Shown: one piece after another, positions 1 through 64,000 of the stretch
Layout: each line of letters starts with the position of its first letter
Position numbering within the stretch: the stretch's first letter is position 1
NCBI GenBank assembly: GCA_977020255.1
Contig: CDROCS010000956.1
Coordinates: 434,001 to 498,000 of the forward strand
Source of the DNA: Obrimoposthia wandeli
Taxonomy: Eukaryota
Length of the DNA: 64,000 nt
Direction of reading: 5' to 3'
Position numbers and translations under genes: made by a program
Notes under the pieces: model-generated
Seen by the model: the letters and a program-made list of their open reading frames with translations, nothing else
Database searches by the model: none
Told to the model about the DNA's origin: nothing

Positions 1-1686
1 AAATAGTGTTCATAAAAATTATGTTACAAACTAAACTTAATTATTTTTACACCCAATACGTTTTATATTAATAAATAATCTGTATAAATAATTTAGTTAA
101 AGCTTTAGTTAATAATCCATATTATAAACCATTCGTGACAATATACGTTTTTCTTAAATTCACGAAGATATTGTATTGTTTGTCAAAATTTCATTAAAAT
201 TTGTAACAATCAGAGGGAACAGAAGATGTATCAAAGACGGTATTAAGTGTTGGTTGTTTATTTAATGTATATATAAATAATAATATTAAAAATTTGTAAT
301 TAATAATATATAAATATATCCAAAATTCATTAATATTTATTACAATACATTAAAATTGTGCTCGTAACTCATTAAAAAGTTCAATATTGCTTTATAATAA
401 ACAATTCAGATGCCTCCAATTTATTATTTTAATCCTGCGTGTCATGGGATTAATAAAACCTTTACTGTTACTTAACTTTGAACTTTAATTTAGAAATTCA
501 CAAATATTTCATTAGATTTAAATTTAACATTTTCTACTTTTAAAGCTAAGTAGAATTTATAATATTTTAGAGTTAATGAACAGATAATAAAATTAATATT
601 TATTAAATATGATTTCATTTATTTGTTTTAAAAGATATTTAAACATTGTCAATATTTTCTATTTATATTTTAAAGTTGTATAATTTTTTAAAAAGAAAGT
701 TGTACACTTACATAAAAGTTCAAAGTTTGGTACCAGTAAATATTTTTAGTTCCATAAAATGCAAAATTAACCTTATTTTAAATAAAGCTACCAGATATGC
801 ATTTCAACTAAAGATAGACGGTATAAAATATCTTATAAAATTGTTTCGAATTCAAAATTCTTGCAATTATTCAGAAAAGCATAGTTTATGCGAAATCAAG
901 TTATTTGAAAGAATTATTGATATTCCATGAAAATTCAGATTACGACCGTAAGAAATGAAAACTCACAACTATCAATGTTAACTTTGACTAAATAAAATAA
1001 AGGAAAAATAGGTACAGTTATATAAAAGTATATAACAAATAATCATTTTATATCTGAAATTGCAAGAATATGAATATATTTAAAATAATTTAAAAAACTT
1101 TCTATTTAAGAATCATTACGTATCATCAAGTTACAGTTGTGCAGATGATGCACAAATGTTGAATGCTGCGTAATCATTGGATTCTGGGGAATTATAAATA
1201 TATTTTACGTTTTTTTCTAATTATTTCTATTAGATTCTTTTAATACGACGACTGTATATTAATAACAAATTTTAATTGTAGTCTATTACTTTTCGAATCA
1301 ATTCCTGAAAATTTATACAATTAAAAAAACTGCGTGTTATACATGGAATTTTAAGGTACAAATATTTTCATTTCGATGTTTATATATGTTTAGAGTTCAT
1401 GCGATTTGTTAAAATTTAAAAAAGACTTGAAAAAGTCATAAATTATTTAAAATTAACTTTCTTTAAGAGCACTTGCGCCAAAAAGACCATATTAAAATGC
1501 TTTGAAAAAGGAATCATTTATACGATATCCATTTTAAAGTAATGTGTGATTATCGGTTAAAAAGGTTCCCTTATAAGTTTCTCATCTTCATTTAGTATTT
1601 AAAGTTATGAATTTTCCTCAGATATGATAATTTTTATTTCTCTGCTTTCAATTTATCTGACAATTGTGCCTCTTGTTTCTGACCAG

Positions 1687-4600
1687 GATTCTCGCGGTGA
1701 AAGACGGTGGTAGCATTATCCAGAATCAGATCGAGTACCTGACGGCAAACGACGTTATCGAGCGCGTGGAGCTTGATAACGGTCGCTCCGTGGGTTTCCG
1801 GCGCAAAATCTGTTACCACAATGAAGACGTGAAGGTGGTTCAGGAGAGCGACCAGCATCAAATGCAGAAACTACTCAAGAAAGAGAAGCCTACTGTCGCT
1901 ATCATCACCAATCTGCTGTGCGAGAAACTCGCAGTCGACGCCATGATGACTGACAAGACCACCTTTGTCAAGTTTGAGGGTGAGAAAACCGCTTGTATAC
2001 TCGAGAGAAACAGACAAATTTCCATTTTTCTATTTTCTTATAATTTTTAATATAAATCTACCGAAATATAAAGCTTCAGTAACGTTGCTAGGTAATTTAT
2101 TCCATCCATTGACAATTATTTTTTTCTTTCTATGGTATGTCCTATGTTTACATAATTATCATTTCGTCTGTTATGAGAATGTATTTGAAAATCACAATTT
2201 CGGAAATCTTTCAAACTTTTGGAACATTATTTTCTAATTAATCATCACTTTGATTGTTATTGAAAATTCTGATGGCCAAACTAGAATCACAATATGAGTA
2301 TGCTTTTTTAAATGTTTTATTTAATTTGAATGTTTATTTTGATTTTTTTTATTATTACTCCAAATATAATAATTATAATTTAACTATAAATTGGTCAAAT
2401 TGAAACATGAAAACTCCCTACACTGCATTAGCTATAAGTATTGAAAAAGTTTCTCAATAATCCCATTTTGCTCGTGTACCAGTTTTACAAAAGGTACTCA
2501 AAATTTTGTTTTTTTACTTTCAATCTCTAATAACAGATAAAAGTAAAATTTATATTTTATCAGGTTTATATTTTTGTTACAAATTTTGATGTAGATTATT
2601 TAAGGTCTTTTACACTAATAAAATTAATTTTTTAACACTAAGTTAGTTTAGATTAACTAGTTAATCATAAAACTCCCAAAATATATTGCACTTTTATATA
2701 TAATACGCACCTCACGTTTTGGCACTTTTTCTCTAATTATTTCATGTCTTAATTACTAATCTTCAATATAGAAAACAAATAGGAATCTATTTCTACAGCA
2801 TTAGTAAGAAAATTCATCAAGGACGTTTAATTTCATTATAAATTTTAAACGAACTTACAAGGAAATGTTTTTGACTCGAAATTACCAATTAAATTTTAAA
2901 ATTATTCAAAAAATTCTAATATTTTATACAAATTATCTAAAGTTTTTATCGGCCTATTTGTATTAAGTTTAAATATGTTAATGTGCAAAATTTACTATAA
3001 TTTTGTTTGACCTTCTAAAATTATAAATATAGTTTAATAAGAATTTAAATAAAATTTATTGTAGAAAATAAGATTTTTTCACATAAACACATGATAAAGT
3101 TTAACTTTTTTTCTTTTCTAAGTACAGTTTACGCTTAATGCAAACAAATGTGATATGTTTTTTGTTCACAATATTGATAGTTAACTTTTTATATCAATTT
3201 AACTGTATATTTAAAAATAATCGGTATTTATGATATTTATTTTAGTGTACTTCATCAGGTGAAATTTACTAAATTGAAAGTTTTTAAAATTAATCATGCA
3301 TTATTATCTAATTAAATAGTAATAATTAATAATGCAGTTTTGAAATAAAATATGTTAAATTGATTTTTAATTTATTTACAATATTTTTAAAGAGTCATAT
3401 TTTCTAAAATTTATCTTTATAAAGGCAAAAATTTCGATATAAACTAAATAATACAGCTTATGTTTACAGGTGAATCGCATGTTTACACAATAGGGAGAAT
3501 AGGTGACAAGAAAGTCATCAGTACAAAGGTCGCTATGGTTGGTCGTGAACTCAAGGCCAGAATATCTTCCGCCAACACTACCACTCGCCTGCTCGGTTGG
3601 TGAACATGTTCATTTATAAATATAATTTTGAATGGTACTTACAATTATCAGTAATAAATGTGATACTTTACAAATTTTATCAGATATATTTATTTGTTAT
3701 TTTAATTTTTTTTGTTGTGAATGGTAAAAAACGAAATTTTATGAGAATTAAGCCTTACCTATATAACTCGTATGCAGGAACTTTCCAGGATGTACAGCAC
3801 GTCCTCTTGGTTGGTGTAGGTGGCTCCGTTCCACATGTTTATGAGTTTGACAAGCACAGTCGACTCGGTGACATTGTGGTTTCGTATCCGAGTGAGAATA
3901 AACCCATCTACGTCTTTTGCGAGAAGGTAACCCAACCTGACGAAGAGAACCCAAACAAGGCGCTCAGCTTCGATAACAAGGAGTATCAAATCAAAGATCA
4001 TACGCTGAGAAAGTGAGTGAAACTATCGGAAAAATGATAAATGTTTAAAATTTGCTTACTTGCAATGCTTTTTACTCTAATGTTGATTTTCAAACTAAGT
4101 TTTTATATTCTCCAGGTAAATATAAAACATCCAAGACTGGTGAATGCGTGTATTTATGTGTATATTTTGTGTATTGGTAACCCATTGTTTCTTTATTGAA
4201 TTTGAGTAAGAACCCTTTTAAACGATAATAAATTGTGACACCTTCTTAAGTATTGACACCACATATATTAATTTACTAAGGTTTATTAGATTTTAAGAAT
4301 ATTTGATGTTAATAAACTATTTATTATTATAAAATAGTACATTTTACAAGATATAATTGAAAGAGTTTATCTAATTTATCTAAAATAGACATTACAAATA
4401 CTTTAAACTTCAATGAGGTACTGAAGGAACGTATTTAAAATTGCAATTATGTTTTAAACTTCGGGTCATTGTTACTTGATTTAAACAACATACGGGTGAA
4501 ATTGAATAATTTAAAATTACTTTTCTTTCAGAGCTTTCACATTGATGACTTCTATTTCAAAGTCTTTGGGAGTTTTAATATTTAATATTTAAATGTTATA

Positions 4601-7600
4601 CATATGGGATTATAAGGACTTAGTAAGGTATTCTACAAATTTTGATAATAGTTTTCAATACCATTTATATTTCCTACAATTGTTTTGTATTTTTACCTTT
4701 AAATAATTTAGAAAAAATATATGTCGATATTTATAAACTGAATTTGTGTCTGATGTTATCTATTCTCAAATAGAAAAAGGTATTCTGTTAACAATAACAA
4801 TAATTAATTTTCGTGTACATATGAAGTTTACACATTGAATAGTTTATGTGATTCTTTACTCATTAAAAATGCCTTTTTTCTCATATATTTCTGAGATCAA
4901 TTAGAAAATTTCGGGTAAATCTCTAAAAATCGAAAATAATTTTAAAATATTAAATTCAATTTATTTAATTATTATTGTGCGTCCAGATAGTAAAAATACT
5001 GTTGGCGACGTTAAAAATGTGGTTTTCTTTAACTATGTAAAAATGGAAGTTCCAATTTTGAAATAAAATTTCATAAACTATCAAGGAATTATTTCTAAGA
5101 GGATACTTTTAGAAATCCCTAGGTATTGGAATAAAATTGTGTTTTTCGATTAAAAATGATGGTGTATAGAAAGGCCAGATGGATATCAAGTATATTATTA
5201 ATACGATGAAAGATGTAGATAATTAATCTCTGAAAATAATAGTTTCACAAAATATGTAATGATATGGAGCACGATAATAAATCTGGATATATGACTATCA
5301 TTCATCGACGGAAATCTATTTTTACCGGGTGATCTTATAAATGAACATGTGTCAAATAATTCTCACTTTCAACAAGAAACCACAAGGCCACACGTTACTA
5401 AATATAGTCAATTTTAATTAAATAGAAATAACATTGCTTATTATAAAAATATTACACAGTGTCTGTCCTAATCACAAAGAAGTTCATCAGTTAAGCTCGA
5501 TCAAGTCACTGTCTACAAAGGATTTTACTAGAAAGGTGAAATAAATAAGTAAAGCTACAGAAGTAGCATAATTTAAATTAAAAAGAGGAGCAGAGGAAAA
5601 ATCTTCTAAAAACCTAACTACAGAAAAAAAGAAAACATTGCCCTGCTGAAAAAATTGCAATTGACACTTAGTTGATTTTTCATCAGCATATTTTTATATC
5701 GTTAATTGATTTTTTTCTGAGTTATGTTATTTACTTTTCTAGGTCAGTGAAATTGAATGCAAGTGATTGCTACGAATTATATTCAGGCTTCAATATTATA
5801 GAAAATGTTGGGAGGAATATTATCGAATAGCATATTTATGAATAATTTTAATTATGAATATTTGAGAGCCTCTAACGTTTAATTATTAGAATGAAATAAT
5901 TTGGCCGAAAATGTATATTTAAAGCTTTCCAAAAATACTATTAAAAGTAGTTGAAAATAATATATGTATTTTTTATTGAATAAATGTTATTTATAATATT
6001 TTGACTTTTGTTATTATTTAGATTGTGTTAAAATATGACAGATATTTTAGGAACGATTGATTATATTTAAACATAAGCTTTATGAAGTATGTATTTTAAT
6101 ATACTTTAACATTTAAGTTATCTCAAACATCTTGTAATTTCCTGTTATTGCAGATTGTAATGTTTACTACAAATATGTAGATATGAAGGAAAAAATTCAG
6201 ACAGTTTATTTTAGAATTTGGTTGCGTTAACATCACATGTTGGTGTTCGTATCCAGAGTAAGATTTTTGTAATCATTCCAACTCCATGTTCCGACTGCAG
6301 AGTGGTTGATGACATTCTGGAGAATTTTGTTGAGGACCCATCGGCGTGCGAGTGGAAGGCTCACATGCAGCAAGCTCTCCTAGAGCTTCAACAGACCGAT
6401 ATCGACTACACGCGACCAGCTGCCGAAACGGACAAACTGAAACTGAAGGTTTCAGAAGGCGTCACCTTCGATATCAAGCATCCTGAGGTACCCAGCGGTC
6501 TTGAGGCACTGTATTTGCCAGGTGTACCCGCTGTTCGGCTCGGATTTGTGGGCTCTGGGCGGCCCGTTATCGATGATGACTTCCTGCGGGACAAGTTCGC
6601 CAAGGACCACTGTCTGCTGGCCTACGACTCCGAGTACGATCAGGTTAGTGTTAGCTGTAGCTATTTCAGAATTTTATACAATTTTAATTGTAAATCAATA
6701 TAATCATCATACAATCGAAATATGCAATTAACTATAAACTGTTTTGTATGCTATACTTTGTATCTGGATTCTATAGACTGTTTTGTATTTGGATTCTCAC
6801 AAAGTGCGTGGTTATCTGATCCAGATTCAGTACAAATCTGAACTACGTATACAACGCAAAATCAGGAATACCAAATGATCTTTTCAAGTTCTAAGGTACG
6901 CTGATAGTCGTAATATTCATGTGAATGTTGTTTTAGAGCTGAAATTTCTAGACCAACTGAATTACACTCCCGTAAACAAACCAAATAAAGACTACCTTAG
7001 ATCAATTCAATTTCGACTGGGTTTGACATTAATTGAAGGCTTTTATCTACACTTTCTTTTTTAAAATTACCTACATTGATTTCGCATATTTTGGTTTCGT
7101 AAGGACCATAAAATTCTCGCGGATTAGATGACATATTTATTGTTATTTTCACTCGTGGAGTAGGAAAATAAGATTCATTCACGATAGTTTTCATTTTAGG
7201 GAGTAAATTCGTTTATATTTACAATTTGTAAACCAACTATCAACTAATGTCATAAATCAAATCAGCCGAATGTGTGTATTGACAAACTACAAGAGGCGAT
7301 CGAAAGTAAAATAAAGTCTGTCATCTTTGGTTGAAAATAAGATTTCTCAAAGCAAGTAAATAATCATGTATAAAAACAATTTTATTGATTAAACAGACGA
7401 AGTTTTAATTTTATATTATATCTTAGTCAACATTCATATATTTAAATCTTATTATAATATACCTAGAATTATATTTTGTTTAAAGAAAACCCTTAAAGTA
7501 AAGCTTTTTTTTGACAAAGTTTTTATTAAACTATTTAAGATTAACTGAACATTTTTCAGATTAGTATGCCATTTTGAGAAGAAAGGCAGTATAGATCATT

Positions 7601-8501
7601 ATCTTATAACATGCATTGCTTATCAATGAAAGGAAGAACTATCGTTTATGAGAAAGCAAGTTAATTTTAATTACAAAAAATCGGGAGATAAAAACTAACA
7701 GCATCATGTCAGTGAAAGTTTCAACTATAAAACAAGAAGACAGAATATTTGAAAAATGCAGCGGAAGACTAATTTATTTTATGTTTAAGAAATCGCAAGA
7801 ATATAGATACAATGCACTACGTCAAAGCATTTGATACAAAAATGGAACGATATAAAATACATCTGTTACAGCTTTATTCGTTACTCTTTGCCAATGTTGT
7901 GTATTTTGTCAATATTTATGAAAATCCAATTTATACTAGAGATTCTGTAAAATAATGTTTGGATACAACTTTGTGTGGTCATAAGATTTCCAACTTATAA
8001 ATATATCTTAACTTATATGGGCTAATGTGAATAAACATTTGTCAACTACTTGTGGGCTATGTCATACCTAAGAAAGCGACTGGACGTAGATGCACTTTAC
8101 TGACAGGTAAAGTCACATGAAATTTCAAGGTTACTGATTTTATATAAATTATTTTTGATAATTTTTTGGCATTTTATTATTAACTTATGTAAATAATGTG
8201 TAATGCGTTTACAAATATTATGTCAGTAAGTTTCAATTAAGATTTGACCTTCTCTGCCAGTAAAGTGCGTCTGGGCCAGTAATTGTAATTGAAATGGAAT
8301 TGTCTTGTCAAAGTGGCTATCCTACAATTCCTTCATCGTCAGGTACTCGACTCGGTGAAGGGAAACGGTCTGACGAGCTTCATCTTAATCCGTGGCGTAG
8401 CTGACTATCTGGATGGCAGTCATGGTGGGTCCTGGCAACCGTATTCGTCCTTGGCTGCTGCCGGCTTCATGAAGTCTGTCATTCTCAGACTCCAGAACTG
8501 A
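1687..8501 (+). CDS. Spliced host gene, 5'-partial: nucleoside phosphorylase (PNP/UDP/MTAN-like fold) domain protein
   Basis: Five phase-compatible GT-AG exons: 1687-1979, 3470-3595, 3778-4012, 6301-6643, 8343-8501 (TGA). The joined protein has AIITNLLCEKLAVDAMM, YTIGRIG, TTTRLLGTFQDVQHVLLVGVGGSVPH, RLGDIVVS and IRGVADYLDG, typical of the metazoan nucleoside-phosphorylase-like family. Upstream exons were not found in the window. Confidence 0.8.
5120..5520 (+). mobile_element. Decayed Tc1/mariner transposase remnant in an intron
   Basis: Translates with stops to KYVMIWS...FIDGNL...FQQETTRPHV, resembling the Tc1 motifs VMVWG...IDG...FQQDNARPH. No TIRs found. Confidence 0.45.
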
Positions 8502-9818
8502 ACGCGCAACATTCTAGTTGCCATGATAGCAACATATATACTGGTTGTCATGACGTCAACTACAATGATATTATTACACTCGTAACTGACGTACCTTAGG
8601 AAACGACAATTATGATAACTTTTTTCTTGTTTTTTGTAGCTGTTTTTCTATTTGTTAACCAAGTCTCTTCTATTAACCTTAGTAGTGTTACTTTTAAATA
8701 CCGATCCTATATGCGGTGTTTGTAATTATTTTCTATCTCAAAGCGTCAATTGTTTCCTTTAAAATTATAAGAGTGTTATGTGCGCTTTATTTGAATCTTT
8801 CATAATATAAAATTCTAAAATGAGTTCCGTATATTTCTTCTATTAAATGATGTGACGTTTATTGCAAAACTCAAAATGTATCTTTAAAATCATTTGTATA
8901 TTAGTTCTGCTATTGGATCTAGGGATATGGTTAGTGATATGTATTTCCACGTGAATAACAGTTTTGAATTAATCAAGATTAGAGGAACAAAATACATCCA
9001 AATTACATATATTAGTCATATTTCAATTTAATTCTATAAGTATGAAACTTTTAAATTACAATTAAGTGATAATAATATTTTCCCAATTCGTACTTGAAAC
9101 AACTTTTGATATATTTTTAATTCAATTTCTAAACTTTGAAGTGGATCAAGTTTACTTGTTTTATTAAAAAGTGTACAGAGTGATACAAAATAATTGTTGC
9201 AACTTTAATTTCACGAAATACAGTTTATATGCATGCAAAAATATGAGATTTGTTTGTATGCATTCTTTTAATAAAAGAAAACTTTCGAAAAAATGTCAAA
9301 ATATTTATATTTATTAATTTAAAGTTTATTTAACAAAATGTTTATAACAATTATCAAATGTTTCGTTCACCAACAATGTTGAGTTTACTACCATCTTGTT
9401 TACTCATGATGTTGCTGACGAAGGATTTGATCTCCAGTGTGTGGGTAACGCAACCTTCAATAACTGAACTACTTGACCGTTGCCCTCCTTACATTAACTG
9501 CATAATTGAGTTATCGTTGTCAGCACTTGATCTGCTAAAGTTGTCGAATATAAACGTATGAGATTGATCAGAAGTTTGCCTGTTTCTTTAGATATGATGC
9601 GAAATGAATAAACGTAGTTGAAATTGTCAATTTCAATTAAGATGCTATAATGCGTATTCTTTTACAAAACCACATTATATTATTTAATAAAGAAGTGCCT
9701 TAATCCATTTCTAGGTCACATGTATGTAATCAATTTTGGGAAAATTATTTAAGCTAACTCAAATGATATTAAATTTCATTTGAACCATTTTTAACAATTC
9801 GGTTTGCGCCTTAGAAGC

Positions 9819-9912
9819 ATATAGTGTCGTTCTTGGAACTTGGGAATATTCCCCCGCCACGCGGTGAGTACACAGCGCTTTTTCTTCCCCAGTTCCAGGA
9901 ACAACACTATAT
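9819..9912. repeat. 28-bp imperfect inverted repeat with a 38-nt spacer (MITE-like or RNA hairpin)
   Basis: ATATAGTGTCGTTCTTGGAACTTGGGAA (9819-9846) versus the reverse complement of 9885-9912, ATATAGTGTTGTTCCTGGAACTGGGGAA; 3 mismatches. Confidence 0.7.
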
Positions 9913-10029
9913 TCTACTCTAAATCCCTCAAAAACATAAAAATTATCGATTCTTGAAATCGTACATACTGAAGCAAAATCGTGCTAGTGAAGCGCCTTAA
10001 CCCTGGGTACATTTTACTGTAAGTGCTGA

Positions 10030-11140
10030 AAATTGCAGAGAAAATAAAAGAAGAATGTATGTTTGAACCTGAAATTTTTCCTGCACTCAGATATTTGAAA
10101 TTTACATCACTATATGTAAATATATTTTCAAGTAGTAAAGTTATTATATTGGGATTGAAAAATTTCGATTATCAATACATTTGAATCGATTTTTGAAAAT
10201 ATATTTTATTACATTTTGTTAATTTTTTCTATAAATAAACCCGTTTAAACTTATTGTTTCAAATGAATAATACTATAAATACAGACAATGACGTGTATCG
10301 TCTTGTCGACAAAATGTTTTCTTGAAAAATTAAGGATAAACAAATTTTATCAGAATTAAAAATAATGATACAACAAGAGTTAATTTTGAAATATTGGTTA
10401 GATCACATGTTATTCGAGAATTTAGAAATCGAATGCAAATAAATAAAAATATAACCAAATATCCATAAATTAATTTTTTGTATTTCATATACAGTAGATC
10501 TGGTATTCAACTTTTCAATCAGGAAGCTTCTATGATAATATAAACAATATTAACATGAAAGAGTATATGTAATGGAGCTAAATAATAATGTTGTATTTCA
10601 AATAGTTTGTTCCAATGGAAGTGAAAAGACACTAAATAAGTAAGTGAATCTCTTTTTAATTCTAGTTTTAAAAATATTTATTGGCATCTGGTGGAGGGAG
10701 AGAAAGTGGACTAACCCAAATAGAAGTTTGCAAGTTAAAAGGAATACAATTTATTGAGGGATTTGATGCGAAATGGTGCGAAAGATTGAAATAGAAGATG
10801 TAATAATAATTGATGATTTGTATCAGGAAGCTAACAAAGACTCGAACTTTGTTAATTTATTTACAAAGATTGCAAGACATCGTGAAGTAACAGTTATATT
10901 TATCACTCAAAATCTTTTTCATCAAGTTCATCATAGAACAAGAAATCTTAATGTACATTACTTAGTATTATTTAAAAAATACTAGACATCAAACAGTTGT
11001 AGATTTCGTGGCCAGACAAGCATTTCTCCAAAATAAGAACTTTCTAGTTGATTCATTCCATGATGCTGCTAAACAAGCACATGGTTATATATTTATTGGC
11101 TTTACACAAGCTTGCCCAGATGATTTACATGTTTTAATAG
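10030..11140 (+). mobile_element. Polinton copy C: old degraded fragment (3' half of TBP-like gene, small ORF, packaging ATPase)
   Basis: Colinear with 12760-13890 (EECMFEPEIFPAL..., IIIDDLYQEANK...IARHREVTVIFITQN), with many stops and indels. No termini. Confidence 0.85.
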
Positions 11141-11239
11141 ATGTTGGGATTAAAAAATTAATTTAAAAAATTATTTAAGTAAATTCATTTAGATTTACAT
11201 TTGACTGAAATGCCCACAATCAGGGTAGTAGTTCTTATT

Positions 11240-11465
11240 AACCTGCGACGGGATAAAAACTCCGTTTCGCCTTGCCAGGCTGTTCAGGAAGGCGGCAGAA
11301 AAGTGATTGTTAGATAGGCTGAGCGGAGATAACGAAATCCTTTAATCTCGCTGGAATTTTCCGCCCAGCTCTCCGGACGTCCCAGCAGATTTGGTCGTCC
11401 TCCACCTTCCTTTCCCATCATCTTTCCCCGTCATCCTAGTCGGCCAGCATCATCATTTTTGTTAG
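11240..11465 (-). mobile_element. Possible LTR-retrotransposon pol C-terminal fragment between copies C and A
   Basis: GC-richer island. The minus strand reads KVEDDQICWDVRRAGRKIPARLKDFVISAQPI*, resembling the R..P.RL.D(Y/F)V tail of Ty3/Gypsy integrases. Confidence 0.3.
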
Positions 11466-11760
11466 ATGAGATATTTATTCTCCACTTTTGATATTTTCAC
11501 AGGATTCATAACTCGTATAATTTGATGCCTCTTTAATATATTACATAGTTTTCCTTTCGAAATTCTTTCTGGATAATAAAAATTTGCTACATATCTCAGA
11601 AGAGAATCCATTCTAAAATAAGGAAACTGATTAAAAAACAATGTTTATAAAAAAATACATATAAGATACAAATATTTAAAAAATAAAACTGATTATTAAT
11701 TGCCAAATGAAAGAAACATGGTAAAACCGATTACAATTTATTACACGCTAAAGAAAAAAT

Positions 11761-12243
11761 TTAAAACATAGAAATATGAGCACGTTCAATTTTCCACATA
11801 GGCAACTTTGTTCCCATTTCATCTTTCTTGTAACCATAAAGTCTAATTGTTAGAGTCCATTGCTTCTTTTATGGAAACGCATCAATATCAACATATCTTC
11901 CATAGTCATCTAGAAATGCTTCATCGGGTCCTCGGATATAAAATTCGTTCTTATTGAAAGTAAAATTCAGAACTGCCTTTTCAACTTTCTGTTTAAGATA
12001 TTGAAAATCTGGTTTTTGAATATTTGATAGATAGTAGCTGAACTTTCTTCTTTCAATTGTCACAGGATTTACTAACACAATCAGTTGAGCCTTCTTCAAG
12101 AATCTGACTTTGTATTTGAAATATTGTTTCACTTCTTCATACATATCCTTATACGATTCTTCAAACATTTCTATATCTTCCTCATCGCTTAATACCCGTT
12201 GAATATCGTCCATCATTGATAATTGTCTTTGATATGAATGCAT
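11761..12243 (-). pseudogene. Copy A homolog of the right-end ORF 38844-39290
   Basis: Near-identical to B until a premature stop/frameshift at about 11870 (IDAFP*); the WTLTIRLYGY tail continues downstream. Confidence 0.8.
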
Positions 12244-12462
12244 TTACTGTGATTTGTCCTCCAATGGCGCATTATTTTATACTAATTTCTAACAAAGACA
12301 TGAATTTCATTGGTTAATATAACTAAAGCATTGAATTTGATTGGACTAAATCCATATTAAAAATCAAATTTGATTGCAAGAAATATATCATCCAATTATA
12401 ATATGTTTGCAAGATAAATATAAATATATAAAGAAGATTTTATAAAATACAATTTTAGTTTA

Positions 12463-12962
12463 ATGAAACTCGTAAATATAAATTATAAAGCTAGAACAGA
12501 AGATGATGTTTCGTACTTACCATTCAATGAATGGAAGCCGAGACAATATGTGGAAAAGTTTGTCAATTTTACAGTTGTTATTTTTCCTACAGGTTAGTTT
12601 TTTAGTTTATTTTCATATTGAATTCTTTAGGAAATTGTCGTGTTATGAGATGCAAAATACCAATGCTTGGGTTCAATTTGCTATTTGGAATTCAAATCAC
12701 TGCAATACAATCAATCATGATTTAGGCTAATCTTGGGAAACAGATAAATCTTTTTAAAACTGCAGAGAAAATGAAAGAAGAATGCATGTTTGAACCAGAA
12801 ATTTTTCCTGCTCTCAGTTATTTGAAGTTTAAACCGCTATGTGTAAATATATTTTCCAGTGGTAAAGTTATGATATTGGGATTGAAAAACTTTGATTATC
12901 CAGACATTGTTGATTTGATTTTAGAAAATATATCTTATTACATCTTATTATCTTTTCTATAA
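12463..12962 (+). pseudogene. TBP-like gene of copy A (spliced, premature stop)
   Basis: Exon 1 at 12463-12592, 38-nt intron 12593-12630, exon 2 from 12631. There is an in-frame TAG at about 12722 where B has TCG. FEPEIFPALSY and IFSSGKVMILG are retained. Confidence 0.8.
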
Positions 12963-13303
12963 ACAAACCCGTTTAAACTTATTGTTTCCAATGAATAATA
13001 CTATAAATAGAGACATGAAGTGGATCGACGAAATATTTTTTGGAAAAATTAGGGGTAAAGAAATTTTATCAGAATTAAAAATAATGATATAACAAGAGAT
13101 AACATTGAAATATTGGTTAGATCACACGTTATTCGAGAATTTAGAAATCGTACACAAATAAATAAAATTATAGCCAAATATTCATTAATTAGTTTTTGTA
13201 TTTCACCTACAATAGCTCTAACATTGTACATTTCATATACGTATTTCAATAAGGAAACTTCTATGATAATATAAACAATATTAAAAATGAAAGAGTATAT
13301 GCA

Positions 13304-13950
13304 ATGGAGCTAAATAATAATGCTGTAATTCAAATAGTTGGTCCCAGTGGAAGTGGAAAGACACATTTCGTATGTAAATTGTTGCAAAATGAATCTCTTT
13401 TCAAATCTAGTTTCTAAAATATTTATTGGCATCATGGTGGAGGAGGGGAAAGCGGATTAACCAAAACAGAAGTTTGCAAGTTGAAGGAATACAATTTATT
13501 GAAGGATTTGATGCAAATTGGTGTGAAAGATTGAAAAAAGAAGATGTAATAAAAATTGATGATTTGTATCAGGAAGCTAACAAGGAATCAGACTTTAATA
13601 ATTTATTTACGAAGATTGCAAGACATCGTGAAGTAACAGTTATATTTATTACTCAAAATCTTTTTCACCAAAGAGGTCACCATAGAACTAGAAATCTTAA
13701 TGTACATTACTTAGTTTTATTTAAAAATCCTAGAGATCAAACAGTTGTTGATTTCGTGGCCAGACAGGCATTTCTTCAAAATAAAAACTTTCTAGTTGAT
13801 TTATTCCACGATGCTGCTAAACAAACACATGTGTATATATTTATTGACTTTACACAAGCTTGCCCAGATGATTTACGTGTTTTAACAGACATATTTAATT
13901 CTAAGGGAGTAACTGTTTATAAACAAATAGATAACAATCATAAAAAATAA
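13304..13950 (+). pseudogene. Packaging ATPase (FtsK/A32-like) of copy A
   Basis: Walker A GPSGSGKT followed by an in-frame TAA at about 13415; Walker B IKIDD; matches 37110-37757. Confidence 0.88.
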
Positions 13951-13957
13951 ATTTACA

Positions 13958-14062
13958 ATGCCTTTTAAGAAGTTGATAGTAAAACGTAAAGCAAAGCCTA
14001 TGAAATCAAAAAAAAGAATCATTAAAAAAAAAAGTGAAAAAATTAATCAAATCTGTAGTTAG
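13958..14062 (+). CDS. Tiny Lys/Arg-rich ORF (34 aa), candidate DNA-condensing peptide
   Basis: MPFKKLIVKRKAKPMKSKKRIIKKKSEKINQICS* immediately after the ATPase stop. A shorter version is at 37022-37102 (-) in B. Confidence 0.35.
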   Translation: MPFKKLIVKRKAKPMKSKKRIIKKKSEKINQICS

Positions 14063-14097
14063 AAATAAAAAAAAACTTAAATGGCTTCGAATATAAA

Positions 14098-14437
14098 ATG
14101 AAGAAAATACAAAGAAGCATACCCTATTTTAAAGCTTTAGTCAAAGCCTCTTCTCACAAGAGAATGATTATTCTTAAAGCATTTCCATCCTTTGTTGTAC
14201 ATGATTGTAGATGATTTATTGGAAGTTTAATATAATATAGTTTTGGGTCGAGTAAAAGTTGGAAATCGGAAAAATATATTAAAGAAATATAGAAAAACTC
14301 TTCTAGATATTGCTAATGTAAAAAGTAAAAAAAGGAAACAAAATATTATTCTTAAACAGAATGGTGGTTTCATAGGGGCTGTTATTCCCGTTGTTGCGTC
14401 AATTATCAGTATTATTATAGCTGCGAAACGTTCATAA
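14098..14437 (+). pseudogene. Small basic Polinton ORF ending QNGGF plus a hydrophobic helix (copy A)
   Basis: MKKIQRSIPYFKALVKA...NIVLGRVKV...KKYRKTLLDIA...KQNGGFIGAVIPVVASIIS. Disrupted by a 10-bp duplication (14196-14215) and a TAA (14228-14230). Confidence 0.7.
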
Positions 14438-14523
14438 ACAATTATTTATAAAATCAGTTAAAGATATGGGTGCTAACCCTTCTTTACCTAAATTTAAATT
14501 TTCTTTCTATTCAAATTGTTGTA

Positions 14524-15553
14524 ATGGAGAAGATATGGTTCAATCCAAAAGATCCAATTAACTACACATGAGTTTCAAAATTAGCAAAAAGAACAAAACA
14601 AAATTACAAGAAAACGCAGAAATGGCTGAGCGACCAGCTAGCTTACAGTCTGAACAAGCCGATGAAAAGAAGGTTTCCAACTAGAGCTTACAAAACCAGC
14701 GGCCCTAATAATTTATGGCAAATGGATTTGATGGAGATGATCCCATATTCTTCCATTAATAAGGGATATCGATATATTTTAACATGTATTGATGTATTTA
14801 GCAGGTTTGCTCATGCAATTCCAGTTAAAGCAAAATCTTCAATAGCTATGCTTGAAGCCATTAAAGAAATATTAAAAGAGGACATTCCACAAAATGTGCA
14901 AACTGATTTAGGAAAAGAATTTTATAATAAGCAGGTTCAATCATTATTTAAACAAAATAATATAAATCATTACTCTGTGTTTTCACAATACAAAGCAGCT
15001 GTAGTAGAAAGATTTAATCGTACTCTAAGAGATCGAATAAAAAAGTATTTCACAAAAGAAGGAAATAAAAAATGGATCCAAGTTTTACCTAAAATAATAC
15101 ATGCATATAATCACTCTGAACATAGAGGTCTCAAGAGAATGAGACCTGTTGATGTTACTAATAAAAATTCTATGGATATTTGGATGGACAGGAATAAAAA
15201 AGAAAATATTCAAAAAGCTAAATATAAGAAAAATGAATATGTCCGAATTTCGAAAATTAGCTCTACTCCATTTATTAAAAACTTTGATCAGAATTGGAGC
15301 GATGAAATATTTTTTATAAGTAAAATTGATCAAAAGAGTAATCCAATAATGTATACTATTAAAGATGCTGACAATAATATCGTTCAAGGGTAAATTTTAC
15401 GAGCAAGAACTACAAGTAATATCAAATAAACCTAGCGTTTTCCGTATTCAAAAAATATTAAAATCTAAGGGTGTCGGTAAACATAAACAATACTATGTTA
15501 AATGGCATGGTTATTCAGATCGAACTTTAATATCAGCATCTAATACAATATGA
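14524..15553 (+). pseudogene. Retroviral-type (rve) integrase with C-terminal chromodomain, copy A
   Basis: WQMDL, CIDVFSRFAHAIP, VQTDLGKEF, VERFNRTL. The chromodomain FRIQKILK...YYVKWHGY is in the +1 frame after GGG-TAA (15388-15393). There is also a TGA near 14568. Confidence 0.92.
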
Positions 15554-16614
15554 AGTCTATGTATATGGTTTTACCTAGTAATGGATGTCCGAAGACTCAA
15601 CCAGATAATTACGCTAGTAGCTTTATTATCGATTGGGAAAATCCTATAAATCTCCAAGGAGAATGGGAAGCGGCTTTAACAGAATTTTCCTTTTATTATT
15701 CTCCAATTACTATCAGAAAAAACTCACATATTTCGTTTACAAAAGAAGTTGATCATGAAAAATCAATTGAAGTTGTGATTGGATATGATAGTAAAAGAAA
15801 TTTCTATTACAATTGTATAGATACAGAAGTGAAAGTAATATATGAAAAAAACAAAGTCAGATTTAAAAATAGACTACAACATTTTTCTAAACCTATTCAA
15901 ATTATATTTGGATCTGATAGAGAAGCTCTTCAATTCGGCTTTGACATTGGACATGTAGTAGGTATGAAGAGATCTTATATAGCCTCATCTAAATCGTTTA
16001 AAAATGTTCCTGATAGAGTAACAAAAGTGTTTTTAATTGAAACGAGACCAAAGTATGTAGTGGAACTGAAAATGTTTTCAAAAGATTATAAAATATATAG
16101 TGAAGTGAATTTCTGTAAATTAATACAGAAGGAATGTAGTGAATATTTCGATAAATGTGTAACATTAAAAAATGGTAAAATAACGTTTATAGTAAAGAGC
16201 AATATAATACGAGTTTTATTTGATGATAAACTCGCTAAAAACCTTGGTTTAAACAGAAATACCTTTGAAACCCATACAATAAAAACCATAAAAGCTAAAA
16301 ATAAGGAAAAATATTTAAATGCAGTTAATAATTTATATATTTATACTAATTTAATAGAACCAACGCTTGTAGGAGGACAGCGAGTTCCACTTTTGAGAAC
16401 AATATGGATATGTAAAAATGAAACTAAAGATGTGGACGCTGTTGGTATGTGTATAGATCAACCAATGTATCTTCCAGTTTCTCTCTTTTCTATAAACAAT
16501 ATTGAAGTAAATATTAGAGATGATTCCGGACAACTAATAGATTTCACGTACGGGGCCAAGACAAGTTTAACAATACATTTAAGAAAACAAAATGGCGAAT
16601 CCAGCAATAATTGA
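15550..16614 (+). CDS. Minor capsid (penton-like) protein, copy A, open 354-aa frame
   Basis: MYMVLPSN...IINWENPINLQGEWEAALTEFSF-type N-terminus and LYIYTNLIEP.LVGG...PLLR...YLPV...INNIEVNIRDDSG C-terminus, typical of Polinton pentons. Confidence 0.85.
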   Translation: MKSMYMVLPSNGCPKTQPDNYASSFIIDWENPINLQGEWEAALTEFSFYYSPITIRKNSHISFTKEVDHEKSIEVVIGYDSKRNFYYNCIDTEVKVIYEKNKVRFKNRLQHFSKPIQIIFGSDREALQFGFDIGHVVGMKRSYIASSKSFKNVPDRVTKVFLIETRPKYVVELKMFSKDYKIYSEVNFCKLIQKECSEYFDKCVTLKNGKITFIVKSNIIRVLFDDKLAKNLGLNRNTFETHTIKTIKAKNKEKYLNAVNNLYIYTNLIEPTLVGGQRVPLLRTIWICKNETKDVDAVGMCIDQPMYLPVSLFSINNIEVNIRDDSGQLIDFTYGAKTSLTIHLRKQNGESSNN

Positions 16615-16729
16615 AGCCTAAAGTCAAAGCCAATAAGGTGGAGAATTACCATATTTTGTTGGTAAACAATATGGATCTGGCTGGCTTAGAACATTAGGTA
16701 GATTTGCCTTTCCTCTTTTAAAGAGACTC

Positions 16730-18939
16730 TGGAAACACTTACTGTGTGATTGGCCATGCATTTAAAGATGCCGTTAAATTTTTTAAAGACCCGCTCAAAA
16801 ACTGCAGAGAATCTATGAATCTTAAACTGCAGAATTCAGTATATGCAGTTAAAGATAAATATTTCTCTGAAGTCTTAGGTATACAAGAAATTTCCCAAGA
16901 GCTTAATGTACCCAACGCATATTTAAGTATATGATGCAAATCATATCCTTTGAGGTTATGAAACACGATGGGAATGCGTAGTTTTTTAGGGAGTCGACGG
17001 CCAAGGTTACAGAGGTTGCACGCCGCTCCCAAGTATCGCCCCGTAACGTGATCGTGATTACTGACTAACTTAGACTGGGTTCCACACAAATAACATAATC
17101 TACTAGAATTAAAATTAACCCAGTCTATGCCTGTCATGATCATAGCTTGATGAGCATTAAGATCATACCACGGTTTGACAATTGTTGTTCTTAATTCTTC
17201 TAATTTTAACATAAAATCTCAAATACAATTTGGACCGGAAAATTTATGATACTGTGTAATATTGGGGCCTAAGAATAGTAATCCTGCCGAAGCCGGTAGG
17301 TGAATACTTTCATACTTGTCGTGCAATGCTAAAATTGACTCAAAATCTGCATACACCCTGAATTCCACGGATATGTATTTTCCCAATCCCTGAATTTTAA
17401 ATCCTTATCCTTAGAAGACGATCTAAATTAGGAATTGCAGCATAATGGAATTTTTTATTATGTTCAAGTAATAAAAAGTTGACCTGAGTCCCTTCATTTT
17501 TGCTCCTATAAATTACATCTATAAAAGGATTTTTAAATATTTCTTCATCTGTTACATTAACTGGGATATCAGTATTGTATTTGAATACATTAATACTCAA
17601 GTTATTAAGATGTTCAAATCTTGATATCGCAGTTAATTTAACAGGAAAATCTATTCCATGATACTGCAATTCATTTAAAAAAGGGGTATATTTACTGACA
17701 CGCTCTCTAAATTGGCCTCGCCTCTTTCTTCCTACAGTCGCTGACAAACCTCCCCCTAATTGAACGGGAAGACAACTATTTATATTAACAGTTGACACAA
17801 ACGCAGCTGAGGTTGAAGGTGCTGATATTGGTGATGCTGCCGATGTTGAGGCAATCGCATCTGCTGTAGTAGATGCTGCTGTAGTAGATGCTGCTGTAGC
17901 AGATGTTGCTGTAGTAGATGCTGCTGTAGTAGATGCTGCCGCAGTTGTAGATGCTGCATTTGGAGTAGTTGCCGACATTGCCGACGAAGAAGCGGCTGCT
18001 GTAGAGAATGATGCTGCTGAAATAAATATATTAAAAAATAAATATATTTTTAAATATTATTAACTCTAAGACGTGCTAACATCGATGTAGGCACTCGTGA
18101 TGGGGGAGGCATAGCTGTCGTAGCGGATGACGGCTGTATCACGGTATTTACTGAATAAAAAATAAAAATAAAAAATATATAATTCCTATAATATATATTT
18201 AATTAAAAATAATATATTTATAATTACAATTTTAAAAAATAATCTGAAAAATAATAATAAAAAATACCTAATGAAGGCAATCCAACTGTAGCTGGTTGGA
18301 AGTCCTCTTCATTGACAGAATCCATCCAGCTATCGTCCGTGAACTCGATGAAATCGGATTCCTCTATGGTCTCCAACCAGCTGTTGTCGCTCCACTGAGG
18401 CTGCTCCATCTCGACATCTGACTGGGTGATATTTTCCATCCAGTCATTGTTTGAGAATTGGGTTGCTGGCGCCATCTCCTCAAAATCTTCCTGGGAGATG
18501 TCATTCATCCACTCATTGTTAGTCATTTGAGTGGATGGTGCAGCAGAATCAGGAGCCGGGAGAAAAGGACCAATGGCAGGACCGTAAACGGGTTGAATCA
18601 CTGCAACTGGAATTGGAGCAGGTGCTGGAGCGGCCTGCGAATCGCGCACCAATTGCACGATATCCCTCTTCTTGTTGTTGGCCGTGAAACAGGATTGATG
18701 AGCTCGATGTTCACCGAAGAAGTCTCGAAACTCCTTCTCCTCCATTGTTCTGCAGAATGGGCAGACAAAGAAGTGAAGCCCGCGAGACTTTGTCCGGTAG
18801 TATGCAGACATTGTCTCCATGCAGGTCTCTCCTCCATGTGGAGCCGAAGCACCACAATACGCAGGGAATAGGTTCCAAGTAATCTGAAATAATAAATATT
18901 AATAAGGAAATAATAAAAATAAATTCTTACCATAGGCAT
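16730..18939 (-). pseudogene. N-terminal half of pPolB in copy A (spliced; Zn-binding motif, acidic repeats, Ala/Thr repeats, ExoI)
   Basis: MPM exon, CPFC...HRAH, then ELQYHGIDFPVKL..ISRFEHLNNLSINVF, VYADFES (ExoI), DHDH/NHDH.TGRYLGAACNLCN and FHNLKGYD (ExoII). Truncated at the deletion junction. Confidence 0.88.
17861..17957 (-). repeat. 15-bp coding tandem repeat, (ASTTA)n, in the pPolB N-terminus of copy A only
   Basis: GTAGTAGATGCTGCT repeated about 6 times; absent at the equivalent B position (about 29970). Confidence 0.85.
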
Positions 18940-19036
18940 TATTTCAAATTGTCGGGGATTTAAATGAAGAAAGTGTTTGCTTATATACTAAAATTTATGC
19001 ACACATGCTCTTTTCCTATTGGATTAAAAAATTGAA

Positions 19037-19220
19037 TTTATCCCTCCACTGAGAATAATTGTTTATCTGTTATTGGTTGAAAAAAATAATTTTATTCCTC
19101 CAATTAAAGAGAAGGATTGTTTATATATTATAGGTTCAAAAAATAATTTTATTCCTCCAATTAAAAAGAACTATTGTTTATCTGTTATTGGTTGAAATAA
19201 ATATTTTTATTCCTCCAATC
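19037..19220. repeat. About 57-bp tandem repeat (about 3.3 copies) upstream of the pPolB gene in copy A
   Basis: Unit TTTATTCCTCCAATTAAA.AGAA..ATTGTTTATCTGTTATTGGTTGAAAAAAATAAT; B has about 1.3 copies at about 29125-29190. Confidence 0.75.
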
Positions 19221-19288
19221 AAAAGGCTTATTTGTAATTAGTTGTAAAATTTTAATAATGAATTTCTCCAATTAGAAGAATTGTTTAT

Positions 19289-19787
19289 CTACATGTCAAA
19301 TAATAATAAGATAGACTTAAACATTTTTTATATGCGCAATGGTCACCATGATTACGATATGGACAGCAAATATTTCGTGGAATTTTTAATAGATGATCAC
19401 GTGAAATATTTAAAGTATTCAACCTCAATTTGGGAAAATATTATTTTAAAGTCTTATACTTTTTGCCATCCATTTCATCTAAAACATAAAAAATTCCATT
19501 TTCTATATAAAAATTAGATGTTATTGTATCGAAAATACATATTTCACAAAAAGCCTTATGTCCTTCTTTCCATTTTAATAAATGAAAGTAATTAGTTAGA
19601 TATAAATTAGTAAATTTTTTCTTATAATCTAAAGTTTAGATTCTAAACTTTTAAACGGGATATCTATTTGAAATATGAAATGCAAAGGATGAAAAACGTC
19701 GCATACATCCATAATACATAATTCTTTTATAATATAATCCCCATTTTTGTTAATGAAAGCCTCAAAATCTATGATATATTTCTGCAT
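19289..19787 (-). pseudogene. Exonuclease-like ORF of copy A
   Basis: MQKYIIDFEAF...IIKELC matches 28593-29081; frameshifted by a small palindromic insertion near 19625-19645. Confidence 0.75.
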
Positions 19788-19888
19788 AATTATCTAAATT
19801 TGCAGCAAATCCCGTTGTTTATAACGAAAAAAATCATTAATCAAAAATTTATTAAAATAACAAAGTACTCAGGATTTAGTCTTTCATA

Positions 19889-20098
19889 TTAAGATTGGTA
19901 TATATTGTCAATTCTCATATGAATATTAAAATAAATTATATTAAATGTAAACATACCTAAATATTTCGAAATTAAATTACATAATTTATAACCAACAATT
20001 TCCTCAGTATCATTTTCTGGAAAGTAATTTTTTATACATTCTTCCATTAAATCTGGAGATAATTTTATGTATAATTTATTCCAATTTTTATTATCCAT
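19889..20098 (-). CDS. Small unknown ORF (69 aa) present in copy A, deleted in copy B
   Basis: ATG-initiated, MDNKNWNKLYIKLSPDLMEECIKNYF.... B joins the two flanks at about 28510. Confidence 0.4.
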   Translation of the reverse strand: MDNKNWNKLYIKLSPDLMEECIKNYFPENDTEEIVGYKLCNLISKYLGMFTFNIIYFNIHMRIDNIYQS

Positions 20099-20205
20099 TT
20101 TACAAAAAATATTATATATAAAATTGTTTATATTTAGTATGCTTATGTAAAATATTTAGATAATTATGTAACCTAATCAATAAAGACAAAATAATAATCA
20201 AAAAA

Positions 20206-20526
20206 TAAATTTTTTTGTAGAAGGACCCTCTTCCGGTTTAATCTGGAGGATTCTCTTTCTTGCTGCTCGCCGAACATCCTCCATCTCTTCTCTTCTTTAT
20301 TCATCCACCTTCATTTTTTACAATTCGATCTTCTTATTCCACTCCAAGATCCGACGTCGTTCTGTAGCCTCCTATCTTGTATCTCCACCCGGCGATTCCA
20401 CTCGGTCGTGACAGCAGCATACAAATTTTGATTGAGGACCCTCTTTCTTAAGTCCCCTTTCTTCTCATATAATCTGATGTTTGCTTCTATCTTCGTTACC
20501 AAACTTTGCAATTTAATGAATTCCAT
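20206..20526 (-). pseudogene. Charged coiled-coil ORF, copy A
   Basis: MEFIKLQSLVTKIEANIR...; frameshifted relative to B 28154-28470. Confidence 0.6.
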
Positions 20527-20739
20527 TTTTTAATTATGAAGAGGTTAATAAATTTGAACCTATATATATAAATTTAAGACATTTTTAATCCAATCACAGG
20601 CAATGAAATTTTATATTTTTATGTATCAAATGAAAGTTTAATAAATCTATAACTAATCATTGCATTTATATTTAAATCTAAAAAAAATTAAATGATTCCT
20701 TATTAATCCAATCACAGTCGAATAAATTAACTATTTTTT

Positions 20740-22180
20740 TCATCTTGATATTTTAATAAACTTTAAGATGGTATTTAAATAAATATTAACAAGAAAACAT
20801 ATGAAACTAATTTTTAAAATTATATTCTTAAACATCTTTACGAAGTCATCATTGGGATCATCCGGATCGAAATCCCTCCAACTAAGTATTATTGGAGAAA
20901 GCGGTATTGGCTCCTTCTTCTTTGGCCGGCCCGGTTTCTTTTTCGCCTTCACCGGTTGGTTTGTAGCAATTGTCCTTCCCTCAGGTTTTGGCAATAGTTG
21001 CCGCAACATTTTGGGAGGAGGTGCAGCCGATGTTGATGGCCCCGACATAGAAGCAGTAGCCTTCCTCTTCCGAGGAGCTTTCTTCTGTTTCTCCTCCTTC
21101 TCACGCTGAAGCTGGCGTGAGACTGCTTCCTGTTGACCTCGCGAATCTGGAAGCATTGCCGGTGTATCCAGTTCCGCCAGGAATTCGTACAATCCAGCTT
21201 CATCCAAGGCCCTCTTTAAGTTCTGGCTGGTTGTTGGACGAGGAGAAGCCGGTGATGTCTCCTGCAGGCGTCGTTGACTTGATGGCGGACTAATCTCGAT
21301 CGGTGAGACTGGGATCCTCTCGTATAAAATTGGACCGTCGTCCACTGGAGATGGGAGAATCTCCTGCCGTCCAATCACCGCCTCAGAATAATGGCCAATT
21401 GAGGTGCTACATTTTCTCGAGCGCCTCGTCTTCTTCGCCTCTGCTAGCTTCGCCCGTTTCTTGGGAAAATGAGTCATTTCTCCCCAAGCCTCCTCAATTA
21501 TCCAGACAGGTTCCTGCAAAAGAAAACATTAATAAAATTTTTAATAAAGTTCATTTATTTAAAAATTATTTAAATATCTAAAAATTTACCTCAATAATCT
21601 GATACGGAAGTTTTTCCTTCCGCTCTATCGTTACTTCGGTCGATTTGAGCAGACAAGATTTCGCCTTTCTAAGACGCCTCGAAGTCTTCCGTACAGCAGC
21701 CCGCCTCGTTTGCTTCTGCGGGAAAGGAGAAATTTTGCCCCATGTCTCCTCAATTAATTGTATTGGTTCCTGCAACAAAAAACATTAATAAAATTAAAAA
21801 ATATAAATAATTTACCTCGATGACGGGCAAGTTAGCCTGTTTCACCAACTTGGCCTTCTTCCGATGGACCGTGTGGGTTTTGACCCGATGGCGTCGAGGT
21901 TTCTTAACCGCCGCTTGTTTCCTATCGAGGGGTAGTCTGAGAGTTGCCTCCTCCCAAATTTCCTCCACCAATTCGGCTTCCTATGTGAATAATTAAAATA
22001 ATTAACTAATTTATAATAATTTACCTCAAATTTAGCCGGAGTCGGTAGGTATCGCTGCTCACTCCTGGGATCATCCTGGCTACATTGACTCGCCAAGTAC
22101 TGCGGTTCAATCAGCCTCTCCACCGTGGTCACTGACGGTGCCAAATCCAGTTGAAGTTTCTAAAAATGAAAATAAAAAAC
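20740..22180 (-). pseudogene. 3' exons of the left-end spliced gene, copy A (has one more exon than B; first exon missing)
   Basis: Exons match B 26898-27032, 27071-27217 and 27259 onward. An extra exon at about 21590-21772 (EPIQLIEETWGK...) is paralogous to the last exon. Confidence 0.7.
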
Positions 22181-22305
22181 ATTTTAAATAAATTAATAGA
22201 CTAACCTCATTCGTCGCCTTTATTCTTTAACTTTAAAGGATTTTATGGATAAAAATGGCAATTCAATTGAAACTTTAAACGATTTTATGAATAAAATATG
22301 GGTAC

Positions 22306-22610
22306 TTTAAATATGGACGCTTTAATATGAGACACTTTAATATGGACGCTTTAATATGAGACACTTTAATATGGACGTTTTAATATAAGACACTTTAATA
22401 TGGACACTTTAATATGAGAAACTTTAATATGGACGCTTTAATATGAGACACTTTAAATATGGACGCTTTAATATGAGACACTTTAATATGGACGTTTTAA
22501 TATAAGAAACTTTAATATGGACACTTTAATATGAGAAACTTTAATATGGACGCTTTAATATGAGAAAATTTAAATATGGACGCTTCAATATGAGACACTT
22601 TAATATGAGA
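22306..22610. repeat. 29-bp minisatellite (14+15-bp subunits), about 10 copies
   Basis: TTTAATATGGACGC + TTTAATATGAGACAC repeated; located at the point where copy A homology ends. Confidence 0.9.
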
Positions 22611-23619
22611 CAACGAAATTACTTTCTTACCTTCTTTTGTTGATTTTCAGAGTATCCTCTTGTCTGTCGGTCCTTCCTTCAACTTCTGAAAATCAGAATA
22701 ATAACTTCTCTGTTTGTAATTTGATTACCTTTTTCAACAGGAATAATCAATACGGTCCTGAACAATTAACTCTTCTGCTTCTTTCTCGTTTTCAACAGGA
22801 ATAATCAATACGGTACTGAACAATTAACTCTTCTCATTTCTGTAATAAGTAATTTCTATTCAGTTTCACTCAGCACTACCCGCTCTCCGATCTCTATCTT
22901 CTTTATATAGTCCTGATTCCTGCAATGAATTAAATTTGCACTTAAATTAAGTGCTATTACCTTGTTGTCTGGAAATTAGCAGCGTCTGCTTGCTGCTCGG
23001 AATGCTTTCAATAGCGCTACTGGACTGGATGCTCGGTAATGGCTTCTTGTCTGTTAATTGATTCCTGGCGACAACACTAATGGATTCTCTATTTGGCAGT
23101 CTACCGGCTGCTTGCTTCTCAGTGGCTTCGTTAGACTGTTGATTGATTCCTGGCGACAACACAAATGGATTCTTTATTTGGCTAATTGTAATCTTTTTTG
23201 GGACCCTTTTAATAGATTTAATATCTAATATATACTACACATCTCACACTTTAGGGCCTTTCAAGGTCCTAAAATACTTCTTAAATTTATTAAATATAAT
23301 TTTATTTTAGTTTTAACCTTGTTTACAAGGTTTTATTTTCCTGTATAAATAAATAATAATTTTTTTCACAAATTATCAGAATCCTAATCCTAACTGTATA
23401 ACAGTTTGTATAATTCCGAAGTTTATTGTAAAAAGGGTTATTGTAAAGTGACTTGTTATAAAAAGTTGTAGAACATAATTTTTAGAATCGGTACTCGGAA
23501 GAACTTTGAACTGGTAAATTAGGTGAAGTTGGTTCCTAATAAGTAAAAGTTTTAGAACCTATATATTGAAGAAACCAAAGTTGGAACTAAAGAACAATTT
23601 TAATTAACTATGCAACTTT

Positions 23620-24030
23620 GGCTAAAGGACGTAAAATCAATAGAGGGTCATCTCTATTTATAAAGTGTTTAAGACTGATTGTTGTTAGACAACCTACTTG
23701 TTAACTTGTTAAATCCTTTTTTACTTAGTAAAGTAATATAGAATTTTCCTACAGATCGAGTAGAGTTATTTCTGTTAATAATCACATAGGAATAGAAAAA
23801 CACAAATCCCTCCGCACACTACACTACAAAAAGGGAACCCTTTTAGTACCTTGTGCGCACAACTCTGTACACATCTCGCACTACATTGACACAAAAACCT
23901 TCAGACTTGAGACTAAGTTAAGTAGGACAAAACCTAAATAGGCCACATACATATGTAAGCCATATTGCTTCAGAACTCACGTTGGGGCCCTCCAGAAGAG
24001 GATCTATCTGAACCATAGTTTCAAATAGAA
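23620..24030 (+). repeat. Diverged direct repeat of about 400 bp, left copy (partner at about 40890-41305)
   Basis: Shared blocks include AGACAA.CTACTTGT.AACTTGTT, AATAGAAAAACACAAATCCCTC, ACTCTGTACACATCTCGCA, CAGAACTCACGTTGGGGCC and AGAGGATCTATCTGAA.CATAGTT. Confidence 0.7.
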
Positions 24031-24510
24031 TCCCTAACATATATAAGTAATTTTAAGACAGAAGAAAAAGACAAAATAATAATCAGCAAAATTCAGAAGA
24101 AATCAATTAAGAAATTATTCATGAGAACCAGTACCAGCCGGCGCTACTTGATACCAGACTCAAATTCATTTGGAGCCATTTGCACGTGGGAATTGATCCA
24201 GTCGAAGGTAAGAATCACTTAACCTAAGTGATCTTAATTGAATATTTTCTTGGAGGAGTGAATCGAGAAGTTGGAAGTCGCAAATATATAAACAATACAA
24301 ACAGAAACAATCAGTTGGAAAAAATTATTTGCGAACATTAGGAGATTAATCGCGAACATTGAAAATTAATTTCGAACCTTTGAAAATTGATTACGAACAT
24401 TTGGAAAATCAATTACAAACCTTTGAAAATTGATTACGAATATCTGAATATTAATTACGGAAAGGAGTCGATCTTAGCCGCAGAGACAATGTAAGACAAG
24501 CCGGATAATA

Positions 24511-24923
24511 AGTAGGTGGATGTGTCCGGTCTAATCCACACCCCCTCCCCCCTTGTCCTTTAAAACCGTGCATGTGTGTGGAGTGAAATTTCGTGTAGGT
24601 GTGTGGAGTGAAATTTCACTCCACACACATGCACGGTTTTAAAGGACAAGGGGGAGGGACCCCCCCTAACATTTTTCGCGCCTATCGGCGCGAAGGGCTC
24701 GGGACCGACATTGGTTACAGACTAGTCCTGCGATGTACGGATATATCGCTCTCATATAGGTCACAGACTAGCCCTGCAATGTACGGATATCTCGCTCTCA
24801 TATAGGTCACAGACTAGCCCTGCGATGTACGGATATATCTCGCTCTCATATAGGTCACAGACTAGCCCTGCGATGTACAGATATCTCGCTCTTATATAGG
24901 TCACAGACTAGCCTGCGATGTAC
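24511..24923 (+). repeat. Left TIR (runs into the gap): 45-bp-arm hairpin plus at least 4.5 copies of a 46-bp minisatellite
   Basis: Reverse complement of 39976-40325. Hairpin arms 24548-24592 and 24610-24654. Unit CACAGACTAGCCCTGCGATGTACGGATATCTCGCTCTCATATAGGT from about 24717. Confidence 0.95.
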
Positions 24924-25861
24924 NNNNNNNNNNNNNNNNNNNNNNNNNNNNNNNNNNNNNNNNNNNNNNNNNNNNNNNNNNNNNNNNNNNNNNNNNNNNN
25001 NNNNNNNNNNNNNNNNNNNNNNNNNNNNNNNNNNNNNNNNNNNNNNNNNNNNNNNNNNNNNNNNNNNNNNNNNNNNNNNNNNNNNNNNNNNNNNNNNNNN
25101 NNNNNNNNNNNNNNNNNNNNNNNNNNNNNNNNNNNNNNNNNNNNNNNNNNNNNNNNNNNNNNNNNNNNNNNNNNNNNNNNNNNNNNNNNNNNNNNNNNNN
25201 NNNNNNNNNNNNNNNNNNNNNNNNNNNNNNNNNNNNNNNNNNNNNNNNNNNNNNNNNNNNNNNNNNNNNNNNNNNNNNNNNNNNNNNNNNNNNNNNNNNN
25301 NNNNNNNNNNNNNNNNNNNNNNNNNNNNNNNNNNNNNNNNNNNNNNNNNNNNNNNNNNNNNNNNNNNNNNNNNNNNNNNNNNNNNNNNNNNNNNNNNNNN
25401 NNNNNNNNNNNNNNNNNNNNNNNNNNNNNNNNNNNNNNNNNNNNNNNNNNNNNNNNNNNNNNNNNNNNNNNNNNNNNNNNNNNNNNNNNNNNNNNNNNNN
25501 NNNNNNNNNNNNNNNNNNNNNNNNNNNNNNNNNNNNNNNNNNNNNNNNNNNNNNNNNNNNNNNNNNNNNNNNNNNNNNNNNNNNNNNNNNNNNNNNNNNN
25601 NNNNNNNNNNNNNNNNNNNNNNNNNNNNNNNNNNNNNNNNNNNNNNNNNNNNNNNNNNNNNNNNNNNNNNNNNNNNNNNNNNNNNNNNNNNNNNNNNNNN
25701 NNNNNNNNNNNNNNNNNNNNNNNNNNNNNNNNNNNNNNNNNNNNNNNNNNNNNNNNNNNNNNNNNNNNNNNNNNNNNNNNNNNNNNNNNNNNNNNNNNNN
25801 NNNNNNNNNNNNNNNNNNNNNNNNNNNNNNNNNNNNNNNNNNNNNNNNNNNNNNNNNNNNN
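24924..25861. other. Assembly gap (938 N)
   Basis: Run of N beginning inside the 46-bp minisatellite. Confidence 1.
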
Positions 25862-26145
25862 CTACACCCGCCCCTTCGGGAGGGCTCTATTCTCACGAAA
25901 AAAACTACAAAACATGCGCTACAGTATCACTTTACCTCTCAAAACTACAAATGTAAACGACCCGTGTCATACCCTAACATACACCACCCGCTCCTTCGGG
26001 GCGGGCTTCATTCTTGATCTACAGGCACAAAAAAACATTACAAAAATTATTTGAATAAGAGGCTCTCATTGGACAATAAAAGAGGGTTAGTAAGATGTTT
26101 GTGTATATAAAGACACCTCCGTTCATTATTTTTCATAAATCAACA

Positions 26146-27846
26146 ATGCCATTCTACAACAACGTTGACCTAGACGAAGAGACGGAGGTTCAACTCTATG
26201 GGGATCTCTCTCCAGTGCAGCAGCGAACGCCACCACCGTCGCAATACATTGACTTAGATAGTCAAGAGTCATCGGTGGTGAGCGAAGGAGAAGCAGCAGC
26301 AAGAGCGAACCTGTTTGAAGCCTCATTGGCCAGCTCAACTCCAAGAGAAGAACCAATGGACGTGAGAGGTGGGGTACAGAGATCCCAATATATCGATCTG
26401 ACTAGTCAGGATTCGATAGAGAATTGGGAAGACTGTACTCCCAGACAAAACACAAAACCCAATCGTCCGGCAACTTCAGCAGTAGCAGCAGGGAGATCCA
26501 ATCTCTTCGACAATTTTGAGGCGGCAATCAAATGCCCCTGGAAATTGATCCCGCTGTCTCAACCGGAGAAAGTCCTCACACCAGACTCAGACGAGGAGCT
26601 GTTCACCGATGATGTACCTTCGGATTGGGAGGAGGACTTGACTCCATTCATCGACGAATGGATACAGCCAAGTATCGGAGCCCCAGGAGCCAACGAGTCG
26701 ATGGTAGCAGAATTGGACGAGGACGAGTGGCACCTGTTCACCGACGATTGGGATGGTCTCACTCCCTCTGCTACTCCGAAAGCAGATAATACAATGCCTG
26801 AACCATTCAAAAGGCCAAAATCTCCTGTTAGGAGAATAAAACCGACGAATGAGGTTAGACATAATTTATTTTAAATGTTTTTTAATTTCATTTTCAGAAA
26901 CTTCAACTGGATTTGGCACCGTCAGTGACCATGGTGGAGAGGCTAATTGAACCGCAGTACTTGGCGAGTCAATGCAGCCAGGAGCTGCCAAGGAGTCAGC
27001 TCCGATACCTAGCGTCTCCAGATAATTTTAAGGTAAATTATTTAGATATTAAATTTAATAATTCACATAGATAAAGAACATTCACGAAGAGGCGAAGTCT
27101 ATTCAACCGGTGGATAGGAAGCAAGCGGCAGTTAAGAAACCGCAACGCCATCGGGTCAAAACCCTCACTCGGAAGAAGGCCAAGTTAGTGAAACAGGCTA
27201 ACCTGCCCATCATTGAGGTAAATTATTTATATGTTTAAATTTTAGTAATATTTTGCAGGAACCCGTCCAGATATTTGAGGAGACTTGGGGAGAAGTTACT
27301 CCTTTCTCGCGGAAACGGACGAAGAGGGCAGAGGTGAAGAAGACGAGGCGCTCGAGAAAATGTAAAACCTCAATTGATCATTATTCTGAGACGGTGATTG
27401 GCCAGCAGGAGATTATCCAATCTCCAGTGGACGACGGACCAATCCTATATGAGAGGATCCCAGTCTCGCCGATCGAGATAAGTCCGCCCTCAAGTCAACG
27501 ACGCCTGCAGGAGACTGCTTCTCCTCATCCAACAACCAGCCAGAACTTGAAGAGGGCCTGGGATGACGCTGGATTGGATGAATTCCTGGCGGAACTGGAT
27601 TCACCGGCCATGCTTCCAGATTCGCGTGGGCAAAAGGATGCCGTCTCACGCCAGCTTCAGCGTGAGAAGGAGGAGAAAAAGAAGAAAGCTCCGCGGAAGA
27701 GGAAGAGGACTTCTATGACAGGGCCATCAACATCGGCTGCACCTCCTCCCAAAAAGTTGCGGCAACTATTGCCAAAACCTGAGGGAAGGACAATTGCTAC
27801 AAAGCAACCGGTGAAGCCGAAAAAGAAACCGGGCCGGCCAAAATAG
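26146..27846 (+). CDS. Spliced left-end gene of copy B: low-complexity protein with acidic N-half and basic, Pro-rich C-half (about 525 aa to TAG)
   Basis: Phase-0 exons 26146-26853, 26898-27032, 27071-27217 and 27259-27846, with introns of 44, 38 and 41 nt. TATATAAAG at 26104. The TAG at 27844 corresponds to AAG in copy A, so it is probably premature. Confidence 0.7.
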
Positions 27847-28153
27847 AAGGAACCAGTACCGCTTTCTCCTATAATACTTAGTCGGAGGGATTACGACCCG
27901 AATGATCCCAATGATGACTTCGTAAAGATGTTTAAAAATATAATTTATAAAAATTAGTTTCATATGTTTTCTTCTTAATATTTATTTTTTTAAATGTAGA
28001 AATACTATCTTTAAGTTTATTTGCAATGATAAGTTATAGATTTATTAAACACTCATTTGATAAATAAAAATATATCACATAATTGGATTAAAAAATATCT
28101 TAAATTTATATATATAGGTTCAAATTTATTAACCTCTTCATAATTAAAAAAAA

Positions 28154-28470
28154 ATGGAATTCATTAAAATGAAGAGTTTGGTGACGAAGATTGAAGCAAA
28201 CATCAGAATAAATGAGAAGAAAGGGACTTAAGAAAGAGGGTCCTCAACCAGAATTTGTATACTGCTGTCGCGACAGAATGGAATCATAGGGTGGAGATAC
28301 AGGATAGGAGGCTAGCAGAACGCCGTCGAATCGTGGAGTGGAATAAGAAGATCGAATTGGAAAAAAGGAAGGTGGATGAAAAAAGAAGAGAAGAGATGGA
28401 GGATGTTCGGCGAGCAGCAAGAAAGAGAATACTCCAGATTAAACCGGAAGAGGGTCCTACAAAAAAATAA
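28154..28470 (+). pseudogene. Charged coiled-coil ORF, copy B
   Basis: One G is missing at about 28225 relative to A; the E/K/R-rich C-terminus is intact. Confidence 0.6.
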
Positions 28471-28592
28471 ATTTTTGATTATTATTTTGTCTTTATTGAT
28501 TATGTTACATAGGAGAATTGACAAAATATTCCAATCTTAACATGAAAGTACTTCGTTATAAACAACGGGATTTGCTGCAAATTTGGGTAATT

Positions 28593-29081
28593 ATGCAGAA
28601 ATATATCATAGATTTTGAGGCTTTCATTAACAAAAATGGGGATTATATTATAAAAGAATTATGTATTATGGATGTATGCGACGTTTTTCATCTATTGCAT
28701 TTCATATTTCAAATAGATATCCCGTTTAAAAGTTTAGATTATAAGAAAAAATTTACTAATTTATATCTAACTAAATATTTTCATTTATTAAAATGGAAAG
28801 AAGGACATAAGGCTTTTTGTGAAATATGTATATTCAATACAATAACATCTAATTTTGATTTTGAAAATGGAATTTTTTATGTTTTAGATGAAATGGATGG
28901 CAAAAAATATATGACTTTAAAAAAATATTTTCCTAAATTGAGGTTGAATACTTTAAATATTTCACGTGATCATCTATTAAAAATTCCACGAAATATTTGC
29001 TGTCCATATCGTAATCATGGTGACCATTGCGCATATAAAAAATGTTTAAGTCTTTCTTATTATTACTTGACATGTAGATAA
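28593..29081 (+). CDS. DEDD-type exonuclease-like protein (162 aa) with a C-terminal Cys/His cluster
   Basis: IIDFEAF (ExoI-like DxE) followed by IIKELCI; C-terminal CCPYRNHGDHCAYKKC. Later catalytic motifs are not clearly identifiable. Confidence 0.5.
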   Translation: MQKYIIDFEAFINKNGDYIIKELCIMDVCDVFHLLHFIFQIDIPFKSLDYKKKFTNLYLTKYFHLLKWKEGHKAFCEICIFNTITSNFDFENGIFYVLDEMDGKKYMTLKKYFPKLRLNTLNISRDHLLKIPRNICCPYRNHGDHCAYKKCLSLSYYYLTCR

Positions 29082-29281
29082 ACAATTCTTCTAATTCATA
29101 ATTTTCATTCAATTACAATTAAATCTTTTGATTGGAGGAATAAAAAAATATTTTTTTCGACCATTTAACAGATAAACATACCTTCTCAATTTTTTAATCC
29201 AATAGGAAAAGAGCATGTGTGCATAAATTTTAGTATATAAGCAAACACTTTCTTCATTTAAATCCCCGACAATTTGAAATA

Positions 29282-32200
29282 ATGCCTATGGTAAGAATTT
29301 ATTTTTATTATTTCCTTATTAATATTTATTATTTCAGATTACTTGTAACCTATTCCCTGCGTATTGTGGTGCTTCGGCTCCACATGGAGGAGAGACCTGC
29401 ATGGAGACAATGTCTGCATACTACCGGACAAAGTCTCGCGGGCTTCACTTCTTTGTCTGCCCATTCTGCAGAACAATGGAGGAGAAGGAGTTTCGAGACT
29501 TCTTCAGTGAACATCGAGCTCATATATCGTGTTTCACGGCCAACAACAAGAAGAGGGATATCATGCAATTGGTGCGCGATTCGCGGGTCACTCCACCTCC
29601 AATTCCAGTTGCATTCGACCAACCCTTTTACGGTCCTGCGATTGGTCTCCCGGCTCCTGATTCTGACCCATCCACTCAAATGTCTAACAATGAGTGGATG
29701 AATGACATATCCCAGTCAGATTTCGAGATAGAGCAGTGGAACGATAACTCATGGTTGGAGACCATCGAGGAATCCGATTTCGTCGAGATGTCGGACGACA
29801 GCTGGATGGAATTCGTCAATGAAGAGGACTTCATTACAGCTCAACTTGGATTGCCTTCATTAGGTATTTTTTATTATTATTTTTAAATTATATATTTTAT
29901 TTTTATTATATAATTTTTATTTTTTGTTTTTTATTCAGGAAGTACCATGATACAGCCGTCAACATCGGCAGCATGTTCAATAGCAGCACCTTCAACCTCA
30001 GCTGCGATTGTGTCAACTATTAATATAAATAGTTGTCTTCCCGTTCAATTAGGGGAGGTTTGTCAGCGACAAACGGAAGAAAGAGGCGAGGCCAATTTTT
30101 TAATAAGGTCCCACCAAAAAAAACGTAGAGAAAACGGTTGCACGATCAGTATGAGAGTATTCACCTACCGGCTTCGGCAGGACTACTATTCTTAGGCCCC
30201 AATATTACCCAGTATCATAAATTTTCCGGTCCAAATTGTATTTTAGATTTTATGTTAAAATTAGAGGAATTAGGAACAACAATTGTCAAACCGTGGTATG
30301 ATCTCAATGCTCATCAAGCAATGATCATGACAGGCATAGACTGGGTTAATTTTAATTCTTGTAGATTATGTTATTTGTGTGGAACCCAGTCTAAGTTAGT
30401 CAGAGATCACGATCATGTTACGGGGCGATACTTGGGAGCGGCGTGCAACCTTTGTAACCTTGGCCGTCGTCTAGCTAAAAAACCACGCATTCCCATCGTG
30501 TTTCGTAACCTCAAAGGATATGATTTGCATCATATACTTAAATACGCGTTGGGTACATTAAGCTCTTGGGAAATTTCATGTATACCTCAAACTTCAGAGA
30601 AATATTTATCTTTAAATGCATATATTGAATTCTGCAGTTTAAGATTCATAGATTATCTGCAGTGTTTGAGCGGGTCTTTAAAAAATTTAACGGCATCTTT
30701 AAATGCATGGCCAATTACACAGTCAGTGTTCCCAGCTTCGGTTAACGATAAGGGGATTTTTCCGTATAAATTTGCGAAAACTTTCGCAGATTTAGAAAAT
30801 ACAACTGAAATCCCACCCATAACTGAATTTGAGGGTGTAAGTCTTCAAGACTATAATGAGGCCCGTACATTTTGGGTGAATAATTGTCAAAATATTCTCG
30901 AATATATGCTTTATTATATGAAGTTAGACATTTATCTTTTAGCTGATGTTTTTGAGTCCTTTCGTGTAAAGTCTTTAGCAGAAGATGGGCTAGATCCCAT
31001 GCATTTCTTTAGTTTACCTGGTCTTTCATGGGCAACAGCAATAAAAACTCTTAAAATTAATATCGAGTTACTGCAAGATCCTGCGATGTATCAAATGTAT
31101 GATTATGGTATACGCGGTGGAATGACTTTTGTCAACAAACATCATGTTGTCAAAAATCAATCCACGGAGATTCTGTACATCGATATTAATAATTTGTATG
31201 GGTGGGCGCTTACTCAACCTCTACCTCATGCCAACTTTAAGTGGGTTTATGATGTGGATCAGTTGAATAAGTTGATGACAGATTTGGCTACTGTTGATAC
31301 AGTTTCATCCGACGTGGGCTATTTGGTTGAGGTGGACATAAAAAATCCCTCCCAATGTGCATGATAAATTAGATGATCTTCCAGTAGCGCCTGTTCATCA
31401 ATGCCCACCTAATTCAAAGGTTAAGAAATTATTGTTAACCCATGAAGACAAGTTGAATTATGTTGTGCATTGGCGGCTTCTTCAATTCTACTTAAAGTTG
31501 GGAGCGAAAGTTACTCAAATTCATCGTGCTATAAGTTTCAGTCAAAACTTTGTGTTTAAAGACTATATTGAGAAGAATTCAAGAAAACGTAATTCGATCG
31601 AGATTTTTACAAGCTAAAAAGTAATAGTCTCTTTGGAAAAACTGTAGAGGACTTGCGGAAACGTATTTGTCTACGGTTTTGCAATGATGAGCGTAAACTA
31701 ATAACATATACTAGCAAGTACAACTTCAAGCGTAGTTTTACAATTGTATATGACTTGGTAGCAGTGTTATTAGGAAAACAGAGTATTTGTCTCGATCGAC
31801 CGAGTTATATAGGTCAAACGGTTTTAGACATTTCTAAACTCAGAATGTATGAGCTTCAATACATAGAATTGGAGAAATACCGACAAGAATTTAATTGTGA
31901 GATCAAAATCGCAGCTGGGGACACTGACTCTTTCTTTTTAGAATGTAAAAATGTTAGTTTAATTAATCAATTATTACCAGCAATGTTTAGGGACAACATA
32001 TTAGATACCCATAAATATCCCGCTAACCATCCTCTACACTCTATGAGTTTAAAGGACATTATCGGGAAATTTAAGGGACAGGTTTCGTATGATGATTGTA
32101 TTTTCCTACGCCCTAAATGCTACAGTTTACATGCATCTAATAATACATGTTCAATGAGAGCAAAGGGTGTGGGAAGAAACAATCTTACACATGAGGCCTA

Positions 32201-32375
32201 CCGGAAAGTTTATGATACTGGGTGTATTGAAAGCGTTGAGCAAACTAGATTTATTTCAAGAGCCCATCAACTGTATTCCCATAAATCAACCAAAATCGCG
32301 TTGAGTAGTAATGACGACAAGCGCTTTTGGGTAGAAAAGAACGCTAGCCTGGCTTATGGACACTTCAGAATTTAA
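29282..32375 (+). pseudogene. Protein-primed family B DNA polymerase (pPolB), spliced at the 5' end
   Basis: Introns 29291-29337 and 29864-29938. Motifs NLKGYD, YMKLDIYLLADVFESFR, YIDINNLYGWAL (A), KLKSNSLFGKT (B), GDTDS (C) and LRPKCY. Frameshifts near 31357 and 31600; the ExoI region is deleted at about 30100-30138. Confidence 0.95.
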
Positions 32376-32653
32376 ACGATTTTCATTTTTTGATTTTTTT
32401 AGTTTAGTTTTTTAAAATTTTAGATCCCTATGGCACCTAGACTCTAACTTATTTGTTATTTCAATACTTTTTTTAGGATGGACCTTATTTATTATGCCTT
32501 ATCTTTGCTGACATATCTCATTGTGATGTTGTGATTAATAAATGTATTAAAAAAAATTGTCTTATGTCTTTTATTATTTTACCCTTAAATTTTTAGAGAT
32601 TTCAAAAAAATAATTCAAAATAAAACATTAAAAATATTTAATTTTATAACACA

Positions 32654-33034
32654 CTAATCGTTTTGCAACGATAACCATAAAATAAATAAATGTTCACAGT
32701 TTCTCGTCGCAGGATCCTGATATTGTATCTTGTTGTAAAATACTCTTCTTCGTCCTTTTTGAATAGTTGAAACAAGTTTGTGTGGATAATACATTGCAAG
32801 TGGATCAAATACATGTATTGTACACTCTCTAACATAAATAGCTATCCAATGTTCTCCTGGTAAATTCGAAGTATGAGTATTGATAATATAACCTCCAGAT
32901 TGAAAAAATGGAATCATATCAATAGGATAAACTCCATTGAATTTATCACCCAGGACCTTCTCTGCTGATTCTTTTACTTGTTTTGAACTAAATAAAAATT
33001 AATAAATATAAATTTAAAATATGTCTTACTCCAT
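32654..33034 (-). CDS. Adenain-like cysteine protease (112 aa, spliced)
   Basis: 5-nt exon ATGGA (33030-33034), 42-nt intron 32988-33029, exon 32654-32987. Gives MDSKQVKES...FNGVYPIDMIP...NTHTSNLPGEHWIAIY...FDPL...IQYQD...NCEHL, retaining His, Asp, Gln and Cys. Confidence 0.85.
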
Positions 33035-33035
33035 T

Positions 33036-34072
33036 CTATAATATGACAGTTCTGTTTTTATTGATTTGTATTTCCGAATCAAATACTCCGTAAATAAGCA
33101 CCGTAGTAGGATTTGTTAAAGCTGCATTGAACTTAATTTCTAGTCGTAAATTTCCATCCTTTGGTAGTTGGCATTGGTTTATATCAAAGTCTGGTGCCAA
33201 AACGAATGTGAAGAACGGGCAGCTGTTTTTAAAGTCAGTGAAAGAAATACCATTGTTTATATTTTTATCTAGTTGACCCAAATTCCGAATAATAGATTGG
33301 GTATAAGCCAAAGCATAAGCGTTACCTTCGAAATCTGTTTTATATGTGTCACGATAATCAGTATTTCTTGAAAGTGTCACTGAACCAACTTTAAGATTGT
33401 CAAATTGAGTTGCATCTGTCGTATAATTTCCTAGAAACTTTGCAGTTTTTTGAAAAGAAATTAAAATGAATTTCGGTAATCTTACATCACCAAAAATTTT
33501 ATCAAAGAAAAATTCCATTTATTACGTTTCAAACGAAGATGTACATTAACACCGGGAATTAAATATTTCGGTTGTTCAAAGAAATTCAATCTCAAAGACC
33601 CACACATTTTGTAAGCTTTAGAACCTGCAATCCATTCTTTGCGAGTTGCATCAGTTTTATCATAACCAATGGTTGCCAAATTAGTATTTTGAGTATCAGT
33701 ACTATAATTCAAAAGACTTTCAATCAAAGCTTTATGAGCATAGGAAGAATTTCCACCTTCAATTTTGACATTATTAAGAGTAACAATGGCATCATTAAAT
33801 AAAGAATTAAATAGATAATTTACAGGTGTTACATCTGCATTTTCATCTAAATTACTACCATCCCGATTTAATACTTTTATTTGAACATAAAGCAAAGTAT
33901 CATTCAAATCTAAATACTCGCTATTGGAACCATTAATATTAAATTCGAAATCGGTTAAATTGGTTCCTGAAACTGAGTTAACAAGGAATATTTCTTCAAA
34001 GGAAGCATTATCTACAACTACTTGTGGAAGCGGTTTATCAAAAATACATAATTCAGTTTTGGCGCAACTCAT
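33036..34072 (-). pseudogene. Major capsid protein (double jelly-roll, hexon-like), frameshifted with probable internal deletion
   Basis: CAKTELCIF.KP.PQ...FEFNI.GS...YLDLNDTLLYVQIKV and PKYLIPGVNVHLRL in frame 1; FTFVLAPD...GNLRLEIKF.AAL...TVLIYGVFDSEIQIN in frame 2. About 345 aa in total, short for a Polinton MCP. Confidence 0.88.
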
Positions 34073-34446
34073 TTTGCAAATATTGTTCCTTCAACTTTCT
34101 TACATTTGTTTATATTAATTTTTAGCTTATTTTTACTGTTAAATCCACTACCTCCTTGACTTTTATTTGATTTACGTTTTCTAATCAAATTAGCAACTTC
34201 AGGTAAAACATTATCAAATTCATCAAGCGCATGCTTCTTAAAAGTTGGTATTAGTTTATTGTCATTAGATGAAAGGTAATCCTTTCCTAATTTTGATATA
34301 AATCGCCCGAGTCTCTTTTAAATAGGAAAGGCAAATCTACCTAATTTTCTAAGCCAGCCAGATCCGTATTGTTTACCAACAAAATATGGTAATTCTCCAC
34401 CTTGTTGGCTTTGACTATAAGCTTCAATTATTGCTGGATTCACCAT
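34069..34446 (-). pseudogene. Polinton core-protein-like ORF (PW-type), 125 aa with one premature stop
   Basis: MVNPAIIEAYSQSQQGGELPYFVGKQYGSGWLRKLGRFAFPI*KRLG...SQGGSGF.... Its stop overlaps the MCP ATG. Confidence 0.7.
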
Positions 34447-35480
34447 TTTGTTTTCTTAAATGTATTGTTTAACTTGTCTTGGCCCCGTACGTGAAATCTA
34501 TTAGTTGTCCGGAATCATCTCTAATATTTACTTCAATATTGTTTATAGAAAAGAGAGAAACTGGAAGATACATTGGTTGATCTATACACATACCGACAGT
34601 GTCCCCATCTCTAGTTTCATTTTTAGATATCCATATTGTTCTCAAAAGTGAAACTCGCTGTCCTCCTACAAGCGTTGGTTCTATTAAATTAGTATAAATA
34701 TATAAATGATTAACAGCATTTAAAAGTTTTGCCTTATTTTTAGCTTTTATGGTTTTTATTGTATGGGTTTCAAAGGTATTTCTGTTTAAACCAAGGTTTT
34801 TAGCAAGTTTATCATCAAATGAAACTCGTTTTATATTGCTCTTTACTGTAAACGTTAATTTACCATTTAATGTTTCACATTTATCCAAATATTCACTACA
34901 TTCCTTCTGTATTAATTTACAGAAATTCACTTCACTATCTATTTTATAATCTTTTGAAAACGTTTTCAGTTCCACTACAGTCTTTGTTCTCGTTTCAAGT
35001 AACAACACTTTCGCTACTCTACCAGGAACATTTCTAACCGAATTAGATGAGATAATATCCCGTTTATTACGAGCTACTGTTTGTTCACTATCAAAACTGA
35101 ATTGAAGAGCTTCTTTTTTAGATTCAAAATTAATTTTAATAACTTGAAGAAATTTTAATAGATTTTTAATCTGACTTTGTTATTTTCAAATATTACTTTC
35201 ACTTCTTTATCTATACAATTGTAATAGAATTGTCCTTTACTATCAAACTCGATCACAACTTCAGTTGTTTTTTCATGATCAACTTCTTTCGTAAACGAAA
35301 TATGTGAGTTTTTTTTATAGTAATTGGAGAATAATAAAAAGAAAATTCTGTTAAAGCCGGTTCCCATTCTCCTTGGAGATTTATTGAATTTTCCCAATCG
35401 ATAATGAAGCTACTAGCGTCATTATCTGGTTGAGTCTTCGGACATCCGTTACTTGTTAAAACCATATACATAGAATTCAT
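34446..35480 (-). pseudogene. Minor capsid (penton-like) protein, copy B
   Basis: Homologous to 15550-16614; frameshifts near 35320 and 35158 and a premature TAA near 34469. Confidence 0.85.
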
Positions 35481-36506
35481 ATTATATTAGATGCTGATAT
35501 CCAAGTTGGGTCTGAATAACCATGCCATTTAACAAAGTATTGTTTATGTTTACCTGTACCCTTAGATTTTAATATTTTTTGAATACGGAAAACGCTAGGT
35601 TTATTTGATATTACTTGTAGTTCTTGCTCGTAAAATTTACCCTTGAACGATATTATTGTCAGCATCTTTAATAGTATACATTATTGGATTACTCTTTTGA
35701 TCAATTTTTCTTATACAAAATATTTCATCGCTCCAATTCTGATCAAAGTTTTTAATAAATGGAGTAGAGCTAATTTTCGAAATTCGAACATATTCGTTTT
35801 TCTTATATTTAGCTTTTTTAATTTTATCTTTTTTATTCCTGTTCATCCAAATGTCCATAGAGTTTTTATTAGTAACATCAACAGGTCTCATTCTCTTGAG
35901 ACCTCTATGTTCAGAGTGATTATATGCATGTATTATTTTAGGTAAAACTTGGATCCATTTTTTATTTCCTTCTTTTGTGAAATACTTTTTTATTCGATCT
36001 CTTAGAGTACGATTAAATCTTTCTACTACAGCTGCTTTGTATTGTGAAAACACAGAGTAATGATTTATATTATTTTGTTTAAATAATGATTGAACCTGCT
36101 TATTATAAAATTCTTTTCCTAAATCAGTTTGCACATTTTGTGGAATGTCCTCTTTTAATATTTCTTTAATGGCTTCAAGCATAGCTATTGAAGACTTTGC
36201 TTTAACTGGAATTGCATGAGCAAACCTGCTAAATACATCAATACATGTTAAAATATATCGATATCCCTTATTAATGGAAGAATATGGGATCATCTCCATC
36301 AAATCCATTTGCCATAAATTATTAGGACCGCTGGTTTTGTAAGCTCTAGTTGGAAACCTTCTTCTCATCGGCTTGTTCAGACTGTAGGCTAACTGGTCGC
36401 TCATCCATTTCTTCGTTTTCTTGTAATTTTGTTTTGTTCTTTTTGCTAATTTTGAAACTCCTGTGTAGCCAATTGGATCTTTTGGATTGAACCATGTCTT
36501 CTCCAT
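35477..36506 (-). CDS. Integrase (rve) with chromodomain in the +1 frame, copy B
   Basis: ATG at 36506 (MEKTWFNP). The DDE core is open to GGG-TAA at 35637-35642, and the chromodomain is at 35477-35640. Confidence 0.9.
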
Positions 36507-36591
36507 TACAACAATTTGAATAGAAAGAAAATTTAAGTTTAGGTAAAGAAGGGCTAGCACCCATATCTTTAACTGATTTTAGAAATAATGT

Positions 36592-36931
36592 TTATGAACG
36601 TGTCGCAGCTATAATACTACTGATAATTGAAGCAACAACTGGAATAACAACCCCTATGAAACCACCATTCTGTTTAAGAATAATATTTCGTTTCCTTTTT
36701 TTACTTTTTACATTAGCAATATCTAGAAGAGTTTTTCTATATTTCTTTAATATATTTTTCCGATTTCCAACTTTTACTCGACCCAAAACTATATTATATT
36801 AAACTTCCAATAAATCATCTACAATCATGTACAACAAAGGATGGAAATGCTTTAAGAATAATCATTCTCTTATTAGAAGAGGCTTTGACTAAAGCTTTAA
36901 AATAGGGTATGCTTCTTTGTATTTTCTTCAT
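36592..36931 (-). pseudogene. Small basic ORF ending QNGGF plus a hydrophobic helix, copy B
   Basis: Carries the same 10-bp duplication (36814-36833) and in-frame TAA as copy A. Confidence 0.7.
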
Positions 36932-37109
36932 TTTAATAAAAAGAGTTTAATTTAAATATTGTTTATATTCGAAGCCATTTAAGTTTTTTTTTATTTTTAA
37001 CTACAGATTTGATTAATTTTTTCACTTCTTTTTTCTTAATGATTCTTTTTTTGATTTCTTAGATTTTACTTTACGTTTAAATATCAACTTTGTAAAAGGC
37101 ATTGTAAAT

Positions 37110-37757
37110 TTATTTTTTATAATTGTTCTCTATTTGTTTATAAACAGTTACTCCGTTAGAATTAAATATGTCTGTTAAAACACGTAAATCATTTGGGCAA
37201 GCTTGTGTAAAGTCAATAAATATATACCCATGTGCTTGTTTAGCAGCATCGTGGAATGAATCAACTAGAAAGTTCTTATTTTGAGGAAATGCCTGTCTGG
37301 CCACAAAATCAACAACTGTTTGATCTCTAGGATTTTTAAATAAAACTAAATAATGTACATTAAGATTTCTTGTTCTATGATGACCTCCTTGGTGAAACAG
37401 ATTTTGAGTGATAAATATAACTGTTACTTCACGATGTCTTGCAATCTTTGTAAATAAATTATTAAAGTTCGATTCCTTGTTAGCCTCCTCATACAAATCA
37501 TCAATTATTATTACATCTTCTTTTTTCAATCTTTCACACCAATTTGCATCAAATCCTTCAATAAATTTTATACCCTTCAACTTGCATACTTCTGTTTTGG
37601 TTAACCCGCTTTCCCCTCCTCCATCATGATGCCAATAAATATTTTTGAAACTAGATTTGAAAAGAGATTCATTTTGCAACAATTTACAGACGAAATGTGT
37701 CTTTCCACTTCCACTAGGGCCAACTGTTTGAAATACAGCATTATTATTTAGCTCCAT
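37110..37757 (-). CDS. Packaging ATPase (FtsK/A32-like), open frame, 215 aa
   Basis: Walker A GPSGSGKT, Walker B IIIDD, IFITQNLF...RTRNLNVHYLVLFKNPRD, YIFID. Confidence 0.93.
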   Translation of the reverse strand: MELNNNAVFQTVGPSGSGKTHFVCKLLQNESLFKSSFKNIYWHHDGGGESGLTKTEVCKLKGIKFIEGFDANWCERLKKEDVIIIDDLYEEANKESNFNNLFTKIARHREVTVIFITQNLFHQGGHHRTRNLNVHYLVLFKNPRDQTVVDFVARQAFPQNKNFLVDSFHDAAKQAHGYIFIDFTQACPNDLRVLTDIFNSNGVTVYKQIENNYKK

Positions 37758-37794
37758 TGCATATACTCTTTCATTTTTAATATTGTTTATATTA

Positions 37795-38067
37795 TCATAG
37801 AAGTTTCTTTATTGAAATGTACAATGTTAGAGCTATTGTAGATGAAATACAAAAATTAATTAATGAATATTTGGCTATAATTTTATTTATTTGTGTACGA
37901 TTTCTAAATTCCCGAATAACGTGTGATCTAACCAATATTTCAATGTTATCTCTTGTTATATCATTATTTTTTAATTCTGATAAAATTTCTTTACCCCTAA
38001 TTTTTCCAGAAAATATTTCATCGGCAAGCCGATCCACTTCATTGTCTCTATTTATAGTATTATTCAT
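37795..38067 (-). CDS. 90-aa unknown ORF with a hydrophobic C-terminal segment
   Basis: MNNTINRDNEVDRL...YSLINFCISSTIALTLYISI. In B it is in frame with the upstream TBP-like ORF; in A and C it is not. Confidence 0.5.
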   Translation of the reverse strand: MNNTINRDNEVDRLADEIFSGKIRGKEILSELKNNDITRDNIEILVRSHVIREFRNRTQINKIIAKYSLINFCISSTIALTLYISIKKLL

Positions 38068-38089
38068 TTGAAACAATAAGTTTAAACGG

Positions 38090-38597
38090 GTTTGTTTATA
38101 GAAAAAAGATAACAAGATGTAATAAGATATATTTTCTAAAATCAAATCAACTATGTCTGGATAATCAAAGTTTTTCAATCCCAATATCATAACTTTACCA
38201 CTGGAAAATATATTTACACATAGCGGTTTAAACTTCAAATAACTGAGAGCAGGAAAAATTTCTGGTTCAAACATGCATTCTTCTTTCATTTTCTCTGCAG
38301 TTTTAAAAAGATTTATCTGTTTCCCGAGATTAGCCGAAATCGTGATTGATTGTATTGCAGTGATTTGAATTCCAAATGGTAAATTGAACCCAAGCATTGG
38401 TATTTTGCATCCCATAACACGGCAATTTCCTAAAGAATTCAATATGAAAATAAACTAAAAAACTAACCTGTAGGAAAAATAACAACTGTGAAATTGTCAA
38501 ACTTTTCTACACATTGTCTTGGCTTCCATTCATTGAATGGTAAGTACGAAACATCATCTTCTGTTCTACCTTTATAATTTATATTTACGAGTTTCAT
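38090..38597 (-). CDS. Spliced TATA-binding-protein-like gene of the Polinton
   Basis: Exon 1 at 38468-38597, 38-nt intron 38430-38467, exon 2 from 38429. Repeat 1: MKLVNIN...TVVIFPTGNCRVMGCK. Repeat 2: IQSITISANLGKQINL...MFEPEIFPALSYLKFKPLCVNIFSSGKVMILGLK. The 3' end is uncertain, so the end coordinate is approximate. Confidence 0.82.
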
Positions 38598-38599
38598 TA

Positions 38600-38840
38600 G
38601 ACTGAAATTGTATTCTGTAAAATCTTCTTTATATATGTCTGAACCTGCTTTTTTATTGCACGTTTCTTGTAATTATCTTGCAAACCTATTATAATTGGAT
38701 GATATATTTAGTCCAATCAAATTCAATGCTTTTGTTATATTAACCAATGAGATTCATGTTTTTGTTAGAAATTAGTATAAAAGAATGCGCCATTGGAGGA
38801 CAAATCACAGTAAATACATTCATATCAAAGACAATTATCA
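38600..38840. promoter_or_regulatory. Putative bidirectional promoter between the TBP-like gene (-) and ORF 38844 (+)
   Basis: Minus strand TATATAAAG (38627-38635) with TCAGT 32 nt downstream. Plus strand TATAAAAG (38776-38783) with TCACAGT about 31 nt downstream. CCAAT/ATTGG motifs at about 38694, 38712 and 38744. Confidence 0.55.
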
Positions 38841-38843
38841 ACG

Positions 38844-39290
38844 ATGGACGATAGCCAACGGGTATTAAGCGATGACGAAGAAATGTTTGAAGAATCGGAT
38901 AAGGATATGTATGAAGAAGTGAAACAATATTTCAAATACAAAGTCAGATTCTTGAAGAAGGCTCAGCTGATTGCTTTAGTAAATCCTGTGACAATAAAAA
39001 GAAGAAAGTTCAGCTACTATCTATCAGGTATTCAAAAACCTGATTTTCAATATCTTAAACAGAAAATAGAAAAGGCAGTTCCAAATTTTACTTTCAATAA
39101 GAACGAATTTTATATCCGAGGAGCCGATGAAGCATTTCTAGATGACTATGGAAGATATGTTGATATTGATGCGTTTCCGAAAAAGAAGCAATGGACTGTA
39201 ACAATTCGACTTTATGGTTACAAGAAAGATGAAATGGGAACAAAGTTGCCTATGTGGAAAATTGAACGTGCTCATATTTCTATGTTTTAA
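38844..39290 (+). CDS. 148-aa unknown protein, paralog 1 (possibly OB-fold/SSB-like)
   Basis: Open ORF with acidic N-terminus; C-terminal WTVTIRLYGYKKDE...PMWKIERA. Confidence 0.65.
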   Translation: MDDSQRVLSDDEEMFEESDKDMYEEVKQYFKYKVRFLKKAQLIALVNPVTIKRRKFSYYLSGIQKPDFQYLKQKIEKAVPNFTFNKNEFYIRGADEAFLDDYGRYVDIDAFPKKKQWTVTIRLYGYKKDEMGTKLPMWKIERAHISMF

Positions 39291-39519
39291 CTTTTGTGTG
39301 TAATAAATTGTAATCGGTTTTACTATGTTTCTTTCATTTAATAATCAGTTTTATTTGTATCTTATTTGTATCTTATGTGTATTTTTTATAAACATTGTTT
39401 TTAATCAGTTTCCTTATTTTAGAATGGATAAGAGATGTGTAGCAAATTTTTATTACCCTGAAAGAATTTCTAAATGAAAACTGTGTAATATATTAAAGAA
39501 GCATCAAATTATACGAGTT

Positions 39520-39828
39520 ATGAATCCTGTGAAAATATCAAAAGTAGAGAAAAAATATCTCATCGAAATTTTAACAACAACTGATTTTGATCAACTGAAA
39601 AATATTTTGGGATTTTACATTCCTGATTATGTGTATGAAGGAAATTGTTTCGAGCTTGATACTGATCCCAGTCTGGATTTTAAAGATGATCTAGGATATT
39701 TGATTGCTCCAATTCTAGATGAAGAACTATGGAATATCTCAATACGTCTGAAAGGATATTTTGCTGATGACGAGAAAATGCAGCCTCTCTGGACTTTGAG
39801 TGAAGCCAATATGTTGTTTTATGTTTAA
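39520..39828 (+). CDS. 102-aa unknown protein, paralog 2
   Basis: Open ORF; C-terminal WNISIRLKGYFADD...PLWTLSEA aligns with paralog 1. Confidence 0.6.
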   Translation: MNPVKISKVEKKYLIEILTTTDFDQLKNILGFYIPDYVYEGNCFELDTDPSLDFKDDLGYLIAPILDEELWNISIRLKGYFADDEKMQPLWTLSEANMLFYV

Positions 39829-39871
39829 TAAATATTTTGAAAAATAATTTTGTCTCGTATTTTGTTTTTTT

Positions 39872-39975
39872 TGTGGTGTGGTGTGGTGTGGTGTGGTGTG
39901 GTGTGGTGTGGTGTGGTGTGGTGTGGTGTGGTGTGGTGTGGTGTGGCGTGGCGTGGCGTGGTGTGGTGTGGTGTG
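39872..39975. repeat. (TGTGG)n pentanucleotide microsatellite, about 21 units, abutting the right TIR
   Basis: Read directly from the sequence; three CGTGG variant units. Confidence 0.97.
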
Positions 39976-40325
39976 AGAGCGAGACATCCGTACATCGCAG
40001 GGCTAGTCTGTGACCTATATGAGAGCGAGATATCCGTACATTGCAGGGTTAGTCTGTGACCTATATGAGAGCGAGATATCCGTACATGGCAGGGCTAGTC
40101 TGTGACCTATATGAGAACGAGATATCCATACATCGCAGGACTAGTCTGTGACCAATGTCGGTCCCGAGCCCTTCGCGGTCCCCCCTTGTCCTTTAAAACC
40201 GTGCATGTGTGTGGAGTGAAATTTCACTCCACACACCTACACGAAATTTCACTCCACACACATGCACGGTTTTAAAGGACAAGGGGGGAGGGGGTTGTGG
40301 ATTAAACCGGACACATCCACCTACT
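39976..40325 (-). repeat. Right TIR: about 3.7 copies of the 46-bp minisatellite plus a 46-bp-arm hairpin
   Basis: Hairpin arms 40180-40225 and 40243-40288; terminal ...CATCCACCTACT. Confidence 0.95.
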
Positions 40326-40539
40326 ATAATATAACTTAAAAATCCAATTCCACGGATATTGAGCGCCAGAGGTAGAAAATAACAATGGAGAAAATAGCGG
40401 AACGGTCTTTTTAACTTGCCACGGAACCAGAACCTACCGGACGCGAGGATCTGAACAGAAGAATCGGCCAGATTACGTATTGATCTTGAAGAGAGAAATC
40501 TCGATAATAGATCGTGGTGAGTGAATTAGTTTGAGTTTA

Positions 40540-40800
40540 CATTTGAAATTAAAAAGTTGATTACGTTTGAAATTAAAAAGTTGGAGTTTATGTTTGAAAA
40601 TAAAAAGTTTGAATTTTACATTTGAAATTAAAAAGTTAAGTATACATTTGAAATTAAAAGGTTGGTTACATTTTAAATTAAAAAGTTTGAAATTTACATT
40701 TGAAATTAAAAAGTTGAGTTTACATTTGAAATACATTTTAAATTAAAAAGTTTGAAATTACGTTTGAAGTTGAAATTAAAAGTTTGAGATTACGTCAAAT
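40540..40800. repeat. Degenerate 20-25-bp tandem repeat (ACATTTGAAATTAAAAAGTT-like)
   Basis: About 10 imperfect copies; a similar about 21-bp array lies at about 24340-24450 on the other flank of copy B. Confidence 0.7.
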
Positions 40801-40889
40801 TGAAAATAGTTTTTAGGAAATAAAAGTTTGTCATTACATTTGAATAAAGAACCTATAAAAGTTAAAGTAATTTAGGAGGTCAGCAACAA

Positions 40890-41305
40890 GAGGACATAAA
40901 ATCAAATCCTAAATAAATTAGGTAAAACATAAAATCCATACTTTAATCTAAGGTCATCGTTGTTTTAATTGTATTCATACTAAGTGTTCTAAGACAATCT
41001 ACTTGTCAACTTGTTTGAAACATTTTTAGTTATTTTCGGATCACCCACCGTACAGAAATAGAAAAACACAAATCCCTCTACACATCACACTACATTAGCG
41101 GGAACCCTTCTAGTTATCGTTGTGAATATAACTCTGTACACATCTCGCAAAACAATAGCACAAACCCTTCAGATTAAGACTAAATTAAGTAAGACAAAAC
41201 CTAAATAGTCCACATCCATCTGTAAGCTTTATTGCTACAGAACTCACGTTGGGGCCTCCTTAAGAGGATCTATCTGAATCATAGTTCCAAATAGAAACCC
41301 CAACA
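40890..41305 (+). repeat. Diverged direct repeat of about 400 bp, right copy
   Basis: Partner of 23620-24030; see shared blocks listed there. Confidence 0.7.
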
Positions 41306-41429
41306 ATATCATTATCATCATACGAACACACAAAGAACAAAAATAAATATGCAGTAATAAATTCATCGGATGCAAAAAGAAAAAAATTAATTCCGCCAAG
41401 ATTACACTTTTAAACGCAACAACATTTCT

Positions 41430-42600
41430 GCGAAACCTCAACTATAATATAACAATAGACGCTCCAAACATAGCAATGCGAGTAGTGTTAGAACAAACTA
41501 TCAACCGTGTCGATTACCATATTTCTTTATTCTCACAAAAAAATATTCACAAAGACAAATATTCTACCTACGACTGAGAACTCATAGCAATTCATCGGGC
41601 CATTAAGCATCATGAATATATATTTATCACGTTCATGTACATTATATACACACTATAAACCATTATTAAGCCTCATAAACTCAACAAAAAAAAATCATAT
41701 TCTATACAACCACGACAGACAAACTACAATATCACAATTCAATTGTAAAATCGGACATAGTAAGGGTAACATTAAGAAAATAAACTTAAAGCTATGTGAA
41801 GAGATTTACGCAATGTAACCTCTATTTAACACAAAAAACATTTAGCAACAAAACATTTTCATGTTACCTGAAAAACGCCATACCTCACTATACTCATAGA
41901 TTTAGTAGAAACCTTACTTTCACGTCACAATATACTCACCTCTTAACAACAATTGACAACACAAATTTATGTACCGCCATATCAGGTAAAAAAATATCAC
42001 AATACAAACAATGATAAACAAAAGATACAAACACTGGCGTACTTTATACGGATACCCAACGAATTTAACTTCTGACCAAGGTTGAAAATTTGCATATAAA
42101 ACTTTTAAAAACATCTGTACTAAATATAAAATGAAACATATTACAACTTCCTCATTTAATCCCTAATCTAACAGAAAAATTGAACGTTTACATTGACACA
42201 ATTAAAAAGCTTATCTTGTCTCTAGCAACCTAATAATTGACCAGAAACGATACATTAAAAAGTAATGGGTATTCACAACGCACTTCACAATACGGACAAT
42301 TTGAGTCCAACACAGTTAATTTTCGAGAACCATATACAACGAATATATAGCCACCACGTAACACAGTAACTAACTACATATATAAAGAATTAAAATCCTT
42401 ATCAAAAAATAAAAAGCTTTTCATCAAATTACGCCACACAAAACAATTAGAACGTAAATATGGGGGCCCGTAAGAAAATAACAAAACAATTTTTTTCAAC
42501 AACAAAAACCGATATCAACACTGTTAAACAACTGCCATATAAAAATCAAAACACCTAACACAAATTATTTACAACACTATCACATCAAATTCAAAATTAA
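41430..42600 (+). mobile_element. Decayed Ty3/Gypsy pol (RNase H plus integrase)
   Basis: IDAPNIAMRVVLEQ...SLFSQK, YSTYD*ELIAI, THYKPL, ISQFNCKIGHSKGN (RNase H); ILIDLVETL, YTHLLTTID, SDQG, NP*SNRKIERLH (integrase). Many stops and frameshifts. Confidence 0.75.
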
Positions 42601-43273
42601 TTCTGACATACTAATGATATAAATTATTATTATTATTATGTAACTTCCAAATATAAATACATATAGTTTTTTCTACTATTACACGTTAAAACGATATTGT
42701 TACTTTTGTACAAACCACAGTTACATTTATTATTCATCCCTTTTTGTTACTCCTTAATTAAAAGGAATATTTAATGTTATGTCAATTTAATATTTAGGCT
42801 GTCACCTCTACTATTTAAGCTGTTGCATTGGTAACGTTTTAAAGTTTAAATTTGTAAGTTTAAACATAATTGAATTGATCAATGTTAAATCGATCACAAA
42901 TTAAATGATTAGTTGCATGACTTGAATTTTGCCATCCTTCTTAACCCTTAACGAAATATAAGAGGAAAAAGGAATAATATTCCACATTTTTGTTCATCTG
43001 AAAAATGAGCCTGTGTAAATATGACCTAAATAAAGTTTCAATTTCATATTTTTAAGATCTCTAAGACTTCGTGATAATTTTATTATAATTAATTATTACT
43101 TTTTTATAATTTTTAATAATTTATAATTTTTTAATAGAACTAATATATTTAAATCATGTGGTATGTTAATTAACCTACATAACATAGATTTTTGAAAGAC
43201 ATTTTCAAGAAATTTGAATAAACTTATTTTTACACTTTTTTATCTTGCTATTTTACAAATATATTTATTTAGG

Positions 43274-46200
43274 ATGAGTACACAAAATATTATTAATATG
43301 GTAGAGTATGTTGTGGAAAAATTGACAGTTAGTATATTTATTTTTCGCGTTTAATTGTATGACAGTTTACTCTTCATATGAATTCGGTTTCTAGCGACAT
43401 TGAGTGGCTAAGTGAGTGTCTCGTTGAAACTTGGGACTCTGCTCTTCGTGAGGATGAAGACGAGGTACTTATTAGGATTATCGTAAATTCATAACTTTTA
43501 TAGCGTAAATTAGCTCTGGATATAGTAATAAAGGTGTTTGTGGAGAAATATTCAAGAAGAATCAATGTTCTCTTTCTTTTTTTGCGCATATTTGTGGAAA
43601 AGAATGTGTACAGTTCGAAAACTGTTGCGTATGCTTTAGTAGGATCAGAGTCACTGAAATTAGAGAATGGTTCTTACTTCAGAGTGTGTTATATGTATTT
43701 GTCGAAATTGCTTCGAAAATTGGATTACAAAGTAAATTTATATCTGTGCAAAAATTGATTTCTGCCATGAAGACGAACCGTGAAGTATTCAACAAAAGCC
43801 TCGAGAAAACGCATTGTTTTCCAGAGATTACAAGTAAAGAAGAGAAAAGAAATGTGTATCACTGTTTAGAGGTACGTTTCATTATATATTATGCAATGAT
43901 GATAGATTTAAATAATTAAAAATATTATGAAAGAAAACGTCAGTTCTTGAATGTGCTAATAACATTGAGATTTTATATATAATTATTATAATAATTGATA
44001 TTCCTGATTGTGTTTAGGTAATCCGTAGCTTGCTGAGCCGACAAGAGAATCTTATGCCTGCTTATTTTGCGATGCATGAGCTCATGAAGTGCTATTCTCC
44101 TCAGGATTCAGACAAAAAGCCATATTCAGAACTATCCGCTGATATTTCGACTTTCATGGACAGTTTCCGGAAGCCAGCAAAGCTGCTTATCCCGTTTTGT
44201 AAGTGTGAACACCTTTTTATTGTACATTATCTACTTTTTATCTAAATAACCAATAAACATTTGCATAATTTTCGATTATAACAATTTTAAAATAAATCTG
44301 CAAATATTCAAAATATTTTATAAAACTGTTATAAAATGAAATTTCTGCATAACCACCATATCTCTTAGAATTTCATTTTCTGAAATTGATTTACAAAATT
44401 ATCTACTTATTCAACTCTAATTGTCGCAGGTCGTTCCTATTTCGTGCCTGTAGCCGGAGTGACTCATCCAGGAAATGCGACTTTCCGCCTTGAAGCAAGT
44501 AAATTGTCCTACTTGAGTGTCGGTAAAGGAGCCTTGTTGTACTCGGATCGTATTGGGCGAGCTCAGACCGATGAGTGTGTCAAACTGCTTCTCCAGACTC
44601 GCTCCACGGAACTGGCTCTAAGTTTACTCGAATTTCCGAGAGGTGTAAGTGTCGCAAGTGTTTTATGTGTGTAGAATTATTGCTTTGAAAAATGCATACA
44701 ACGATCGTGTTCGCAAAATAAAGTTTTCGATTTTTGATTAATCAAGTTTTGGCAGATCGCATGTTTTGGCAGATCGCATGTTTTGTGAAGAAAATTAATA
44801 TTTCAAAGTTAACAAATGAAGTTATTTGAAAATAATTATCACACTAAGAGCATATAGTGTATAATCGCACATTTAAAACATTTGTTATCTTTGCAACGTT
44901 TCGTAAAAATGGATATATTTTCTGGTTTTCATCATATTCGGAATCTTTGACCGATAAAATGATAATTAACTTTTCTGAGTTTGCACTATTAAAACATTGT
45001 AGAAACTTTACTCGAGATCGTGTAACAGTTACTCAATTTCATTTGACAAAGAATGAGTAAACCTTACGCAAAAATGATTAAAGCTCATACGATTTTTGAG
45101 TTAAAATCTTCACGCATTCTACAGACTTTTGCACACAATGAATTTACAGTTTGTATGAAATTGTCAAAATCGTAAACGGGGTTAACTGGATTTAGAAATG
45201 TGTATTAAAAAACTTTCGGAGCTAATTCCAAACTAGGTTATTTTCATAAGCGTATTTGTATCTCTGAATCTGATTCTTATGTGATTATGTAGCTTAATAA
45301 GAATCTTCTAACTGAAGCACTACGGTGACTTTTGAGCACTTGAATTTTTCCAATGTCAAGTGTACCAAACAAAGCAAAGGAGTTCGGACTAAGAATACAT
45401 TTATATATTTATGTTAAGATAAAAATCATAATTCGTTGATTTTTTAAAACTTTTTATAGCGATTCAGATTTTTATCGTTAATATTTTCTAAAATTAATAT
45501 TTAAGATAGTATTTTAAAATAATTCAATTGATAATATATCATTTAAATCGTAAAATATGTTTCAAATATATATTTAAAAAACACTTAAAAAAGAAACGCT
45601 AAATAACTTTTCTGAGTTCATATATTTTTTTCACAGCTTGTGATAAAGGCAAATTCAAATATATAAATAACAAAAACCATTTCTTCCCAGTCTGCGGTGA
45701 AGTCTACCGCACTGGAGAATGCATTCGCGGAGCTCATCTATCGAGTGATGCTTAACATTGAAGATGCTGGTAGTAGTGGTGACGAAGACCCTAACCAGTC
45801 CTTGCAGCGACAACACGCTGTAATGGCTACCATTGAGCATCTGGCGTGTACTGCCCTCTGTTTCCTGCATTGTATGCTTGTCGGGTTCTCGGGCATCTTC
45901 AATAGTCTCAATGCAAAGGTAGGTCAAAGCTGGTTCTTGATCTAGCAACTGGATAATCTCAATCAGAAATAACATAATATAACATATGAGATTTTTTAAA
46001 TATCAGTGTGGCCACAGGTAATCCAATTTTCAGTATAAACTTGAATTTACTCAGATTTGAGTATATAATCCTTTTTTGTGTTTGCTAATTTTCAAACTTT
46101 TCTTATAAACTATTTTCCTACATTATATTTCCGGATGAAATATTCAAACTTGTACACCTGCTCTATCCCTTTTTTTATAATGTAACGTATTTCTAAGTAC

Positions 46201-49200
46201 AATAACTTGGTCTTAACTTTTTTGAGAATCTTTTTGAAATCAAAATATGGAGGAGTTTGGGATATTTTGTCTTATCTTATGTTGTATAAAGTAAATATAG
46301 CTTTTAAATGGTACGTTTTGCTTTAAACTATTTCATATACATTATATTATTTATTATGAAATATGTCATATTCTAATATATGCTATATATTTTGTATTTT
46401 TTCAGTATTTATGTCTCAGCGAGATGGTAAAAATCAGTATTAAGTGTCATGAGACAACATTATCCATTGTTAAATAATGTTTAGGAAATTGTAGGGTTTG
46501 TAAAAGTATAAGTAGAAATATGTGTTCTCCAAATTTTTAAAGATATACTCGAATTATTTGTTAGAATCAGTGTGGCCTGCCTGTAAAATTTATCGTATAT
46601 AAATTTGTCTGAAAGCGGGCAATTTTTTTGTGGGCATAATTTCATTTTTACCAAACATGTTGACAGTGATAATAAAATATTTCTCTGTACTCAGTTATAA
46701 CAGTACAACAAATTCGCGATGGTATAGTACTCGTCCACAGTTAGAGGATATGGTTTCAATTATGGTTTCCATATTCAATTGTTGGTTACAGTCTAAGATT
46801 ACTGGCATGGAGTGCTAGTTTATTATCAGGAGAAAATGTAAATTTTGTCGAGGAAGTGAAAGCTGAAAATTGATATAAGACTAATTTAATTAGATTAAAC
46901 TTCATTACAGGTATCCGGGAAATCCTGGACCAAGTGCCGCAAGTATATTTGGTGGTTTATGGTCAATACAACGTCAGGCTTCATCAACAAGAACATGGTG
47001 AGATAAATTCCTACCTTCTTAATCCCTAGATAATTATTTTGCTCGTTGCTTAGTATGGGGGTTAACACACTCCAGCTATGTCAATCTTTCGTTTGTTATT
47101 TACACAGCAGTAAGATAACAAGGGTAATCGCGTAAAACCCTTTGATTCTCAGATGATCTTTTAACATATGTATCACACATTTTATGAATGCAAAGCACAC
47201 TAGCGTAGTTTTATTGGCATGTAATGACTGATATGCTTCATTTGATTAATATTTTCTATGTTCAGTTGGAGGATTTCGTACCGTGCCTGAAATTTTTCGA
47301 CATCTTGTATCCGTGTGACGATGAATCCTGGAGCTCCGAGCTGTTGACTGCCATGCCCCATCTGCAACCACATCATCAGCAGCAAGTGGTTCCCATCAGT
47401 CAACAGGATGTGTTTCTCATCTGCGGTCCTCTTATCCTGTGGCAACAACTTCTCCGCAAGTCGCACCACCAACAGTTGATGCCGGCTCCTCTGCCTCGAC
47501 AATTGCCGCGAGTGCTGCAGCCACTCGCAGAAGCAGTGACTGCACACGCACAGCAATTGCTGCAGCCACAACAACAGCATATGCAGCCGCCACAGAACGA
47601 GGCCGAATGGAATCTGCTGTTGTTGGTGCTCAACACCTTCAGCACCACTAATGACGCTACCGCTATCATCGGCCGACTGCTGGAAGTGCTGTGGGGCTTG
47701 CGCCCACCTCCTGCAGCCAGCACGCCGACCATGATGGATCAGCAATCTTTACTGGCTGCATCTGCGGCTGTCGCTGCATTGCAATCGGCCGGCCTGGACA
47801 GTCAGCAACAGCAACCACTATTCCAGTTGCCGTATGGCGTGTGTGGTCGAGGCAGGCCTGTGCTACTGACGCATGTCTGCATCTCTGTCATGACCATCCA
47901 CGTCAAGTTCCTCCTCAATCAGCTGCTAATGTACTCCCTCTTCTCCGAGACCCAAAATGCACTGCACATATCGCCACAGGTAATTACTACACTCGTTCTG
48001 TTTCCCTCAAACAATATTACTACAATATTCAAATCGTTCTGCGTCAGTTACTATTGGTTAGAATAGTAATAAATAATTGAATAAAAAGTTACAGTAAAAA
48101 TATATATATTTGCTAATGTTTTTGAACAATGCGAGATGAAATTATTCCTGTGGAAAAAACGTCCAATATTTTGAAGAAGGATCGCTTATAATGTCTCACG
48201 GAATGAGGTTCTCCATTACAGCTGTAAATCCTCAGGTGTTGATGACAAATGGTATGACAGACTTCAGCATTGGTGCTCTGACATACATTAGTAGTATATC
48301 TCATTTTCATCCAACACGAATGCAGACAATAAGCCAGATATTGATACGAATATTTTATCCATAAACAACCGTACAAACATTGTTCTGAATATTTAGATAT
48401 ATTTATTGGCTTTAGTTTCGTTTCATTGCGTTGCATTATGCTTCTAACTTCTAAATTGATATGGAAAAACAATATTATACTACTGCACATTATCGATTTG
48501 GGAATATAATATTATTATATGCCCCATCGGCAAAATTCTCTCCTTCAGTCAATTTGGATGAGAATGTTTTCTACAGATAAAATAATAGCGTCACAATAGC
48601 CTTTTAACTCAATGTGGTAGAAAATATTATACTATTATATATAATATTATTTCACAAATACGGTCATTTAGTACACAATATAAAGAACTACACAAAACAC
48701 GAAGTCAACAAAATATTCAATAATATAAGTATTTTATTCAATTAAAGAACTACAAAGATCATGTTTCATTGGAATTGATATCTTTTGTATCAGCGAAGGG
48801 CTTCTGAGTTATTTAAAAAAATATTTTAAATGCTTTGAAAGTTTCACTTGAAGTTGTCTCTTGTATCTGGTCACCGGTAACAACATCTTCATCTTTTCGC
48901 ATTGCATTGATTCAGTATCTCCTTTGATCTTATTTTTTAAAGAACCTACTCGATTGACATTGTACATGCTATCTCAAATCTATCTGCCAATTCTATTTTC
49001 ATTGGGTCTTCTAGGTCAGCTGTAAGTCATACTTTAAAAAAACGTTTGAATGATAAAGAATGTTAAATCTGTTGATCAAAATGCAATTTGTATAAATGAG
49101 ATATAGTAATAGGATGCAATTTGACTATTTATGTGTTTGTAAATATTATAGCCACAGCAACTGTCAATGACTAGAACTATAAAATATCGTCAGAAAACGT

Positions 49201-52200
49201 AACTTTTTTGTATATATTATTGCCATCATTTACTTTCAATTGTCAGTATGATATAATTTTTATGTTTAACCCATTAACAGCCAAATTATTTCTCTTATTT
49301 CATAAAACGTTTTTTTCAATTTATTTTTCTACATTACAATTTTCGTAACTCAGTTGTACTTTGTTGTATGTCATTGAGATTTATATAAAATAATCTTATT
49401 TATTTCCTAGGATGTTTTACATATATTAATAAAAAATTAATTAAATTTAAATATTTTTAACTGATCGCTAAATATATCAGTGTGAGTTAATGTTTTAACA
49501 ATGTATTTGTAATATTTTAGAAATTGAAACTCGATTCTAATGAGAACCTCCTCAGGTTGTCGAGTCATTTTGTCGCCTGGTACTGCATCGAGAGATTGAT
49601 TCTCAGCACTTGTGCAAATTTCTTGACTTGTTCCAAAAGCGTGGCCTGAATATTCTGCACCCGCCTCCTCCCTCTGAGCTGACGGGAGCCGGGGCTTCTT
49701 CGCATTCGCCGGGTCTCTCAGGCAATGGCTCTGGCGTTGCTTCTGCTAAACACAGTGACCGGGCTCTCTTCTTCACCATGCTGGATATACTCACCCATCG
49801 ACTATCGCATTATCTCACCCCAGAAACGTCGATGCACCTCACCACTGCTATCGCAGCCAGACTCAGTGTAAGCTCTGACCTGCTGTCCCTACAGACGCAT
49901 TTCTTGCTCGACCACAGTCTACTGCAGATGATGCGCCTTTTCCAGAAGCCGGATTTGGCGCTTTATGGACTGTGTCCCAGCAAGTGAGTTGGGATTGGTA
50001 AAGAAAAAATATTTAACCTTATATTTGTTTAACAAAACTACTTAAATTGACTAAAGCCATTTATATCTAAAACACTGGGAAATTAAATATATTTGTATCA
50101 TATTTTGCCCAGTTGTATAATATGCGACTTTAAAGTAAGGATATACATTGTTCAATATCCGATCATTGTGACTAATTTTCACGCAAACCTAACAATTCGC
50201 TAATATAATATTTTTTTAATTCAAAGTAATTACTTTATTTGTTTAACATACTTGTCTAAATTTACTAATACAAAAAATATATACTTATTTTTTCTAAATT
50301 AAATATTTCTTTAAAGTAATTTCTTAAAGGTATATAAACAATTTTTTTAAAATTTGGTCTAGGGTTTAATCTTTATTTCAGAACTTATGCTCGGGAACTT
50401 TGACGTATGAAATATACAGTATTTGTGCCAAGTTTTAAAAAAAAAAATTTGTGTGTTTTGGTGCTATTTCAGATGAATTCTAAGCTTTACTATGTTGATA
50501 TGTGTTCCTTCTGTATCAGTAACAAATGCCAGAAGAACGTGGCTGTCAATGTGAAGCTGATCGGTGAATCGGAAGAGTATGGGAAGCTGAGTCTTCTGAC
50601 CCTTTTCCAAGTGTTCAAGGCCTACGAAATGGAGGAGGTGGCCAATTGGAGCAGCCTTATTCAGGAAACAATGCGCTCTATCCTGGACCGTGCTACAGCT
50701 TCTGGCAGCAACAATAGCAACTCGACAACTGTAAACGTACTCAAGGTAGGGTAATTTTTCTTTCCCCTATTTTTTGTTGTTGGAAAAGGAACGTATAATA
50801 TCAGATTGTTTCGGTTCAAATAAAATTTGATTTAAATTATAAAATTAAAAAGATAACTTTTAAACGGCTCCTTGACATATTTATTGAAAAAATTCGTCCG
50901 TACTCACTTTCCTCTTTAAGTAGTGACAAATTCGCGATGATTTAGCGCTCGTTCACGGATAAAGTTTATTGTTTAACATGGTAACATTTATGTCATCAAA
51001 AAGGCATTATTAAAGCATTATTTGTTAATCAGAAAAGACTCATTTTTCTTCACAATATTGTCACATGTTTTGATTCGAACGCACGAGACATCGAGGAACT
51101 TGAAGTATGAACCTTGCCACATCCTTCATATTCGCCGAATCTGGCTCCAATCGATTTTCATTGTGATTAATTATAGCTTCAATATGTGGGTATTTATCTT
51201 GTATTTTTATTTATTAAAATGAACGTGAATTAGGCAGCAATCTTATGTGATAGGTTAAGATTGTTTTAATAAGGCAAACCAAATTATTTTTGATTTATTC
51301 AGTATAATTAAGATTTTTTTCATTTTCTCTGTCCTTTGAAAGATATAAATTTAATATTCGTTCTTATGAAAATTCAACATTTAACTTTCAAAAATCTTAA
51401 GCAGGAATATATTGAAATATTTTATTTTTGATTTTGAAATCTTCAGTCTAAACAAGTGGTTCTCAACCTTCATGTTTAAGAATTTCATTACCCCTTGGCA
51501 GAGTGATGGAACTGGTCGATTTCTCTGCCATGAAACTTAGATCATATTTTATTATCTGAAAAATAATAGTTCAATGGTGCTTCAAAAATAGCTCAAATCT
51601 TAACAACCTTGAAAAGGTTTGGTGGATGCAAACTTGAAAATGTAACCACAAAACCGCAGGCCATATCCATAGTCATTTATTATTAAAAAGTCGTTGCGCT
51701 TATATCCAGGAAACCCTTAGCAAACTTATCAAAGTAATGCCTCGTAGAAAGCAAGGAACAAAGAGAGTACAAAATTGTTCTGTTGATTTAATGTAAATAA
51801 GTATATATAGTGCCTTTTTTCAATTCGAAGTGATCCTTAGTTGATTCATATGCAATATTTGAGTTGAATGCATTTAAAATTGAATTGGCCAATTCTGAGC
51901 TTGATAGCAATACTTAGGGTTTTACGGAAATAAATTGATTTATTATCTCTTTGTGTTCTATGTACCTCAATAAGTAATTCATTTACCTGTCTATTAATTC
52001 ACTAAATCCGCAGCTCAACCAACTGCAACTGAGGGAAGTGCCAGAATCGATTTTAAAACTCAGTCAAGTGCAAAGTATGCTTGGTCACAATTCTGCAGCG
52101 TCTGCACACTCTAGTTACCGGGACTTCGAGACCGGTAACCCTGGCAATGACCCTGACAACATTGTGTGTCACACCGGCTTTGGAGCTTTTGTGTTTCCGC

Positions 52201-55200
52201 GCGGTGAAGTCCGCGAATTCGACAACATCGTTCTTCAAATTGAGAATCTTGTATCAAGTGAGTTTCATTAAAGCTCGCAAATTACAAATATTCTCTATAT
52301 GGTCATTTTTATTGCTATCCTTTACTGTCTGTCTAATATCTCAGATGGAGAAACATATTAAAGTGTTTACTATGGAAATATTATTTTTTAATTGGACAAT
52401 TTTCAAGATTCACTAAGAGATATGTATATTTTTGTAACTTCTAATAAATAAAGCCAATTTCTTACATAACTTTGCACGATAAATTTCAAATATTCTCGTT
52501 AGTTTTTAGTCGAAGATTTCATTGTCTGTTTTAGGTCTTTATTTCTCAGAATATTAAAATTCGAATTTCCCTATATATTTATTTTCAATATTAATATATC
52601 CCCAAATAACTTTCATATATTATGCTTTTTTTGTATAATTAAAATAATTTTGAATTCAATTCTGACATTAATTGGTATTAAATTAATTTTTTAAAGATAA
52701 TGTTATACTGACTCTTATGTTGAAATACATATCTACAGCTCTATAGAGCAATGAATTTTTGACAATCCAATCTTGATGAATCAACCTTGAACAAGGGAAG
52801 TTTTTGGTGGAAATTACAGATTTTTATAATATTTTAAAATTTCCTTATTTATATTAAAACAATTTGGTTGGTGAAATAGTGGATCTCCAAATTATTTTTT
52901 AAAGATAATTATATATTTATATTCTTATTTATTTTTTAAAGTTAAACTTGTAATTATTTAGTAAGTATTTCTCATAATTATTTCGTTCTTGGTATTTTTG
53001 AAGGTTTATAAATCTTTTCAACTTTACTTAACATCAAAGTGACTTCATTAAATAGATTTGTTTCATTTTTAAATTGTTTGAAAATACAAATTATGAAACC
53101 CTTAGCAACGTAGCATTTACAAAATATTATGTATAAATTTAATAATTTGATTGCTTTATATTTTGAATAATGATTTTGGGAGAATATATTGAAACACTCT
53201 TGATAAATATTTTGGAGAATATTTTATAAATAGGAATAACATTTGTGATTTCCACTTCGATAACTTCCCTTGTGAGTTCGTAACCATAATAAAAAAACAA
53301 AATTCATCAGATAATGATTACAAATCTTTCCCGTAATGTGTTGAGTCATTGAGAAATCTGTATTTTAAAAAACTATCAACATATGATTTGACACATATTC
53401 TGCTATCTCTAATTGTTGGAAACTTTATATAATATAAAATAGACAATTATTAATCTCGCCTGCACACAGATAATGTGAGTATGTCGAACTGGAAGGTGGA
53501 GCACTGGATGAAGCAGTTAAGCTCGCCTCGTTATTTCTGCCTGCTGTTGCGAGCTGTACTGGACCGCCAGAATTTGCATCTGACAGTTCTCTCGTACGCC
53601 ATCGCGGACCAACTGTCGCTGCGCGCTGTAGACGCCAATATGCGCCTACTGTGCGACTACGTGATGGCTAATATGCTTCTGGCGGTGCGCCGAGTTCCCA
53701 GCGAGCCGGGCTTCAGGGTTTACACCATCGAGCAGTTACTGGATGCACTAGACACCTTCATCAGCAAGGTAGGAGCAGTCACAAACATTCTAATGTGAAC
53801 TTTTCAACTGATAAATTAAAGTGTCGATTCGTTTTTAATGATTCTATAATTGTCGTTAAGAAACATCGTTGTACATTCAATGCGAGTCTCTTTGCATTCC
53901 ACCAGTGAACAGATTATACATTAATTTAACTCCATGTTTTCAGTACCAAGTGGTTCCTCTGGATCGGTTGATTGTGTTTCTACTCAATCGAGACTACCGC
54001 AATGATATGTGGCGGCTCGTTTTCTACCTAATCAATGGTCTCATCACACGCTCTCAAGTTTGTTTACAACTTCATTTTTACCACATTAATCAAAACTGAG
54101 AAAAGCACCTAATATTCCTGTAATGTATCTTCCTTTTCGTACAGGCTCTCAACCAGTGCGTGTCGTTGCTGACAGAACATGCCACAAACCAAGGTCTCCA
54201 GGGAGGAAATCCCTGTCACCTTGACAATTGGCATGACCTCCATTTAGCACTACATGCCCAGAGTCCAGAGGTGAACGCCAGTGCCTACAACAATGCTACT
54301 GCAAATTCTGCTGCCGGTTCTCCAGGAAATGGAGCTGGCCTAGGGCCACCAGGAAATGGTTTTGCTGTCTCCCTGATGCCACAATACTACAACCACCTAG
54401 TTCTACGGATGGTGCCGGTTTGCGAGGTCATCATCAGTGTGTTGAGCCACATCCCGCAAGCAATTTCAACCATGGACGGCTTCTTTGAGCTGGCGACCAA
54501 GCTCTTCCGCTTCCATAGTGAGTCTTATTAATTTTTTTCTCCATCTGTCCTGTGTGTACGTATAGTTTTCAGTATGACACATAGCTGGAAACGGTCGGTA
54601 AATTAAAAAGACAAAACACTGTTTAAAAAAATAATTGTTTGTCAAAAATTTATTATTTGAATAAAAATAGATTTTTTTTTCTTGCATGACATATGTTGTA
54701 ATTCTTAAATTCTTCACAAACATATTACTTACATATATATTAATTTGCCAGCTGGTCCGGCCTTGTAGGATATTTCCAGTCCGTTCCAGCTCTGGTATGT
54801 ATACATGATTATAATTAGAATATTTGAACCCAGATCCTCTTCATCTTTCAGCAAACTTCACGTAGATTGTTATTTGTGTTTTTCCGGAATATCATTAAAT
54901 TTATTCTCACTTTTTTCATTGGCATCCCTGTGGTTGCGATCGTATATCCGTTACTGTGGCAACATCATACAGGCTGTCCTCTCTACTTCTGCTACGTGCT
55001 GCTGCGCAGTCAGTCAGCATCGTTATGGAGTCCAGAAATGGGCCGCGTAATGCACAAACTGGTTAGCCACACGATGTTGGCTCAGCACGAACGCTATTTC
55101 TCCGAGATAGGCTGGCGCCAGATTTCCATGACAGCCGTTGTCACGGACTCGGGAGAGCAGCTAAGCGAACAGTGCGAGCAGCTCTGTCGACAGCTGTTCC

Positions 55201-58200
55201 AACGCATCGTCGCCCACAGCAACGGCAGCTCCCCGGAAACAGCTGCAACGACATCGGCAAATTGGCGACAGGAGCCCAGCTGCAGCAGTATCAGTCAGCT
55301 GTTGTACTCTGCGGCTATCGAGATTATGCTGTTCTCAGCCGGCAGCGGTGGCACTATTTGCCACAAGATGATAGACGCTATGGTGAAACTATGCTATGAG
55401 CTGTGAGTGGTTCCATTACTTACGAAAAACAAGTAAATATCGTTCGCTTAAAGCAGGTTAAGCACACGCAACTTTTATAATTTAAAAATAAAACCTTCTA
55501 GTGACTTTTCCAGCACTAGTGGTTTAGTGACAACACAGTACGGTCCTGTGGCAGACTTGATGTAGCAACGCATCGATTATTCTCAAATTCTTGTTCATAA
55601 TCCTCGTGTCTTAACAAGATTTCCCAGTATTCGAGGGGAATGTTCACATGTGTGGGTAGTTCCGAAAAGTGGTGATATGAAAACAGCCTGAATATTACAT
55701 GAAAATCGTTCATAGTCGAAACTTTCATTAATTTAAATTATGAATCACTGTGCAGTATACCCAGAAATAAAAAGTCGTGTCATTATAAAAATATCAAAAA
55801 CATGGGGTCTTGTGGGAATATAAATCACTTATATAATGTTCAAAGTGACTCCTTGTTTTTTCTCATTGTTTACCCATTCAGCTGTAGAGAGTAATACGGC
55901 TAGTAAATGATTATTCAAGCAATGCAACATTAAATGCTTAACTGGCGTTTATTTGTTAAACTGGTCGTCATATGCGCATTAGAAGCAGACCATAGTTCAG
56001 TTAAAATACACAAGAAGGCAACGTGGACTGCAAGTTAGCCACCCCTGGTTTGAAACAAATTGAAATACTCTTTAAAATATATTTTTTTGTAATTGTAATT
56101 AAAAGTTAGAGCTTTCAAATTCGATATTTATTATTTCCGGCCATGTTCGAAATATGTACTATCGTTTGTAATTATAATTATTTCTTCAGCCGATTCACCA
56201 AAGGAGATCAGTTCCAACGACATGTCAATGCTTTCGGGATCCTGATGGGCTTGTTACCGGTTTGTTACTGTTTGTTACTGCTTGTAGTATTTTTGAGGGG
56301 AAAATTATATAATTTCTCTTTATAATTGCCTCATAACATAACTTGTTCAACGCTATTTTTCTATTAAATCCCTAAGTAACACTTCAAATGCAAAAATCAA
56401 TTACATAAAAAATCTTTACATCAGCTATTTTTAATCTTTAAAAAAATTACAAATATGTGTGGCACAAAAATACGAATGGCTACAAAAAAGCTGGCGATAT
56501 ATTTAGTATAAACATAATTCAAATGTCATTAACAAATTTAAGAAATACCTCAATGCAAATATGTATTGTGGATAACACAGTTTGTACCAATCACATAAAT
56601 CGAGAACAACTCAAACTTAGGATCAAGTAAATTTGGCACCCCGACGGGGTGCCAAATTGACCTGATCATTTTTAAACAAAACAACACGAAATCAAATATT
56701 TATTGTATAAATTATCATATTATTATAATATATGCTATTTTAGATTATTATAATTTTTAAAAAAAGTATGATCTGAATAACAATTTAAAATTAAATCCAT
56801 AATTTTTTAATTATTTTTTTTTATATCCCTATAATGAATATTGGTGAAATGATCACAATCGTAGAGACTTACGATGATAAAGCATTGCTGTTATTTCTAA
56901 TTCAAAAAGAAATAATAAAAGGTGAAATGAATTGCAATCAATGCAGTCAGGCTTGTGATTTGAAGCCTACAACAAAGTCAAATGACTGTTACCAGTGGAG
57001 GTGCATGAATGGTAGATGTGCTTCCTACCAAACCACTTTATCAGTGAAGAATGGGTCATGGTTCCATAATTTCACACTATCACTTAGAACAATTCTCAAG
57101 GTTTTGATTCACTTATCAAACGGGTTGAAAAGTACTGAAATAATGAACTATGTCAGTATTAGTAAACCTGTTATGATAAAAATCAAAAAACTGGCTATTA
57201 AGATGATGAGTAATTATTTTCTTTTTAATCCTATTCGTTTAGGAGGGCCAGGGGTAATCGTTCAGGTAGATGAAGTTATGGTTAACCATGCCGTTAAAAG
57301 TCATAGGGGAAGAGCACCAGTAAGACAAACGTGGGTCTTGTGTATCGTGGATACATCTACCACGCCATCTAAAGGGTACTGTACTGTTTTACCAAACAGA
57401 AGGGCTGATACAATTCTCCCAATAATATCATCAAGAGTAAGAGCAAACAGCATCATTCACTCAGATGAGTTTGTGAGCTACCGCAGATTGGGTGCTGACC
57501 AGTCCTATACTCATAGGACTGTGTGTCATAAATACAACTTTGTTTGTCCTGATACTGGTGTCCACACACAAAATGTGGAGAGCTATAACAACAAGCTCAA
57601 ATTGGCAATAAAAGAAAGGAGAGGGGTTAAGGCAGATTGTCATGAAGACTTTCTCACTGAATTTTTGTGGTACGATTGGAATGGAAAGGGAAATATTGAA
57701 TGTTTTTTGAATTTATTCAAAATAATGTGAAATAAATGTGTTGATTGAGATTATTTTATTTATTATAAATTTTTTTACTATAATTCTATAATTATGTATT
57801 TATACATCGGGGTGGCAAATTGACCTGATCCATTTTCGGGGTGGCAAATTGACCTGATCCCAAACTTACACAGAACAACAATATTTTATACAGGTCAATT
57901 ATTTCTATATGGTTACTTATTTGTGTATCTAGTAAGTTATATTTTATTTTACTATTGCACAATTATTTAATTTAAGAGAATATTATTTGAAGAAAAAATA
58001 TACAATGCCAAAATATTACCCGTACTCAAAGTAAAACCAAATCGAAAATAAGGGGAAACCCTACAAATAATAACTGTTACAAAAACATTTAAGACGGTTT
58101 TTATGGTCTGTTAAGTAGCTCTTCTAATCCAACCAGTAGCAGTGAATAAGTGGTCTCAAGAACTCATCCATTGTACCCACATTTCTCGCATGTATGTTTT

Positions 58201-61200
58201 GAAACTTGGTATAATAATTGTCGAGCATAAGAATTGGATTTTTCAAGACTGAACATTTGTGAAATTAATCCTCATTTATAATTATTTGAATGAAAGGGTT
58301 AAAGAATGGTGAAAAAGCATAGTAAGCAAAATGAGTTAGAACTGTCGAAAAGTTAAGAAAATATAGTGCTTCAGTTACGAATTGTCATCTTCCAAAGAAG
58401 CTCGAAGAGCATCCCTAAGATCGCTTAACAAAGGCTTTATGTTAAACTATGAAAATGACAAACTCATTTAACTAAAGAAACGGCAATACATCACTTTTCA
58501 GCTTACCATTTTTTAAAAGTTTAAACATTTTAATTTAATTTATTAAATCAAAAACTAAGATAATAGGATCATTTATCGCAATTATCAAATAAAAATTGTA
58601 AACAAAATGTTTCCGGCCTTCCAATTGGCCAATTTGATTTGGTGATTTCGTAAAACACAATCATCGGTAATTACTACAACAAAAGGTTTTAGCTAATTCC
58701 ATCCTGAATGTTTAAATGTCTTATATGATAGTTAGGATATCCATCTTGTCGCTTCTGCAGAAGGAGTTCCGTCAACTGACAACGCAGCAGCTGAGTAAGA
58801 TGCTCCAGAATCCGCTTCTTCAGTCCCCTAATTTCCTGGACCGGTTCTTCAGCGATCTGCTGGCCGATGACTGGGAAGAGAATGGGCGCATGGCTGCAGC
58901 CTGTGGTAGTGATGATCAGCGCGAGATGGCGGACCTACAAGTGCAACTGTGTCTCTGGCACTCGCTGTGGAGCCACGCAAATACCACTCAGATCACCAAC
59001 TCCGTCAGGTGCGTATTTATTCATTTTCAAAGCTACACTGTGATTATTTTTGTCAGACATGAGATTGATCTTTACAGTTAATTAGTGACAAAAAGTTGTG
59101 TATATTCAAAAACAGCTTATATTGTGGCTTTGAACTCATCTAACTTCAAACGTGTTCTCTTTTATACTAAGTTTTCCATATCCCCCACAAGAAAAAGGGA
59201 ACAGTGCTGAGTTTGCGATTGCGCGGAGGCCATTCTGTTGGTCCATCTTCCAATCTATCGGTTAACAAAATTTTCATTTAACCAGTGGACATTCTAGAAT
59301 TTAGTCATAATAAAAATCAATTATTAAAAATAAAGATAGTAAAGTAAATTAGTAAGAAAATCATTTGCTCAAAAATCTTCTTAATTTTTACTGCATCGCT
59401 TTGATGGACATTTTTCTGTCATTCAATTTTATACTCCGTCATATTTTAGGCCGGATAATGCAAGGGCGTATGTTTAACAATACAATAAATAATTAAAGTT
59501 ATATAATACAAGTAGAATTTAACTTCACCAGTTTCCATCGAACAGTTATAGAAGAAGTATACTAAGACTGCTCCACCAAGTCCAACAATAATTGCATTCT
59601 TTAACAAATTTAAGTTTACTAAGTATTATAGTAGATGGTATAAAAAGATATAGCATGTGCTTTTAATGAAATGTGCGTATATGTTTGGACTTTGAGGGAT
59701 CGCAGTAGAAAAAATGCTATTAATGCCGAAGGAAAAAAATTAAAAATTTATAGTATATACGTGTGCTCTTGGAATGTTGTGAATTTTGGTTCAATTCAAA
59801 TTATAGCTTTGAATTATTTGAAGTTGAACCATGTTCTTCATACATTTAACGTAATCATAAAGTAACTATATTCTTTTTTTGAGAAAACTCCTAGTGATAT
59901 TTAAACTAATTAACCAAATGGCATAATCTACACAATGGAGATTTACTTAACTGCACTTTTAAGTGCGTAATAAAACCTGTTCCTGCTGTTATTCACAAGC
60001 CAGCTGTAATGGTTTACAATTAATAAGAGTGACATCACAGTAATGATTGAAAATTGTGTCATAAATTGCCACACAATTGGCCATTTAGCGAACCATTTAA
60101 CTTCATAATTGAGGAATAAAAAAGTTAAAATAACATTAAAAGGTAGTTTAACTTTAATGTTACGATTTCGAGGCCGCGTTTAACAATTTATTTGATACAG
60201 CCTTGAGATTTTGCCATATTTACGAGTAATTTTTGCCAATCACTGCTCTTATATATCGTAGTAAAGATGCTACTTAGAGAGCAACAATTTTAACTCGTGC
60301 ATTTTTTGACACGAACATGAAAATTCATTTAAGAAATAAGATTAAAAAGCAATTTTAAAAAATAATCATACAAATTAAAATAGAGGTAATGTAAATATTA
60401 ACTTTATGGTTATTCGAAATTTATGCTTCAAAGTTATGAAATTCGACTGTAACAGACTTTAGGATTTATGATTTTCTTTGTAGTGAAACTTCATCGAACA
60501 TGTTAAAGATGAAATATTAGATTTTTGTTAAATTTAATGCTCTAAACATTATCTAAAAATATTTAATGATAAAAAGTATTCAAACGAGAAAAAAAATTAA
60601 ACATTTTTACTGAAGTACCTAAATGTGGTAAAAGTAGTTAAAGCAAAATTGAACAAATTCGCTTTTTGTCGTTTGGACTATTATTATGTAAAGCTTGATT
60701 TTTCTGTGTATTGTTCATGTAAATTTCTTGTATGCAGCTACTTCCACGAGTTTGTGAGACCGTTTGTCGACACAGAGGCGCAGTTTTTGCTGGCTTGTCA
60801 CATGTGTGGTCCATTAATGTGGCCCCTACAGACAGATAAGACTGGCAAATTGATTGAGGTGAGTGCAAATCATTTTAGGACAGAAATGAATATAAAGAGT
60901 GCAGATTTTTATACTCTGATTGTGTCGTAGTTATACAAATTTAATTACAGATTCTTTCATTGAAAACATGGAAAATATATTTATATTACATTTCGCCAAG
61001 TTTTCTACTTACACATAAAAGTAATTTAAACTTTGAAATTTATGTTTTGTGAAAAAAGTGTGTATTCTGTAAAGCTCAGGAGGGTCAAAAACCAATCATT
61101 ACCTATGGCATGTGTACAAAATGTCGTATATTTTGTACCTCAACCATACATTAACAAAAGTTTTATTAAATACCACAGAAAATGAATTTTAATATTTTTT

Positions 61201-62136
61201 TACTGCATGACTTTTTTAATTTAAATGACATATCTTATTTTTCACTAAATAACCCTGAAACACGTTTTGAACAATATTATTGGCATAACGACATGCAATA
61301 AGTGATATTTTACTAATGTTAACTTTAAAAATTTAATACTTTTTTTGTGATATTGAACAATTGATAAAACATAAGAAAGACTACTTCAATATGAATTGAT
61401 TATCTACTACTGACTGATTGTTATCAAACAATGAAAATCTAATATATTCTCATAGTTTAAATACATCATCTAAGTAAATGTGTGTAGTGTATACACAACT
61501 AGATTTAATTAAGGGTTAAACCAACTTGGCTTATTTTAAGTTCAGATCTATTTACTTACAAACTACTTTTTGTTTTTGCTCATTAGAAAACCTTTCATTA
61601 TGATCTCCTACCGGTTTATGCAGAAGACCTGACAAACAAATCGATTCTTCCAATCAACTTAGACGACTGTTGCTTATCACTAAACATTCGGCTTGCTTTT
61701 TCACAATCAAATGTTACTGCAAAGTCCATTTATTTTTTATAAAAACAACAAATGAATAATAATGCCATATTAAAAAAACTTTACAATCTGCGTTTTTTTT
61801 AAATCGGCAACATAATATTTATTATGGATTACGGATATATATTGGACGTTATGAATGTGTTTTCGATTTCAGCTGGTAGTGGAGCTCTACCATTGTCTGT
61901 CTCAAGTCTCGTCGGGGTCAGAAAATCGGGAGCTGCAACATGTCGACACCATCGCAGACCTGCTCTATCACATGAAGTATATCTATGTAGGTCATGGTGT
62001 GCTTGACTACGTCCGTAACCTATTTACCACCTTCCCGACTGCATTACGAGAGAAGCTCAAGTTTATCCTGCCGCAGACGCCGTCCCCAAACAACACAGTT
62101 GCGCATGTTGCTCCTGCAGCTAGTTCTTCTCAGTGA
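43274..62136 (+). CDS. MED23: Mediator complex subunit 23 (20 exons, about 1573 aa)
   Basis: Exons 43274-43327, 43366-43464, 43504-43731, 43773-43871, 44018-44198, 44430-44644, 45691-45918, 46911-46997, 47266-47979, 49556-49983, 50520-50745, 52014-52257, 53470-53768, 53944-54057, 54145-54517, 54973-55402, 56190-56259, 58761-59008, 60738-60858 and 61873-62136 sum to 4722 nt in frame. Matches to MED23 motifs: LMPAYFA, LKFFDILYP, ESEE, VPLDRLI, LRMVPV, DLLYHMKY, ALREKLKFI. The start exon and exon 11 acceptor are less certain. Confidence 0.9.
51030..51305 (+). mobile_element. Mariner transposase C-terminal remnant in a MED23 intron
   Basis: LPHPSYSPNLAPIDFH resembles the mariner motif LPHPPYSPDLAPSDFH. 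Confidence 0.65.
51560..51800 (+). mobile_element. Tc1-like transposase C-terminal remnant
   Basis: SSNLNNLEKVW ... LIKVMPRR resembles SPDLNPIENLW ... L..SMPRR. Confidence 0.35.
56620..57860 (+). mobile_element. Intact Merlin (IS1595/IS1016-related) DNA transposon in MED23 intron 17
   Basis: 25-bp TIRs GGATCAAGTAAATTTGGCACCCCGA (56620-56644) and TCGGGGTGGCAAATTGACCTGATCC (57836-57860); 8-bp TSD CAAACTTA (56612-56619, 57861-57868). Confidence 0.95.
56834..57730 (+). CDS. Merlin/ISXO2-like DDE transposase, 298 aa, open frame
   Basis: N-terminal Cys cluster (CNQC...WRC...C), LGGPGVIVQVDE, IIHSDE, VCHKYNFVCPDTGVHTQNVES. Confidence 0.93.
   Translation: MNIGEMITIVETYDDKALLLFLIQKEIIKGEMNCNQCSQACDLKPTTKSNDCYQWRCMNGRCASYQTTLSVKNGSWFHNFTLSLRTILKVLIHLSNGLKSTEIMNYVSISKPVMIKIKKLAIKMMSNYFLFNPIRLGGPGVIVQVDEVMVNHAVKSHRGRAPVRQTWVLCIVDTSTTPSKGYCTVLPNRRADTILPIISSRVRANSIIHSDEFVSYRRLGADQSYTHRTVCHKYNFVCPDTGVHTQNVESYNNKLKLAIKERRGVKADCHEDFLTEFLWYDWNGKGNIECFLNLFKIM
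59170..59600 (-). mobile_element. Mariner/Tc3-like transposase remnant
   Basis: Minus strand reads GPTEWPPRNRKLSTVPFFLWG, resembling WPPRSPDLTPLDFFLWG. Confidence 0.5.
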
Positions 62137-64000
62137 CCCACACTCACACCGGAACCAATCCATCTGGTGGTTCATTCTTTGCTTCCGAATACATGTTTCT
62201 TTACCATTTCATTGTAAACGACATGTTTTTTTTCATTTATTTTTCAAAAACGATATAATTATGTACTGGTAAATTTTGTAAACCTCTACACATTATATTT
62301 AAAAATCTTTCAAGTAATTTAAATAGTGTTAATTAAAATATATTCATATATAAAGTATGTTGCAAAACTTTATTATAACAATGTAACGTGTAGTTATAAT
62401 TGATATGGATTTTTAGTTCCTAAATATTGAATTTGAAGAGTTTTACTGATTGAATTATTTGAAATGCACAACTTAACAGTCAATTTCGCGTGATCCAGTT
62501 TTTCAGGTGCCCCATAAATCGCACTGGATGACTATACAACCTGATATGATGATACGCCAAACTTTCAAATGTTATATATATATACTTATGTACTAATTTG
62601 AATTGTAATAAAACAATTTTCAATTGAAAAAGTCTGATTTCGGAGAATTGAATAAATCCTCTAGATAAAGGACAGTTTTGATGTGAACCTTGTCAAAACC
62701 TTGAACATCGGATATTGGGTACTTCCGAATCACATACCTCGTCTTCAATTGGAGTGGAAGAGGCTGAGTGTGTTTCAATGAAGGGGAATAGAATCTATTC
62801 GTAAGATATGCCTGCACAAATTTGAAAATTATCTGAACGAAATTGATGAATTGCACATCATCGGAAATATCAGCAAATCTTAGAATTCAGTCGAATATAA
62901 TGTCGAGACCCTTGAATTCTAGAGCTTCTGCCAGAAGCCCTTTTTCTTCAAGTACTTGGTAGTTTGACGTTGTAGTATTTTAATCGCCAAATCCATAGCC
63001 TATTTAGAGTGACGATAACATAAAGAAGAACACGAGAAATTGATTGTATCAGCATGTGCTTAACGAGCTTCCTTCTGAAATGCTGCTTCATGGTGCTGAT
63101 GATGTCATTACGTCATCTCAATTTTGCAGTAAATATCAGACTGGTTATTTATCGGATTAAAATGTATAATAATCTTTGGACTGCTAATATTTACCGGTAT
63201 AAAAAACAGATTACATATAGCGGGTTACACAAACAATATTAAAAAAATTATTGGGTACGGCCCATTTGTACGGGTATATGCAATAATTACAATATATGTC
63301 GGATTTGTCACAATTTCATTATAGGAAAGTGACTGACTTCAGTTTTAATATTTTTGAAAGTATGTTTGCTGTAAGTTAAAGATTTATGTTTTTTTAAAAG
63401 AAAGTTGCATAAGAATTATATAGTAAATATGAGAGAAAAGTAATTATTAAATAAAAAGATAGAAAACGTCCGAGAAATATAATATTTTATAAGGATATTA
63501 TATTAGGAAAATTTTTATTAATTTTTCCCCTTTTTTTATATATTTTTGCAAATAATAAGTAAAAACATAACAGGTAAAAAGAATAAGTCATCTATATCTC
63601 ATAAAACACGAATTTTGCGTGTGATAATCTTTACATTATAAGTTTTGTTCTCCTCAAACCACAAAATAAATCCAGAACTTGAAATCTTTGAAAATAATAC
63701 TTTTTCTAAGTAGAAATTTAATTTAGGAACAAATTTTAAAATAAAACCAATATAAAGAAGAAACTTTATTAGAAACCGATACCAGTTTTGATATAATTAG
63801 TTCAATATTATCTTAAGTAGAGGATTTAGGTTATGAAAGAGTAATATCTTAGGGGTCAAAAGCTATGAATCTGCATGAAATAGGTTACTGTATTACCAGA
63901 AAAGAAATGCTGGCTATTGTGTGTTTACAGATATTTTAAACACTATATCTAATGCAAAAATTTTTTCTTCTCAAACTGATCACAGAGCTATAACTTTCAG

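What the first reader, a model, noticed from the sequence alone, without database searches (positions are those of the whole stretch)
38090..38597. A Polinton/Maverick virus carries its own spliced TBP-like gene
Seen: removing a 38-nt GT-AG intron rebuilds the Gly of an IFxxG motif and gives a protein of about 155 aa with two repeats. Repeat 2 (IQSITISANL...INL...FEPEIFPALSYLKFKP-LCVNIFSSGKVMILGLK) aligns closely with eukaryotic TBP repeat 2 (IQNMVGSCDV..PIRL...[34 protein letters not shown]). Repeat 1 keeps L.N and VIFPTG...GCK but is about 12 aa shorter. Three of the four DNA-intercalating Phe positions appear retained. The gene is in all three copies (B open, A with one stop, C partial) at the same position upstream of the ATPase, so it belongs to the element. 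Known: the canonical Polinton core set (pPolB, INT, ATPase, PRO, MCP, penton) has no basal transcription factor, while beta/gamma-herpesviruses (UL87/ORF24/BcRF1) and some giant viruses use TBP-like factors. Inference: a small virus-like transposon with its own transcription-initiation factor, possibly driving the head-to-tail capsid/ATPase block or acting as a TBP decoy. I cannot confirm novelty without a search.
Basis: partly seen in the sequence, partly recalled or inferred. Interest (0 to 1): 0.92.

Follow-up and report, generated by a model that had tools for sequence, protein, structure and literature searches.

The report
Polinton carries a short TBP gene
An integrated virus-like transposon (Polinton) carries its own spliced, cut-down TATA-binding protein gene; the gene is shared by a whole clade of such elements whose other genes mostly sit behind one uniform TATA-type box, which suggests the element brings its own promoter-recognition factor.

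Summary
On the minus strand, exon 1 (38597-38468), a 38-nt GT-AG intron (38467-38430) and exon 2 (from 38429) encode a protein whose first 146 residues align end to end, with no gap at the junction, with about 150-aa intronless relatives from metagenomes. Exon 2 hits Pfam TBP (E 1.4e-11). A family profile finds only TBPs in the PDB (best 1.4e-23). An AlphaFold model of the closest relative (pLDDT 96.8) matches the whole TBP saddle. The N-terminal half is strands only and lacks both helices; the C-terminal half is a full TBP repeat.

The gene belongs to the element. At least 46 metagenomic loci carry it beside A32-like ATPase, rve integrase, capsid, protease and pPolB genes.

New here: these elements place TATAAACA 32-40 nt upstream of most gene starts. 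The TBP-like gene itself never has that box (0/30). I infer a virus-supplied TBP variant that directs host Pol II to a private promoter class. This is not tested.

A 'TBP' gene in a Polinton-like virus already appears in a figure legend of Starrett et al. 2021, so the gene is not wholly new. Its architecture, its spread and the promoter link appear undescribed. The window's copies are decaying.

The parts
26833..39567 (-). Polinton copy B. These are the limits of similarity with copy A. The true ends were not found and no TIRs were detected.
   Evidence: Self-BLAST. pPolB 30138-32375 (+), PF03175 E 6.6e-16. DJR capsid pieces 33036-34072 (-). Integrase and ATPase. Broken genes in B, as lower bounds from ORF pieces against intact relatives: integrase, minor capsid protein, major capsid protein, pPolB and the small gene between ATPase and integrase, each split at least once. 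ATPase, p187 and protease are single ORFs.
38626..38633 (-). TATAAAGA box, 36 nt upstream of the ATG of the TBP-like gene. This is a canonical-type TATA box, not the element's TATAAACA.
   Evidence: The same pattern holds in relatives: 0 of 30 TBP-like genes have TATAAAC, and 13 have another TATA box.
38468..38597 (-). Exon 1 of the TBP-like gene (residues 1-43 plus the first base of Gly44). It encodes most of the strands-only N-terminal half.
38430..38467 (-). 38-nt GT-AG intron, phase 1. It is identical in copy A and absent from all metagenomic relatives.
38122..38429 (-). Exon 2, conserved part (residues 44-146). It holds the end of the N-terminal half (GNCRVMGCK), a linker and a complete TBP repeat.
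   Evidence: Pfam TBP E 1.4e-11. PDB profile hits are TBPs only. 23 of 23 family-conserved columns are kept.
37795..38121 (-). Run-on of the copy-B reading frame beyond the family's normal end. It contains a separate 90-aa ORF (38067-37795, with a hydrophobic C-terminus) that has its own TATAAACA box at 38100-38093, 33 nt upstream of its ATG.
   Evidence: Relatives end 16-30 aa after the GLK motif. Mismatches here are spread evenly over codon positions and copy C has 3 in-frame stops. Box and ATG positions. In A the frame closes at family length.
37784..37791 (-). TATAAACA box 34 nt upstream of the ATPase ATG
   Evidence: 9 of 11 ATPase genes in relatives have the box.
37110..37757 (-). A32-like genome-packaging ATPase, an intact 215-aa ORF
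   Evidence: Pox_A32 E 4.3e-06. 76% identical to the ATPase of metagenomic locus L007.
35637..36560 (-). rve-type integrase (main ORF piece)
   Evidence: PF00665 E 1.8e-13. 49-58% identical to the integrases of L005 and L007.
38844..39290 (+). p148, a gene of unknown function divergent from the TBP-like gene. It has a paralogue, p102, at 39520-39828. Upstream are a CCAAT (38743-38747) and TATAAAAG (38776-38783).
   Evidence: Homologues lie next to the TBP-like gene in 15 related loci. Paralogy. No Pfam or PHROG hit. The AF2 model was unusable.
12463..12962 (+). TBP-like gene of copy A: exon 1 12463-12592, intron 12593-12630, exon 2 12631-12962. It is broken by one in-frame stop. Its natural stop lies inside the next gene's TATAAACA box (12958-12965).
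11462..22226 (+). Polinton copy A, about 92% identical to B. It lacks the stretch matching B 30735-34306 (most of pPolB, protease, major capsid protein).
   Evidence: Broken genes in A, as lower bounds: TBP-like gene 1 stop, ATPase split at least once, p187 in 3 pieces.
10029..11141 (+). Partial copy C. It runs from the middle of TBP repeat 2 into the ATPase and is 86-87% identical to A and B.

Best explanation
The gene encodes a minimal TATA-binding protein of about 150 aa that is a standing component of one clade of Polinton-type viruses and transposons.

Shown in silico:
- The protein is one complete C-terminal TBP repeat. It keeps the stirrup motif EPE-x-FPAL and both Phe positions that align with the conserved Phe of TBP repeat 2.
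- It also has a reduced N-terminal half that keeps the sheet but has lost both helices.
- Together the two halves model as an asymmetric TBP saddle.

Inferred mechanism:
1. Host machinery first transcribes the gene from a host-type promoter (an ordinary TATA box, often with CCAAT).
2. The protein then binds the element's own box, TATAAACA, which sits 32-40 nt before the start codons of the ATPase, p187, capsid and many small genes. The intact C-terminal repeat would sit on the TATA half and the altered N-terminal half on the unusual AACA half.
3. Through its conserved C-terminal stirrup the protein recruits host TFIIB and RNA polymerase II. This gives the element a private, TFIID-independent promoter class, probably a late or morphogenesis class.

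In this window the gene has acquired a 38-nt spliceosomal intron, and the three copies are decaying relics.
For: Identity:
- Pfam TBP hit at E 1.4e-11.
- Family profiles hit only TBPs in the PDB, best 1.4e-23, and score higher on TBP repeat 2 than on repeat 1.
- The AF2 model of relative P0002 (57% identical to the window protein) has pLDDT 96.8 and pTM 0.87. Its N-terminal half has 4 strands and no helix. Its C-terminal half is S1-H1-S2-S3-S4-S5-H2.
- Foldseek's top 44 PDB hits are all TBP, aligned over about 175-183 columns, TM 0.65-0.73.

Selection:
- 62 cluster representatives match at E<=1e-30, and roughly 100 of the 150 best-scoring representatives listed match over about the full length.
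- 23 columns are at least 80% conserved and the window protein keeps all of them.

Belonging to the element:
- The gene's neighbours in the related loci are ATPase, integrase, capsid, protease, p187, p148 and pPolB.

Promoter link:
- TATAAACA occurs 25 times in the window against 8.7 expected (0 of 100 shuffles reach 25), and 21 of the 25 lie inside the copies.
- In 36 non-redundant related loci, 64% of 77 TATAAACA boxes have an ORF-start ATG 28-60 nt downstream. The figure is 5% for the reverse complement and 6-19% for TATAAAAA, TATAAAGA and TATAAATA.
- ATPase genes have the box in 9 of 11 cases and p187 in 7 of 8. The TBP-like gene has it in 0 of 30 (Fisher p 1e-5 against all other classes).

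From established knowledge:
- In TBP-TATA complexes the C-terminal repeat contacts the 5' half of the box and the N-terminal repeat the 3' half.
- The repeat-2 stirrup is the TFIIB contact.
Against: - No binding, expression or occupancy data exist. The link between the protein and the TATAAACA box is correlation only.
- Host TBP might read TATAAACA perfectly well.
- If the box sat about 30 nt before the transcription start, as in most eukaryotes, the 5' UTRs would be only a few nucleotides long. This is unusual, so the geometry may differ.
- Several genes have no box: integrase 0/7, p148 1/10, and some capsid and protease genes.
- The structure was predicted for a relative, not for the window's own spliced protein.
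- The loci are phylogenetically related, so the Fisher test overstates independence.
- Both window copies are defective. A has a premature stop. B has no stop at the family's normal end.
Confidence: 0.55

Rival explanations
1. The protein is a decoy or host shut-off factor. It occupies host TATA boxes, or titrates TFIIB, without supporting initiation. Alternatively it is a TBP that escapes host regulators which bind the convex surface, because the N-terminal helices are gone.
For: The loss of both N-half helices removes much of the convex surface. From established knowledge, NC2, Mot1/BTAF1 and TAF1 dock on or reach over that surface. The C-terminal stirrup is conserved.
Against: This does not explain why the element's own genes share a fixed, non-canonical box at a fixed distance while the factor's own gene avoids it. 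A decoy needs no private promoter class.
Confidence: 0.15
2. The protein is an architectural DNA-bending protein used for replication, integration or packaging, for example bending AT-rich element ends for the integrase, the protein-primed polymerase or the ATPase. It would not be a transcription factor.
For: The gene often lies beside the ATPase and integrase. From established knowledge, the TBP saddle is a strong DNA bender.
Against: No repeated TATA-like array or TIR was found at the copy ends. In another gene order the gene sits after protease and p187, so linkage to ATPase and integrase is not constant. The boxes are gene-proximal and strand-specific.
Confidence: 0.1
3. In this genome the gene is only a fossil. 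The copies are dead insertions and nothing functional is made from them, whatever the family does elsewhere.
For: A has a premature stop. B misses the normal stop. C is a fragment. Many neighbouring genes are split, A has a 3.5-kb deletion and no TIRs were found.
Against: B keeps all 23 conserved columns and an intact splice signal. A and B differ by only 2.6-4.6% in the exons. This rival concerns present activity, not what the gene is.
Confidence: 0.5

Closest known systems
Cellular TATA-binding protein (TBP; Pfam PF00352), eukaryotic and archaeal
   Same: The C-terminal repeat is a bona fide TBP repeat. The profile matches TBP repeat 2 at 50 bits and repeat 1 at 35 bits (2z8u). The saddle fold is predicted. 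The stirrup motif and the Phe positions of repeat 2 are conserved.
   Different: The protein is only about 150 aa. The N-terminal half is 52 aa, strands only, without H1 and H2. It shows no sequence match to a TBP repeat beyond 13 columns. It has no N-terminal tail. It is encoded by a mobile virus-like element.
'TBP' gene drawn in a MELD (Polinton-like) virus with adintovirus-like PolB, Starrett et al. 2021, Virus Evol 7:veaa055, Fig. 5 legend
   Same: It is a TBP-similar gene in a mid-size PolB/integrase virus of eukaryotes. It may well be the same family.
   Different: The paper gives only a label in a legend. I could not see which virus carries it. The paper has no analysis of architecture, spread, promoters or splicing, and no supplement is held.
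Beta/gamma-herpesvirus viral TBP-like factor (UL87 / ORF24 / BcRF1)
   Same: Functional analogy. A virus that uses host Pol II supplies its own TBP-fold factor for a private, non-canonical late box. Weak fold hits were found (BcRF1 E 3.6e-03, U58 1.7e-03).
   Different: These are large proteins of 577 and 1,005 aa with a buried TBP-like domain and no detectable sequence relation. The protein here is a small, clearly TBP-derived protein. Not a member.
TBP-like proteins of giant viruses (Nucleocytoviricota), e.g. Heterosigma akashiwo virus TBP and the ASFV B263R family
   Same: They are virus-encoded TBP-fold proteins. They are the best viral fold hits, E 1e-08 to 1e-05.
   Different: These viruses bring their own RNA polymerase, and no polymerase gene was found in the element or its relatives. 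The giant-virus proteins are two-repeat proteins of 190-500 aa. Sequence identity is 11-20%.
Cellular TBP-related factors (TRF2/TLF, TBP2)
   Same: They are TBP paralogues that direct Pol II to alternative promoter sets.
   Different: From established knowledge they keep two full repeats. They were not retrieved as distinct hits here, and relatedness was not tested by phylogeny.

Membership tests
TBP family (PF00352) | At least one TBP repeat recognised by the family profile above the curated threshold | tested here: met
   44.5 bits against a cut-off of 22.9, E 1.4e-11, on exon 2. All 8 first relatives also hit. PDB hits are TBPs only.
TBP family (PF00352) | Two tandem full repeats (S1-H1-S2-S3-S4-S5-H2, twice) | tested here: not met
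   The N-terminal half is 52 aa with four strands and no helix in the AF2 model of relative P0002. Exon 1 alone gives no Pfam hit. Only 13 columns are shared between the halves.
TBP family (PF00352) | Saddle fold with a continuous curved sheet | tested here: met
   Met for the closest relative only. pLDDT 96.8. The top 44 PDB matches are TBP, aligned over both halves, TM 0.65-0.73. The window's own spliced protein could not be submitted.
TBP family (PF00352) | Two pairs of DNA-kinking phenylalanines | tested here: inconclusive
   F41, F104 and F120 are at least 98% Phe. The candidate fourth (F21) is 63% Phe. Mapping of the two C-repeat Phe rests on the printed alignments. F41 is equated with F120. 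No coordinates were available for a structural check.
TBP family (PF00352) | Binds a TATA-type box and nucleates a pre-initiation complex with TFIIB | not testable with these tools
   Indirect evidence only: the TATAAACA boxes and the conserved stirrup.
Polinton / Maverick (polintovirus-type element) | Protein-primed family-B DNA polymerase | tested here: met
   PF03175 E 6.6e-16, 30138-31364. The gene is fragmented.
Polinton / Maverick (polintovirus-type element) | Retrovirus-like (rve) integrase | tested here: met
   PF00665 E 1.8e-13
Polinton / Maverick (polintovirus-type element) | A32/FtsK-type packaging ATPase, double-jelly-roll capsid protein, adenovirus-type protease | tested here: met
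   Pox_A32 E 4.3e-06. DJR-like domain is a weak hit (E 0.0024), plus 44-50% identity to the 409-aa capsid gene of L005. The protease ORF 32657-32998 is 39% identical to the L005 gene, which has a weak Peptidase_C5 hit.
Polinton / Maverick (polintovirus-type element) | Terminal inverted repeats and target-site duplication | tested here: not met
   No inverted repeat was found between the ends of A or B. The copies are probably truncated. One end of A abuts C, and the other region abuts an assembly gap.
Herpesvirus vTBP (UL87/ORF24/BcRF1) | Sequence or strong fold relation to that family | tested here: not met
   Only marginal Foldseek hits, E about 2e-03 to 4e-03, TM about 0.38. No sequence hit.

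The most novel reading that the evidence does not exclude
A clade of small, polymerase-less dsDNA viruses and transposons encodes the smallest known TBP, one and a half repeats. It uses this protein to redirect host RNA polymerase II to a private TATAAACA promoter class. The factor's own gene stays on a host-type promoter. This would be a two-step transcription cascade convergent with the herpesvirus late-gene system, and a natural experiment on what the N-terminal TBP repeat and its helices are needed for.
Probability: 0.4. Interest if true: 0.8.

Novelty: new variant of a known kind. Interest (0 to 1): 0.68.

Why it matters
Polintons and their viral relatives are thought to depend wholly on host transcription. 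A conserved element-encoded TBP with a matching private promoter box would change that picture. It would explain how a 15-kb element times its morphogenesis genes.

It would also extend the 'virus brings its own TBP' strategy from giant viruses and herpesviruses to the small Polinton-type viruses.

The protein is also a natural minimal TBP. It has a full C-terminal repeat and a helix-less N-terminal half. It could therefore show which TBP surfaces are needed for DNA recognition and TFIIB recruitment, and which serve host regulation.

The lineage-specific 38-nt intron is a clean case of intron gain in an endogenised viral gene.

Tried and rejected
- Exon 1 alone against Pfam gave no TBP hit. 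Repeat 1 is visible only through relatives and the model.
- The window's own spliced protein could not be given to the structure or family tools. It has no reference form and I did not type it. I tested it only inside scripts, against a profile of relatives and by BLAST. The structure was predicted for relative P0002.
- IMG/VR viral contigs: two peptide patterns found no relative.
- An exact look-up of the ATPase, meant to find the source genome, found nothing on record. The host stays unidentified. The only clues are Med23 exons, short introns, about 30% GC and a Merlin-type transposase.
- Rfam and tRNA scans found nothing.
- TIR search found nothing.
- p148 (the neighbour gene): no Pfam or PHROG hit, no database relative by the word-based search, and an unusable AF2 model (pLDDT 39.7), which I did not fold-search.
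- The 90-aa 'tail' ORF has no significant family hit and no similarity to the small ORFs that precede the ATPase in L005 and L007. I rejected the idea that it is a C-terminal domain of the TBP-like protein, for four reasons. Relatives lack it. It shows no codon-position bias. It has its own TATAAACA box at the modal distance. Copy A's frame closes before it.
- Literature: seven searches plus paper look-ups found no analysis of a Polinton TBP or of a TATAAACA promoter, apart from the Starrett legend.
- CCAATCA/TGATTGG upstream of the TBP-like gene is only a modest enrichment: 8 of 25 against a random mean of 1.4 and maximum of 6. I treat it as a hint.

Full report
**What is in the sequence**

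The finding lies on the minus strand.
- An ATG at 38597 opens a 130-nt exon.
- The next 38 nt (38467-38430) start with GT and end with AG. They hold an immediate in-frame stop and are not a multiple of three.
- Exon 2 begins at 38429, and the split codon G|GA gives a glycine.
- A 215-aa mechanical ORF (37795-38442) covers exon 2. It hits Pfam TBP (PF00352) at E 1.4e-11, 44.5 bits against a curated cut-off of 22.9, over its residues 29-91.
- Exon 1 alone gives no TBP hit.

**The splice is real in the comparative sense**

A database search with exon 2 returned eight proteins of 119-213 aa from metagenomes, all with the TBP domain. They are uninterrupted ORFs, and their sequences continue across the place where the window has the 38 nt.

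Inside a script I joined the two exons as they stand and scored the product against a profile built from the eight relatives only. The result was one domain: residues 1-146 against profile positions 1-151 of 157, 190 bits, with no gap at the junction.

Copy A has the same 38 nt, 100% identical, with GT and AG kept, while the flanking exons differ by 2.6-4.6%. None of the 46 further relatives fetched later shows an interruption; their matches run in one piece, typically over residues 3-149. The intron is therefore specific to the window's lineage.

**Copies**

The window holds three copies of one element.
- B spans 26833-39567 on the minus strand.
- A spans 11462-22226 on the plus strand. It is about 92% identical to B and lacks the stretch matching B 30735-34306.
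- C is a fragment at 10029-11141.

State of the TBP-like gene in each copy:
- In B the conserved 146 codons have no stop and no frameshift. The frame does not close at the family's usual end and runs on to 37795.
- In A (12463-12962) there is one in-frame stop. The frame otherwise closes at 153 aa, the family's normal length. That stop codon lies inside the next gene's TATAAACA box.
- C begins in the middle of repeat 2.

Other broken genes, as lower bounds from ORF pieces against intact relatives:
- In B the integrase, minor capsid protein, major capsid protein, pPolB and one small gene are each split at least once.
- In A the ATPase is split at least once and p187 is in three pieces.

**The element is a Polinton**

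B encodes:
- a protein-primed PolB (PF03175, E 6.6e-16);
- a double-jelly-roll capsid protein (weak Pfam hit, E 0.0024, but 44-50% identical to a 409-aa gene of a relative);
- an rve integrase (E 1.8e-13);
- an A32-like ATPase (E 4.3e-06);
- a homologue of a gene that carries a weak adenovirus-protease hit in a relative.

No terminal inverted repeats were found, so the copies are probably truncated.

**What the protein is**

A profile of 64 relatives plus the window's two exon translations finds 35 distinct PDB sequences, all of them TATA-binding proteins. The best is 2z8u at 1.4e-23. The match always runs through the C-terminal half of the profile, and it scores higher on TBP repeat 2 (50 bits) than on repeat 1 (35 bits).

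The N-terminal half shares only a 13-column IFxSGKxxxxGxK stretch with the C-terminal half.

I modelled the closest full-length relative, P0002 (57% identical to the spliced window protein over 147 aa), with AlphaFold2 on a 66-row alignment.
- Confidence was pLDDT 96.8 and pTM 0.87.
- Residues 2-51 form four strands and no helix.
- Residues 66-154 form S1-H1-S2-S3-S4-S5-H2.
- The top 44 Foldseek hits in the PDB are all TBP. They align over about 175-183 columns, meaning both halves, with TM 0.65-0.73.
- In the viral library the best hits are giant-virus TBPs. Herpesvirus BcRF1/U58 and the poxvirus early factor appear only marginally.

The protein is therefore a TBP in which repeat 1 has been cut down to its sheet.

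The window protein keeps all 23 columns that are at least 80% conserved in the family. These include F41, F104 and F120 (each at least 98% Phe) and the EPE-x-FPA stirrup.

**The gene is a fixture of a clade, not a one-off capture**

An exhaustive profile search gave 2,404 representatives at E<=1e-3 and 62 at E<=1e-30. Roughly 100 of the 150 best-scoring representatives listed are about 150-aa proteins matched over their whole length, and they rank ahead of the first proteins with the two-stretch pattern of ordinary TBPs. All those I looked up come from metagenomes.

Contig look-ups and a metagenome scan gave 55 loci. In them the gene's neighbours match the window's ATPase (16 loci), p187 (15), p148 (15), protease (8), integrase (7) and capsid genes (6). 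The ATPase is up to 76% identical and the integrase up to 58% identical to the window's.

Contig L027 (14.2 kb) has the order p148, TBP-like, ATPase, integrase, minor capsid, major capsid, protease, p187, PolB. This is essentially the window's order. A second order places the gene after protease and p187.

**A private promoter box**

Reading the upstream regions of the relatives' genes showed TATAAAC(A) in front of most of them.
- In five contigs, 18 of 33 genes have it within 80 nt, mostly 32-46 nt before the ATG. The antisense control gave 1, and random windows gave a mean of 1.2 and a maximum of 6.
- In 36 non-redundant loci (116.6 kb), 49 of 77 TATAAACA (64%) have an ORF-start ATG 28-60 nt downstream, with a peak at 32-40. 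The reverse complement gave 5%, TATAAAAA 6%, TATAAAGA 12% and TATAAATA 19%.
- In the window the octamer occurs 25 times against 8.7 expected (0 of 100 shuffles), and 21 of the 25 lie inside the copies.
- In B it lies 34 nt before the ATPase ATG, 42 nt before the capsid ORF and 33 nt before the 90-aa ORF that follows the TBP-like gene.

By gene class the box is present at ATPase 9/11 and p187 7/8. It is absent from the TBP-like gene in 30 of 30 cases: 13 have another TATA box, 1 is one base off, and 16 have none. It is also rare at integrase (0/7) and p148 (1/10). Fisher p is 1e-5, with the caveat that the loci are related.

The window follows the rule. Its TBP-like gene has TATAAAGA at -36 (38633-38626).

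CCAATCA/TGATTGG is modestly enriched upstream of the TBP-like genes (8 of 25 against a random mean of 1.4). The window has a CCAAT at 38743-38747.

**How it most likely works**

Shown in silico:
- a TBP-derived saddle with an intact C-terminal repeat and a reduced N-terminal half;
- conservation across a large family;
- constant residence in one Polinton clade;
- a fixed, strand-specific, non-canonical TATA-type box before many element genes but never before this gene.

Inferred:
- Host factors transcribe the gene from a host-type promoter.
- Its product binds TATAAACA. From established knowledge of TBP-DNA complexes, the C-terminal repeat reads the 5' TATA half and the N-terminal repeat reads the 3' half. 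This fits a canonical 5' half and an odd 3' half (AACA) paired with an altered N-terminal half.
- The protein recruits TFIIB and Pol II through the conserved stirrup.

I put this at about 0.55. Rivals are a decoy or regulator-proof TBP (0.15) and an architectural bending protein for replication, integration or packaging (0.10). Separately, there is about an even chance that the window's own copies are now inert.

The main weakness is the absence of any binding or transcript data. A second weakness is the short distance from box to ATG. It would leave very short 5' UTRs if the usual spacing of about 30 nt to the start site applies.

**Comparison with what is known**

In function the protein would resemble the herpesvirus late-gene TBP-like factor and, more loosely, giant-virus TBPs. 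It is not a member of either group.

It is a member of the TBP sequence family by its C-terminal repeat, but it fails the two-full-repeat criterion.

Literature searches found one prior mention. The legend of Fig. 5 in Starrett et al. [quoted passage not shown] JGI annotation also names some relatives TBP.

A study of nematode Polintons and a 2026 survey of Polinton-like viruses make no mention of TBP or TATA in their main text. I found no description of the truncated architecture, the size of the family, the TATAAACA box or the intron.

My verdict is a new variant of a known kind, with interest 0.68.

- The window's own spliced protein was analysed only inside scripts. The structure is that of a 57%-identical relative.
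- The host was not identified.
The Phe and stirrup mapping rests on tool-printed alignments.
- One script printed local-alignment bounds in two frames for a small neighbouring gene, and these bracket a frame change. My reasoning about the 3' end of copy B also touched on where its frame departs from A. I have not repeated those places here and made no use of them.

Noticed in passing
window 38430-38467 (and 12593-12630 in copy A): The 38-nt intron is absent from all 46+ metagenomic relatives. It is therefore a lineage-specific intron gain in an endogenised viral gene. It is 100% identical between A and B, while the flanking exons differ by 2.6-4.6%.
   Followed up: partly
window 38844-39290 (+) and 39520-39828 (+): p148 and p102 are paralogues (27% identity). 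p148 homologues sit next to the TBP-like gene in 15 related loci, sometimes in two copies. They have no family hit and the AF2 model was unusable. p148 could be a partner of the TBP-like protein.
   Followed up: partly
window 30138-31364 (+): The pPolB ORF has an N-terminal Endonuclease_7 (His-Me/HNH-type) hit, E 2.1e-05, just above the cut-off. Jeong et al. 2023 (PMC10748475) describe an HNH domain as the mark of the pPolB2 class of oomycete and terrestrial-nematode Polintons. This is a possible clue to the lineage and the host.
   Followed up: no
window 39974-40153 and 24713-24923; also 39872-39975: The same 46-nt satellite, in opposite orientation, lies just beyond the p148/p102 end of copy B and, about 2.5 kb beyond the end of copy A, next to the assembly gap (24924-25861). 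A (TGTGG)n run of 21 units adjoins it. A and B face each other across the gap.
   Followed up: partly
window 40179-40289: A perfect 47-nt inverted repeat with a 17-nt spacer, next to the satellite.
   Followed up: no
window 22304-22607: A 29-nt tandem repeat, 10.4 copies, directly after the end of copy A.
   Followed up: no
window 26095-27846 (+): Two ORFs of the element (259 and 197 aa) lie in a stretch of 45.6% GC against about 30% elsewhere. They encode acidic, Ser/Pro-rich, low-complexity proteins with no family hit.
   Followed up: no
window 54160-55406 (+) and 56834-57730 (+): Host-side features: exons of a Mediator subunit 23 gene (Pfam E 3.6e-08 and 1.3e-03), and a 298-aa ORF with an ISXO2/IS1595-type (Merlin-like) DDE transposase domain (E 9.6e-14).
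   Followed up: no
window 37135-37146: A palindromic TGTTTATAAACA at the 3' end of the ATPase ORF puts a TATAAACA box on both strands. On the minus strand it is placed to serve a small gene after the ATPase, as in relatives L005 and L007.
   Followed up: no
L010-L055 (upstream of the TBP-like genes): Many TBP-like genes without a TATA box share TTGTTTTA about 55-60 nt upstream and ATCATAATT 0-15 nt before the ATG (7-mers enriched 8- to 10-fold). This may be a second promoter class.
   Followed up: partly
L007 against window 37110-39290: The gene order ATPase, small ORF, TBP-like, p148 is the same. The TBP-like gene alone is inverted between L007 (divergent from the ATPase) and the window (co-oriented with the ATPase).
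   Followed up: no
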